Source: Ptychodera flava (taxonomy: Eukaryota). From it: a stretch of DNA of 64,000 nt. The stretch spans positions 31,770,780 to 31,834,779 of the forward strand of contig NC_091947.1 of assembly GCF_041260155.1 (NCBI RefSeq), read 5' to 3'. The notes under the pieces are model-generated. The model was not told the origin of the DNA. It worked only from the letters and a program-made list of their open reading frames with translations, and did not search any database. Position 1 is the stretch's first letter. Every line of letters starts with the position of its first letter. Positions 1 through 64,000 of this stretch are shown one piece after another. Made by a program: the position numbers and the translations under genes.

Positions 1-498
1 CCAATTCAAAAATGGTGCACATGGTGAAACTAATAATGGAAGAGACAACCACTGGTATTGATATTGAAAATGCCCATTTATATAGAATGCCATGTTATGG
101 ATTATACTTTACTGGGAAATGGTGGGAAAAAGCACAAATGATTGACTTTGTAAAATTTAGTTTCCTTGGCATGATGTCAGAATGAGTAGTATTATTTGCC
201 AACTCCTTGCATTTGCTACATTATACAATGCTGTTTATTGTTGACAAATGAATTCCAGTCCAAATCAAATTCTTTTGGCAACAATAATATTTAATCCTAA
301 AAGTTACAGTTGTTGTCATTTCAATGCTGTAAAAAGGTTGTAAAAGTTATCTAGGTGTATCACTCATTTCTTTACGAAAATAATTTTTGTTTGTTTCAGT
401 GTATGTGATTTTGATACTTTACGCATGATACAGTATAGTGAAGCGTATGCAGATTTTGTTAATGTATCATATTTTTTATCTACGTGTTTATCAAACAG

Positions 499-581
499 TG
501 TCCAAGAGTTTATGAAATTTACAAGTCAGATTATTGTAGAAAGGACACAGCCAGCACAGAGGACATCTGTCAAACAAGAGG
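499..581 (+). CDS. YKT6: YKT6 R-SNARE, internal exon; the first exon or exons lie upstream of the window
   Basis: Acceptor tcaaacag| and donor |gttagt. Encodes (S)VQEFMKFTSQIIVERTQPAQRTSVKQE, matching the YKT6 longin-domain segment SVQEFMTFTSQLIVERS...SVKEQ. Confidence 0.8.
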
Positions 582-1283
582 GTTAGTACAGATTCAGTGA
601 TTCTAGGTCTCAGCTTTATCTACAATATCTAATATTGATCATTTATGGATCTATGACATCCTTTCATTGCAATGTAGGTTGATGTAATATGAGAGTCAGG
701 GATCAGAATAAACTCTCTATATAGTACATATCAATGAATGATCTGTGTCCTGGAACAACTTTAAAATATATACTTACCGTATGGTAGATCAATGGTTCCG
801 CTGATCTTTCCATGATCATACTGTGGACTGATGCTGTTATTCTGAATATGTAGACTGGAACTTTAGATTTGAAAATACAGACGAAATGGTTAGCCTCAAT
901 CAGAATTTATGGAGGATGTTTAAAAGAATTGGAGTATAATGACATATCTCTATGGATTACAGAATCCAATGAATTTTTGCCAAGTTTTGTGTGCAAGACA
1001 TGTAAAATTACTCAAGTTGTAATACTGTTTGTAGCCACTACAGGGGTGTTGTATCCACCAGACTGAAATACTTGACTTACCCATTGTTTTCTGTGGTAAA
1101 GTTAGCCTGCTGAAAAGGGGAAAAGAATAATAGGATCATAGGTGTATGGGTGCGAATGTAGCATCATAGGGTTGTCTCTGTGTGGTTTCCCTACTTTGTT
1201 CAAGTTGACAAGTGCTATGTGTGGCTTATATCTGTGGAAACTTGCTAATTTGAATGTATGTGTTGTTTTATATCTTGCTTCAG

Positions 1284-1443
1284 AATATAATTGTCATGCA
1301 TACATCCGATCAGATTCATTGGCTGGTGTACTGATAGCAGACCATGAGTATCCACAGAGAGTGGCTTTCACACTCCTCAGCAAAACTCTTGAACAGTTTG
1401 CTACAGAAGTTCCATCACATCTTTGGCCGAGTGCAACAGCAAA
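1284..1443 (+). CDS. YKT6: YKT6 exon
   Basis: Encodes EYNCHAYIRSDSLAGVLIADHEYPQRVAFTLLSKTLEQFATEVPSHLWPSATA(K), against human YLCHVYVRNDSLAGVVIADNEYPSRVAFTLLEKVLDEF. Acceptor ttgcttcag|, donor AA|gtaagt; phase matches the neighbouring exons. Confidence 0.85.
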
Positions 1444-2051
1444 GTAAGTCTGAACCGTGTATTTACCAGCCTTTGACACCCTCAACTGAAACCAGGAAAA
1501 TCCTTCATACCAATATCTTGTTCTGTTTAAATATCAGTGTCATCCGTGACAACATCTCTCATTTGTATGAATGGTCTTAATGTAAACATTGCATTAATAC
1601 AATATCTTCTTTGTATTCTCTGAAGAATGAAATGTACAGAGACATTTGATATGATATGATATTTTGCATAGGTAACATAACTTGATGATACTTTGATACT
1701 TTTGGTTACGTCTTTTCCTGCAAAAGTGCTCTGATATAAAACTGATGAATACAGTGACTTTGTGATGGACAACCGCATTGGGCTTATGTGTTTACCTTGA
1801 ACACAAGTCAACTAAGTTAGAAGAATATAGACTTTACCTTGTCCCTGTGGTCGCAGTGCCTTTATTCTGTGTCACAAAATTTTAAATTTACATCATGTGC
1901 ACAAGGAAAACAATTTAAGATGTACAGTATGCTACAAATGCGTGAAAATATCATATTTCTCAACAGTTAAATTAAAACAATAATTTGCTTGAATCAGTGA
2001 ATCAGTTTTAACTTAAGATGTGTAAGGATTAATATCACTTTCTTTTTTCAG

Positions 2052-2097
2052 AGACATCAAATTTGAAAACTTGGAGCCCATTCTGTTAAAGTATCAG
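2052..2097 (+). CDS. YKT6: YKT6 exon
   Basis: Encodes (K)DIKFENLEPILLKYQ, against human HYPALDGHLSRYQ. Acceptor ttttttcag|, donor |gtatgc. Confidence 0.75.
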
Positions 2098-2888
2098 GTA
2101 TGCATTTGTTGGTTGAAGTATCTTGAATTTTGTTCCTATTCATACTTACAGTGGTTTACTTTGAAACATTGGCATTAGACGAACGAGAAATATTGTCTAT
2201 ATTGAGGTGTTGCCAACACTGCCGGGTACAATCGACAGCTAAGCAATAACATGAGTCGATTATAAAAAAATCAACTCTGCAAAAGTTGAAACATTGTCTA
2301 GCAGACGGTCAGACGTAGTCTAAACAACACCACCGCATATGTCCAAGCACTGTCCAAGTCTTATCACTTGCTTTCAGGTGTAGTTGTTTTGACTACATCT
2401 GACCTGCTGTAAGACAATGTTTCAACTTTGGCAGAGTTGATCTCTCTGTGGTCAACTGGAATTTCTGCTCAGCTGATAATTACACCTGACAGTGTTGGCA
2501 ACACCTCAATTTAGACAATATGTCTACTTCGCGTAATGCCAATGCTTCAAAACAAACCACTGTATATGATGAATTTTGTACGTGCTGTATCCAGTTCAAC
2601 AATGTTTACACTGTACCACAACATCTTACCACCCTCTGTGGGTCAGCAGTATTCAGCAGATGTAATTTGATGTGTAGCAAAACTGTTGACACAAAACCAA
2701 TAATGTTGACATAAAATCGATTTCAGAAATTGCACAAATACTAGTTGTGAGCTGTTTAACAGTGCAAAGATATTTTACAGCCAGGAAGACGAACAGCAAA
2801 TGCACAATTAATGCAATATGTTTTGTAAATAAATTTCATGAATTTATTTTTTTATTTTTTTATTTTATTTAAATTTGTCATTTGGCAG

Positions 2889-2954
2889 AATCCAAGAGAA
2901 GCTGACGCCTTGACAAAAGTACAGGCAGAACTTGATGAAACAAAAATAATAATG
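2889..2954 (+). CDS. YKT6: YKT6 exon, start of the SNARE motif
   Basis: Encodes NPREADALTKVQAELDETKIIM, against human NPREADPMTKVQAELDETKIIL. Acceptor tttggcag|, donor |gtgagt. Confidence 0.9.
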
Positions 2955-3633
2955 GTGAGTTCATACCCAGCAAATGCAAATCAGAGGCAATTTGGATAGT
3001 TTTATCTTTGATGTCATTCTGAAAGACTATCGCATCAAAAAAATTGCAGTGCAGTAATTAGGTTTTCAGATATTATACAGTTTTATAAATAAAAATTTTT
3101 GTTGGAATAACTTCTATATTACTGAGTTAGAGAGAGGGGAAAGAGATGAAGACCAAAATTAGAGATCAGAGAGATAGAGATAATGAAATGTGAGGGGAGG
3201 GGGTTAGGAAGGGAGGGAGTGGCAGGTGATAGCAGTGTGCCCTCAGAGCTTTATTTACATGACACTGACTCAAGAAAGTTTTCCCTGACAAATTTACATA
3301 CATGTGTATCATGTACTGTAATAAAGCTGACAGAGAGATTTCTGTCAATTCCCCAAATGGTCAAAGTTCGACATTGTCATCATCAAGAGGTTCACTGATG
3401 TGTATTACCAAGCAAATGTACCAAAAGTATGAAGTACATGTAGAAAGGTTTTCAGAAATCACTTGGAAAGAGACCAAAGAAATCCAGAGATATCAAGACA
3501 GGACTGTGCATGTAAATGGTACTCATTCGCCACTATGATGCACACGTTAGAATTTATTTTGAAAATTATGATTGAGAATTAAAAACAGGTTTGTCAAAAG
3601 AAGGGCCTCAACTTCATTCTGTTCCCACTGCAG

Positions 3634-3735
3634 CACAATACAATAGAAGCTGTTCTACAAAGAGGAGAAAAACTAGATGACCTTGTAGAGAAATCTCAAG
3701 ATCTCAGTATGCAGTCAAAAACATTCTACAAAACA
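3634..3735 (+). CDS. YKT6: YKT6 exon, SNARE motif
   Basis: Encodes [34 protein letters not shown], against human [34 protein letters not shown]. Acceptor cccactgcag|, donor |gtaagt. Confidence 0.9.
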
Positions 3736-4365
3736 GTAAGTTATATGTAACTTCTTCCTTTTCTTTATTGTAAAATAAGATTGAAAATCAAGTCTGAGTC
3801 AATTTATATAATCAATTTTGACAAAGCGATCGCTTTTGAAATTCATACAATTCCCCAAGATGCAATCAGGAATAGAAGCTAACATAAAAATGTGTCATGA
3901 TATTACCTGACTCTGCCCATTATTAATTTCCACCATATGTGAATAATTTATTTTCCATTTATGAGAAGATGCTCAGAACCAACAGGGTGAAATATTTTGC
4001 TTTTATGACTATTCTCAGTTTGAATGATTTCTCAGCTTGCATCTGGATCGCTTGTATTGTAAGAGACATGCCCACCTTGAAAAATCAAGTGAATTTGTTT
4101 TCGTGAAAAAATCCAGTGTATTATGTAAACATACAAGTCAATTCAGTAATTGTGAAATGACGTGTTGCCTTGATTGTAGAACATGTACAGAGTTCTGATT
4201 AAAAATTATTAACTGCTTGTGAAATAGCAACAACATTGTATCAACACTCAGCAGTCGTTTCAAATGACAGTTTAAATCAAACTTACTCGTTAGAAGGAAA
4301 GTTTCCTTGACTGAATCAGTTTGACTGTCCTCCTTTGATTAATCAATTTCTTTTTCTCTTTTCAG

Positions 4366-4401
4366 GCAAGGAAAACAAACCAATGCTGTGTTATACTGTG
4401 A
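4366..4401 (+). CDS. YKT6: YKT6 terminal exon, including the TGA stop
   Basis: Encodes ARKTNQCCVIL*, against human ARKQNSCCAIM*. The C-terminal CCxIL lipidation motif is conserved. Acceptor ttttcag|. Confidence 0.85.
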   Translation, partial: ARKTNQCCVIL

Positions 4402-6599
4402 AGTGTATGGAATATATGGAAATCAACAGGGCTTAATTGAAACCACCATAACTTGTACTTGAAGTCTTTCTGACAGTCTCTTTTGAGAAACCAGTCTACT
4501 GGACTTTATTTTATTTATCTTTCCTGCCCAAGACTCCTGTGAATCTGTGAATATAATAATTGTTTCCTGTGATGCCTATGTCTGATTAGCTGGCAGGTGT
4601 TCGGACAGATAGGATCTTGTTTGCCTTTTGTGAGAGCTTTGACTGTGGCTGATGCTGATAACCTTGTGAAATGGTGTGTTTTGTAATGAAGCTATGGTCA
4701 GTATTTCACAGTCAACTGGCTTTTCTTTTCGTCTCAATTTTTTAAAGCAATGTAGAAAGAAAGCATCTTCAAACTGCCTCAATGTGCAATATTAAAAAAC
4801 TGTATTTCCCTAAACACCAAATGATAGCTCAACAACACCAGGCCAATCAGAGCAAGCCCCAGAAAAGGTTTATTTACAAATCTTCATATGTGTATTCATA
4901 TATATAGGAATATCCTCAGAGACTGTCCATCTAACCAAAGAAGTTTATTTAACCCCTTATCACTTTAGCATCGACATATGTAACATTGTACCCCAATGCC
5001 AAACCTAGCAGTCTAAATTTGTCATACAAATCGATTGGGTGGTACTATAATTTACTGGTGAATGGGTTTATGCTTGTCTTTGAAAGACAAATGGAAAGGT
5101 GTGGGGTACCTATCAATTATGCAGTCATCGTAAGAGGCAGCGAATAGTTATTGGAACAAAATCGCATGTACTTTTCAGTTTTTAATCTTGCATGTTCAAG
5201 CTAAGATCAGGATGTGAATCTGTCTATTGGTGGAAAATGACTTTGAATTCTGCTTGTTTTGTAGCTCTGTATCTGTGTACCATGTACCATCATTACATCA
5301 GATCTTTATGATTTGTAAGTATTTCCAGAAAAAAGAATTGTAATGATGAGTTAACTTCATACTGACGTCATGAAATAACCATCATTAAACCCATTTCAAG
5401 GAACTTTGCTGCTTTGTTTTCCGAAATTTTTTTGATTTTTTTTATCTCAAGTCAGTCATAAAAGTCAACACACAGGAGATACTATAGTATGAGAATATTT
5501 ATTTGATTTTCAGTTCTTGTGAATTATGAAGATTTACAAAATCACCCAGTAGTATAGGAAAGCATTGAATAGTAAGTTCTGTCACAAACATGAAAGTTAC
5601 CTGAAAGATTATCCTGATCTATTATAGATATTTTAATTTTTTTTTAAGTTTGCCAACTCTAGTATACCTTCAATGAAGTCAAATAAACTGAAATTGTAGT
5701 CTTGTAGTTTTCCACAATTTATTGTCTCATAAATGTATTTGAGAGCTGTCATTTGTTGACAGATATAGTGATAAATACCCCTACTTGTCCTGACCCATTT
5801 TTTGACAAGAAATTTTTCATTACTAGCCATAAGCTAAAATTCCTGTATTATTTAATTTCTATTGTATTCCTATTTCCAGTCTCAGAGTTTTGTTTTATAT
5901 TGATGTGTTACAAGTAATGATAATGCTGATGCCTTGTGTGTTCCACTGATTGCTATGTGGCCTATGTTCAGGTATATTGAAATAGTATTGCAGACATGGG
6001 CTAATAAGCAGCCATTACGAGTCCCTTACCACAATATTGCATCCTACTAAATCCTAGTGTTTTCATAGTGTTCTAAATGAAATAATTCACTGCTGGGAAA
6101 AATGCCAATCTTTTGTTGATCATAAATTATGATAGCAATTCATTACAGACTTCGTCAAATGGTCAACAGTGAGAGAGTTCTCATTGAAGGCTATACCATC
6201 CACACTACTACATTGATGAAAGAAGGGGGGTGTGAAATCAGCCAATTTGCAATACCTAGGTTATATATTATCCTCTATTTGATTATTTTTCAATCACATT
6301 GATCTCGCAGGCAAAATGTTTATAAGCAATGACTGTAATACTCTAATTTGAAGATTTCTCCCTGAAAAGAACAAGGCTAACAAATATGGAGTTAAAGATT
6401 TATTTGAAACTTTCCTTCAATCCCTTGTCCAAAATTCTATAACTCTCTCATTTATTATTGATATCATTTCAGCTTGGCAAGGTGCTGCTATGTACGGTGA
6501 TCATTGCCTTGTTCAGTTATGAATGTTTAGTGCCCTCATGTGTTTTGAAACGTGCAGCTAGCTGTCTTGACAACTTGCTTACTAATAGCCTTCTGTACC

Positions 6600-7010
6600 A
6601 TGTCCCAGGTAATTATTACTGCTCCTTAATCAATATTGCCCTATCATATCATAAGGTTCAATTTGTCCTATGTAATTACCATATGATATCTTGGCATTGT
6701 GTCCTAGGTGCGTGATTATTGCCTTCACAAGTCATATGGTGCTATGTCTTTGTGCATCTTTGCCTCTTCATGTATTGAGATTCGGTGTCATAGTTGATTA
6801 TTGCTCATTAGTGTCAGCAAGTTCAAATGTCTTGGTCATAGTTGCCCTGTCATGAGATACAATGTGCTCACTAGTTATTTTCCTCTCATATTGTCAGGTG
6901 CAGCATTCCAGGTGATTATTGCCCTGTCATTTCATGTGATACAATGTAATTTAGTTACTATTGCCCTCTCATACCTTGAGATGTGCAATATCCCAGGTGA
7001 ATAGTGCCCT
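6600..7010. repeat. Degenerate minisatellite-like tandem repeat
   Basis: Reiterated units of about 60-110 bp sharing the motif CCAGGTGATTATTGCCCTGTCAT...CATGTGATACAATG, occurring six or more times with variation. Confidence 0.45.
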
Positions 7011-9588
7011 CATGTGGTTCAAGGTGAAACTTCCTTCTTCAGGAATGGCATTAGTAATCTATGTAAATTTTGTCATTATGTGAAATTTTGGGTATTACAG
7101 CAGGAAAAGATTTCTGATCCTCTATCACTTCATGTATACATCAGCTTGTGCAGTAAGGAAAAATAGTTCTTTATATTGCTTCAGCTGCTTTTTGCCATTT
7201 TCTAACCATGGTGGTCAGTGGTATCAACAGAGTTTTTTAAGTAGAAAACGTGAAACAACAGACCTTGATAAGTATTTTTGTGATATATTTGGGACAAAAA
7301 AGAACATGACTTTTAATATTGAAAAAGAAACATACTAGTATATAGTTTTAGATAATCTTGTATCTTTTAATGAACAGGCAAACTACACTAAATTCAAAAA
7401 CTGTTGAGAAGAAATGGCTTGTAGATGGGACAAGTAGTTATGAACTAAAATGTGATTAGACTAACTCAGTGCTATTTTTTTTACTACAGTTTGTTTGACT
7501 GATATTTGAACATGTGATATCGAAATTAGTGATGTATCCAAATTGAAATGTACATTTGAAAGGTAGTTGTGCACAGTTCAAAAACTCATGAATTTGAAGC
7601 CATAGTCATGTGAGTTGCACACAATGTGATTGATATAAGCCATCTTCCAATAGCAATGGTTCTACTCTGGAATAAAATGACATGCAATGTCAATACGCCC
7701 AATGCATGGATCACATGATGACGGTACAAACAAACGCACATGTGCAAACGCGACTTGCATTGTGCACATGGTTCTGTTTGTATCATGGTGGATTCGAATT
7801 CCAGGTTTAGTCTGTTTTGCAGATCAAAATCAAATACTTCATTTGAGGGATTCTTCTTTATTGGAAAGTATTGCATCAGTAACTAAAAAATTGTGGATAC
7901 TTTCAGTACACTCCAGAGAAGGCCATTTTCAGGTCCGTGCAGCACTTCTATACCAAATCATTTGCGGATGCAGGGCTTCATTTGATACTGTCATGCCAGT
8001 CTTTACTGTAAAATTTGTTAGATCTGCACTATCCAAGATCTACGGATCAAAGAGACAGAGTCAAAATATCCAAAATGAGTTCTGTTTTCCTGTGAAAAGG
8101 AATCATACTAAATGCCCTATCGTGTATCATCATAAGTTAGTCTCATAAATATAAACTCTTCTGCTAGCTTCAACTCTTTCCCTTTCAATGTTTGATCAAT
8201 TTCTGAAAAGTGTAATCTTTGTGATACAATGCTCAATATGTAAATATGCAGTTCCTTGTGAAAAATTTGATGTTGTGGCTTAGAAGAATGATGGAAAGTG
8301 TAGTTGCAAAGTTAATAAGCCATAGAGATGTGGTGGGTTGCTCTTATGTCCCCTGTATGAGTACCAGCGTTTGTTTGTGAATGTGTTACTGCTAGTCCAG
8401 CAGAGATGTATGGGAGATGCAAATCTGATGTGAAATTTATTGATGCAGTATGTATTTTATTGAATATGAAGAAGAATGTGATATTTTCAATGAGCTGTAT
8501 CTGCTGAGATAGCTTTTGAGCTGATAATTGATGTTTTTTCAGTGTTATAAATGAATTAAACTGAATGTGTTTTGGTAAAGGCCACTCTATAGCTTCAAAT
8601 CCTTCTTTGTAGTTGCCAAAGTGACATTGAGATTTAATAGTTTCTTTTGAACTCAAAACTAACTTTTATGGTAGTTTTTGGTTCCAAAAAGACTATCTTG
8701 AGAAGGTGTATGCAATTTCCACTCTGTTCATTTCTGTGAAATGTACAAGTTAATTCATCTGTCGTAGGAAAAATGCTTTGAAATTGAAACAGCAGCAGGT
8801 ATTGATAGTACATTTACATTGTCAAATCTGGGCTTCCTGTTAGTTTGTTTTGTTCAGTACTTGTACGTCACGTCATGCCTGGTTCTAAATAATTCATGGA
8901 GAATAGTTGTAATTTGTGAATTTTCTGAAATAAAAACTTTTCAAGACTTCAAAGAAAGCATAGAATTCACTGAAATGTGCTGGTTGACTCTCATGACTTC
9001 TTGGCTATGATTCTTCACCCTGCATTTATGAGTCTCACATGTTTGAGCTAAAAATTTTCAAAATTTGCTGTACCTGACAATGCAGTATTTACACACCTGT
9101 TTCCTATGCTGTAAATTTGACAGCCATTTCACTTCTGATCACTTGACTGCTCTCCCCATCAAGACAACTTTGTATGATTCTTCAGAAAGTGAAATCCAAG
9201 AGACAGAACTTTATTCTTGTGGACATTTTCAATGTTTGCAGAATTAAGGAGTTTTCTAACATACTGGTATTTTAAAGGTATACAGTCACCAGTAATCTAA
9301 ATATGCCCTTATATGGTCAAAGGGGCGTTCCTTAGTATTCAAAATTCCCATGTGAGGGCGCTGTTTTTAAAAAGCGGCCAGTCGCTTAAAATCAATGATT
9401 GGTTAGATTTTCTCTTTCCATGGTAACTGTGGCACAATTGGAACAGCCCTTACGAAAAAATATGGCTTCTGGCACATAGTTGTGCATGCTAACCCACAAT
9501 AGTTGTGGATACCAAGCTGCAACTGTTTGTGGCTTATAAGCAGGTTATTCATATTTTATCATGCAAAGATCTGTTCTGGCACAGTTTT

Positions 9589-9703
9589 GCGGCATACAGG
9601 CCGCTGTGATTGCAGACGATATGCCGCAAAAAAATGGGATGGGGCTTTTAGCGGCATAGAAGCCGCTGTGATTGCAGACAATATGCCACAAAAAATGGTG
9701 GGG
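9589..9703. repeat. Tandem duplication, two copies of about 57 bp, inside the composite element
   Basis: GCGGCATA[C/G]A[G/A]GCCGCTGTGATTGCAGAC[G/A]ATATGCC[G/A]CAAAAAAATGG..GGGG is repeated twice. Confidence 0.6.
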
Positions 9704-10956
9704 TAAAAGGTTTCATGGTAAAATGCTGCTATGCATGCTTCCTGCGCTACCCCCCCTCCCCAACCATACCTGCATTTGTACCTACCTGTTTTATACTAGC
9801 CAGGAGATTACCATACACTTCACATCTTCATTTTGTTTTAAGGGACAGTAGCTGTAACTTATGATGTTGCTCTTTTAACTTTTGTGCGTTGAGGTAACTT
9901 TTCACTTTACTCACTTGGCAAAATAGGCAAAAATCAAGACACATAACAGTATAAAAATACTGCATAAAAATTAAGTTACAGCTACTGCCTTTTAAACCGC
10001 CTACTCACATATGCAAACAAAAAAAAACACTTACCACATATCTTCACGATAATACCCCATTGTTTATTTTGATATGTAAAACAATGATGTTGGTACACTA
10101 GGCTGGACCACTAAGAAATTAAAATAAAATCAAAATTCAATAATCTAATGAGGTTCATGTGAAAAACATAACAGAACACGTCTAAAAGTCTGCATTTGAT
10201 TTTCACATTATCCAAAGTTGTTTTCGATGCCATCCTAATGTTTACGATCTTGTTCTGAAACTTCAGATTGAATGTTCCTGTTGATCCTTGATCCATTGGT
10301 CTGTTCAGCTTCATGGCCTTTGCCCATACACTGAGAATAAAAATGATAAATAACAGACAAGGATATTATTACATGTGCAAAGTGAAATTGCTTGTATTTT
10401 GTCGACTACCCTTATAATATATTTAATACAAAAATTCACGGAAAAGAGCATTCATGTGCTTGAAAGAAATTATAATAATTAATATTAAATAATTTACCAA
10501 TGATACAAACTCATGACATATCTATACATTATGTTATTGTGATTACCAAATCATTGCTTTTCAGCCTCATTTTCACTATTTACTTGTGACACACCACTCC
10601 AAACTACAACTATTGACCAGCGGTGATTGAGTTTCAGCACATCTCAAACAGAAGAAATGTAAATGGAAAACTGACTCATAAATTGTTTTAAAACAAAAAG
10701 TATCCCTTTATAATAGCGCAGTGCACGGTTACAGGTTTGTTACTAAATATACCGTAGCTGTACGCGCGCAATATCGGACACGCAGCTTGAAATGCGGACA
10801 AATTTTATCAATGTTGCATACATTGCTGTTTTTGCAGCTTGTACTCTGAGTCGTGGATATGCCTATTGGTATTCATTGTTACACTACTAGCAGTTAGCCC
10901 ACTAAGTTGTATTTTCGTCGTTCTTGCATTCGTAATTTTCAAAAGCGTAATCTAAA

Positions 10957-11015
10957 AATGCGGACGATGCTGTGTGTTGGCCGCTACAGCTAACACACAG
11001 CATCGTACGCAAGGC
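10957..11015. mobile_element. Hairpin MITE family, truncated copy
   Basis: CGATGCTGTGTGTT..loop..AACACACAGCATCGTACGCAAGGCT shares the arm motif of the 12945-13045 element. Confidence 0.4.
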
Positions 11016-11212
11016 TAGCGAGAGTTGCCGACATCGACGGTTATTTACGAGAAGTGAATAAAAGACTGGCATTTTTGGAAGCGATCGAGTAGCTGAGGTA
11101 GGCAGGGATACGACTTGGGCCCAAGAACGCTGAATTTCGGCAGTAATTTGGCTTTTTGCATCAAGTCCCAAAATGGATTTGAAGTCACCGACCCTACCTA
11201 CGCTACGGGTCT

Positions 11213-11279
11213 TTGCAGGGCTGTGGTGAGCGGGGCGATTAACTGTAGCGGAACACACAGCATCGTACGCGTAGGGCTA
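11213..11279. mobile_element. Hairpin MITE family, partial or rearranged copy
   Basis: GCAGGGC + TGTGGTGAGCGGGGCGATTAACTGTAG + CGGAACACACAGCATCGTACGCGTAGGGCT. The loop is the reverse complement of the loop in the 12945-13045 copy. Confidence 0.4.
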
Positions 11280-11780
11280 CCAACCTCCATGATTAACTAC
11301 CGGTATATTATTTTTGCCAATACCGTACGTTCATTTGGCATACTTGAACAGGGTTCGCCAAGAACAACATCAATATAGCACGACCAAAGACAGTGAAAAC
11401 TGCGAAAATTATAGAGACAACTCGTGGTGTTGAAATTACTTACCGAATTTTTAAACGATCTGTAGCTCTTCGATCAAACTATGGGTGTGTCCGTGACCGT
11501 TGTTCTTCGGGACGATATCTCGGTCTCAGAATCGGTCATCCAAGGGCCATCAACGCATCGCAAACGCTGTTTGTTGGTTTTAAATTCATAGCTAACCTTT
11601 ACGTACCCTGAATGATAATGTCCTACGGTAATTTTACGCTAAACTGTACAAAAATCAGAGCGAAAAAACGGCGACGATATACTCCTCGCTCAAACGTCCT
11701 AACGGCCTACCAGTGCATATCAGATTTAATTTGCCGCTCAGGATTTGACCCATGACCTTTTGGCAATCTGACCAATCATA

Positions 11781-12358
11781 GGGTGCGTTTGGGCGCACTG
11801 TTCTCGACACGAGAACGGTGCTCGGATGTGCCGAGCGCGCTCGATTCTCTTCGCTACATTTCCGGAAATAGCCGATCTTCGTTCCGAGAACGAAGAACAC
11901 AACCCTGGTCTGATCCGGGAGCAGACGAGAACAAGATGGCGGAAACCAGCCGCGCGAAATGAAAATGTCAGTGCTATGTTGCTATTGTATGAAAAACGTC
12001 TCAGGATACAAGTCGAGATGGGTGAATTATTATTACAAGTTTAATCTTTCCAAACATTTGATGTTTTTTCGTTTTTGGAGAGTTGTCGAAAATTTTTGAG
12101 AGTAAACTGTTGTACAAATGTACAACAAACGTCTTCAACGTAATATTTTGGTAAAGCTGATGTATGAACGATGATTAAAATATAGCGAAACAGGATTTCC
12201 TTCGTGAAAGTTGTCTGTTGCCGTGACTATAATCACATTTGTACCAAGTTCTGCCAAAGCGAGGCTGTGTCGTTTGGTCGTCAAGAACAAGAACAGCTAT
12301 CGGAAGCTCGCCCTCGTCGGATGTTCTCCTGACGAGAACGGTACGCCCAAACGCACCC
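11781..12358. mobile_element. Tourist/PIF-like MITE of about 578 bp nested in the composite element
   Basis: Perfect 15-bp TIRs GGGTGCGTTTGGGCG / CGCCCAAACGCACCC. They are flanked by ATA on both sides (tcATA|GGGTGCG ... GCACCC|ATAaag), consistent with a 3-bp TSD. Subterminal inverted motifs TTCTCGACACGAGAACGGT are present. Confidence 0.6.
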
Positions 12359-12944
12359 ATAAAGAAATGTTCACATGATCTACAACAATCTGACCAATCA
12401 TAAAGAAGTCTTCACATGATATATGACATCATCAGGCGTGATTCTAGAGTTCCGGGTTCAAAGTCTGTTCTGACCCACGCATTGTTTCAGCAAGCAGCTT
12501 GATCGATCTCGAGCGAGCTAAGCTGCATGCGACTTCGAGCTTGCGTTTGAAAACCAAAACGACACAAATACATGGGAATAACCTTTCTAGATCAACACAA
12601 AACTCTACAAAAACGGCTCCGACATAGCAGTCTCGTGACTTACAAACTTTGCCCGACGATGACTTTCATCGCGCACGTCCGTATTTTGAAGCCCAGCGTG
12701 ATCACTATGAAACTATGCGTACATTATTATACGCTGGGAAAGCTTTACCGTACGTACCTCCATGCCGTACGTACGCTTTCAAGACCTACTCCGTACTTGC
12801 AGTTCATTTAAAACCCGCGTGTGAAAAGGGCGTAAGAAAACACAAAAGAACAAGATATACGTTATTTTTGAGTTGCAGTTCTTTGAAAGACTAGTCTTTT
12901 CAAGGGAGATATGCACGTGAAATAAGTTCATTATACGTCGATAT

Positions 12945-13045
12945 TAGCCCTGCGTACGATGCTGTGTGTTCCGATCCGCTACAGCTAATCGCCCCGCTCA
13001 CCACAATTAGCTGTAGCGGAACACACAGCATCGTACGCAGGGCTA
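12945..13045. mobile_element. Hairpin MITE family, intact copy of about 100 bp with a 10-bp target-site duplication
   Basis: TIRs TAGCCCTGCGTACGATGCTGTGTGTTCCG / CGGAACACACAGCATCGTACGCAGGGCTA are perfect 29-bp arms. The inner loop is itself palindromic (CTACAGCTAAT...ATTAGCTGTAG). Direct repeat ACGTCGATAT lies immediately adjacent on both sides (12935-12944 and 13046-13055). Confidence 0.7.
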
Positions 13046-15987
13046 ACGTCGATATATGGTTCGCCAGAGTTAATATTTTGCAAAGCTTTTTTTCTGTAGA
13101 AACAGTTACGCTGTCAGTGAGAACCAATCATTTGCAAAACGTACATAAAAGTCAGTGATTGATTTATTGCACCGATCAAAGTCAAATGGTAGTTTTTCAC
13201 ACAATTTGTTGAAAATCAAAGGTTTCCCGCTGTGCCAGCTGTAGTGTCACTGTCAATGGATATCTCATCTAAGAATGCGTGATCAAGTGGAGTGTCAACT
13301 CAATGTTGTGGCTTATAGTGAGCAATATCTTGCTCAAACTGTGTTTATTTAAATATTTTAGCATATCTGCCACAAAAGATTTGACTGATTGTCTCTGTGT
13401 GCCTGTTAAGTGCCTCTAGTGGCACATATCGGCACATAATGAAAAATAAGTTCTGGCAGCCTTTTTTGTGTGTAGCTTATAAGCCGCAAGACAGTGGGAC
13501 ATATGCCACAAAAAAAAATTTTCGTAAGGGAGGTGACAGTATACCTTTAAAGTCCAGCCAGTCACATTCCTGTGCATTCTTTACGTGTTGATCAAAAAGT
13601 AGTGACATTGTGAAGGTTTACCAAGAATATCAGATGTCAAATTGTACTTGACACCATAAAGATCCCTCAGAAGACATCAGCCAAGAAATCTTGAAAGTGT
13701 GAAATTATGATATCATGGCCATCATAGACCAATTTAATTAAATTTAATTACTTGCTTACAAGGTGTGTATATTTTTCTGAAGCCTGAAGAAATAAATGTA
13801 TCCATGGATAATGTATGTTACTGTTGGCAGGATTGTATCGGTTTGATTGACTCAGAGAATCAACATTTGTGGCTTGGCTGTACAGAACTCACAGTACCAT
13901 TCTATTGATTGTGTCAAAACCATGGAAATGGCCCAAAATGTAACTTTTGATAAAGATTTGTTGTAAATGTATAGGACAATGCTAACAGGGATATTTTCAA
14001 GTGGGAGATGGGGCTAACACTATTTTGCCTCTGTGACAACCAGCTGATTGTCTGGCTTCACATTTTTAGTAGACTTTACTATTGTTTGAGAAACCAACAG
14101 TAATCTGACCAAAATGTCAGGAGTATCTAGGTCCTTTTATTCTGATTTGATCAAAAATTACTTCAATTTGCCACCTAACAGTCACTGAAATCACTTCATT
14201 GCAGTTCAACTATTATTTATTTCAGTAGTGATAAGGAAAGATACACTGCAAGTTGTTCCCTGCATAGAGGTCCATTTTGAGTACAGCAATGGAATATTCC
14301 CAAGAAATGTGGAAGTGTTCATCTGCCATTCACTCACTGACAGTCCTTTCAACAGAGAATGTACTGTGTATTTTATGAATGATAATCCTGTGTCAAGGAT
14401 TTCTTGTAAAAATTTTTTTTAACTCATTACCTCAATATGTTCCTTTGAGGAATTTCCCAATTTTGCATTCAACTGTATTCAATATTATCGATTTGGTTAC
14501 TTGAGTCAATAACTTCCTTTTAACATCATAAATGTTTACTGCAATATCTAATTGGATATTGAATGCAGTGGGATCCTGCATCTATAGAGCTTGGCTGGAC
14601 ATGGTTCTGGGTGCTAGGCTTGTGTCTGGCTCACTTGAGTAATTTTATTTCACATGAGTCTAGCGCCCTCTAGGACTGTGAAACTCTGATAAGCTTTTGT
14701 GTACCATAATGCAGCCAATAGGTTATGTATGACTGTTTATTGTCACCACCATTCTACAAACTGTTGTCTTCGTGCTACTACAAGAAAGTCACTGAAAACA
14801 CAGTGGCTACTTATCAGATATGAGCAAACACATGAAAGATTATTTTCATCTAAATTTTATTCTACAAAAAGGTTTATAGACAACGTATCTTACAGCAAAT
14901 AAGTTTGGAGTCCACGCATGATAACATTAATACATGTACATTCATAACACTGTAGTCACTACTTAGTCTAGTGTATGCATCTTCAGTGAATTATTATGGC
15001 ATATTGCTTTACGAATAATATATCCAAAACAATGCCGTCATTTATTGACAGGCACATGTCAGTTTGACTTTGCTTTAGCGACTGTCACAGATTGTCACAT
15101 AGGTTCAACAGCCAAATTTTTTTCATTGAGATCAAGCTCCCTTAAACAAAAACTTCAATCAAAGGAAGTGTTGATGTTGTCCATCAAGTAAAATGTAACA
15201 CTTTGCTGTAGCTTTCAATAATATGCCCAAGGCATTATGAAGTCATTAAGTAATCAGCATAACCATGGAGTTGTTTTTCAGGTCCATGGTGTAATTGATT
15301 AACTATGTGGTTGCCAAGATGAGTGCAAAAGCGAAGTTCAATAATCGAACGGAGTTAAAATCCCCTCCTTAACCATCAAATTTTGCTGTTTGAATTTACG
15401 TGACAATCTGAGACAGTCCCTTCATGTTGGACATTGGGGCAAATGTGAGACATGTTGTTGGCATTTGGACCTTGTGCCTTCAGCATTGGCATGCTAGAAT
15501 TCATCACAAACATCACAGTCTATTTGATGTACTTCTGATATGTCAATCAAGTACAAAATGACACTGAAAACATCAGCAAAGATCATTCAAAAATGTAACA
15601 GACACAAAAGTTGTTTAATTAAGAAAGAGTGTTTGTTGAAGAATGCATCTGACACATTTATTCCTTGCTGGTATAATGCTGTTTCTACATCAATTCAATT
15701 GCTCAAATGATAATATTGAGATATTACAAAAATCAGAGACATTAATATAATCAATAACTACCCCTATGCAAATTCAAATTTCCACCTACAAATTAAAATT
15801 AAATCAATCAGGAGAATAAAGAAAGAGCTCCAAGCGAAGAGTAATTTGATAACAGTCAGGAACACAATGCAACCACTCTCTATGTCCTGTTTGAACCTCC
15901 CTCATGGATCAATGTTCATATTTCTGGCAGTTTGTTGCAAGGGTAGAAAAACTACATTTCAGTTTGTGACCAGCTGACAAGCCTTGA

Positions 15988-16108
15988 TTACTTTGGTTTG
16001 GTTTCCTGATCTGTGACTTTTCTGATGTAGACAGCGTCTTCTGGGTGTTCCTGTTCACCTTGTTCATACATGTAGGATGATGCTATGGCCAAGACGGACC
16101 CATCATGG
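15988..16108 (-). CDS. BUB3: BUB3 terminal coding exon, TAA at 15988-15990
   Basis: Encodes (S)HDGSVLAIASSYMYEQGEQEHPEDAVYIRKVTDQETKPK*, against human NDGTTLAIASSYMYEMDDTEHPEDGIFIRQVTDAETKPKSPCT. Acceptor tctccctccag|. A non-autonomous hAT-like element lies in the preceding intron. Confidence 0.85.
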
Positions 16109-16608
16109 CTGGAGGGAGAACAGACAAAGTCAGTCAGTCAGTTAGATACACCAAGTCAGAACAAGATATACACGTCTTATTTCCTTGAACTTGTCTCTGA
16201 AAAAAGTTGTCAATTTTCATTCCAGTAACAAACGATAGTCCATGGTCACTGTTCTCAGTATTTTGGAAATAGTGTCCTAACAGATCATTCTAAGAGTTGT
16301 AGTCGTTAAGAAACACTTCACTTCGTTGAGAGTAGTCTATTGACTTCTTCATTGTACCAGGTACAGCCAGACTGCACTTTTGACTTGTAAGAAACAACAA
16401 CAATCATCATAGCCTTGTGCTGTGGGAACCATTGACACTGATTGTTGGAAGGTAGTGTAATTTGTATTAAGGAGGTATGAAGGGCACAAGCTGAGATTGG
16501 CTTGGACATCAGTTTTCTTCACTGTGGACAGAAACATTGCATGATAAATGGCACCGCCCTCTAGGTAGAATAAAGTATCTGTATTGTCACAAACACCACA
16601 ACTTAGTC

Positions 16609-18188
16609 AGGGCTTGACAATTCCTATCGCCCGACGCCCGGGACAAGTGAAATTTACGTTCGGGCAAGTCAAAAATAAAATCTGGTCGCCCGCCGGACAA
16701 GTTGTTTATACAACTTCTGGCGCAATCAACGCGAACCTAAGTTGCGGTTTGTGCACGTGTCGCCCGATTTGCGTTGTCGTTCACACAAAATAAATGTCAA
16801 TCACTGACTTTTTTAGATACAATTTCTTCTGCGATTCACTTGCCGACTCACAAAATGTTGCAATTTTTCGATGATCGACATGAAATTGTTTCATCCTCCA
16901 ATTAAAAAAGTCGCTTAAAATTTGGCGTAAACAGCATTTCTTTGTTGTATGCTGACTGCTCCGCCCCAACAAATTAGGTAAAAAATTGCAAAACCCAATC
17001 ATATTGCTTATCGGCGATCGACCGTGCAGTACTTCAAAATCATTTATGCTGCCTCGCGAGGTAGACGAACATTGTTGGCAGATAGTTAGTGGAGTGATCG
17101 CTGTAAATATGAGTATTTTACGGTAATATTTCCACTAACGCAAACAAGGCATTGTGCATTTTCGCGAGCCAGAGCGTAGTTTCCGCTCCGCAGACCTACG
17201 TAAAAATCAAGCAAAGCTGTTGCCGTAAAGAGGCGCGTAGTTTACGACGATGGGCATTGTGTAACTCTGAGAAACGACGTTGTGATGATTTACGACGGCG
17301 CCACGAGGGCCAGCGTGAGTGGGATCGTCTGAGAATCGACGACTCGATGTGATGATTAGAACGATGTTTCTGACAAAAGATCTAAACATAAGCATTATGA
17401 TGAGGAAAAACGCCGTAGATGTTATCTCCGAAATGGAAAGCACTGTGGCCTTGGTTGAAATATGACGATTCCAAAAATGTTCTATACGTCGTGTCTCAAA
17501 TACCCCACCATTGCCAAACCATGGAGGTAGGAAGAGACTACCCATGGCCAATCCAAGCGAAATGCTTTTCTTGACGGATGCGACATGTTTCGCGTTGAAG
17601 CGTTCAGGTCTCACGAGTTTTGTGGAGGGACCGTGGTTTAGTCAACCGCATTTGGACTTTTGGCGCATCGCAGATGAGATAGTGACGGGGACAATGATTG
17701 TGGAAATTTTGTGGGTCCCGCTGAGCCCGGGGCCAACACCCCGATCGCATGCACTCGCAATGCGTGAAGCGAATGACGACGACCAGAGACAGAAACTGAC
17801 CAATCTTTTTACGACAGCATTTATGCTTGCCAAACACGGGAAGCCGATGTAAGATATGTACCTTCAAATTCAATGTTTTGTTAGCCCTGCGTACAGGTCT
17901 GTGTGTTCCCGGCGTTGTACGGTCTCTATTGGCGGAGGCCGTATAACGCCGGGAACACACAGACCGTACGCAGGCATACTTCAATGTAAACTTTTGAGAA
18001 AAATCGGCGTCAACATCGGCGAAAATCACCAAAATAAGAAAACCCTGAAAGCCGCTACGGAATTCGTCGCAAGTATTTGGTCTTGATTATTACAAATGGA
18101 GGACAAGTAAAATTTTGAGAGGACAAGTGAAATTGAAAATCCACTTGTCCGACGGACAAGTGAACTGGAAAAAAATTGTCAAGCCCTG
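16609..18188. mobile_element. Non-autonomous hAT-like DNA transposon of about 1.6 kb in the last intron of BUB3
   Basis: TIRs (C)AGGGCTTGACAATT / AATTGTCAAGCCCTG. The Ac-like CAGGG terminus is present. 8-bp direct repeat ACTTAGTC flanks at 16601-16608 and 18189-18196. Subterminal GGACAAGTGAAATT repeats occur in inverted orientation at both ends (about 16640-16700 and 18090-18170). Internal ORFs of 113-142 aa have no recognisable transposase motifs. The element contains a copy of the hairpin MITE at 17882-17976. Confidence 0.65.
17882..17976. mobile_element. Hairpin MITE family, variant copy inside the hAT-like element
   Basis: TAGCCCTGCGTACAGGTCTGTGTGTTCCCGGCG...CGCCGGGAACACACAGACCGTACGCAGGC. 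The loop GGCGGAGGCCGTATAACGCC resembles that of the 61339 copy. Confidence 0.6.
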
Positions 18189-18265
18189 ACTTAGTCTGGA
18201 AGATATCAGTTGCTCAAGGACGCGCTTTTGCCATGAGCACTCTGAGGATATATCTGAATACATAC

Positions 18266-18438
18266 CTGAAAGACAGTGAGGATATACTTGTAGGATAGCG
18301 GTGGAACTGGCAAAGTCGTTTCTTGTTGAAGCCATCCCAGATATTGACAAAGCCATCAGAACCACCACTGGCAAATGTATTATGACTGCTATGGAATGAT
18401 ATAGCATTGACAGGATAGATGCGTTCCACTCCATCAAC
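18266..18438 (-). CDS. BUB3: BUB3 exon 5
   Basis: Encodes [57 protein letters not shown](S), against human [52 protein letters not shown]. Acceptor tttttgacag|, donor AG|gtatgtat. Confidence 0.9.
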
Positions 18439-18687
18439 CTGTCAAAAAGGTAAACAAGGGCATGTTTGATGAGAATGAGAGAGATTTTATTGTTCAAGCT
18501 AATGCGCTTCATAACAATTATTTTGCTGAGGTAGACTTTGTCAGAATAAAACTGCAGGATCATTTGCAAGTGCTAAGTTTCACACTGTAAATATTGCATT
18601 TTAATTATCAGTTTTGCCCAAAAGAACAATACAATAATATTTTCTTTTTCGAAGCTAAAAACAAGTTGACTGAATCTAATAAAATAC

Positions 18688-18951
18688 CTTGAGTCTGTGG
18701 CATTTGAAAGCATACTTCTTCTTCTGAACTTCAGGACTTGGATCTAGGTACTCGACAGCAACTCTTCCTTCTATACTACTGAGAACATAGCCTTGCTTGT
18801 TGGGAAAACATCTTATACACCTGGTTTGGTATTTTAAACTAGACTCTCTTCGCTGTTGGACATAACCCATGTTGCGTAGATCCCATACCAGGACTTTGCG
18901 ACCTGCTGTACCAACTACAAGTCTGTCACCACATACAGCCAGTGTGTACAC
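18688..18951 (-). CDS. BUB3: BUB3 exon 4
   Basis: Encodes [88 protein letters not shown], near-identical to human BUB3. The M of the supplied ORF is a GTG codon. Donor AAG|gtatttt. Confidence 0.9.
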
Positions 18952-19174
18952 CTTTTAATTAGAGGATGACAAGTTGATATCACTAGGTTATTTGATAGCA
19001 GTCATGTTCATACAGTCTGGGCTAAAAAGACCAGACGTAGCACTGGACTAAGGATTAAATTTAGTTTGCTCGTGAGTTGAGCCAACTAAGCACTTCCAAC
19101 ATATTTGTATGATCACATAGAACCAAATGATCAAAGACAGATATCTAAGATTCATTGAATTGTGACAGACCTAC

Positions 19175-19326
19175 CTTATCTGGTTGTGAAAATGATCCTG
19201 CATTACATGGTGTTCTGGGATCCCATAGTTTGACAGTCTGATCCCAACTACCAGTGACAATGACATTGACTTCTGGACAGAATTCAACACATCGAATCGG
19301 TGCGTCGTGATTACCAACCGTGGTTT
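19175..19326 (-). CDS. BUB3: BUB3 exon 3
   Basis: Encodes (E)TTVGNHDAPIRCVEFCPEVNVIVTGSWDQTVKLWDPRTPCNAGSFSQPDK, against human ENLVGTHDAPIRCVEYCPEVNVMVTGSWDQTVKLWDPRTPCNAGTFSQPEK. Donor AAG|gtaggtc. Confidence 0.9.
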
Positions 19327-19669
19327 CTGTATATGAAGGAACCGAGACAAGCTTTGAATGATTAATACAGTCTCACTGATGTTGATCCAGATAAGTGTAG
19401 TGTCCACAATGTTTTGGATGGAACTACCAATAGGGCATTACAGATTTTTCTGCACACATGCTTCACAAACAACACTATGATAACATATGACTTGTGCAGC
19501 CATACTTGCTCAACAACTGAACTTAAAAGCTTTACAAAGTCCAAGAGAAAGTAAAACATGAATGATAGTGGAACTCAATCTGTATGCCACTGTCTTTGCA
19601 ATTATTGAAAACTATGGTCACTCTATTACAGTGTCTTGATTGTTGACATGCAATGCATGGAAATATGAA

Positions 19670-19739
19670 GATGCTCACCTGTGTTGGAATTGATGTCGAA
19701 CATTTTCAAATTATGGTCTAATCCGCCACTGTATGTATG
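19670..19739 (-). CDS. BUB3: BUB3 exon 2
   Basis: Encodes DQTHTYSGGLDHNLKMFDINSNT, against human DPTHAWSGGLDHQLKMHDLNTDQ. Acceptor ttacag|, donor G|gtgagc. Confidence 0.85.
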
Positions 19740-20013
19740 TGTTTGATCCTGTAAATAATAATTGAGATTAATGCATGGTTATAGCATAAATCTTACATCT
19801 CATGAGAAGATAAAATATTCATAACAGTATGCAAAATCATCCGGATATTGTATTGGTTTTAGAATTTTACATGCTAAAGTGGAGAAACTGCTCAAACGGC
19901 AACGCATCTTTTCACTAAGCACTCTTCTCTATGCTCCACTGAAACAGTATTGAAAAATTAGTGTCTTAACAATACTAGCTCAATTTTTACACCGATTAGA
20001 TTTGTGTACTTAC

Positions 20014-20208
20014 ATGAAAGCAGCAGTCTAACACTGGATCACTATGGGTATATTTGGTCCTCATTATGTTGGCACTGATGTCATACAATCTGACTGTTGA
20101 GTCCCATGATGATACAAGCAGGAATTGTGAAGTGTTTGGTCCAAACTTGACGGCTGAGATACCATCACCAGGACACTGATTCAGTTTGTACTCGTTTGGC
20201 TCTGGCAT
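20014..20208 (-). CDS. BUB3: BUB3 coding exon 1, ATG at 20206-20208
   Basis: Encodes MPEPNEYKLNQCPGDGISAVKFGPNTSQFLLVSSWDSTVRLYDISANIMRTKYTHSDPVLDCCFH, against human MTGSNEFKLNQPPEDGISSVKFSPNTSQFLLVSSWDTSVRLYDVPANSMRLKYQHTGAVLDCAFY. Donor CAT|gtaagtac. A splice acceptor (tttccatttcag) lies 14 nt upstream of the ATG, so a non-coding 5' exon lies further upstream. Confidence 0.9.
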
Positions 20209-21300
20209 TGTTCAAGTAATACCTGAAATGGAAATTGAATACTGCCTATTTTTAACAAGAAATTGGCCATGGAATAATAATAATAATAGAAATTTTCTAT
20301 CTTGGTATGTCATATTGGCCTCTACTTGACCTATCTGCTGGCAACAGTGTCGCTTGCTGCGTGTAGTTTTGTACCACCACACAACTGATCTCGGCAATTT
20401 TGGGTGGTGAAACGTGCCCATCTTTCCCCACTACCCGAAATCGCCTGAGACTGTGAGAAAGTTGTTCTCTGCGTACTGTAGCAGGAGGTTAGCAGATTGT
20501 GCTTTAGAAGAAATGATCGGGGACGTTTATAAACATTGGAAGCGGTGTGAGGTTTGTAAAGAATGCATTTTGTCGTGAGTGACAGTGAGCAGTGCATAAA
20601 CAGTGCAATACTATTGCTGGCTCGCTACTGAGTTCGAGATGTTGATGCATGATGCGATGACGGGTGACTGACACAGAGGAACGACTTCACCAACTGACTC
20701 GCACGCTGCGCAGGAAACGGTCTTTGTCCACGGTAAGACCTCTTAGATAAACAAATGGACATACACAAAATAAGATAACGTTTCTAAAAGTGGGCTATCT
20801 CTTACCGGCTTAAAGTTTTACGAATGTAACACCTCGATCTCCCTTTTTGAGTAATCGTTGTTCGTGTTTTCAACGTTCGCGGTTGCAGCTTTGGTTTAAC
20901 ATGGGATGTTCTCGTGCAGACTGACGAGAAAGTGCGAGATTTAATGCTCGTCGGAATAGTCCATTAGGGTTTCGATTCATGGAGAACTTTTTTCAATCAA
21001 ACCAAAATATCTCAATAAAGTACAATTTATCGTAAAAGTAAAGGGCAGAGCACATTATCGTATAGAATAAATTAAATCAAAAACATTTGGTATGCATTGA
21101 TGTTGAATTTTCTAATGTACCTTCAACCCCTAATCAGATAATGTATTCGTCTGACTGCCCCAAATAAAACCAGGAAGTAATGTTTTGATACTTGTGGATA
21201 TCGGAAGATTTGTAGGTTGCGTCGTCGTTAAGTTTGCTGAGACTGCAGTTTTGAAGTTGAAATATAACGTTCGCTTTTCTGGTGTGTTGTTTATGCAAAA
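20209..21300. promoter_or_regulatory. Putative bidirectional promoter and 5'UTR region between divergent BUB3 (-) and MVP (+)
   Basis: The two ATGs are 1.1 kb apart and point away from each other. The spacer is the most CpG-rich stretch outside the transposons. It has strong +strand donors at about 20576 (GTC|gtgagt) and 20725 (CACG|gtaagac) that could end a non-coding MVP exon 1. It has -strand donor candidates at about 20438 and 20685 that could end a non-coding BUB3 exon 1. TSS positions are not determinable from sequence alone. Confidence 0.35.
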
Positions 21301-21354
21301 ATGAGTAACATTGTTGGTATAGGACCTAACAAATTTGTGCACGTTCTGAACTTG
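21301..21354 (+). CDS. MVP: MVP (major vault protein) first coding exon, ATG at 21301
   Basis: Encodes MSNIVGIGPNKFVHVLNL, against human MVP [22 protein letters not shown]. Donor |gtaagt. A possible acceptor (ctgcag) lies at about 21251, suggesting an upstream non-coding exon. Confidence 0.7.
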
Positions 21355-21468
21355 GTAAGTGCATTTGTGGGCAGCATTTCTGTAGCAATTTTGCAGTGTT
21401 GACATTTGACCGACCAATGGAGGTTACATACATGTAATGCTTAAATCTCTGAACTTCATCCCCACATA

Positions 21469-22173
21469 CTACAGCAAAAAACAGGATGGTTGGACAGTCT
21501 CATATACATTACGTTTACTTTTTTGTACGTGGCACACAAGTTTTGTAGATAACATTGTAGATAAGAAGAACCGACTCATTTGAGTGTCTGGATAGAACAC
21601 ACAAGGGAATTGCTAGATTACTAAGCTACTGCAGTGAACTGCAATAAAACTGCTCACATTAATTAGTTTCAGCTGTATCCAGCTGGCAAAGTCGACAACA
21701 TTGTATGTCCCATGCAGACAGTTTGTCTGGGGAAGTTGAAATAAACAAGATTTGTACATGGACCAGTGATGGTAATGTTACATTGTATCTTAATCTTGAA
21801 CACAGGGTGACAATCGTAAACTTCCATTTACAACCCCAGACAGAGCTAGTTTTGCCTTTGGACAAGTAGAATTTTTTTGTCTGTATCAAGTAACCTTGGT
21901 CAACACTAAAGTGGCCACGGGTGAAACAGAAACTGCCCAGTTATAACACACTACACGCCAATCTGCCAGCTGGCTACAGCTGAAACTAATTAGTGTAAGC
22001 AGTTTTATTGCAGTAGCTTAGTAATTTAGCAATTCCCTTGTGTGTTCTATCCAGACACTCAAATGAGTCGGTTCTTTTTATCTACAATGTTATCTACAAA
22101 ACTTGTGTGTCACGTACAAAAAAGTAAACGTAATGTATATGAGACTGTCCAACCATCCTGTTTTTTGCTGTAG
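21469..22173. mobile_element. Foldback-type MITE of about 705 bp with roughly 225-bp inverted arms, in MVP intron 1
   Basis: The left arm at 21469-21692 is the reverse complement of the right arm at 21949-22173 (CTACAGCAAAAAACAGGATGGTTGGACAGTCTCATATACATTACG... / ...CGTAATGTATATGAGACTGTCCAACCATCCTGTTTTTTGCTGTAG). The unique centre is about 256 bp. A possible TA target-site duplication is present (cTA|CAGC...GCTG|TAg). Confidence 0.7.
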
Positions 22174-23550
22174 ACCCATCGCGCCACGTTCAATATACTC
22201 ATGAAGGTAAAAGATTTTACCTCAACAATACACTATTGCTGTGTGCAAGAACGAATGTTAAAGTTGACAAATTATGAGCTATAAAGTATCTTGTCTTTTT
22301 TTGCACACTCTGTAAAGATGTAGCTGTGGCATCATAAATATGGATTGCACACAGAATACTCAATTCATTTTAATAGGCCTGTAAATGTGCTTCATTGCTC
22401 ATTATCGAATGACTTGCATATATTAGCGAGAATGGTTGTAAATTCCTTAACCAAGTGACTTTGTATCTGAAAATTTAAGTCAGTAACCTTAGCAGAATTA
22501 GGAGAAGATCCTACAGATTTGGCCCCTTTTCTACACTACAAACTGTAACAGGTTGCAGAATAGGGTTATACCAGTATTTATATAAAGTTGCTGCCTTGTG
22601 AAGATTTTCTTTTACTATCAAGATCATTATTTCACCTATTTATTTTAAATAATTTTTCAGGCCTTAAGTGGAAAACGTTATCTGCTTTTAGATAATGATC
22701 ACATCTACACATTCATGCTAGAATATTTCACTTTCACTTTGAATGGAATTCCAGAGAATTTGCCTGTCCTCATCACTGGTATATTCATACCCAATTTTCA
22801 AATATTATAATACGTTTTAGAGGACTTAAAACAATTGAGAAGCTTCATCTGAAATCCCAGTATCTGAAGTACTTGTGAATGCAGCTTCATCTACTTGTAA
22901 ATAATTTCTGGACATTGTGATCTCCTTTGCAGATCATAAATGTGAGTTCTTGTGTACTGCAGTAGAAACCACCAGTTTTAATGAAACAAACATATGCCAA
23001 TAGTCACCTTGAAATGTTGGAATATGTTTGTATCAAAATTATTTGAACATAAATGAAATATGAAGATTAAAAATACTAAAAATGACATAGACATAAGTGT
23101 CTTGATTGTCTTTATTTCTTCAAAGCAGCATATCAGAGGGATAGGATCACGATTTTACATTTAGTGCTACCATTGTGGTTTACACCTGCAGTGATAAGGT
23201 CTCATTTTGGCTCATTTTGAGAAATATAGCGGCACAGTTTTATTCTACTCAGAAATTAATGGCACATATTAATTGTTCAGATTTCCCTCTTCAGAAACTT
23301 TGGGTCCAGGATGATTTATTTCACTATATACAATAAGGGAAACAGAGATCATCGGTATGACTGATCCTTTAAAGAGCGTTAATTTTGTGGTTATTAGTAT
23401 CAGACCACTAGCCATAATTGAATGACTGCATATAGATTTCTCAGAAACCCACAGTTAAATTTACTCTCCATTTTGCAAAAGTTGCAATCAGTATTATGCA
23501 ATTGTACAATCAGTTTTTCAGTCCCTTTTGTTTTCTTTGTTTACATGCAG

Positions 23551-23684
23551 ACAACAAACGTCACTGGCCTTGCAGTAGGTCCACAGACATTGGTGTTACA
23601 GACAAATGAGAAACTGGTTGCAGGACCAACACCATGTGTGGTTGTACCACCAGGATACTATTGCATTGTAAAGGACCCAATCAG
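23551..23684 (+). CDS. MVP: MVP exon 2
   Basis: Encodes QTTNVTGLAVGPQTLVLQTNEKLVAGPTPCVVVPPGYYCIVKDPIR, against human [46 protein letters not shown]. Confidence 0.9.
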
Positions 23685-24475
23685 GTATTGATATTTTCAC
23701 ATGTCAAATAAATGCATGTAATGCAGGTTTTCATCGGCAAATGAAAATGCAATGCCCCTAGTGTGTTCAGAAATAGCCATGCACCTTTTAGACCTAGAGC
23801 AGTAACTGCACCACACATTGGTGTGTGGTGCAGTTATTTCTGTTGCTACATAGTATGGGTTGGTAACTTCTGGCTGTTACTGTCAGTCTGGCAGCAGAAA
23901 TGCACAGGGATGAACCAGCCAGTTGGGTCTGGTTTCATCATTTTCTGTGAAGTTTGCTCTGGTTTAATAACTGTCAGTTTTACTGTGTTTTATTAAACTA
24001 AATAATAGAAGAGGGTGCAAGAAATGCAGACACTCAAGTGAGGTGATCTTCTCAATGCACAGGTTCTGTTCACTTACCTAGGTTATGGCTGATGGCACCA
24101 AATGTAGGATAGGAAAAAGTAAACCACAACCCAAAATTTGTTGTAAGACATTATTCCCTAGGTTTGTTGCTAGGTACAAGAGAGGCACGCCCAACTATGT
24201 GAAATACATAACAGCTGGTGTCTTTCTAGTGAATCATGTACCTTTATGCTAATTACATTCTAAAATGTAACATTAAGCAGCATTCTTTAAATTTTTCATG
24301 ACATTTTAAAAATGAGTTTATTGATAGAGCAGACAGTGTACATGCTTGTAAATTACTTGTCAGGCTTGGTCTCTTTTAAAGACAATATGTTTATGGTAAA
24401 TTTCACCCATTTCAATCCTGTGCAAGCTCATGAAGGCAAAGTGATAACGTAACTTTCACTTTTCATTCTCCATAG

Positions 24476-24539
24476 CAATTATGAAGCAGGCAAACCATGT
24501 CAGCTGAAGCATGGCCATTTTGAAGTCAGATTCCATAAG
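24476..24539 (+). CDS. MVP: MVP exon 3
   Basis: Encodes (S)NYEAGKPCQLKHGHFEVRFHK, against human [26 protein letters not shown]. Acceptor ctccatag|, donor |gtatat. Confidence 0.7.
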
Positions 24540-24866
24540 GTATATGTGATACTGATAACATCATTTTGTAGAGTTTCATCTTAACAGCAAGAAAATTAAA
24601 GTAGTTAATTATGTAAAACATATATAAACAATGTATGTTGGTACGTTTGACTTGATGTCACATGTTGATAATATATTTTAGATGCAAGTTTTAATGAAGT
24701 GGTGTTTGACAATAGTTTGGTTGTACCATAGACAGTAAGAGGGCCTGTACTGTCTATGGTTGTATAGTGGAGATGTCACCTGCCAAGTGAACCAGAAAAA
24801 TTCTGAATGTTAACTTCAGGTTGTATTGTATCCAGAATTGACATAATGCTAATGTCTGCATTTCAG

Positions 24867-24945
24867 GAACCTTTCCCATTATACCCTGGTGAATCGTTGG
24901 TAGATGCAAGTGATTTTCTTATGAAACCATCACCAACATCAAAAG
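24867..24945 (+). CDS. MVP: MVP exon 4
   Basis: Encodes EPFPLYPGESLVDASDFLMKPSPTSK, against human DPFPLYPGEVLEKDITPLQ. Acceptor tgcatttcag|, donor G|gtaaag. Confidence 0.85.
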
Positions 24946-25443
24946 GTAAAGAAACACTTGAAACAATCACCTTGTCACACTTGCTGATTGAAGAGTCACT
25001 CCCAAAACTTTAAACTTTAACTTGCACAGTGGGTAGGTCCTACCATGGTCTTTGAAAAGAATGACAGAAATGATCGACTCTTGAAATGAAATGATTTTCT
25101 ATTTCAGTGATGTGATATGTATTTGAGGTGGTTGACTTATTATATATTCAATTATTTGTCTGTTCTATTGTCAATCCCTCAGAGTGATAAGAGTGAATAT
25201 TGTTTTTGAAAATATTTGTTCAGTTGTTTAGAAAACTTTTATGACACTAGACCAGCAATATGGTTCCCATAAAGAAAAAAAATACCATTTATGTGTATAG
25301 ACTATATTATTTTCTGTAAATCATTATATCAACTGTCTAAAAAGTGACTATCCTTTCCATACCACTTTGATTTCATTATCATAATAATATCAGTTTCACA
25401 ATGGAACTTAGTACTGATCAGTTTCTGTGTTACTTTGTAATAG

Positions 25444-25601
25444 ACTATTCTGCTGCTGTCAAAAAATTACCTATTGTCAAGGCCAACCATGCTATCAAGT
25501 TGACTGCAAGAGTTGACCATGATGATAACGGAATCACCAGAAAAGCTGGCGATATCTGGCAACTAGAAGGCCCACTAACATACATGCCAACAGCTGAAGC
25601 T
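25444..25601 (+). CDS. MVP: MVP exon 5
   Basis: Encodes (D)YSAAVKKLPIVKANHAIKLTARVDHDDNGITRKAGDIWQLEGPLTYMPTAEA, against human [42 protein letters not shown]. Confidence 0.9.
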
Positions 25602-26320
25602 GTAAGTATTATTATTTTTGTCAATTGTCAGATGAATTTATGATTTTAAAAGTTCATGTACCAGTATCTGAGCTCCAACTTACTTGATGCAAATCGTGTG
25701 TTCTGGTCAACAGTAAACAGTGTCTCACCAGATACTCACATTCCAACAGAATTCAACCCAGATGGCTTCACTTTGAGAAGATCTTTACAAATATTTACAA
25801 CTTGCTTTGTGTTTTGTCTGTTACACACAAAGAGACAAGTTTTCTTCCAGTAGAAAATAGTACATTGCAATACAACTCTTATTTGTCTCAAATTTAGGAG
25901 TAGAGAGTGACATTTTTGAAGCAAATTTAGAGTTGAATGAAAGAAAAGTGATAATTTATTATTTATGGGCAAGAGCTTTGCTTTTGGATTAAAAGGATGA
26001 ATGTCCTTTCATAGCCAGCAAACAGAAAGGTAAAATTTCCAACAAAAGAGGGTACATATATGAAAAAGAAAATGTTTGCCTGTGTGTGAAAGATGATTCT
26101 GTTGCTTTAAAATTGACAATCATTTTAGATGTAGGGCGTTTCCAGACAAAAATTTTCAGTTATCAGAGAATAACACTTACATTTTATTATTATCATTAGT
26201 GAGTCAAGGGCAGATAACCCCAAAATATGTTCTTGTAGATTTCTAATATTTTCATATGACTTTTATTGTACGTCTTTTCCAGTAGTACTTGATGTGAATG
26301 TATATTCTTCTATTAATCAG

Positions 26321-26412
26321 GAAATTTTGGAGATTGTTCAGCCAATGGTCATTTCTGATGGCCAGGCTTTGAGAATAAGAGCTGTAATTGGTTTCACTGA
26401 CAGAAATGATGT
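26321..26412 (+). CDS. MVP: MVP exon 6
   Basis: Encodes EILEIVQPMVISDGQALRIRAVIGFTDRNDV, against human [30 protein letters not shown]. Confidence 0.85.
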
Positions 26413-27276
26413 GTAAGTATTGAATGTCATTCTAAAATGCAGAACAGTCATCAAAGATAATGCTACACAAGAAATACTTTTATATCAGAAATATTCCTTG
26501 CAACAGAAATAGAACTCCTGTATTTTGTACTTTCTTCTTTGTTTTACAAATCTGCATTTATGTCTGTACAATCTTATAGCCCTAAATGCAAGTGAAGACT
26601 TTTCAATTAAAACAAAGATTAAGAATTTGTCTGGTTTTGATTGAGGTTTTACATTCACTGATTTAATTGGATACTAGTTCCAGTATATCGGTCCACAACT
26701 TAATTGCTGCAATGCAGCATCATCAGTTTGGCTTTTAGAAAATTAAAATTTTCACCTGTGTATCAAGAAAGCTACCTTGATTTCATCGCCGTAGAAGATG
26801 TACCCATGACTGTGACTACATAACTGTTCAGTTTTGAACTCAGGCTCCTTAACTCTAGAGCATATGTTTGAAGTTAATGGAGGCATTTTAAAAAGATAAG
26901 CCAATATGAAGAGTATATTATTGAAAGAGCATTAGCAATGACGTAGGAACATGTACACTGTACCAGTGTATGCCAGTAGAAAATCCCCCAATGATTTTTC
27001 ATGTTTGTGTGTGTTGAAAATTTTTTTAAGGAATTTTTCTCACTGCATACTTAACTGAAGACTAAATATATCATAGCTCCAAAACTACATACTACTTGTG
27101 ATTGCATAACAGCAATCAAATCTTGTATCTGACACATACACTATGGGTACGTTGCAGCAACTTATCGTCTGTCTATAACAGTAATATCACTAATGATATG
27201 TTCCAAAATTTTTTTATTAAACGATTTATACCTGCTTATATATATATATATCTACAAAACAATATTTTTTCCACAG

Positions 27277-27346
27277 TGAACGAATAAGTGGACAGGAATG
27301 GCTTGTGAAGAAGCAAGGTGCATACTTAAAAGAAGTTTATGAAGAG
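27277..27346 (+). CDS. MVP: MVP exon 7
   Basis: Encodes ERISGQEWLVKKQGAYLKEVYEE, against human [23 protein letters not shown]. Acceptor ttttttccacag|, donor |gtacag. Confidence 0.9.
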
Positions 27347-27717
27347 GTACAGTGTCATTAATATTATTGTAGTGAGGTGTTCTCTTCATTATTGCCAAAA
27401 GGTTAAATACTGGTAGTTCATGGTTTCTGCAGTGTAGTCCACTGAATGTCTGTATGATTGTATCATTAATTTGCATATTCAAAGTGTGCATACTATGAAG
27501 GAGAGATAAAAACATCAATTGTAAACAGAACAGGAGGATAGAACTTATGACATTGTTAATTTGTCTGGTTTGTAAATTATTATTTCATTGGAGTATACAT
27601 TTTAGTAGCTGTCAAGAGACTGACCCGTTCACAAGTATCGGTACATTTTAGTTTTCTGTACTAGTCGTATTGGTATGTATGGTAATGTTTACATTCACTT
27701 TTCATGTTCTTAACTAG

Positions 27718-27879
27718 GTCGTAGAGGAACAGACTGCATTTACGTTGACTGAAGAAAAAGCCTTGCATTTAAAAGCAACTGAGACTATAGTGGATGCTCT
27801 TGGGGATAAAAGACTGGCTGGTTCTGAATGGCTGTTGACCTGTGAACAAATTGAATCTTATATCACTGATATTGGAGTG
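27718..27879 (+). CDS. MVP: MVP exon 8
   Basis: Encodes VVEEQTAFTLTEEKALHLKATETIVDALGDKRLAGSEWLLTCEQIESYITDIGV, a vault shoulder-repeat pattern. Against human [32 protein letters not shown]. Confidence 0.85.
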
Positions 27880-28079
27880 GTAAGTCATCAGTAATATTAT
27901 TATGGTTGTGTAGTCAACAGCCGTAGTCTACAAAATGAACTTACTACAACCATCATTTTTTTCCATCAGACTAGGGTGTCAGTTCTTCAATTTCAGTTGA
28001 GTTTATCATTTACTTGTGAGCATAACAGACAAAACATTCAGTTCAATTGTTTCTTTTAGGTAGAACGTGCCTCGGGGAC

Positions 28080-28375
28080 AGATATTCTCACTCAAATTTC
28101 TACAATTCTTTTCTGATCAACCACTCATGGGGGCTCGTTTAGTTTTTGAAAATTCAAATTTTATTTTTACCCCATAGAGTTAACAGGGATGTGGCCATTT
28201 TGAATTTCAAATATCACAAAATGTTGAGTAATTTGTTTCGCTAGTTCAAAACTTTGCATGGTGACCCCTGATTTTCATTGTTGAAGAGAATGCTTGAAAG
28301 TTTAATTTAGGAAAGTTTGAGCAAAAGTTTTAAGTCTTTCACTTTAGAGGCGCATACTACGAAACAACTGACCCT
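28080..28375 (+). repeat. Dispersed repeat family, copy 1, in an MVP intron
   Basis: About 75-80% identical to 41186-41530 in the same orientation. Shared blocks include CAAATTT(T)TACAATTCTTTTC, GTAATTTGTTT.GCTAGT.CAAAACTTTGCATG and GAAAGTTTGAGCAA(AA)GTTTTAAGTCTTTCACTTT.A.G.GCATACTAC. No tRNA-type A or B box is seen. Confidence 0.6.
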
Positions 28376-28464
28376 ATGTGGAAGGACCATGGTTAAGCAT
28401 GCAAAGGTCTTCTGGGAAAGTTTAATTCATGGTTTATGATAAACATCAGTTACAAATAATATCA

Positions 28465-28571
28465 TAGCCCAAACATAGGACTATGTGCCCGAGGGTTGAT
28501 GACCATTTGCCCGACATAAGGAGGGCAAATGGTCTCCTGCCCCGAGGGTAAATAGTCCCTTGTTTGGGCTA
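28465..28571. mobile_element. Hairpin MITE of about 107 bp
   Basis: Inverted arms TAGCCCAAACATAGGACTATGTGCCCGAGGGTTGATGACCATTTGCCC / GGGCAAATGGTCTCCTGCCCCGAGGGTAAATAGTCCCTTGTTTGGGCTA. Confidence 0.55.
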
Positions 28572-29091
28572 TAATGTATTTATTACATGCCTTTCTTACA
28601 CAATTTTTACTCAAAATATTTAGGTTTGTTGGCAAATGATAATCAAATGCTTTATTTCCATCTTAGATGAAAATCCGTTAAAAAATGGAACGATTTTCAT
28701 CATCGACTGATATATAAAAACCACTGTTATTCGGTTTATCAACATTTTTTCTGCAAAATTTTCCAAAAACCAATTTTCTATACAAAACATGAAATTTCAA
28801 CATTTTTACATCAAAAAGTTGTCAAGTTGAAAATAGTTCCTGTTCACTTTAAGTCCAATGATGACTATGCTGCCCCGACGTCATCGACGAGTTACCATTG
28901 AATCCTATAGAGTGCGCGACGTTCAATATACGAGGCATGTAATAATGCTACCTGTGGCAATGTGTAATTTGACCGGAAAACTGTACAATTGAAAGTCTAC
29001 CTCAGCAAATATTCATGTAAAGCAAACACTTTTTTGTGGATTGAGACTGAGACAAATCTCTTTATTGTCCACACTTTTTTCAATATTTCAG

Positions 29092-29233
29092 GAGGTTGTG
29101 AATACGGTAAATAAGACAGTCCTTGGCAAGAATGAATTCTGTGTTGTCTATGATCCTTTAGATGACAAAGGTCACTGTAGACTTGGTCAAAGAGAACTCA
29201 GAAAGGGAGTCTCAAGCTTCTTCCTGCAGCCAG
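29092..29233 (+). CDS. MVP: MVP exon 9
   Basis: Encodes EVVNTVNKTVLGKNEFCVVYDPLDDKGHCRLGQRELRKGVSSFFLQPG, against human [47 protein letters not shown]. Confidence 0.9.
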
Positions 29234-29678
29234 GTTGGTTCAACAGTCACACGCTATCATTGACATCAGACATTGGCAGTATACGAACACTTACACTACT
29301 CATCCTGACGATTGAAACAAGTAATTCATAATGCATGTATAGGATCCATGCATTGTATTATCATTTTGTATTCGTGTGCCATAACATTAGAATAAATGTG
29401 AATTTTCATCCAAATTTGTATTATTGTTAGTAGTTTTCTTAAGTCATTAATTTCTTCTTCCCTTTGATTTACCACTTTACACCTGTCTTTTCATCGTTTC
29501 AGTCATTCGTTTTTTCATTCTATTTTTATCATCTTAGGAATATATATTCTACTAAGTTCATGTAACTTACTAGCATGCTACTGAATGATGCAATGTATTG
29601 ATAGGCAAAAGATCACCTCAGCTGCATATTCAATCCACATGAATAAAATATACTGGCATTATATTCTGTGTTAAATAG

Positions 29679-29774
29679 GAGAAAGCATACCCAATGGAAT
29701 ACAGAAAGCTTTCATTTTACAAGAAGATGAAGCTGTTGTTGTCCAATCAACTATAGCATTTACAGATGAAGAAG
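29679..29774 (+). CDS. MVP: MVP exon 10
   Basis: Encodes (G)ESIPNGIQKAFILQEDEAVVVQSTIAFTDEE(G), against human [31 protein letters not shown]. Confidence 0.8.
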
Positions 29775-30528
29775 GTAGGTACTGTTGTGAGCATCAAATT
29801 TGTACCTTGTGTCAAGTGTGAGCAAATTTATGTCATGTTGTTAGTTCCGTAGTACCACAAGATTTGGTGTCCGTATCACCTTGCATTGGTATTCTTAATT
29901 CTGCATACATTCTGTATCATTTGATTCCAGTAATGTTCACTAGTTTCTTGTGAACAATGGAATTATAAATATCGTTGAGAGCAAATTTGATCATCTCTTC
30001 AAACTCTGAATACAGGAACTGAAAAGTCAACAATGAGTAATCACAGTTCTATGAAATACAAAATGTTTGAAATTGTTACTATTTCTACAGCATTGCTTTC
30101 TCTTCGGGAATTTCTTGTTGAAGGAAAGTTTCACCATATATCAATTAATGAATCAATCAGTTGATAGTAGTTGTCCTGATTGCTTCATTGATTGTTCAAA
30201 AAAAATAATGATATTAATTTGATGAAAGTGTCATCAGCACATGAAAGCTAGACCCCATTCATCATCAGTCAGTTATTTCTGTGTTCTGCAAACATTGGAA
30301 AGCTGAGAGCTGATTCAACTGTCTTCATCGTGTGATTTGTTTGTTTGTTTTGGAAAAGTATTGTAATTGGCCTCATTACTCGAAAATTTGCATATTTTTC
30401 CCATAATGACATGCATATTACCAGAACAGAAACCAGTGAGAAATTATAAGTGCCTTGTTTATATTTTTATCGTTAAGAGAATACCAGTATCGTATTTGAA
30501 TATATTGATATTCCAAACACCATTACAG

Positions 30529-30637
30529 CAAAGAAAAAGAGAGAGCCTGGTGATAGATGGCTGATCAGGGGACCACATAACTACATTCCTCCAATTGAAG
30601 TTGAAGTATTAAAAGAACCCAATGGCCAATTGGTCAG
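30529..30637 (+). CDS. MVP: MVP exon 11
   Basis: Encodes (A)[35 protein letters not shown], against human [32 protein letters not shown]. Confidence 0.9.
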
Positions 30638-30899
30638 GTAAGCAGATAATTATACCTGTTGGCCATTTTTCATTCAATCATGATCTCCAGCAAAGTACTA
30701 CTGTGTAGTGTTGTATATGAAGTCATAGTCTATGCTGATCCAAACTTTATTTCAAAATGATAAATTATGCTGTTTAGCAAGAAAATTCTGCCTTCATTTG
30801 TAAAGTTATAAATGCCTATAGGACATAGGGATAAAAGAGTTTAAGCAGAGTGTACAGATGACTGAAATAATTATTAATATCCATGTCACTCTTTCACAG

Positions 30900-30960
30900 G
30901 AAAGCTATTCCTCTTGCTGAGAATGAAGGTATCTATGTGAGGAATTTACATACTGGAGAT
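30900..30960 (+). CDS. MVP: MVP exon 12
   Basis: Encodes (R)KAIPLAENEGIYVRNLHTGD, against human [20 protein letters not shown]. Confidence 0.9.
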
Positions 30961-31423
30961 GTAAGTCAATGCACAGTGTTTTTTGTATATCTTTATTTAT
31001 TGTTCATGGTCTGACTGTTTCATGATGGTATTGTTAACGTTACAGTCTCAGTCAGACTCTCTTATACAAAATAAAAAGGCTTTGATTTCAAACATTGTAA
31101 TAATTCAGAATTTTATATCAGAGCACAATAAAACAGAATGCCATGTGATTCATTATTTCAGATACACATCTAGTGATGCTATTTGTGGGAGAAACTGCAG
31201 TTAGACGATACCAAGGCTATGTAATTTGGAAAATTTATGTCACTGGAATTGTGAATATGGTATCAGTGTACCCCTAGTCGATAATACCCTATGTAATTGC
31301 ATATTTTTTGCAGGTTTTATTTTGATTTGTAATTAAACCAATGAGACACTTGATACAGTAAGATAGTAAATTAAGCATTTTTTGTTGTTTGTTTATTGTA
31401 TATATTTTTGTGACATTTCATAG

Positions 31424-31518
31424 GTAAGAGCGATTATGGGACCCCAGTCTTACCTGCTCCAGGAATATGAAGTACTTTGGCAGAAGGAGCTTTCTCCATT
31501 GATGGAGATTCTTCTAAG
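31424..31518 (+). CDS. MVP: MVP exon 13
   Basis: Encodes VRAIMGPQSYLLQEYEVLWQKELSPLMEILL, against human [30 protein letters not shown]. Confidence 0.9.
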
Positions 31519-31743
31519 GTGAGAGAATGTTGTCATCTGCAATGTCAAGGGTCATTGTGTGCATGTTGCCTTTCCCATTTTTGATCCTGGAAATCAAAGA
31601 CCAAGCTCCAATGTTTTCAAACTCTTGCATTGATGAGATGCAAATGTTGGTTCACCATTGATGAAACTAAGCACAGGGCCTCATAAGTGCCTATTTAAGT
31701 CAATATTACAGCGTTTTTCTTTCTTTTTCAATGTTACAAATAA

Positions 31744-32241
31744 TCCAGCTGAAGAGCACAACACTAGAGTAGCTGTCTTTTGTGTAGCGTGTATTGGCAT
31801 GTATAGTGCGTCCTCGTAAATGTGACCTTTAGTTCCGTGACCTCTCGGCTCTAGCCATGCCTACTTCCTGCCCTGACCTCGCTATGCTTACTGTACTTAT
31901 ACAGTAAACACAGCGACGTCTGTATGCATGGCCAGTAGGCATGGCCAGAGGAATTGGCTAGAGGTTACGGAACTAAAGGTCGTATTTAAACATGATCACA
32001 TTCCCCATTGAGGGCGCACTATACATGTCAATACTGACCTCGCTATGCTTACTGTACTTATACAGTAAACACAGCGACGTCTGTACGCATGGCCAGTAGG
32101 CATGGCCAGAGGAATTGGCTAGAGGTTACGGAACTAAAGGTCGTATTTAAACATGATCACATTCCCCATTGAGGGCGCACTATACATGTCAATACAAGCT
32201 ACACAAAAGACAGCTACACAAGTGTTGTGCTCTTCAGCTGG
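31744..32241. mobile_element. Foldback MITE with a tandemly duplicated right arm, in an MVP intron
   Basis: The outer arms CCAGCTGAAGAGCACAACACTAGAGTAGCTGTCTTTTGTGTAGC at 31744-31787 and its reverse complement at 32198-32241 pair with each other. The inner arms pair as well (...GTGACCTTTAGTTCCGTGACCTCT.GGC...CCATGCCTAC against GTAGGCATGGCCAGAGG...GGAACTAAAGGTCG...). The right half is present as two tandem copies of about 150 bp, at 31880-32030 and 32031-32195. Flanking TAAT/TTAAT is present. Confidence 0.65.
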
Positions 32242-32452
32242 TTAATTTTAACATTGAAAAAAAAGAAAAACACTGTACAACTAGCTACTTATGAGCCCCT
32301 GTGATGAAACTAAGCACATATTTTGGGCACACATAGTGTGATGAAGTTCCTAGAGTGTTAACATATACCTTGACGTAGTTGTATTACTTCCTGTGACCGT
32401 TGTTGCTATGATTGACACTTGGTCATTCCTTACCTGTATTTTTCTCAACAGG

Positions 32453-32537
32453 AAGGGTGGTGGCCATGGTGGAGAGGACATCAGAAAGATGGCTTACTTT
32501 GAATCATCAATAGAGCCAGCATATGTTGGAAATAAGG
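32453..32537 (+). CDS. MVP: MVP exon 14
   Basis: Encodes (R)KGGGHGGEDIRKMAYFESSIEPAYVGNK. This is a divergent linker, but it is in phase with and flanked by conserved exons. Acceptor tctcaacag|, donor |gtaaaag. Confidence 0.65.
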
Positions 32538-32826
32538 TAAAAGATCAATGAGTCAAATGAAACTTACAATTGTTTCAGCCAACCAGTTGGCTAAAAGCTT
32601 CCAAGATCCTGCACATCAGCCCAATATTTACAGTGAATATTCATGGTATACAAACAAGGAAGTTCTACACACTTAACTCATTGTACACAAAGATCTTTAC
32701 CATATCAAATATATCTTGCAGTGACGCATTTGCTCATTACTGTATCTCCATTCATTCTTAAGAAAATATTGGAGCAGAAACAGTGCTGCACATCATGTTG
32801 ACATTTTGATTTACTTTTCATAACAG

Positions 32827-32883
32827 CCAAGAGACAAAACAAGGGTTGTAACATACCGTTGTCCTGGCAACACTGCAGTGCAG
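32827..32883 (+). CDS. MVP: MVP exon 15
   Basis: Encodes PRDKTRVVTYRCPGNTAVQ, against human PRNKTRVVSYRVPHNAAVQ. Confidence 0.9.
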
Positions 32884-34916
32884 GTTAGTTTCGCTCAATC
32901 CATATTCCTGATATTGTTACAAATAAATATGACAATAACTAAAATTTTACATGATGAAGCTACTATATTTCTCCTGGTCAGTATAATGAGCTTCTCAGCA
33001 ACTACATGGCATGGTTTTGTCTCTTTGAAATATATTCCGAAATTATGGTAGAAAACTATTTAGAATTAAATATTTGGAACAACCAGTGTGTATGAAAAGT
33101 GTTACAGAAACACATTTACAAGACTATTTTTAATTTTCGCTTAAAAATAGACACAGTATAAAACCAGTGCACCAGCTGCATGCCCCCAGCATTTAAGGAG
33201 TCTGAATTGCAATTATTTCCAACGGCTTCATGTCCACAGCATTTGCCACCATAATTAAGTCTCATGTTGTGATATTATCATGGCTATTCTTCCTACTCTA
33301 TCCAAGATGACTTGTGTTGAATACCTGTTTATGCCTAAGACACATCCAAAATTTGTACAAATGCTTGTTCAAAGCAAGTGGACTATCACTTTAGTCTAAT
33401 TTTACCGCCTGCTTGCTGAAAGTTGTATGATTGTGACTGGAAACAGAGCACACGCAACGAAGGAGTACAATAACACGGAACTTTTAATGAACCACCAGGA
33501 CCAAAGAATCTTTTTACATAACTATGTACCCTGGAGTCCACAGCCTCACTTTGAGTGCCAGGAGTTATTTTATGGATGTCTGTATGACTTCTCATAATAA
33601 TGTACATGTAACATACAGCATTTTAAAGATGAAGACTAAATACCAGTGTTATCCTAGTGGGCATTAGATTGATAATACATCAAGACAAATAGAACATGTA
33701 GACTAAATGTAGTTTGAATGTAAAACTGCTGCGTGTTCCAATCCTTTTAGCTTGCAAAGTTTTAATTGTAACTGCTCAGGCAAAAGTTCATGTCTTGAAG
33801 AAAGAATGATTGAAGTCTGTTGCAAATGTAAGGTGGTTGGAAAGGCTATTTTTGCACCAATTCTTTTCTCAGAGTTAATGTCAAGTTTCAAGTGTTAGAA
33901 TCAAGATATTTAGTTCAAATTTTCATGATAACTTTTTTAGTTAATACTTTCTCCAAAGAATATAAAAATTGTATATTTGCAGCCATGATTTTGAAATATG
34001 ACACCAGTAAATATCAAAATTTAATTTTTCATATTTTCTTTACATATTTGAATTTAATAATAATTGGATAGTATTAATATTACCAAATTAGTTATAAATA
34101 TGTTGACACTATTATTTGTAAGATTTGTATGGCAGGATTTGTAAATAAAATCTGTTTTTATGATTTTACATGGGTTTAAATATCAAAAAATTATTAAAAA
34201 TTCTTTCAAATTTCAAAATATGATTTTTCAAAAAGTACTTCAAATATAGGAAAATTGTGCCTTACATATCTTATCTGTAACCTTGTTAATAGGCTGTAAA
34301 TATTCCATGTCCATATCTCATTTCAAAGGTTGGATTAAATTGGTATATAATTATGTAGGAAAACTGTTATTCTCTCAAAAATGTTGAAAACAAGCCATAT
34401 TTGCACCCCTCTTTTGAAGTCACAGAGCAGTCTTTTTGGTAAATCTCACTTTTGACACCTCTTTGACACTCAAAGAATCTAAAATGCATTTACAATAGCA
34501 GTTACTCACTCTGAATGCAAGCATCGCCTTGTCAAACTTTCCTGAAAAACAGCAAATAATTACTTTCCCTTTTTAAACATTTTATTAAAAGCTAGGGGAC
34601 CTCTTCCATAGTTAATACACTAAGGACTCCCCAACTTCTTCTTATTTGGTCAGTTTTTCAGAAGTTTCAACAGGCTGTAACTCTGCAATGCCTATGTGCC
34701 CAAATGTCTAGTTTTTTTTATTCCACAAAGAATGTTGACTACTTTTATATTTTAATAGTTTTGTTGAAGTTTATAACTGACGCTCTAGCCTTTCCAACCA
34801 CCTTAACATTACAGCTTCCTTTGCATGTTTTATTTCTGATCTTCCAAAAGAGAATTCAGAGAAAAGTGTTTGATTTGCAGCAACCTAACAAACAAGTGTT
34901 TTTTCTTTTCATTCAG

Positions 34917-35013
34917 GTATACAACTACAAGAAGAAAACAGCGAGAGTCATCTTTGGTCCTGATATGGTCATCCTTGGACCTGATGAGAATTTCAACATT
35001 CTTAGTCTCAGTG
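34917..35013 (+). CDS. MVP: MVP exon 16
   Basis: Encodes [32 protein letters not shown](G), against human [34 protein letters not shown]. Confidence 0.9.
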
Positions 35014-35484
35014 GTAGGTTAAAGTTGATGTTTGTCAGTTGATTCTATTTTGCTGACTGAGAAAGTATATTTCATTCAAATTGCTAAATATTTGAGTAGC
35101 AACATTGTTTGTAATAAGTATCCTTGTTTTGCATTTCCTTCCATGCTGAAATCAGCTTTTCATGGCAAACACCATAAAGTGAGATTTGCACATGATGGCA
35201 AATGCAGGCTTTTTCATCATAGCCAGTTTGTTGTAATGCATTCACCTCACTGAAGCAGCTGCATGTCAAAGTGGCAGGCATGCAATACAAGAGAAATGAT
35301 ATAGGAGTAAATCACAGGCTTGAACCAAGAAAAATGCTAGGTTTTGAATCTATTTGTTCCTAGAGGGAATCGCCAAATCAGTGGTGTTATGAAGTTACTA
35401 ACAAATAGTTTCACCTCATCTTCCATGCTATCCATCCTCCCTTCCTTCCTTCCTTGTCTGTCGTTTCCGCTTCCTTTCTTCCAG

Positions 35485-35564
35485 CTGGCAAACCAAAGAG
35501 AGACAATGCTTTGCAGACCATATGCTTGATGCTTGGACCAGACTACATCACAGATATCATAGAG
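35485..35564 (+). CDS. MVP: MVP exon 17
   Basis: Encodes (A)GKPKRDNALQTICLMLGPDYITDIIE, against human [27 protein letters not shown]. Confidence 0.9.
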
Positions 35565-36194
35565 GTAATTTATTGCAAAATTGTCTCACCAGCAACCCAA
35601 AAAAGAAACCCACATACAAGAGTTTGGTTATTCAACACCTAACAAGAAATACACAGTTCAACATCTACATTGGAAATTTAAAAATATAAAATTTCTCCTT
35701 CACTGACGCTACACAACATTACCACTTTCACTTAACCATGGTTTGACCCAAATCCATTGCTAACAGTAGACTTTTTAAGGAAAATCAGTCCTCTCACTGC
35801 AAAAAGTTTTGTTGCAACTGTAGTGTTTTTCAACTATACTGCAAAATTGGGGTAAAAGTCAACCCTTTCATTTCAGTTTTCCCCCCTTATGACTCAAATG
35901 TTGCCATCCAAAACAATGGAGTTGTTCCACAATTTGGTGGTGAGGGGGTTTAACCATAGTGTGTAATGTTATATCGTATGGCTAGGAATACTTATGTAGT
36001 ACACACAGAAACTGCCACTGTAACCGTGTTGGAAATTTACACACCATAGTGCCAGTAAGCTACAAGGCTGCCACCCTTGTGTTGGAAATTTACACACCAC
36101 AGCGGTAGTAAGCTTCAAGGCTGCCATCCTTGTGAGTACAGATGGATGAAACTTGCATTTGACTTAACACATGTTCATTATTCCCTCTAACTAG

Positions 36195-36254
36195 GTTGAA
36201 ACCTCAGATCATGCAAGACTTAGGGTGAAAATTGCCTTCAACAATCATTTTGAG
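36195..36254 (+). CDS. MVP: MVP exon 18
   Basis: Encodes VETSDHARLRVKIAFNNHFE, against human TADHARLQLQLAYNWHFE. Confidence 0.9.
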
Positions 36255-48049: not shown

Positions 48050-48991
48050 GGGACCGTTCAGTTTTACGGCCGGGGGGGGGGGGGGGGGGGGGCGGCAAAA
48101 TCTTGTCGCCGGTGTTCAAAAAAATGATGACCCCCCTGCATTTTTCGCGAAAAAATGATGACCCCCCCTTTGTCAGACGAAAAATTTGATGACCCCCCCC
48201 CCCCCGCTGAAAAATAACCAAAACCCATATGTCAAATTTACCTGCACGGTTTGGATTTGAACTCCGGTACGCGGCGCACTTTATTCGTGTAGCAGAGATG
48301 CCAGTGTACAAACTTCTCAGCCACATCCATGCAAACGTCTGTTAATTAGGACTACTGTAGGGCAATTTTAACTTCATTTCCACAGACAACTTATGTCCAT
48401 GGACATTGTATAAAATAAACTTTATTGGAGTGGTTCGCCAAAGGCAGCCCTCTGGTTAAGAGGGTCATGGGCCATTACGTAAAGTAAACTTTATTCTAGT
48501 GGGCACCAAAGGTGGCCCACTGGTAAAAGAGGGTCGATCATGGCCATTGCATGAAGTAAACTTTACTGAACAGGGCCGCTGAAGGCGTCCGGCCGTTAAG
48601 ATGGTCATGGGGTATTACAATAAAGTAAATTTATTGTAGTGGGCCGCCGCAGGCGGCCCGCCGGTAAAGAGGGTCGATCATGGCCATTGCATGAAGTAAA
48701 CCTAATTGGAGTGGGCCGCCAAGGCGTCTGCCCGCTGAGAGGGTCATGGGTAATACATAAAGTATATTTATTGTATTGGGCCGCCGAAGGCGGCCCGCCG
48801 GTAAAGAGGGTCAATCATGGCCATGGCAGAAAGTGGACTTTATTGTAGGTATTATGTTTTTGAAAATGTGGTGACCCCCCCTTTCCTACCAGTGAAAAAG
48901 TGATGACCCCCCCTTCTTGGATTCCAAATTATGATGACCCCCCCCTGGATTTTGCCGGCCCCCCCCCCAGCCGTAAAAACTGAACGGTCCC
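48050..48991. mobile_element. Tourist/PIF-like non-autonomous element of about 942 bp with homopolymer G/C tracts and an internal satellite array, in ENPP intron 2
   Basis: TIRs GGGACCGTTCAGTTTTACGGCC(G)n..GGCAAAAT / ATTTTGCCGGCC(C)n..GCCGTAAAAACTGAACGGTCCC. TTA lies on both flanks (taTTA|GGGACC ... GGTCCC|TTAat), a 3-bp TSD. Three subterminal direct repeats AAAA.TGATGACCCCCC(C) occur at each end in the same orientation. G runs of about 20 and C runs of about 13 are present. Confidence 0.65.
48400..48840. repeat. Internal tandem array of the 48050-48991 element, a higher-order repeat of about 140 bp repeated about 3.5 times
   Basis: Alternating units of about 77 bp and about 65 bp: ...TAAAGTAAACTTTATT.TAGTGGGC.CC..AGGCGGCCCGCCGGTAAAGAGGGTCGATCATGGCCATTGCATGAAG / TAAAC.TAATTGGAGTGGGCCGCCAAGGCG.C.GCCCG.T.AGAGGGTCATGGG.ATTAC. 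Each unit has a GGGCCGCC..GGCGGCCC palindromic core. Confidence 0.6.
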
Positions 48992-49214
48992 TTAATTTAA
49001 CCTTGAACTAAGGCAGACTTTTCTAACCCCGAAAACTCTAACACTTTTAGATAGGTTCTTGGCAAGTAGGAATTTGAAAACTATATTTTGACATTTGACA
49101 ACTTGACTTCACTTCACTTTTTCCGTAGAGACAGTTTTTAAAAAATCTTTACAAGTTCAATTTTAGGATGATATTGCAAAAATCGAATGCAAACTATGAA
49201 AGATCCATTCTTAC

Positions 49215-49951
49215 CGCAAATATCTCCCATCCCTCATCACAAACTATTAGTATCGGTTGAATTCGTCTGTTGTTTCGATAGTGCCAGTGCTCTGGGATGT
49301 CTTCCTTCAAGTACACCGTTAAGTTAGGGTGTTTTCCATTCAGGCTGTTGTATACATCCATGATTTTGTTTTCAACGGGGAGGATATTCATGACGGGACC
49401 AAACTCAGTTACCAGCTTGACGTCACCAGGATCCACGTAATCGTAAAGGTCAAGGTTGTTGCTGGTGGGTGTTTCTGCCATTCCATGGTCAGCAGTGATG
49501 ATAATGTTAACGCTGTCATAAATACCTGCTTCTGTGAATCTTTCAGCCAGGTAACCGAGGAGCTCGTCCAGCTTTCGTATCTCTTCGGTCGTTTCCGGAG
49601 AGTCATACCCTTGTTCGTGACCATAGCCGTCCGGTTCATCAAAGTATAGAGCGATGAAGTCAATATTTTCTTCGGTGAACCATCGAACCACTGTATCCAC
49701 GCGAGCTCTATAAGGATGACTTTCATTGTATTTTAACCAAATATCTGGATCATATCCACCGTTTGTAGCTGTCTCTCCCCCAATCCAGAAGTAGGAGGCA
49801 CTACGCCCTCCTTGCTTTGAAACCGTTACCCATACGGGCTCTCCACCGTTGTCCCACCATATAGGATCTTTGTTGGACATAGCAAATGTCGCATTGAGGA
49901 CGGGGTCGTACATTCTGTTGCCAACAATTCCATGGCTCTCCTGGTACAAAC
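49215..49951 (-). CDS. ENPP4/5-like coding exon 2, a 737-nt exon
   Basis: Encodes (G)LYQESHGIVGNRMYDP...YFWIGGE...IDFIALYFDEPDGYGHEQGYDSPE...IIITADHGMAE...NLTVYLKEDIPEHWHYRNNRRIQPILIVCDEGWEIFA. The metal-binding and catalytic motifs of type I phosphodiesterase/nucleotide pyrophosphatase are conserved, against ENPP5 LFAENHGIVANDMFDP...YWEDPDDMGHHLGPDSP...IITSDHGMT. Acceptor ctcatag|, donor GCG|gtaaga. Confidence 0.85.
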
Positions 49952-51679
49952 CTATGAGATGTCAGATGAAAATTGTATATTATGACGAAGCATGCATCGC
50001 CTGAAGGACATGCAGTCCTTGAGGTATATAATAAAAAAGAACTAGACTGTCTTCGGTTAACTTCAGCTAAATTAAAGTTCAACATTAACTTCGCTTGTAC
50101 AATTTTCATTTAAACAATCGTCATGTAAATTGAAGGAGTCTGAAAAACAAAAAACCACAACGCTAACGATGTGTTAGTGTCATGGAATGACAAAAATGAT
50201 CATGCTTCCGGGCACATAGGCTGTCAACTTAATACATTTCTTCATCATTTTAGACTGTGTGTAACTTAGTTCCAATCTATCAGGAAACGATGGTACAATG
50301 TCTTTCAGCAGGATGAGACTGCATATCGTTTTTAAATTATTTCAGGGATCTCACCGACGCAATGTTTCGGTAGTGCTGTAACCTTCTGGTTTGACCAAAT
50401 CCGGAAGTTTTGTGTATGTGAATATAGTCGGAAAATTCATGGGACCGAGCCCGGAACATACATATATGATATGCGCTTAAGCTTGTACAACCAGGCACAT
50501 TTTTCATAATAAGCTGAATTCTACAAACAAGTCTTATCAACATGAACGGAATAGATCACTGATGACCCTGTTCCTATGCCACATATCCAACGACTGACGA
50601 TCAGTACGAAGCTTTCCATTGGTAATTTTGTGTCGCTCAAATGGAACAGGAAAAGTCCAGACATTTTAATATCATGATGGAACAGGATATTCAATAATGT
50701 AATTCTTAAGATTGTTCAGGTTTTTAAAGAAATAAAGTATGATGTGATGAACAAAACTCGCACAATTAAGCACACGCTTACTTCTAATATGTGCTTTTGT
50801 GTGGTTGAGAAAAGTACATGACTTTGTTAAATTTATCATTACGAGGACAATTGGTAGTATGTTGCATATATGCAACGGTAACGATTTTGTTGTGATCGTT
50901 TTTCATTTCCTGAGCCAGCGATCGATTCCATTCAAAGTTATCACGAGGACAGTTTAATGCAACATATGGACGTCAATATTTGATTTGCAATACGGTTTAA
51001 TGTTGTCACACTGTCGGCTATTTTCCCGCAATAATTATATCATATCTGAGGTCGTTATTCCGACATATGTCAACAGATATCTTTAAAAAGGCACGAAGAC
51101 AAGACAGCCCAGATTTACCATTAAATATCCTTGTCAGTTTGCTATCAAATTTCCGATCACGAAAATCCTGAGTACTCGTATGTTTCAGTCTTCCCAGACG
51201 CAATTACGCGAAGTTTATTGTGATGCTTTAGGAGTGTACATAGCGCAATATGGGGATAATTGTACATGAAATCCAGGCAATATTGCGCTCCTCGATAGCT
51301 TTGTCAACACGTTCGCATGACAGTCCATTCCTGACAAATATTTGGACATTTTTCACTTTTTATTTGTTATTTATTGCCATGCATGCCATATTTACCGATG
51401 CGGCTTGTTACACGAGCCCTTCCTGGCGTTTAGCGTGGTACGATATCAGTGGTTTACATCATGTCAATATCAGTATAAAATTACCGTTTTTGTCATTCTT
51501 ATACTCGTAATTCATTTATCTATTTTGATTTTGAAACTGGTCAAATATATCAGATATTTGGTTAAAATACGACGACGACAAGAACAGAACTATTATATTC
51601 ATAAACCTTGCCATAAATAGGGAAAAAGAACGACAACATTGGTGTATAGGCTTCAACAATGAGACCCGAACTCCTCATA

Positions 51680-51808
51680 GTTCGAGGTAGCCTAGTCCCT
51701 AAACGAAGTATTTTTGTCTTCGGAGGTTTTTGGCATTCGCCTATGGGCGAAGGCCAAAAATCGCCGAAGGTAAAAGTACTTCGTCTAGGGACTAGGCTAA
51801 GTTCGAGG
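51680..51808. mobile_element. Hairpin MITE of about 129 bp in ENPP intron 1
   Basis: Arms GTTCGAGGTAGCCTAGTCCCTAAACGAAGTAT / AGTACTTCGTCTAGGGACTAGGCTAAGTTCGAGG. The inner region (CGGAGGTTTTTGGC...GCCAAAAATCGCCGAAGG) is partially palindromic. Confidence 0.55.
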
Positions 51809-52277
51809 CCGACGGGCTAAATTTAATTTATTGGAACTGCCTACAGAGACAGCAGAGACTGGCACCATCTATCTTTTGTTCGTCCAACTTGCTTAATAAA
51901 TCTTTGCGAAGACGGTAGAGTAAGACTACAATCTGTGGTCAGTGGTAATACCTTCTTTCAAATTTTGGCAGGTCTGTTTGTTTGATTGTTTGTTTTACGG
52001 GTAATAAAGGTCGAAAACCATTTTCATTGTTTATCAGTGTTACTCACCTGACAACAGTACCAGCCACTAGACTGTTCAGTTTACTCGTTCATCCATGAAA
52101 TATCGACCAATTTATAACAGCATGTGTACTTTACGGTATGATTTATACGGAGATAGGAAAGGTGATACGTACGAGAGCCGCAGAGGGTCATCTTACATCC
52201 TTCAAAATTTCAACTCGATCGTATTTTCTACTTCAGATATGTGAGGGCAGCTACACGAAATACACCAGTCTACTCAC

Positions 52278-52503
52278 CTGTAACGAGTGTATAATGTGCG
52301 GGGAAGGTCTTTGTAATAAAGGTAGGGTTGAGGTGTTTCGCCTGGACGCCCTCGTTAACAAATTTATCAAAATTTGGCGTTTCGACCCGGTCTAGGTAGT
52401 CCCATCTGAAGCCGTCGAAGGAAATCAGCAAAATTTTACTTCGGAGAGAGACAGCAAAAGCTGCCACATGAGCGAGAACCAGCGAAATAAAAAGGTTCTT
52501 CAT
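52278..52503 (-). CDS. ENPP4/5-like ectonucleotide pyrophosphatase/phosphodiesterase, coding exon 1; ATG at 52501-52503
   Basis: Encodes MKNLFISLVLAHVAAFAVSL (signal peptide) RSKILLISFDGFRWDYLDRVETPNFDKFVNEGVQAKHLNPTFITKTFPAHYTLVT(G). The catalytic-site motif is LLVSFDGFRWDY...TKTYPNHYTLVTG, as in ENPP5. The M at 52530 in the supplied ORF is a GTG codon. Donor G|gtgagta. Confidence 0.8.
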
Positions 52504-54562
52504 ATTGGATTCAACACCCAGATTGAACACCGCTTTAGACCATAGACGACCATATGCCGAAGACAGTGGCGCGGAAAATGATGGTCTGTGGTTGGGTGGG
52601 TCTATCGTTCGCAGTCTGTGCGTTTCACATCTGACCTAAAAAGTTGAAAGTTAATAGGTTGGCCGTACAGTGTGCCTGGTGACAATTCATAAACAAACAA
52701 GTGTGACCCTTGGTATACTTACAATGAACTCAAATCTATGGTTTTTAGGGTCTATGTTCACTTGTAAATATCGTGCATATTTCGCAATCTTCGCCATTGA
52801 CATTGATTTATTATCGCTAGATCACTTAGATTTATCATGGAGATAGCACACAGAGTGTTACATAGTGCTACCACCATGGATACTTTCAACAATACTTCTG
52901 AAGATAAGGCTGAAATAAGTACCATTGTGTCAAATTTAAGTATCCGTGCTTGAAGATAAAGAAAGCCCTCACGCTATGACCAAAGCAGTATTTAGGTTAC
53001 CGGGTATATATGTATATGTCCACATGATATTATCATTTGCGCAAGGTGATAGCATGAGATAATAGTGCCCAGTTGCAGTATTATATAATCTTGGTAGATA
53101 GTCATATGTGGTCGGCTCCAGGCATTCAGGAAGGGCACATTCGAGCGACATTCAGAGATTAAAAGCCCAGTAGGAATATTTTTCGCCCTCGTCGCATCAG
53201 AGAGCAATTTACATAAGCATTTTGGGTGTCGACTATATTTTGATGATTATACACATATGATTGGTCACATCATAGATAGTAGAGGGAGAAAGACTACTGT
53301 CTATGGTCACTGTCACTCTCTAGATTGACAATTCGAGGTACGACAGTATTGTACAGGGAGAGCAAAAGCACTTATATTAACCATAGATCCGTTTTTAGGG
53401 TCTATGTATTAACAGAAATGTTTATACATCAAAACATGCACCCTTTGTCCTTGAAAAAAACTAAGTGAAAATATACAAAAAAGTCATAATATTCACTGAT
53501 TGATGTCAATGTTTACTATTATAATTGTAGTGATAGACTAATTCAGTACTTTCTTGTTTTTTGGTTTGTTTATTTGTTATAATTACCGTAACAGTACTGA
53601 TAGAGACTGATTCAGTATTTTCTTGCTTTTTGTTCGCTAAAAGGTTTCATATTCCCATTGTCTGTGATAATGCTTTTTAGTGCAATATGAGGTAAAGACT
53701 ACACAAAAATGTCATTTTATTGATATGAAACAAAAAGTCGTTTATTTTCTTTTGCTTAAGTTATTTAAATATATGCGCCTTTTGAACTGAAATATAGAGG
53801 TTAAATTTGACGGTAGAAGTACAGTCAAAAGCTCCAATAATGTGTAAGTTCTTGGAGATATAGTTCTTAATTGCTTTTGTGCATTCACATTTCAGCACAC
53901 GGTTTTAAATATCACAATGTCTTTTCCGTATGCTAATGCTTAGACTTGGTTCAAGTCGGTGATATTTTAAAAAATAAAATCATTTGTAGTAGTTTCTCTT
54001 TTGTCTCTAGAATTTCATACAAGACTAACTGGAATTTGGCAGCCCAGACCAGGTTTTCCTAGCAATTGAAAGTGTTACCTTTGAGTCTGGGCAGTAGTAA
54101 GTTAGTTAATAGTGAGTTAGTTTCTGCCGGGAGAAACTCCCGTGCACCCCCCTCATCGCGTTCACCCCACTCACGCGTTTCACATGAAAACAGAACACCA
54201 ATTATCGCTTTCACCCACTCAAACATTCGCAAATCACCAAGTCTAGCTTGTGCACAAAATTGATGACAACTACGAATAGAAAAAACATCCCTGCTATCGA
54301 ACTCGAAATGTGGTGGGATGCGCCTTGGGGACAGACATGCGCATTCACAAACTTTTACAAAACAGCTTGTGGGGGCTCATTTTGAAGCTCATGGGGTTTA
54401 TAAAGTTTTCACAAGCTAATTTTTTGAAATTCGAAAATCAATTTTTCCCACCTGGTCACTTGGCGAGATGGACAACCCGCAGAGACTCGCATGTGACCCG
54501 CATTACTTTTTCGCGTGTACTTAATTACATTCCACATTCCATTCCAAATGTCAGTTCATGTA

Positions 54563-54780
54563 GAACACGATTGGAATTAATTTGGGATAATTGGATGGTG
54601 AAGTAATGTCTATTTGATCTGCAAATGTAAGCTCATCTGCTTTTCTTTTTGAGTTGCACACTTGCTTTTATGAGTAATTTGTAATATTGCAACATTCAGC
54701 TATAGGGCACCTAACATTTTTGAGAAATTTGAAAAATATGAAAATCCAATTATCCCAAATTAGTTCCAATCGTGTTGTAG
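54563..54780. mobile_element. MITE copy B of the family seen at 46845-47065, about 2 kb upstream of the ENPP ATG in inverted orientation relative to copy A
   Basis: TIRs of about 35 bp: AACACGATTGGAATTAATTTGGGATAATTGGATGG / ATCCAATTATCCCAAATTAGTTCCAATCGTGTTG. The internal GTAATTTGTAATATTGCAACATTCAGCTATAGGGCACCTAAC is the reverse complement of copy A's. Confidence 0.6.
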
Positions 54781-57433
54781 TTAATGCTTGCAGTAAGTGA
54801 ACTAAAGATCATTAAAATGATATTAAGCTAGACGAAATAAAAGTCATCATGACACCGACTTAATTTATCTAGCAGAAACATATCAAATATAATGACATAT
54901 AAGTAAAGTGTGCATATTTCTTGAGCACTACGAAAACCGGTAACCGTTGTTCCTTCCCTTTATATATCGAGTTGAATTCAGTTTTCTGTATAAACGGCAG
55001 CTGTTCTTTAAAAGGTGTGCTTGATTAATCACATCGACAATGCAGTGATGTAAGTATTAGCCATACTAATACCATAATTTTCACCATAATTGACACCATT
55101 TTGCATTAACACATTTGAAATGCGAATCACGAATTTTCAGCCTGGGTACTGTCTCGGTCAGATATAGGATTGGATTATCAGCAACCTGACTATAGTCTAC
55201 TACAACTAACATCGCTAGTTCACAACAACACAGCAGGCGTAAAAGGCTTTTATTAAATTAGTGAAATGCTTGTGAATCCCCGTATTCAATGTAAGGAAAA
55301 GATGTTTAAGGCGGGACGTGCATCCATGATTTAAATAGCAAAGGATGTAGTGTCTTTCTATCGAGCTTAGATTTACCTTTTCGCCTAGACTTCGGTAAAG
55401 AGATCAATGTCTATAGGTTATTTTGCAATGTACCAAAGAAGAGTGTATTATCCCAAGACTAAATGTAAAGTTCATGCCTTGGTTTTACTTAGTTGTAAAG
55501 AATTATCGTAACTATTGTCATGCATTGTTGCAGATCAGAATTCTGTAGGATTATCATGTGATCGGCTGTGATGACTTTACGGGATGTTTAGTACATGTAT
55601 TAATATATTTTGACATGTTAACAGTGTATCGCAGCAGGTGGAAATATTCAAATAAGATATGTAGATTCAATGCTATATTTTGTAGATAAATAAACAAATA
55701 AATTCAAGGAAAAGTGTCATAGATCCACAAAGAACAAATTTAACCATAGAGGGCGCTGTTTCGTCGGCATGAGATCAACTTCGATGCAAGCTGTTCTACT
55801 TAAAATAATCGAAAATTCAATCATTTTCAAGGGAAGATCTCTAAAGCATCGTAAAAAACTTATGTGGCATCAAATCAATCTACGTGTGCAATTTTGTGAA
55901 AAACATACATTCACTTTTAAAACACTTCACTTCCTGAACTTCACATCATATGAATTTTCTGTATTCACAAAAATCACATGCAGACCAAAAGACACAATTC
56001 CTGATGATGGCAGTAGCATCGTAAGGGCACAAAAATTTTAGTTCTTTAGTTATTGGTACAATCATATGAGCGTGCCTATGGTTCACTGTGACCTAGTTAC
56101 TGGGATAAATCAAACTTAGATTTCACGATCCGATTTTCAATTTGGCAAATTGATGCAAACTTTTCATTTGAACCAGTCTGAATTTTTGTATGAGATAAGA
56201 ATGAAACTCTTTCTTTGCATTTTAACTTGTTTATGCTTTATTAATATGCAGCTATGTGTACACAGAGAAATCATCTTCCCCGAGCTGAAATGTGAGATTG
56301 TGGAGTGTGACCTAGTGAGTATGTGTGCAAGCATTGTCTGTTGGTGTAAGGTTCCACATTCAGTCCATGAATATTACTTGACTCTGAAAGTTGTGGATAT
56401 GTTCCGTTTCCTATAAATAACTTAAGGATTAGAGCAGAAATCCCGCTGTTATTCCCAAAATTCAGCAGAGCATTAAAAAATGTAATGTGAATGAGTGTAT
56501 TGTCAAAAGACATGAATCAGTGATATGTGAAAAATGCCTGGATATTTTATTGCTCTTGAATACAATTGTAGAATAAAAAAAATAAGTTACAGCGCAGGAA
56601 ACTCTTCCACAATTACAATGTACATAAAACTGAAAATGTGCCATAGAGGGCACTCTTGCTTTCACCGCCACATACAAGTGATGTCATTTTGAGATGCCAG
56701 GCAAAATGATATATTGTGCAAATAACAACATATTTAACCAAGTGTTGCGACACATTGAGCAGTGTTTTGAATTTTTGTTGCTAGCAAATTAATCCACATA
56801 CACATCTTTTACAAGTTTGGTGGGAGAAAACAAAAATCAAATTCAAGCATATTTTGGAATACAATGATGGTGACAGATTATCTGAAGCCCTTGGAGCAAT
56901 ATTTGCCTCCAAGAGTCCATGGTTGAAGACTACAACAGATGAAAAATATTTCATTTTAAATGAGTAATACTGAAACTTGCTATGACATTGCCGTTATTTT
57001 CCTTCTAGAAAACAAGTATTTTTTTTTTCTTCGTAAAGTATGGTGAAATACAAATTATTAGCCTTGCAAACACAACGGATTGAGCATAATGTGCCATATT
57101 GTGTTGACAAATGAATTGGGAATGTGTCCGGACTATAATTCAGTCATCAAAAATAAAATTGGAAATTGCACACATAAAGGGTACAGGCTGTGTTGACAAA
57201 TTTAAGACATCTCACACTTCAACATTATTTAGCGGTTAAAACAAAATATTTCTAAAGTAAAACAAAAATAATGAAAAAGACACAAATAGTTACAGCTTAA
57301 GCTTATGTAAGAAGCTTTTGATATGTGCAAGATATGTTGATTATCCTCAGTTTGAATGGTAATACTACAATATGACATTGAAAGACTAACTGAATAATGT
57401 GGTAACAACTTGATCCCATCGGTCTGCCGTCAA

Positions 57434-57496
57434 TTACTTATTTTTAGCAATTGTGGCACGCAGCTTTTCTTCACTAGCACCACTGAAGCGTTCCAA
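57434..57496 (-). CDS. TXN: Thioredoxin terminal exon, TAA at 57434-57436
   Basis: Encodes LERFSGASEEKLRATIAKNK*, against human [20 protein letters not shown]. Acceptor tatttgcag|. Confidence 0.75.
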   Translation of the reverse strand: MERFSGASEEKLRATIAKNK

Positions 57497-58312
57497 CTGC
57501 AAATAAAGATATGCCAATAAGTTTTAAGTTTTCTTGTAAAAGTGTAATACCATTTGTATGGGCTTGATAGTAATGTTCTAGTTGCAGAACAGAGCAGCTA
57601 CCACAATATGAAGTAAGAATTGATTAAAAGAAAGATTATCAGAATTTTGTTTAAAGGTGATATGCGCCTCGAAAGTGAAAGACTTAAATTTTTGCTCAAA
57701 CTTTCATCAAAGAATAGTTCAACCATTCTCTTTCAAAATCACAAACAAAAATTAGGGTTTACTGTACAAATTTTGGTAAAGAGAAACAAATTACCCAAGA
57801 TTTATGGATGTTTGTAATTGAAAATGGCTGCTATCCATGTGTTCACTCTATGGAGAAGAATAAAATTTTCGATTTTTCGAAAAAAAACGAAAATGGTGAA
57901 AAGTTTTCTTACACAACTAGCTTTAAATGAACCCATACAAGAGGTAAATGAGAAAAGAATTGACTGAATACCTGTCCCTGAGGCGTATTCTACCTTAAAT
58001 TGGGTATATATGTTAATTTGCTTGCCTAGAGATTAACCCAAACTTCTATCACTGTCTAGTGAAAGAGCTTATTGTTTCGAATAGAAGGAGTTATAGATTA
58101 GCTACATACACACATGTGAGTTCATGAAGGGGATAACTTGTTATGTGTGAAAGATGGCGAACAGTGGGAGATTCTATGTTCAGGTTGAAAGATATCTGGA
58201 GTGAGAGAGAACAGATATGAGCATTTGCAGAGAGTGACTGAACTTTACATGAAGCTGTTTAAAATGGTGGAACAGTGTCACCAAAAACAACAAACTTAAA
58301 TCACATCCTTAC

Positions 58313-58378
58313 CTCTTTTCCATTTTTGAAGAACACAAATGTCGGCATTGAAGAAATGTTGCATGATTGGGCAGTTTC
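58313..58378 (-). CDS. TXN: Thioredoxin exon 3
   Basis: Encodes ETAQSCNISSMPTFVFFKNGKE, against human [22 protein letters not shown]. Acceptor ttatag|, donor |gtaagg. Confidence 0.8.
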
Positions 58379-58677
58379 CTATAATTTGGAAATCAAAAGA
58401 AAAGTGAATTTAGGTTAAATATGGCTGCATGTGAAAGCAATCTTCAAGAATATTTGACAATATGATAGACATGTGAGAACGAAATTTATTAGCAACCCCT
58501 GATGTTTTAAAATGTTTGTGTGTTTCTTTCTGTTTAACAATTCTAAAGTTCTATTAAAAACATGTCATTTGTTAATCAAATGCAAACAATGAGGACTAAG
58601 ATAATAAATCATTTTCAAACAATCCCAACATACATGAAATCTAATGGCTGTGATTTTATAAGCGATAACATTCTTAC

Positions 58678-58737
58678 CGAATTTTCATCGACATCCACCT
58701 TCAAAAATACAACATCTGTCATTTCTTCGGCAAGTGC
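58678..58737 (-). CDS. TXN: Thioredoxin exon 2
   Basis: Encodes ALAEEMTDVVFLKVDVDENS, against human [20 protein letters not shown]. Acceptor tatttcag|, donor |gtaagaa. Confidence 0.8.
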
Positions 58738-59322
58738 CTGAAATAAATGAGAATATCACTCTGTAAACTCTTTCTGATAAGTGTGTGTAATATTTAATTT
58801 CTACAAGCACAGCCATGTGCAAGACACACAAACAAGTATGTGTAAATGTACATTGTTCCTATGTGGCTGAGTACATGCATACATATGTATATGAGATGAT
58901 GTACTTGAAAGCAATTTCCTGCAGAGCTATCGTGGTGTTTACTAAAATGGACAGCTATGATGTGGTATTTTTCAGCAGTCACCATTCAGTTTTGCTAATA
59001 CAACCCAGAAAGCATGTACATATTTCTGAAATATTTTAATCCCATTGGTTATTGTCCCTCTTTGGTTTTCATTGGATAACTTGGCTTAAGCACATATTTG
59101 AGGATTAAGGAATTATGATAGAATATCCCTGTCGGATACAACTGTCAACTGAAACTTTCATTGGATAATTATATTCTTGTAGATTTTATTTAGAAATAAA
59201 TTCACACATAAAACATTTCTTTTGATACTTATTTTGCTAATGACATACGACAACGACAACAAAGGAAAATATTAACAGTGTAAGCTAGCCCTTGGGTTCT
59301 TGCATCATGAAAGATGGCTTAC

Positions 59323-59529
59323 CTTGTACTTGGGGGCGATGAATTGACAAGGCCCACACCATGCTGCGGTGAAATCAACAACAACCAGCTTCGAACCAGC
59401 ATTTTTCAATTCAGCATCAAAGGCATCCTGTGGGATTACAGAAAGTACATTTTTCGTCAGGAAAACTTTGGGTGAGTGGAGAATTAGTGAACACCAGGGA
59501 ATATCGCCCTCTTCGTTGACACCGGACAT
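59323..59529 (-). CDS. TXN: Thioredoxin coding exon 1; start codon uncertain
   Basis: Encodes ...[39 protein letters not shown], with a WCGPC active site; against human [39 protein letters not shown]. The only in-frame ATG is at 59527-59529 and adds about 27 residues ([30 protein letters not shown]) that are not typical of Trx1. The true start may instead lie in an unrecognised upstream exon spliced to cccacag| at about 59432. Donor AAG|gtaagcc. Confidence 0.7.
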
Positions 59530-59551
59530 TCAAACCATGGAGGTACTACTA

Positions 59552-59617
59552 CCAGGTTCCTGGAGTTGCCAGTGTAGTATACATAGACAGAACTACACTG
59601 GCAACTCCAGGAACCTG
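59552..59617. repeat. Perfect 27-bp-stem palindrome 23 nt upstream of the candidate thioredoxin ATG
   Basis: CCAGGTTCCTGGAGTTGCCAGTGTAGT - 13-nt loop - ACTACACTGGCAACTCCAGGAACCTG. Confidence 0.7.
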
Positions 59618-61338
59618 TGGTTCAAACTAAGATCTTCAACTTAGTCAGTGAAGTGGAACTTGAGACTCTCTTCACTGGCTGTACGTCTGTAGTACGCGTC
59701 TCGATTCAAATTCATTCTGTATCCTCACAGCTAAAGGAGTAGAGAACAGCCTGTCTTTCAAGAATTATTGCAAGTTGGACATTTGCCGACCACTCTTCGC
59801 GTTTTCAACTAAATAAAAACACAACTACGGATCTGACGAATACTGGTGAAAGTGACACTTTTCCACCGTATATTATCGTCATATTAGTGTTGGCCTCAAA
59901 AGTCCCGGAGTCATTGCCATAAAAATAAACACACTGTCACACACTGGTATCATACATATGTGAAATGACAATAAGTTCCCCCTCCCCCCCAAAAAAGATT
60001 GTTTCTTGTCATCGAGCGCGTCATTTCAGAACCTGCGCGTTATGTCTCTTTTTGGTTACGTACTCATCAGTACAGCTATCCTTGATATCCCCGTTGCATA
60101 TCAAAAATGTTAAAAAGAAAACGGAAGTATTATGCAGTCAGTGATAAAAGACAATAACTGTAGCATCAATAGTGCCTAACCAGCATTGCTATGTAAAAAA
60201 AAGAAAGAAAAAAAGAAAAAAACCGTCTCGCCGCATCAGTTTTGCTGAATGTCAAGGACCAGAACCAATTTATTTGGCCTAATATTGAGTACAATAATAT
60301 TCGATAACATATAGATATCATTTACTGCAACGTCCATTGGGCGAATTGTGTTGTCATAATGCCATAAATCGACGCCATCGTCACACGTTTGCCAAGACGA
60401 TCACGGCCAGACAGAGTGCTCTACATGCTAAACGGCTCGCCGACCGGACAGGACCGGACGCGTGGCAGATTATGCCATCGTGTGTACTCGATGATAACAT
60501 TAATTATATCATTGAAAAGTGATATTTTACGTGATTTTATACATGTATCTTCCTGTTTTTATAAAACTAACAAGCAACCTGCAAGTATGTTGACCAAAGG
60601 CCAAAGCAACTGATGTAAAACAAAAGAATGTTTTTACGTTGTTGTTTTTATCCCATGGAAACCGCATTCCGATGTTGAATATGTATAATGTAGTCAAACA
60701 TTTACCCCCGCGCGTTCGTTTGCAATTTCGCAACGATGAATGGCGTTGTGCATAAATTGTGCATAAACTGCGATTTTACATTTGTGATGCTCCAGGGTTG
60801 CCGTTGCGTTCAATGGCTCTAGCTCTAGATGAACGTCAAGTGTTTCAACGTCAGATAATCAGCCGCTCCAAGGACATGTAGTCATTGTTGAGTGCAAAGA
60901 AGTCCTTCCGCCACGAATTTACATTGAATTTTTGTATTATAATGGCTAGGGATTTAGTTTCACTTTTTAAACGCTATATTAGAAATTTTTCACTGAAGTG
61001 GTAAAGTGACTGGTTGGGAAATCTGTAGGTGTGGAACTCATAACCCTATTACAGTAAGGCTAGCACCGAACAGCAATTAAACGGTTATGGGAAAATACGA
61101 GAGAGTTGAACAAGGCCACCTGTAACTGTCATAACCTGGCTTGGATCATTGACAGTAGAAGCGCATTAGTTGTGCGGTATATCTGTAAATTTAGAACGAT
61201 GACAACGAAATAAGCTTATTCAACCATTATCTCACTTCTACCGCCTATGCATATGACCTACCTACCACTGAAGATAAATTCAGTCATAGTCGGTTAAAGT
61301 TCTATACACGGCGAAGGCCGCCTTTCAGTGGCCTTCGA

Positions 61339-61431
61339 AGCCCTGTTTACGATGCTGTGTGTTCACGGCGATGTATGGCCTGTGGTGGGAGGCCGTACAA
61401 CGCCCGGAACACACAGCATCGCACCAAGGGC
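61339..61431. mobile_element. Hairpin MITE family, fifth copy
   Basis: AGCCCTGTTTACGATGCTGTGTGTTCACGGCG...CGCCCGGAACACACAGCATCGCACCAAGGGC. Same TIR family as 12945-13045 and 17882-17976. Several mismatches indicate an older copy. Confidence 0.55.
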
Positions 61432-62213
61432 CCACAAGCGACGTTGAGTTTAGTTACATCACAGCTGGCTGGACAAACCACAGGTATGGAAACGTGTTGC
61501 ATGCAAAACATCTGGAACAAATGCGGCCCCTCTGAAGTTGGAGGCTGGCAACCAACACAACGATATGTATGATACATTACCTTGGTTTCAACAACGGTGG
61601 CCATGATTGACAAGATAGAATAGCACTCCTAGTCTTTAAGAGTAGTTTCTGATAACTACTACGGGTTAACAAGACTTTTATAGTCTGACAAAACGAAAGA
61701 GGTAGGCTGCTGACGCCGCTAATTGGATGACAGAGGAAAACCCTAGTCATGCCATGGTACTACCTAGGCACGTGGAAAATATTCGCAAACTTACCAACCG
61801 GTATCCCACGGCGGTGGCCTTGAGGGCGAACGTTTCAACTTGTAGGGGAGGGCCCGTAGAATTTTGGAACAGAACATTCTTCTGCCATGATAAAAATTTG
61901 CTAGCTCTGTCTACGGGTACAAAAATGTATTATTTCGAACCTGTCTACGGGTACAAATGTATTATTTCGAACCTTTTCCGTGATTTCCCTATCACTTCAC
62001 TAATTTAGTACATCCTATCTTTTCAAGACTGATCGAGGCCTTCCCGGGAACATTAAAAAATCTTAAATATTTATAATTTTTTTTCTTGACAAGCAGTTTA
62101 TCTTTCTAAATTTTCGATCCTCCATTAAAAATATTCACTACAACCTTATTTCCCTGCGCCGTGAAATTATGTCGTCAGAAAAGGCAAAATACGATATTTG
62201 AACATCAACGCAC

Positions 62214-62556
62214 TGATATGAAGTTTTTCTGGTATGTTCAATATGTACTGATATGAAGTTTTTCTGGTATGTTCAATATGTACCGATATGAAGTTTTTCT
62301 GGTATGTTCAATATGTACTGATATGAAGTTTTTCTGGTATGTTCAATATGTACTGATATGAAGTTTTTCTGGTATGTTCAATATGTACTGATATGAAGTT
62401 TTTCTGGTATGTTCAATATGAAGTTTTTCTTGTATGTTCAATATGTACTGATATGAAGTTTTTCTGGTATGTTCAATATGTACTGATATGAAGTTTTTCT
62501 TGTATGTTCAATATGTACTGATATGATGTTTTTCTGTATGTTCAATATCTGAAAAG
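62214..62556. repeat. Minisatellite, 35-bp unit repeated about 10 times
   Basis: The unit TGATATGAAGTTTTTCTGGTATGTTCAATATGTAC is repeated head to tail with point variants (C/T, GG/TG) and one truncated unit. Confidence 0.85.
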
Positions 62557-64000
62557 TCAGTCCCAGAGTCAAAGCAAACATGCACATTTCGTGTGATATG
62601 GTTTGAACTATTTGATACATTTAGGGGTCTGGAAGATTGAATTGGAACATTACTTTTTCTCCCTGCTTTACTTGGAATTTTTTCAACCGTGCCAATTCCA
62701 ATCCTGATCTGGCAACTTTTCTTTTCACCTTACCTCCCAGAGGAATCTTTTTAGTCGCGTGCATGCACGCAAAAAAAAATACCAGAATAATTGTTCTCTT
62801 TGTTGGGATTTTTTTCTTTACAAAACTTTACACTGTTATTGACAAGCTATGGTAAGCTTGGCCCATATAATTGTAACGACAATGAACAGCCGATATCCAG
62901 TGCAGGCTATGTTGACAAGCTGAATTGAGTATTCAAGTATGTTTTAGGGAGAATCTGAAGCAGAAGCAAATCAAATAAAGAATACTACTAAATGAGTCCA
63001 ACTGAACAAAATGTGTACATGAAAAACAAAAGGAATAGTATGAGTTAAAATATTAATCATAAGAGGGCGTGAAGATCTGATGAAAAAGCATGAAGTCTGC
63101 TTAAAATGGTACGCCAGAGGACGCTGAATATGAAAAGTAACTGCCGGTGCATAATTAAGCTTATGTTTTCAAGTCTATTTGCAATCTTTTTTATTTGATT
63201 TTTATTTTACTGCCATCCTTGGCTGGATTTTGTTTTCAGAGGTATTACCTCTTGGAATCTCCCCCAAAATCATGAAGACGCCCCCCCCGACATTAAATGG
63301 TCCCCCCTAAAGCGGTGGTCTAGGTACCTATTTCAAATGAGTTACAAAAATGACTGACATACGGGGCCCTTGTTTGTCATGACTCACTTTCACTTGTCAG
63401 GACGACGCGGAAGCGAATCGATTAATTACGTAATGTCTAAATTAAGGCAGGTAGAATCATGTCGTCAGTCATAAACTATTTGCCAACGTTGGCAATATTG
63501 ACCTGATCGTTACAGACGTCGTGACTGCGCCCCGGACAGCCAATTTGCAATATACCCAGCGATATCATGTGCCACACACACAATTAGCTCATTAATTAGC
63601 GAAACATTTGGTCAGATGTGAAGTGTGTCTCTCTTGCTGTTATCAGCGCGACCATTTCCTGTGTCAAAAGTTGTGAAATGTAAACACATCTCCTGGTACA
63701 AATCATTTCTTTCAGGGGGTGGCTGCTCACGGTAATAACTTCGAAGTGGTAAGAATAACACAAAATTTTACATAAAATACAACACTGCTAATAAAGTATT
63801 TCTTTTCTACAAATACCGTTTCTTTTCATTTTTATAAGACCAAAGTATTGTAAGATTGAAATGCTATACGCGTTTCGTTAGCTCCCAAACCTCCTGCATT
63901 ATGGTTTCTTCCAAACGAGAAATCCACTAAGCGGTCGTCAGAATTCGTGGCGGTAAAAGTTGAGTTGAAAAACTTTCGCCTTTCTGTTCGGCATCATCCG

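Follow-up and report, generated by a model that had tools for sequence, protein, structure and literature searches.

The question raised by this stretch of the genome of the acorn worm Ptychodera flava, a hemichordate, is what the short hairpins recurring along it represent and, if they are transposons, what kind of transposase moves them. The window, by which we mean the whole 64-kb stretch of DNA analyzed here, contains an exon 100% identical to P. flava XP_070541284.1, which agrees with the recorded host. A first-pass annotation had described the hairpins as a MITE family with a common 29-bp TIR at five loci and had placed it in the Mutator/MULE superfamily on account of the length of its target-site duplication (TSD). 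Our analysis strongly supports the conclusion that they are a real MITE family of this animal, as they combine TIRs, a genuine TSD and a lack of coding capacity with the presence of several diverged copies, one further copy being located on a second chromosome, where a related empty site is available. The family is ordinary in kind and leaves the current understanding of MITEs unchallenged; the nature of its transposase requires a more graded answer.

A profile of the arms, searched with nhmmer, recovers nine arms, distributed over the five named loci (E-values from 4e-9 to 5e-5), and no others in the 64-kb window, the next-best match having E = 1.6; all five loci reported earlier are thus present. 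Likewise, a 28-mer of the TIR with up to three mismatches occurs three times against zero expected from shuffles of the sequence. The notion of a TIR common to all copies holds insofar as the arms are recognizable at all five loci, where they are identical to the quoted 29-mer at 22–29 of its 29 positions, but the exact string is confined to both arms of the copy at 12945–13045; the remaining arms match at 22–26 positions and one of them carries a 2-nt insertion. A solo degenerate arm at 6586 was considered and dropped, for it resembles an exon–intron junction and has no nhmmer match. The copies in the window range from 65 to 101 bp in length, below the ~800 bp that bounds MITEs, and have no coding capacity, the ORFs that overlap them being devoid of any Pfam family, and no transposase or RT domain was found among the stop-to-stop ORFs of at least 58 aa in the whole window.

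The copies can be divided into two subfamilies, A and B, and, except for the half copy described below, carry no strand assignment. The prototype of subfamily A is the intact 101-bp copy at 12945–13045, which displays the perfect TIR (TAGCCCTGCGTACGATGCTGTGTGTTCCG, 29/29), an inner stem (CCGCTACAGCTAAT) and a 16-nt loop, along with an extra 5 nt (GATCC/CCGAT) in the left arm only. An internally deleted member of the same subfamily at 10953–11017 has lost the loop and the right inner stem, leaving a 65-bp mini-hairpin with a left tip mutated to TAAAAA (TAAAAATGCGG...) and no recognizable TSD at its ends. The third representative, at 11222–11279 on the minus strand and hence inverted with respect to the 12945 copy, had been listed as a hairpin at 11213–11279; this is not upheld, because it comprises one arm, the inner stem and the loop, lacks the other arm, and shows no hairpin fold (z = +1.7). 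An 8-nt sequence (GCAGGGCT, 11214–11221) adjoins its loop. Subfamily B is typified by a 97-bp copy at 17882–17978 that retains the tips and the CTGTGTGTTCC block of subfamily A, while GGTCTG replaces GATGCTG on both arms and the inner stem (CGGCGTTGTACGG(C/T)CTC) is unrelated; its right tip is degenerate (GGCATA) and only an 8-bp repeat, displaced by 5 bp from each end, is seen around it. Finally, an older 95-bp copy at 61338–61432 couples a subfamily-A-like outer arm (GATGCTG) to a subfamily-B inner stem, and has both tips eroded and no TSD.

These boundaries refine the coordinates first given for the 10953, 17882 and 61338 copies. The two loop types noted earlier likewise exist, but the difference lies in two different inner stems, since the full copies (12945, 17882 and 61338) are palindromes over nearly their whole length with predicted true loops of just 4–16 nt. 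That such long-armed hairpins should be very stable is confirmed in thermodynamic terms by the predicted folds of the full copies: −48.4 kcal/mol (z = −14.2, as DNA) for the 12945 copy, −48.8 kcal/mol (z = −14.5) for the 17882 copy and −36.9 kcal/mol (z = −8.6) for the 61338 copy. The mini-hairpin folds with −25.9 kcal/mol (z = −8.3). The roles suggested for the hairpins, as cruciforms, recombination sites or sources of small RNAs, are speculative.

The direct evidence for insertion within the window comes from the 12945 copy, where the perfect 10-bp direct repeat ACGTCGATAT that had been reported to flank it indeed abuts both ends (12935–12944 and 13046–13055). An abutting direct repeat of at least 9 bp surrounds random 101-bp intervals of the window with a frequency of 8e-5, and mostly in tandem arrays. 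The predicted pre-insertion site thus reads ...TTATACGTCGATATATGG... None of the other window copies has an abutting TSD, and paralogous empty sites for the window copies are absent from the window, all flanks being unique.

A second insertion, on a different chromosome, can be read from a protein. The P. flava protein XP_070573993.1 is 95% identical to its neighboring paralogue XP_070573994.1, a complete GPCR, up to the sequence ...SSSTG, after which it continues in frame through an entire subfamily-B copy (SPAYRSVCSRRYTAS...THRPVRRA, that is, T, then AGCCCTGCGTAC...GTACGCAGGGCT, then A) and terminates behind the element with the tail TPQGTSRTLPREN and a stop. Exhaustive codon enumeration reveals that this tail corresponds to the next codons of the paralogue (NQPHFTKGELK) in another reading frame, a match that requires the duplication of exactly 9 nt, CTCCACAGG; lengths of 0–8 or 10–15 nt are impossible. 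The requirement for precisely these 9 nt after the element establishes, at the protein level, an insertion with a 9-bp TSD. Accordingly, the DNA of the locus is predicted to run CTCCACAGG, then TAGCCCTGCGTAC...(104 bp)...GTACGCAGGGCTA, then CTCCACAGGGAAC, and that of the paralogue to be an uninterrupted CTCCACAGGGAAC. XP_070573994 provides the related empty site for this copy. As judged from the two protein sequences, the copy has landed in a coding exon and broken the GPCR gene XP_070573993, cutting its product in the third intracellular loop. Thus, the family is represented at five loci in 64 kb and at one on another chromosome, and its own TSDs number two, one of 10 bp read directly and one of 9 bp inferred at the protein level. 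The pristine state of the 12945 copy, together with an insertion younger than the duplication of a gene pair that still encodes 95%-identical proteins, indicates that the family was recently active.

The window also houses other elements that bear on the family. An otherwise unrelated hairpin at 51688–51799 shares its TAGCC...GGCTA tips and is flanked by a perfect 9-bp TSD (AGTTCGAGG), and a third, again unrelated in the rest of its sequence, lies at 28465–28571; all three types are approximately 100–110 bp long with tips of the form TAGCC(Y)...(R)GGCTA. A common target motif suggested by ACGTCGATAT and AGTTCGAGG (A at position 1, TCGA at positions 4–7) was rejected, as the third TSD, CTCCACAGG, does not contain it. 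A Tc1/mariner-like element occupies 2147–2564, and a hAT-like non-autonomous element of 1.58 kb, bounded by 15-bp TIRs (CAGGG...) that are abutted by a 7-bp direct repeat, spans 16608–18188. The proposal that one hairpin copy is nested in a hAT element is correct in that the 17882 copy falls within this interval, but the direct repeat is of 7 rather than 8 bp and no transposase domain is present. Similarly, three copies do cluster within 2.1 kb (10953–13045), and the 4.3-kb composite element in which they had been placed is defined only by a 20-bp inverted repeat (9271–9290 and 13532–13551), with neither a TSD nor a transposase domain.

Which transposase, then, might mobilize the family? TSDs of 9–10 bp that vary within the family exclude TA, TTA and the 8-bp duplication of hAT. 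Such lengths are those of MULEs, in which TSDs span 8–11 bp, are commonly 9 bp and vary within families, Table S1 of PMC6446971 giving for instance "9-10" and "9-11"; those of Muta1 are 8 or 9 bp (PMC5225508), and those of Tm1, a Mutator/Foldback family some of whose members are MITE-like, are 8–10 bp (PMC3169594). Hence, the argument from a 9–11-bp TSD to Mutator/MULE is strengthened by the 10-bp and 9-bp duplications of the family and the 9-bp one of the sister hairpin, whereas membership is no more than probable and the competing claim of Merlin transposons had been overlooked. We consider it probable that the family consists of non-coding derivatives, of about 95–105 bp, of a cut-and-paste transposon most likely mobilized by a Mutator-like transposase. 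A putative transposase encoded elsewhere in the genome would act in trans by binding the shared outer ~26–29 bp, which include the conserved blocks TAGCCCTGCGTAC and CTGTGTGTTCC, cutting the element out and placing it in a new target opened by cuts with a stagger of 9 or 10 bp, the repair of which would leave the 9–10-bp TSD. This enzyme would most likely be a MULE transposase, and it may belong to the Phantom/Foldback-like type that animals are known to have.

With regard to the origin of the palindromes, MULEs typically possess long TIRs, often of more than 100 bp (PMC6446971), which fits elements that are palindromic over their whole length with two subfamily-specific inner arms; some MULEs have TIRs of 20–40 bp. 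The elements might accordingly be little beyond the two TIRs of a parent transposon, with the two subfamilies, which share an outer arm and have unrelated palindromic inner arms, stemming from related parents with long TIRs. The arms of ~45 bp that make up the whole element, with their subfamily-specific inner parts, are compatible with shortened long TIRs, though not diagnostic of them.

Against this stands, first, the proposition that the family belongs to another or an undescribed superfamily, for example an aberrant hAT-like one, whose transposase makes cuts staggered by 9–10 bp. The superfamily assignment depends on TSD length, and a hAT-like non-autonomous element exists in the same window. 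hAT elements are characterized by an 8-bp TSD and a terminal YARNG motif. The TAGCC terminus agrees with the latter at four of five positions, but its fifth position is C and not G; moreover, an 8-bp TSD could be read at the 12945 copy only by making its ends asymmetric, and is excluded at the XP_070573993 locus. We therefore regard this proposition as unlikely.

Next, the parent and mobilizer of the family could be a Merlin (IS1595-like) element instead of a MULE. Merlin generates 8–9-bp TSDs and is reported to be plentiful in P. flava, with hundreds of matches and at least eight intact transposase genes (PMC8101967), and two of the three TSDs, at the GPCR locus and at the sister hairpin 51688–51799, are of 9 bp and fall in its range. 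On the other hand, the one TSD of the family that can be read directly lies, at 10 bp, beyond that range, and Merlin TIRs begin with a conserved 5′-GG (PMC8101967) in place of the 5′-TAGCC...GGCTA-3′ termini seen here. The TA of these termini lies inside the TSD boundaries and cannot be assigned to the target, as it is directly adjoined by the 9- and 10-bp repeats. Merlin thus fits the family poorly, and we give this derivation only a slim chance.

Far less probable is that the hairpins are not mobile at all but rather structured-RNA genes, such as miRNA precursors, or palindromes arising from local replication or recombination errors. While their stability and the clustering of three copies within a short interval might hint at this, insertion events are attested by the TSDs and by the related empty site, the copies occur on two chromosomes with one in a coding exon, and they decay freely, as the half copy and the deleted copy testify. 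Nor is there a match to any Rfam family anywhere in the window, or the conservation at an orthologous position expected of RNA genes: in Glandiceps talaboti, the 23-kb orthologous locus contains neither a copy of the family nor either of the other TAGCC-tipped hairpins, a stretch too short for the absence of the family from that species to be inferred. Lastly, the family might be of the Stowaway-like Tc1/mariner kind of MITE: the palindromic TA would allow TAGCCC...GGGCTA to be parsed formally as a GCCC...GGGC element between TA duplications, whole-length hairpins of ~100 bp are typical of Stowaway-type MITEs, and a Tc1/mariner-like element is at hand in the window. This reading is effectively refuted, because the TA parse leaves unexplained both the perfect 10- and 9-bp repeats immediately outside it at two independent elements (8e-5 each) and the duplication of 9 nt that the GPCR locus demands.

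Returning to the preferred Mutator-like reading, one may venture, as a tentative and rather speculative extension, that the three TAGCC-tipped hairpins mark an unreported, still-active Mutator/Foldback-like lineage specific to hemichordates, whose transposase would recognize only a 5–6-bp tip and hairpin geometry and which might be reshaping P. flava genes at present, as in the case of the GPCR paralogue. Patterns of the palindromic core and of the tips have no match in JGI metagenome contigs, IMG/VR or prokaryotic genomes, the TIR string has no occurrence in the full-text literature, and we found no literature specific to P. flava MITEs. No hemichordate or echinoderm MULE figures in the MULE survey consulted, a point that counts against the Mutator-like assignment; should a MULE turn out to be the partner, it would fill a phylogenetic gap, hemichordates being absent from that survey. 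More immediately, it supplies a clean TIR and consensus for genome masking, accounts for the truncation of at least one RefSeq gene model, XP_070573993, and points to a transposon system with a 9–10-bp TSD recently active in a slowly evolving deuterostome genome.

Among known systems, the Tm1 family of root-knot nematodes, with its MITE-like Tm1-ML members (PMC3169594), resembles the P. flava elements in being an animal family made up mostly of inverted-repeat arms, with TSDs of 8–10 bp, mostly 9, and no target consensus, and its non-autonomous members outnumber the copy that encodes a Phantom-type MULE transposase. Unlike the unique-sequence arms and symmetric TAGCC tips of the P. flava family, the TIRs of Tm1 are composite, combining asymmetric end motifs of 7 bp with tandem subrepeats of 13–15 bp; furthermore, a transposase-encoding member of Tm1 is known, whereas the P. 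flava family is known from non-autonomous copies alone. Muta1 and the other MULE derivatives of Aedes aegypti (PMC5225508) offer a parallel in the 1-bp variation of TSD length within a family (8/9 there, 9/10 here) and the lack of target preference, and they illustrate how hundreds of short derivatives with the TIRs of an autonomous element can be mobilized by cut-and-paste. However, Muta TIRs mostly exceed 100 bp and contain tandem repeats in subterminal position, and the derivatives have heterogeneous internal regions, in contrast to an element of ~100 bp with arms of ~45 bp; and both activity and an autonomous partner have been demonstrated for Muta1, as against a family known from its copies. 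The Stowaway and Tourist hairpin MITEs (Tc1/mariner and PIF, respectively) are similar in size class, whole-length hairpin structure, non-coding nature and occurrence in introns and other transposons, but have TA or TTA as their TSD in place of 9–10 bp of arbitrary sequence (ACGTCGATAT, CTCCACAGG). Finally, the Merlin elements of P. flava itself (PMC8101967) are known to be abundant in the same species and have a TSD length of 8–9 bp that overlaps the 9-bp cases, and differ from the family in their 5′-GG termini and in having no 10-bp TSD described, where the hairpins start with TAGCC and include a 10-bp duplication.

Our analysis points to a family of ~100-bp hairpin elements with TAGCC...GGCTA tips in this hemichordate that was previously unreported as far as we could check, is probably Mutator-like and was recently active, with at least one gene-disrupting insertion. 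In every structural respect it is a MITE family; the observation of the first-pass annotation is real, mainly correct in its description and ordinary in kind. An nhmmer arm profile detects nine arms of the family in the window (E = 4e-9 to 5e-5), spread over the five loci that the annotation had named; direct reading of these loci and blastn-short both agree with it. No further arm-like sequence is present in the window (the next nhmmer match has E = 1.6), and shuffles are expected to yield no 28-mer matches.

The intact copy, 12945-13045, matches the 29-mer TAGCCCTGCGTACGATGCTGTGTGTTCCG at 29/29 positions in both arms, which run on into an inner stem, CCGCTACAGCTAAT, closed by a loop of 16 nt. 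Across the family the terminal inverted repeat (TIR), earlier described as shared by all copies, is only approximate, the arms retaining 22-29 of the 29 positions. The full hairpins at 17882-17978 and 61338-61432 keep the family tips and the CTGTGTGTTCC block; their inner stem differs from that of the 12945 copy, yet is equally palindromic. The outer arm is common to subfamilies A (e.g., 12945) and B (e.g., 17882), and the 61338 copy joins an A-type outer arm to a B-type inner stem. Folding as single-stranded DNA (-48.4, -48.8 and -36.9 kcal/mol for the 12945, 17882 and 61338 copies; z = -14.2, -14.5 and -8.6) reveals the supposed "loop" types to be inner stems. The remaining copies are an internally deleted 65-bp A copy (10953-11017) and a half copy with a single arm and loop (11222-11279), which does not fold as single-stranded DNA and whose loop is adjoined by an isolated tip fragment, GCAGGGCT, at 11214-11221. 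Three of the five copies, all of subfamily A, cluster within 2.1 kb (10953-13045), two of them rearranged into a mini-hairpin and a half copy, which suggests local reinsertion or hairpin-driven deletions.

The 12945 copy is directly flanked at both ends by the 10-bp repeat ACGTCGATAT, bearing out its proposed target-site duplication (TSD): abutting repeats of at least 9 bp occur around random 101-bp intervals of the window at a frequency of 8e-5, and nearly all of these fall in tandem arrays. Since the repeat stands outside the terminal TA, the latter is ruled out as the duplication, and an 8-bp parse would require asymmetric ends. None of the four other window copies has an abutting repeat. 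The 8-bp TTCAATGT occurs at 17864-17871 and 17984-17991, 5 bp outside the 17882 copy on either side, perhaps as a TSD that is displaced or eroded, or by coincidence (the chance of any common 8-mer within 20-bp flanks is ~0.7%).

Translation of the copies in their open frames, followed by a search of the protein collection, retrieved a single match, the P. flava "histamine H2 receptor-like" protein XP_070573993.1, on a different chromosome of 42.4 Mb. The next accession, XP_070573994.1, is a complete seven-helix receptor of the same 90% cluster. The two are 95% identical across residues 1-222, ending at ...SSSTG, after which XP_070573993 continues as SPAYRSVCSRRYTASTACGGGRVTPGTHRPVRRA, an entire 104-nt B-type copy (T/AGC CCT GCG TAC ... 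CGC AGG GCT/A), and closes with the tail TPQGTSRTLPREN before its stop codon. For each duplication length k, we enumerated all codon choices for the paralogue sequence around the break under which this tail equals the paralogue's downstream codons (NQPHFTKGELK) in a shifted frame. The sole solution is k = 9, with the duplicated string CTCCACAGG, and there is none at k = 0-8 or 10-15; with the paralogue left aside, a 9-nt duplication fits just 0.9% of random contexts. With its related empty site, the pair demonstrates insertion with a 9-bp TSD; the gene had recently been duplicated when the MITE copy disrupted the receptor ORF at the third intracellular loop. The RefSeq model is that of a GPCR paralogue cut off after TM5, the copy causing a frameshift with a stop 13 codons on, and what is annotated as the protein XP_070573993.1 is probably a young pseudogene. 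The family sequence is absent from metagenome, viral and prokaryotic collections.

Searching the window for TAGCC...GGCTA pairs with complementary ends uncovered two further whole-length hairpins unrelated in sequence to the family. The 112-bp hairpin at 51688-51799 (TAGCCTAGTCCCTAAACGAAG...), single-copy in the window, has a perfect direct repeat of 9 bp, AGTTCGAGG, abutting both of its ends (51679-51687 and 51800-51808). The other, of 107 bp (28465-28571; starting TAGCCCAAACATAGGAC and ending ...GTTTGGGCTA), has more diverged arms, no clear TSD and an inverted repeat that extends 4 bp further outward (ATCA/TAAT). Thus, with the family's own TSDs, TAGCC-tipped elements of this genome duplicated 9, 9 and 10 bp.

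The window (G+C ~36%) is rich in short inverted-repeat elements, with a dense complement of MITE-like repeats. The 17882 copy does lie inside another element, a non-coding one of 1.58 kb (16608-18188) whose 15-bp TIRs, CAGGGCTTGACAATT, are perfect and whose two ends are abutted by the direct repeat ACTTAGT; called hAT before, it is hAT-like by its CAGGG terminus, but with a 7-bp repeat and no transposase. The "4.3-kb composite element" comes down to a 20-bp inverted repeat, TTTAAAGGTATACAGTCACC, with one mismatch and no TSD (9271-9290 and 13532-13551, arms 4.28 kb apart), which brackets the three clustered A copies and has 0 expected counterparts in shuffles. A 418-bp foldback-like element (2147-2564; arms of 188 nt, 79% complementary) has ends TA/CAGTGG...CCACTG/TA that point to a putative Tc1/mariner-type MITE. 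More hairpin or TIR elements occur at 45218-45354, 45883-46019, 54561-54779, 46857-47049, 47799-47977 and 21638-22014; some are two-copy, such as the ...CCAATTATCCCAAATTAGTTCCAATCGTGTT family, and among them are two oppositely oriented 137-bp GGATAAA(G/A)CCC... palindromes. Tandem-array and homopolymer sites (62212-62548, 48410-48842, 31873-32195 and 48062-48214) include units of 35 bp (x ~10), 69/140 bp and 161 bp (x 2).

Only three ORFs of at least 150 aa, and no tRNAs, were found in the 64 kb, which together with the G+C content and the many inverted-repeat elements marks the DNA as eukaryotic. A Pfam scan of all 253 stop-to-stop window ORFs of at least 58 aa matched host exons only (major vault protein (MVP), WD40, longin, ENPP and thioredoxin), with no transposase or reverse transcriptase. 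The ENPP exon, a 251-aa ORF on the minus strand (49194-49949), is 100% identical to P. flava XP_070541284.1, on a 39.1-Mb sequence; G13-14 and C13 runs in inverted orientation adjoin the ENPP exons. The ENPP-MVP neighborhood recurs at the orthologous locus of Glandiceps talaboti (OZ203279.1, 16463576-16486997), where an ENPP5-like gene adjoins the MVP gene; the shared adjacency shows that two enteropneust families have conserved this microsynteny. Those 23 kb contain none of the P. flava hairpin families.

The family would likely be mobilized in trans by a cut-and-paste DDE transposase making target cuts staggered by 9-10 bp. P. flava is also rich in Merlin elements, the main rival source, which make TSDs of 8-9 bp but have termini that start with GG (PMC8101967), unlike the TAGCC tips. 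The 10-bp TSD of the 12945 copy also exceeds the described Merlin range. The hAT (8 bp), Tc1/mariner (TA) and PIF (TTA) superfamilies are ruled out by the 9-10-bp TSDs, as the first-pass annotation held in favoring Mutator/MULE. That the hairpins are non-mobile RNA genes is contradicted by the insertion events themselves, the free decay of the copies, the lack of any Rfam match in the window and the copy inside a coding exon. From TSD length and subfamily structure, we infer a probably Mutator-like enzyme. Long TIRs are a MULE trait, and the common outer arm of A and B with differing palindromic inner arms would fit this assignment, as expected if the two subfamilies arose by deletion from related long-TIR parents. 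Mutator-like elements have TSDs of 8-11 bp overall with documented one-base variation within a family, and single MULE families are listed with "9-10" and "9-11" (Table S1, PMC6446971). TSD length varies between 8 and 9 bp in Muta1 (PMC5225508) and between 9 and 10 bp in the P. flava family, whose two lengths also compare with the 8-10 bp of Tm1, a Mutator/Foldback family with MITE-like members (PMC3169594).

What the first reader, a model, noticed from the sequence alone, without database searches (positions are those of the whole stretch)
48050..48991. Intronic Tourist-like element combining homopolymer G/C tracts, direct subterminal repeats and a palindromic-core satellite array
It has 22-bp TIRs (GGGACCGTTCAGTTTTACGGCC) and a TTA/TTA target duplication, which is PIF/Harbinger-like. 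Immediately inside each TIR is a G20/C13 homopolymer. Three copies of AAAATGATGACCCCCC(C) occur at each end in direct, not inverted, orientation. The centre is a higher-order array of about 140 bp repeated about 3.5 times, and every unit carries a GGGCCGCC..GGCGGCCC palindrome. The G runs and C runs can form G-quadruplex or i-motif structures on the respective strands. The C-rich side is on the ENPP coding strand, in intron 2. This architecture is unusual for a MITE and is a classic source of sequencing or assembly artefacts and of replication or transcription pausing. A spurious poly-Pro ORF (48003-48326) arises from the G tract.
Basis: seen in the sequence. Interest (0 to 1): 0.5.

Follow-up and report, generated by a model that had tools for sequence, protein, structure and literature searches.

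The report
Satellite-carrying Tourist-like transposon in intron
A 942-bp non-coding "cut-and-paste" transposon relic of the PIF/Harbinger (Tourist-like) type, carrying a short internal satellite array, sits harmlessly in the middle of an intron of an acorn-worm (Ptychodera flava) ENPP5-like gene; it is a nicely preserved but essentially ordinary kind of repeat.

Summary
The element is real and its boundaries (48050-48991) are exact. It has a TTA/TTA target duplication and inverted termini that are perfect for 16 nt and meet the published PIF/Harbinger end definition (G(N)5GTT plus TTA/TAA); 0.01 such elements are expected by chance in the window. It also has six same-orientation AAAATGATGACCCCCC motifs phased at 31-32 bp, and a central array of six ~70-bp monomers plus a stub, arranged as A/B dimers of ~140 bp.

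Several details need correcting. The left tract is G21. The right tract inside the TIR is C10, not C13. The right TIR has one indel and one mismatch. The perfect palindrome occurs in only 2 of 6 monomers. On the gene's sense (minus) strand the tracts are mostly G-runs, not C-runs.

The window is Ptychodera flava. The element occupies 52% of intron 2 of an ENPP5-like gene, 220 bp and 629 bp from the splice sites, and the annotated protein is reproduced exactly.

Best reading: a non-autonomous PIF/Harbinger-type element with an internal satellite. Tandem-repeat-containing MITEs and PIF/Harbinger derivatives with internal arrays are already documented, so the architecture is not unusual. Copy number, autonomous partner, G4 effects and pausing could not be tested. 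Interest is low.

The parts
48047..48049 (.). Left copy of the 3-bp target-site duplication (TTA)
   Evidence: Read directly; required by the formal PIF/Harbinger end scan.
48050..48102 (+). Left extended terminal inverted repeat: GGGACCGTTCAGTTTTACGGCC (48050-48071), then G21 (48072-48092), then CGGCAAAATC (48093-48102)
   Evidence: I3, I6, I8; G x21. The first 16 nt are perfectly inverted-repeated at the right end. The G(N)5GTT motif is present.
48115..48205 (+). Left subterminal array: three direct ~31-bp units, each with motif AAAATGATGA/AATTTGATGA plus a C-run (C6, C7, C13). Motifs lie at 48121-48136, 48152-48168 and 48183-48205.
   Evidence: D3-D5; period 31. Motif identity is 0.88 and spacer identity 0.26, equal to the random level.
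48206..48411 (.). Unique, non-repeated internal segment of about 206 bp
   Evidence: No repeat found in it and no match elsewhere in the window. The tRNA-like appearance on the minus strand was rejected.
48412..48858 (+). Internal satellite array: six ~70-bp monomers plus a 29-bp stub, alternating A type (48412, 48553, 48693) and B type (48481, 48622, 48759), giving a dimeric higher-order unit of ~140 bp. GC-rich hairpin or palindrome cores are perfect at 48641-48659 and 48778-48796.
   Evidence: B-B identity is 84-92%, A-A 70-74%, A-B 66-79%. Hairpin dG is -11 to -14 kcal/mol for B monomers and -7 to -8 for A monomers.
48859..48946 (+). Right subterminal array: three direct ~31-bp units in the same orientation as the left array. 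Motifs lie at 48865-48881, 48897-48913 and 48928-48945 (C7, C7, C8).
48948..48991 (-). Right extended terminal inverted repeat: GATTTTGCCGG (48948-48958), then C10 (48959-48968), then AGCCGTAAAAACTGAACGGTCCC (48969-48991)
   Evidence: The reverse complement reads GGGACCGTTCAGTTTTTACGGCT-G10-CCGGCAAAATC.
48992..48994 (.). Right copy of the target-site duplication (TTA)
47418..49214 (-). Host intron 2 of the ENPP5-like gene (1,797 bp, GT-AG). The element occupies 52% of it, 220 bp from the donor and 629 bp from the acceptor.
   Evidence: Exons 52503-52278, 49951-49215 and 47417-47088 reproduce P0001 exactly. Pfam Phosphodiest E=5.5e-65. P0001 is 100% identical and annotated ENPP5-like [Ptychodera flava].
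48003..48326 (-). Spurious 107-aa ORF whose poly-Pro run is the translated G21 tract
   Evidence: No Pfam family. No homologue for any reading frame of the element among 5.8 billion protein clusters.

Best explanation
This is a single insertion of a non-autonomous, non-coding DNA transposon of the PIF/Harbinger superfamily (a large Tourist-like element). It carries an internal satellite array and lies as a passenger in intron 2 of the Ptychodera flava ENPP5-like gene.

Shown. The element has precise ends with a TTA target duplication. Its long (~44-53 bp) inverted termini begin with the superfamily-typical G(N)5GTT motif and include a G/C homopolymer. It has no coding capacity. It is GC-rich (50%) in an AT-rich intron (33%). 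The host gene still splices to an intact protein.

Inferred mechanism. A DDE transposase supplied in trans by an autonomous Harbinger cut the element at its TIRs and pasted it into a TTA site. The six 16-nt AAAATGATGA-C6+ motifs are phased three helical turns apart, and they are conserved (88%) while the spacers between them are randomised (26%). They are the likely binding sites for the Myb/SANT/MADF-type partner protein that recruits the transposase, as the Myb-like protein of zebrafish Harbinger3_DR does with its 9-bp subterminal motif. The central ~70/140-bp array most likely arose or expanded inside the element by replication slippage or unequal exchange, helped by the hairpin-forming GC-rich cores. 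The homopolymers are ancestral parts of the TIR whose lengths (G21 vs G10) have drifted by slippage. In its present place it probably does nothing for the host.
For: - Ends: the TTA/TTA duplication and TIRs were read directly. The terminus is unique, with 0 expected by chance.
- Formal end scan: requiring TTA/TAA, G(N)5GTT and a >=11/14 TIR match finds only this element (14/14), against a mean of 0.01 in 200 Markov controls. That criterion comes from PMC2213677, whose example TIR GGGTCCGTTTGGTTC resembles GGGACCGTTCAGTTT.
- TIR length is within the 25-50 bp typical of animal Harbingers (PMC9179366), and 80-bp TIRs are reported in C. inopinata (bioRxiv 10.64898/2026.05.26.728016).
- The homopolymer is present in inverted orientation at both ends, so it is a true element feature.
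- Motif versus spacer conservation is 0.88 vs 0.26 (random 0.25), with 31-32 bp phasing.
- Subterminal binding by the Myb-like protein is described in PMC9710019 and PMC2836001.
- No coding capacity. No tRNA or Rfam family.
- GC content is 0.498 in the element vs 0.327 in the intron flanks.
- The Glandiceps ortholog's intron 2 is only ~0.3-0.4 kb and lacks the element.
- Gene model: the exact reconstruction of P0001 across the intron shows that the model's splice junctions lie in this sequence. I did not check whether that model has transcript support.
- Internal tandem arrays in PIF/Harbinger derivatives and in MITEs generally are documented in PMC2213677, PMC3879986 and PMC12628747.
Against: - Only one copy could be examined. 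No other copy, no autonomous partner and no empty site were seen, because no further P. flava DNA was reachable. There is no second copy in the 64-kb window.
- Superfamily assignment from TSD plus TIR of a single insertion is suggestive, not proof.
- At 942 bp the element is larger than classical MITEs.
- All six subterminal motifs point the same way at both ends. The Medicago PIF/Harbinger elements with subterminal repeats at both ends have them in opposite orientation (PMC2213677). The end architecture is therefore asymmetric, and the binding-site inference is untested.
- No transposase ORF lies in the window.
Confidence: 0.75

Rival explanations
1. Composite or nested origin. A short Tourist-like shell (TIRs plus C-tract subterminal repeats) secondarily acquired its interior, meaning the 206-bp unique segment and the 447-bp satellite. 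The acquisition would be by capture of a pre-existing genomic satellite or by insertion of another repeat, rather than by in-situ tandemisation. Mobility would still be by PIF/Harbinger transposase.
For: The interior is bracketed by two ~90-bp direct arrays of the same motif, an arrangement that could mark a recombination or gap-repair junction. Capture of pre-existing tandem repeats by MITEs has been proposed for Xenopus miDNA4 (reviewed in PMC12628747). The A and B monomers are already well diverged (66-79%), which suggests an array older than a recent local expansion.
Against: There is no target duplication or terminal structure of a second element around the interior. No satellite copy exists outside the element in the window or in metagenome contigs. 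One copy cannot separate this reading from in-situ origin.
Confidence: 0.15
2. The element belongs to a different DNA-transposon superfamily that also makes about 3-bp duplications (AcademX, EnSpm/CACTA, Zator) or nearby sizes (Tc1/mariner TA, piggyBac TTAA). The TTA would then be coincidental.
For: TSD length alone is not unique to one superfamily. AcademX elements in animals make 3-bp TSDs and EnSpm 2-4 bp (PMC7165386). With a single copy the TWA preference cannot be shown.
Against: Academ termini have a pyrimidine at the 5' end (PMC7165386), whereas this element starts with G. No CACTA terminus is present. A piggyBac reading needs TTAA and CCC...GGG ends, but the left flank is ATTA and the ends are GGG...CCC. 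A TA-duplication reading needs an asymmetric extra base. The G(N)5GTT motif and the TTA both fit PIF/Harbinger (PMC2213677).
Confidence: 0.06
3. The element has been co-opted, or at least has a measurable effect on its host gene. G-runs on the sense strand, the template-strand G21, six sense-strand AATAAA signals and stable hairpins could modulate transcription elongation, splicing or premature polyadenylation of the ENPP5-like gene.
For: G4Hunter flags G21 on the + (template) strand, and G13 and G8+G10 on the sense strand. Six AATAAA lie on the sense strand inside the element. The element folds strongly, with z = -7.0 as DNA and -8.8 as sense RNA.
Against: Only G21 satisfies a canonical intramolecular G4 pattern; the other runs are 24 nt or more apart. 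The element is mid-intron, 220 and 629 bp from the splice sites, and the annotated mRNA splices across it to give a full-length protein collinear with orthologues. There is no conservation evidence, since the element is absent from the Glandiceps ortholog. No expression data are available here.
Confidence: 0.05
4. Not a transposon: an assembly artefact or a local palindromic rearrangement produced the inverted ends and homopolymers.
For: The published P. flava chromosome assembly is PacBio CLR (MARVEL) polished with Pilon (PMC11175523). In such an assembly the exact lengths of a G21 or C13 run and the monomer number are unreliable.
Against: An artefact would not create a precise TTA duplication flanking 16-nt perfect inverted termini with a superfamily-typical motif. 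It would also not produce the same homopolymer in both TIRs or diverged A/B monomers.
Confidence: 0.03

Closest known systems
PIF/Harbinger non-autonomous elements and Tourist-like MITEs (e.g. mPing; Medicago MtPH families, especially MtPH-A6-4 with 60-bp tandem repeats)
   Same: It shares the 3-bp TTA/TAA target duplication and a TIR of >=14 bp starting G(N)5GTT (compare GGGTCCGTTTGGTTC). It has no ORFs. It carries tandem repeats in subterminal and internal regions. Dependence on a transposase plus a Myb-like partner that binds subterminal motifs is presumed (PMC2213677, PMC2836001, PMC9710019).
   Different: The host is a hemichordate. At 942 bp it is larger than classical MITEs. The TIRs contain a long G/C homopolymer. 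The subterminal motifs have the same orientation at both ends, whereas MtPH-A6-4 arrays at both ends are in opposite orientation. No partner element or other family member has been seen.
[quoted passage not shown]
   Same: It has the same modular plan: flanking 'cassette' modules with inverted repeats, a central array of a few core repeats of ordered variants, simple-sequence tracts, and a palindrome within core repeats proposed to drive copy-number change (PMC3879986).
   Different: Those elements have a conserved AA dinucleotide putative TSD, short (10-20 bp) terminal and subterminal inverted repeats, a tetranucleotide microsatellite adjoining the array, and ~160-bp core repeats. Here the TSD is TTA, the TIRs are long and truly terminal, the simple sequence is a homopolymer inside the TIRs and subterminal motifs, and the monomers are ~70 bp in A/B dimers. 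It works alike as a satellite carrier but is not a member.
MITE-satellite systems in Xenopus (Xstir, miDNA4) and the foldback element Tetris of Drosophila virilis
   Same: These are TIR elements whose interior holds a variable satellite-like array and which can seed genomic satellite DNA (PMC12628747, PMC4079207).
   Different: They belong to different superfamilies (Tc1/mariner-type or foldback) with different TSDs. Whether the P. flava ~70/140-bp repeat exists as free satellite arrays is unknown.

Membership tests
PIF/Harbinger superfamily (Tourist-like non-autonomous element) | 3-bp target-site duplication, TTA or TAA (TWA) | tested here: met
   TTA at 48047-48049 and 48992-48994. Only one insertion was seen, so the preference itself is not shown.
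PIF/Harbinger superfamily (Tourist-like non-autonomous element) | Terminal inverted repeats of >=14 bp containing the G(N)5GTT motif (criterion of PMC2213677) | tested here: met
   GGGACCGTTCAGTT matches 14/14 between the ends (16/16 in the relaxed scan). It is the only such element in 64 kb, against 0.01 expected.
PIF/Harbinger superfamily (Tourist-like non-autonomous element) | Non-autonomous: no transposase or Myb-like ORF inside | tested here: met
   The ORFs have no Pfam family. A six-frame translation has no homologue at E<=10 among 5.8e9 protein clusters.
PIF/Harbinger superfamily (Tourist-like non-autonomous element) | A related autonomous element in the same genome with matching termini, encoding a DDE_Tnp_4 transposase and a Myb/SANT/MADF protein | not testable with these tools
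   There is no transposase domain in any window ORF of >=75 aa. P. flava loci are not on record for retrieval.
PIF/Harbinger superfamily (Tourist-like non-autonomous element) | Multi-copy family: the same termini recur at other loci with their own TWA duplications | not testable with these tools
   The element is a single copy in the window. There are no hits in the metagenome or viral collections. The one prokaryote hit is a lone 22-mer in a Treponema MAG, consistent with about 0.5 expected by chance. These collections do not contain the P. flava genome.
MITE in the strict sense | Small size (usually below about 600-800 bp; threshold from my own knowledge, not checked in a paper) and high copy number | tested here: inconclusive
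   The element is 942 bp, of which 447 bp is the expandable array; without the array it is about 495 bp. Copy number is unknown.
pearl / DTC84 / DINE-1-type tandem-repeat MITE-like elements | Conserved AA dinucleotide as putative TSD | tested here: not met
   The flanks are TTA/TTA. Definition from PMC3879986.
pearl / DTC84 / DINE-1-type tandem-repeat MITE-like elements | Central array of up to about five core repeats adjoining a tetranucleotide microsatellite on one side | tested here: not met
   The central array is present, with 6 monomers or 3 dimers. No microsatellite adjoins it. The only simple sequence is G/C homopolymers in the TIRs and subterminal motifs.
pearl / DTC84 / DINE-1-type tandem-repeat MITE-like elements | Palindrome within each core repeat | tested here: inconclusive
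   The palindrome is perfect in 2 of 6 monomers and present as a variant in a third. The A-type monomers carry degenerate versions.
Higher-order-repeat satellite | Monomers of alternating subtypes, with same-position monomers more alike than neighbours | tested here: met
   B-B identity is 84-92% vs A-B 66-79%. TRF period 140 gives 83% matches vs 69% for period 69. The A-A signal is weaker, at 70-74%.
tRNA-derived SINE module (considered for 48230-48330, minus strand) | tRNA-like fold with A and B boxes | tested here: not met
   ARAGORN finds nothing in that segment even at relaxed thresholds; its two -ps80 calls fall elsewhere in the element. There is no Rfam tRNA hit at E<=10 in a 661-nt search. 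A-box matches with 2 mismatches occur nine times in the element.
piggyBac | TTAA duplication and 5'-CCC...GGG-3' termini | tested here: not met
   The left flank is ATTA, the right flank is TTAA, and the termini are GGG...CCC. The defining features are from my own knowledge.
AcademX | [quoted passage not shown] | tested here: not met
   The TSD length fits, but the element begins with G and ends with C.

The most novel reading that the evidence does not exclude
The element may represent a hemichordate Harbinger lineage with an unusual, asymmetric end architecture. Its long TIRs contain an obligatory G/C homopolymer, and a phased (31-bp), same-orientation array of C-tract motifs lies at both ends, giving one inverted plus three direct units on the left and four direct units on the right. 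These would be the recognition platform for its Myb/MADF partner. The element would also be the vehicle that seeds a ~70/140-bp hairpin-bearing satellite family across the P. flava genome.
Probability: 0.12. Interest if true: 0.35.

Novelty: new member of a known kind. Interest (0 to 1): 0.2.

Why it matters
It matters little for general biology. It is one more example of the link between DNA transposons and satellite DNA, here in a hemichordate, a phylum whose repeats are barely described in the literature I could search.

Practical value:
- It is a clean seed (TIR, 31-bp unit, 140-bp dimer) for annotating a P. flava repeat family and finding its autonomous Harbinger partner.
- The contrast between the conserved motif and the randomised spacers gives a concrete candidate binding site for a Harbinger Myb/MADF protein. 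Such sites have been defined experimentally only for zebrafish Harbinger3_DR.
- The G21, C13 and C10 tracts and the array flag a spot where assembly lengths should not be trusted, and where ab initio ORF callers produce a false poly-Pro protein.

Tried and rejected
- tRNA/SINE origin of the unique segment 48230-48330 (minus strand; A-box-like TGGCTGAGAAG, B-box-like AGTTCAAATCC). Rejected: ARAGORN finds nothing there, there is no Rfam tRNA hit at E<=10, and A-box-like matches are common by chance.
- Any known RNA family in the satellite. Only sub-threshold hairpin matches were found.
- Fetching other P. flava loci through paralogues P0003 and P0004 and through P0001 itself. None is on record.
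- TIR scans. Metagenome contigs gave 0 hits and viral contigs 0. Prokaryote genomes gave 1 hit, in a Treponema MAG. It is a lone 22-mer in bacterial coding-like sequence with no G tract and no other similarity, and about 0.5 hits are expected by chance, so it was rejected.
- Satellite core scan in metagenomes: 0 hits.
- Six-frame concatenated translation of the element against 5.8e9 protein clusters, to catch exonised or mis-called copies: nothing at E<=10.
- Transposase ORFs in the window: none. Only ENPP, MVP/Vault, WD40 and longin domains were found.
- Second copy or relic in the window: blastn-short found nothing. A look-alike at 63249-63316 scores above background under lenient scoring but not under stricter scoring, so it is left as inconclusive.
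- Literature search for the terminus string gave only an unrelated Drosophila primer paper. The primary paper on Harbinger3_DR binding sites (PMC2290759) is not held, so that point rests on secondary citations (PMC9710019, PMC2836001).
- I ran no further search on HARBI1-like transposases. P. flava loci cannot be retrieved, so hits could not be linked to these TIRs.
Full report
**1. What is in the sequence.**

Reading 47800-49250 confirms an element bounded exactly at 48050 and 48991.

- The three bases outside each end are TTA (48047-48049 and 48992-48994).
- The left terminus is GGGACCGTTCAGTTTTACGGCC. The reverse complement of the right terminus is GGGACCGTTCAGTTTTTACGGCT. The two are identical for the first 16 nt and then differ by one extra T and one mismatch.
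- The left 22-mer occurs nowhere else in the 64-kb window, with 0 expected from shuffles.
- Inverted similarity continues inward through a homopolymer. This is G21 on the left (48072-48092) and C10 on the right (48959-48968). It extends to CGGCAAAATC / GATTTTGCCGG. The true TIRs are therefore about 53 and 44 bp, and the homopolymer is part of them.
The left tract is G21, not G20. The C13 (48193-48205) is not next to the right TIR; it belongs to the third left subterminal repeat.

**2. Subterminal repeats.**

Six copies of about AAAATGATGACCCCCC lie inside the element, three at each end. All are on the + strand, with spacings of 31, 31 and 32, 31 bp. Six are observed at <=3 mismatches against 1.3 expected, and none lies outside the element.

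A test that works on a single copy compares the motif with its spacers. The 16-nt motif has mean pairwise identity 0.88, or 0.80 without the C-run. The 12 nt following each C-run have 0.26, the same as random 12-mers from the element at 0.25. Conserved motifs at a fixed three-helical-turn phase, separated by randomised spacers, fit constrained protein-binding sites better than a recent slippage product.

The inner TIR segment (ATTTTGCCGG followed by a C-run) resembles the same unit. The right end therefore carries four units in one orientation, and the left end carries one inverted unit followed by three direct ones.

**3. Central array.**

TRF reports period 140 (2.8 copies, 83% match) and period 69. 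Dissection gives six full monomers and a 29-bp stub between 48412 and 48858.

- A-type monomers (69, 69, 66 bp) alternate with B-type monomers (72, 71, 71 bp).
- B monomers are 84-92% identical to each other, A monomers 70-74%, and A against B 66-79%.
- The array is therefore a dimeric higher-order repeat of about 3.2 units.
- The perfect palindrome GGGCCGCC-N3-GGCGGCCC is present in only two B monomers (48641, 48778; 0 expected by chance).
- The third B monomer has the variant GGGCACC/GGTGGCCC, which still forms a stem. The A monomers have degenerate versions.
- Predicted DNA hairpins are -11 to -14 kcal/mol for B monomers and -7 to -8 for A monomers.
- No tRNA gene and no Rfam family matches the array or the 206-bp unique segment. 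A tRNA-like impression of 48230-48330 was tested and rejected.

**4. Context.**

The large ORF at 49194-49949 (-) is a Phosphodiest domain (E=5.5e-65). It is 100% identical to 'ectonucleotide pyrophosphatase/phosphodiesterase family member 5-like [Ptychodera flava]' (P0001).

- Exons 52503-52278, 49951-49215 and 47417-47088 on the minus strand, joined at GT-AG sites, reproduce P0001 exactly.
- Intron 2 is 49214-47418 (1,797 bp). The element makes up 52% of it and lies 220 bp from the donor and 629 bp from the acceptor.
- The element is 49.8% GC in an intron that is 32.7% GC.
- The orthologous locus of Glandiceps talaboti shows the same ENPP-MVP neighbourhood. Its intron 2 is only about 0.3-0.4 kb and has no similarity to the element.
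- The gene is on the minus strand, so its sense strand and pre-mRNA carry the subterminal tracts as G-runs (G6 to G13) and only the G21 as C21.
- The 107-aa poly-Pro ORF (48003-48326, -) is real as an ORF. It has no family, and no reading frame of the element has any homologue among 5.8 billion protein clusters. 'Spurious' is justified.

**5. What it is.**

The Medicago survey of PIF/Harbinger elements gives an explicit operational definition: TIRs of at least 14 bp containing G(N)5GTT, followed by a 3-bp TTA or TAA duplication. One of its example TIRs is GGGTCCGTTTGGTTC (PMC2213677).

- This element's terminus G-GGACC-GTT-CAGTT fits that definition.
- I coded the definition as a scan of the whole window. 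It returns only this element (14/14 TIR match), against a mean of 0.01 in 200 Markov-chain controls.
- TIR lengths of 25-50 bp (PMC9179366) and even 80 bp (bioRxiv 10.64898/2026.05.26.728016) are normal for animal Harbingers.
- Alternatives fail on tested features. piggyBac needs TTAA and CCC...GGG ends. AcademX makes 3-bp TSDs but has a pyrimidine at the 5' terminus (PMC7165386). No CACTA terminus is present.

The best reading is a non-autonomous PIF/Harbinger-type element.

**6. How it most likely works.**

PIF/Harbinger transposition needs a DDE transposase and a Myb/SANT/MADF-type partner. For zebrafish Harbinger3_DR, the partner binds a 9-bp motif in the subterminal regions and recruits the transposase (PMC9710019; PMC2836001).

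By analogy, the phased AAAATGATGA-C6+ motifs are the candidate partner-binding sites. The transposase then cuts at the TIRs and inserts at TTA. This step is inference, because no partner element could be examined.

The array probably expands and contracts by slippage or unequal exchange, promoted by its hairpin cores. This has been argued for DTC84, where each core repeat carries a palindrome (PMC3879986), and in the TE-to-satellite literature (PMC12628747).

The unequal homopolymers (G21 vs G10) in otherwise matching TIRs are what slippage would produce. Their presence in both TIRs argues they are genuine. Exact lengths in a PacBio-CLR/Pilon assembly (PMC11175523) should still be treated as approximate; I did not confirm that the window comes from that particular assembly.

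**7. Structure-forming potential.**

- G4Hunter (window 25, threshold 1.5) flags G21 on the + strand, which is the template strand for the gene. On the sense strand it flags 48178-48221 (G13) and 48937-48984 (G8 plus G10).
- Only G21 satisfies a canonical G3+N1-7 pattern. The other runs are 24 nt or more apart.
- The whole element folds far better than shuffles, with z = -7.0 as DNA and -8.8 as sense RNA. This is expected from long TIRs, complementary G/C tracts and palindromes.
- Six AATAAA lie on the sense strand within the element.
- None of this shows an effect on the host. The annotated mRNA splices across the element to give a full-length protein collinear with orthologues.

**8. What could not be done.**

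- P. flava loci are not retrievable with the contig look-up.
- The DNA collections available are viral, metagenomic or prokaryotic. They gave no hit except a lone 22-mer in a Treponema MAG, which is explained by chance at about 0.5 expected and has no other similarity.
- Within the window there is no second copy and no transposase ORF.
- A C-tract look-alike at 63249-63316 aligns to the right subterminal region under lenient scoring (41 vs a maximum of 35 for random window segments). It does not survive stricter scoring and remains inconclusive.

**9. Comparison and novelty.**

The claim that the architecture is unusual for a MITE does not hold.

- Tandem-repeat-containing MITE-like elements are an established category: pearl, DTC84, DINE-1, Xstir, miDNA4 and Tetris.
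- This element is not a member of the pearl/DTC84 group. The AA TSD and the microsatellite adjoining the array were tested and not met. It works like that group as a satellite-carrying cassette.
- Three features are mildly distinctive: the homopolymer embedded in long TIRs, the same-orientation phased motif arrays at both ends (Medicago elements with arrays at both ends have them in opposite orientation), and the hemichordate host.

I classify it as a new member of a known kind, with low interest (0.2).

**10. Verdict.**

The architecture and coordinates are exact, but several numerical and strand details are wrong.
The PIF/Harbinger-like assignment, the intron-2 location and the spurious ORF hold. 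'Unusual' does not hold. The structural and functional consequences are untested.
- Confidence in the main explanation is 0.75, limited by having a single copy and no autonomous partner.

Noticed in passing
window 47799-47977: A second MITE-like element lies in the same intron, about 70 bp left of the studied element. It is a near-perfect foldback with 82-nt arms (91% complementary) and a 13-nt loop. It gives only sub-threshold Rfam hits to long miRNA-precursor hairpins. No other copy exists in the window, and the TSD is unclear (possibly TAAAAG).
   Followed up: partly
window 45210-45367 and 45870-46030: Two copies (92.5% identical) of another self-complementary foldback element (~67-nt arms) lie about 500 bp apart, downstream of the ENPP5-like gene. 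They show that foldback MITE families are multi-copy in this genome.
   Followed up: partly
window 63249-63316: This C-tract motif look-alike reads TCTTGGAATCTCCCCCAAAATCATGAAGACGCCCCCCCCGACATTAAATGGTCCCCCC followed by TAA. It resembles the right subterminal region and terminus of the element under lenient alignment scoring, but not under stricter scoring. It may be a decayed end of a related element. Other isolated C-runs lie at 46533-46543 (C11), 9750-9756, 43531-43537 and 59984-59990.
   Followed up: partly
window 59553-59617: A perfect 26-nt inverted repeat (CAGGTTCCTGGAGTTGCCAGTGTAGT) with a 13-nt loop. Its nature is unknown.
   Followed up: no
window 31873-32195: A 161-bp unit duplicated in tandem (2.0 copies, 99% identical), which indicates a very recent duplication.
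   Followed up: no
window 62212-62548: A 35-bp minisatellite (9.9 copies, 91% match) with nested 95- and 130-bp higher-order periods.
   Followed up: no
window 43451-43640: A cluster of GC-rich short inverted and direct repeats built on GGCCGAC / GTCGGCC motifs. It may be another small repeat family.
   Followed up: no
L001 (Glandiceps talaboti OZ203279.1) 5467-8501 and 10001-13419; window Vault-domain ORFs: The ENPP5-like gene neighbours a major vault protein gene in both P. flava and Glandiceps, so microsynteny is conserved. Glandiceps carries two tandem ENPP5-like copies with the same three-exon structure and much shorter introns.
   Followed up: partly
window 48285, 48426, 48495, 48635, 48772, 48844 (minus strand): Six AATAAA hexamers lie on the gene's sense strand inside the element, five of them contributed by the satellite monomers. 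They are potential cryptic polyadenylation signals within intron 2, and no expression data are available to test them.
   Followed up: no
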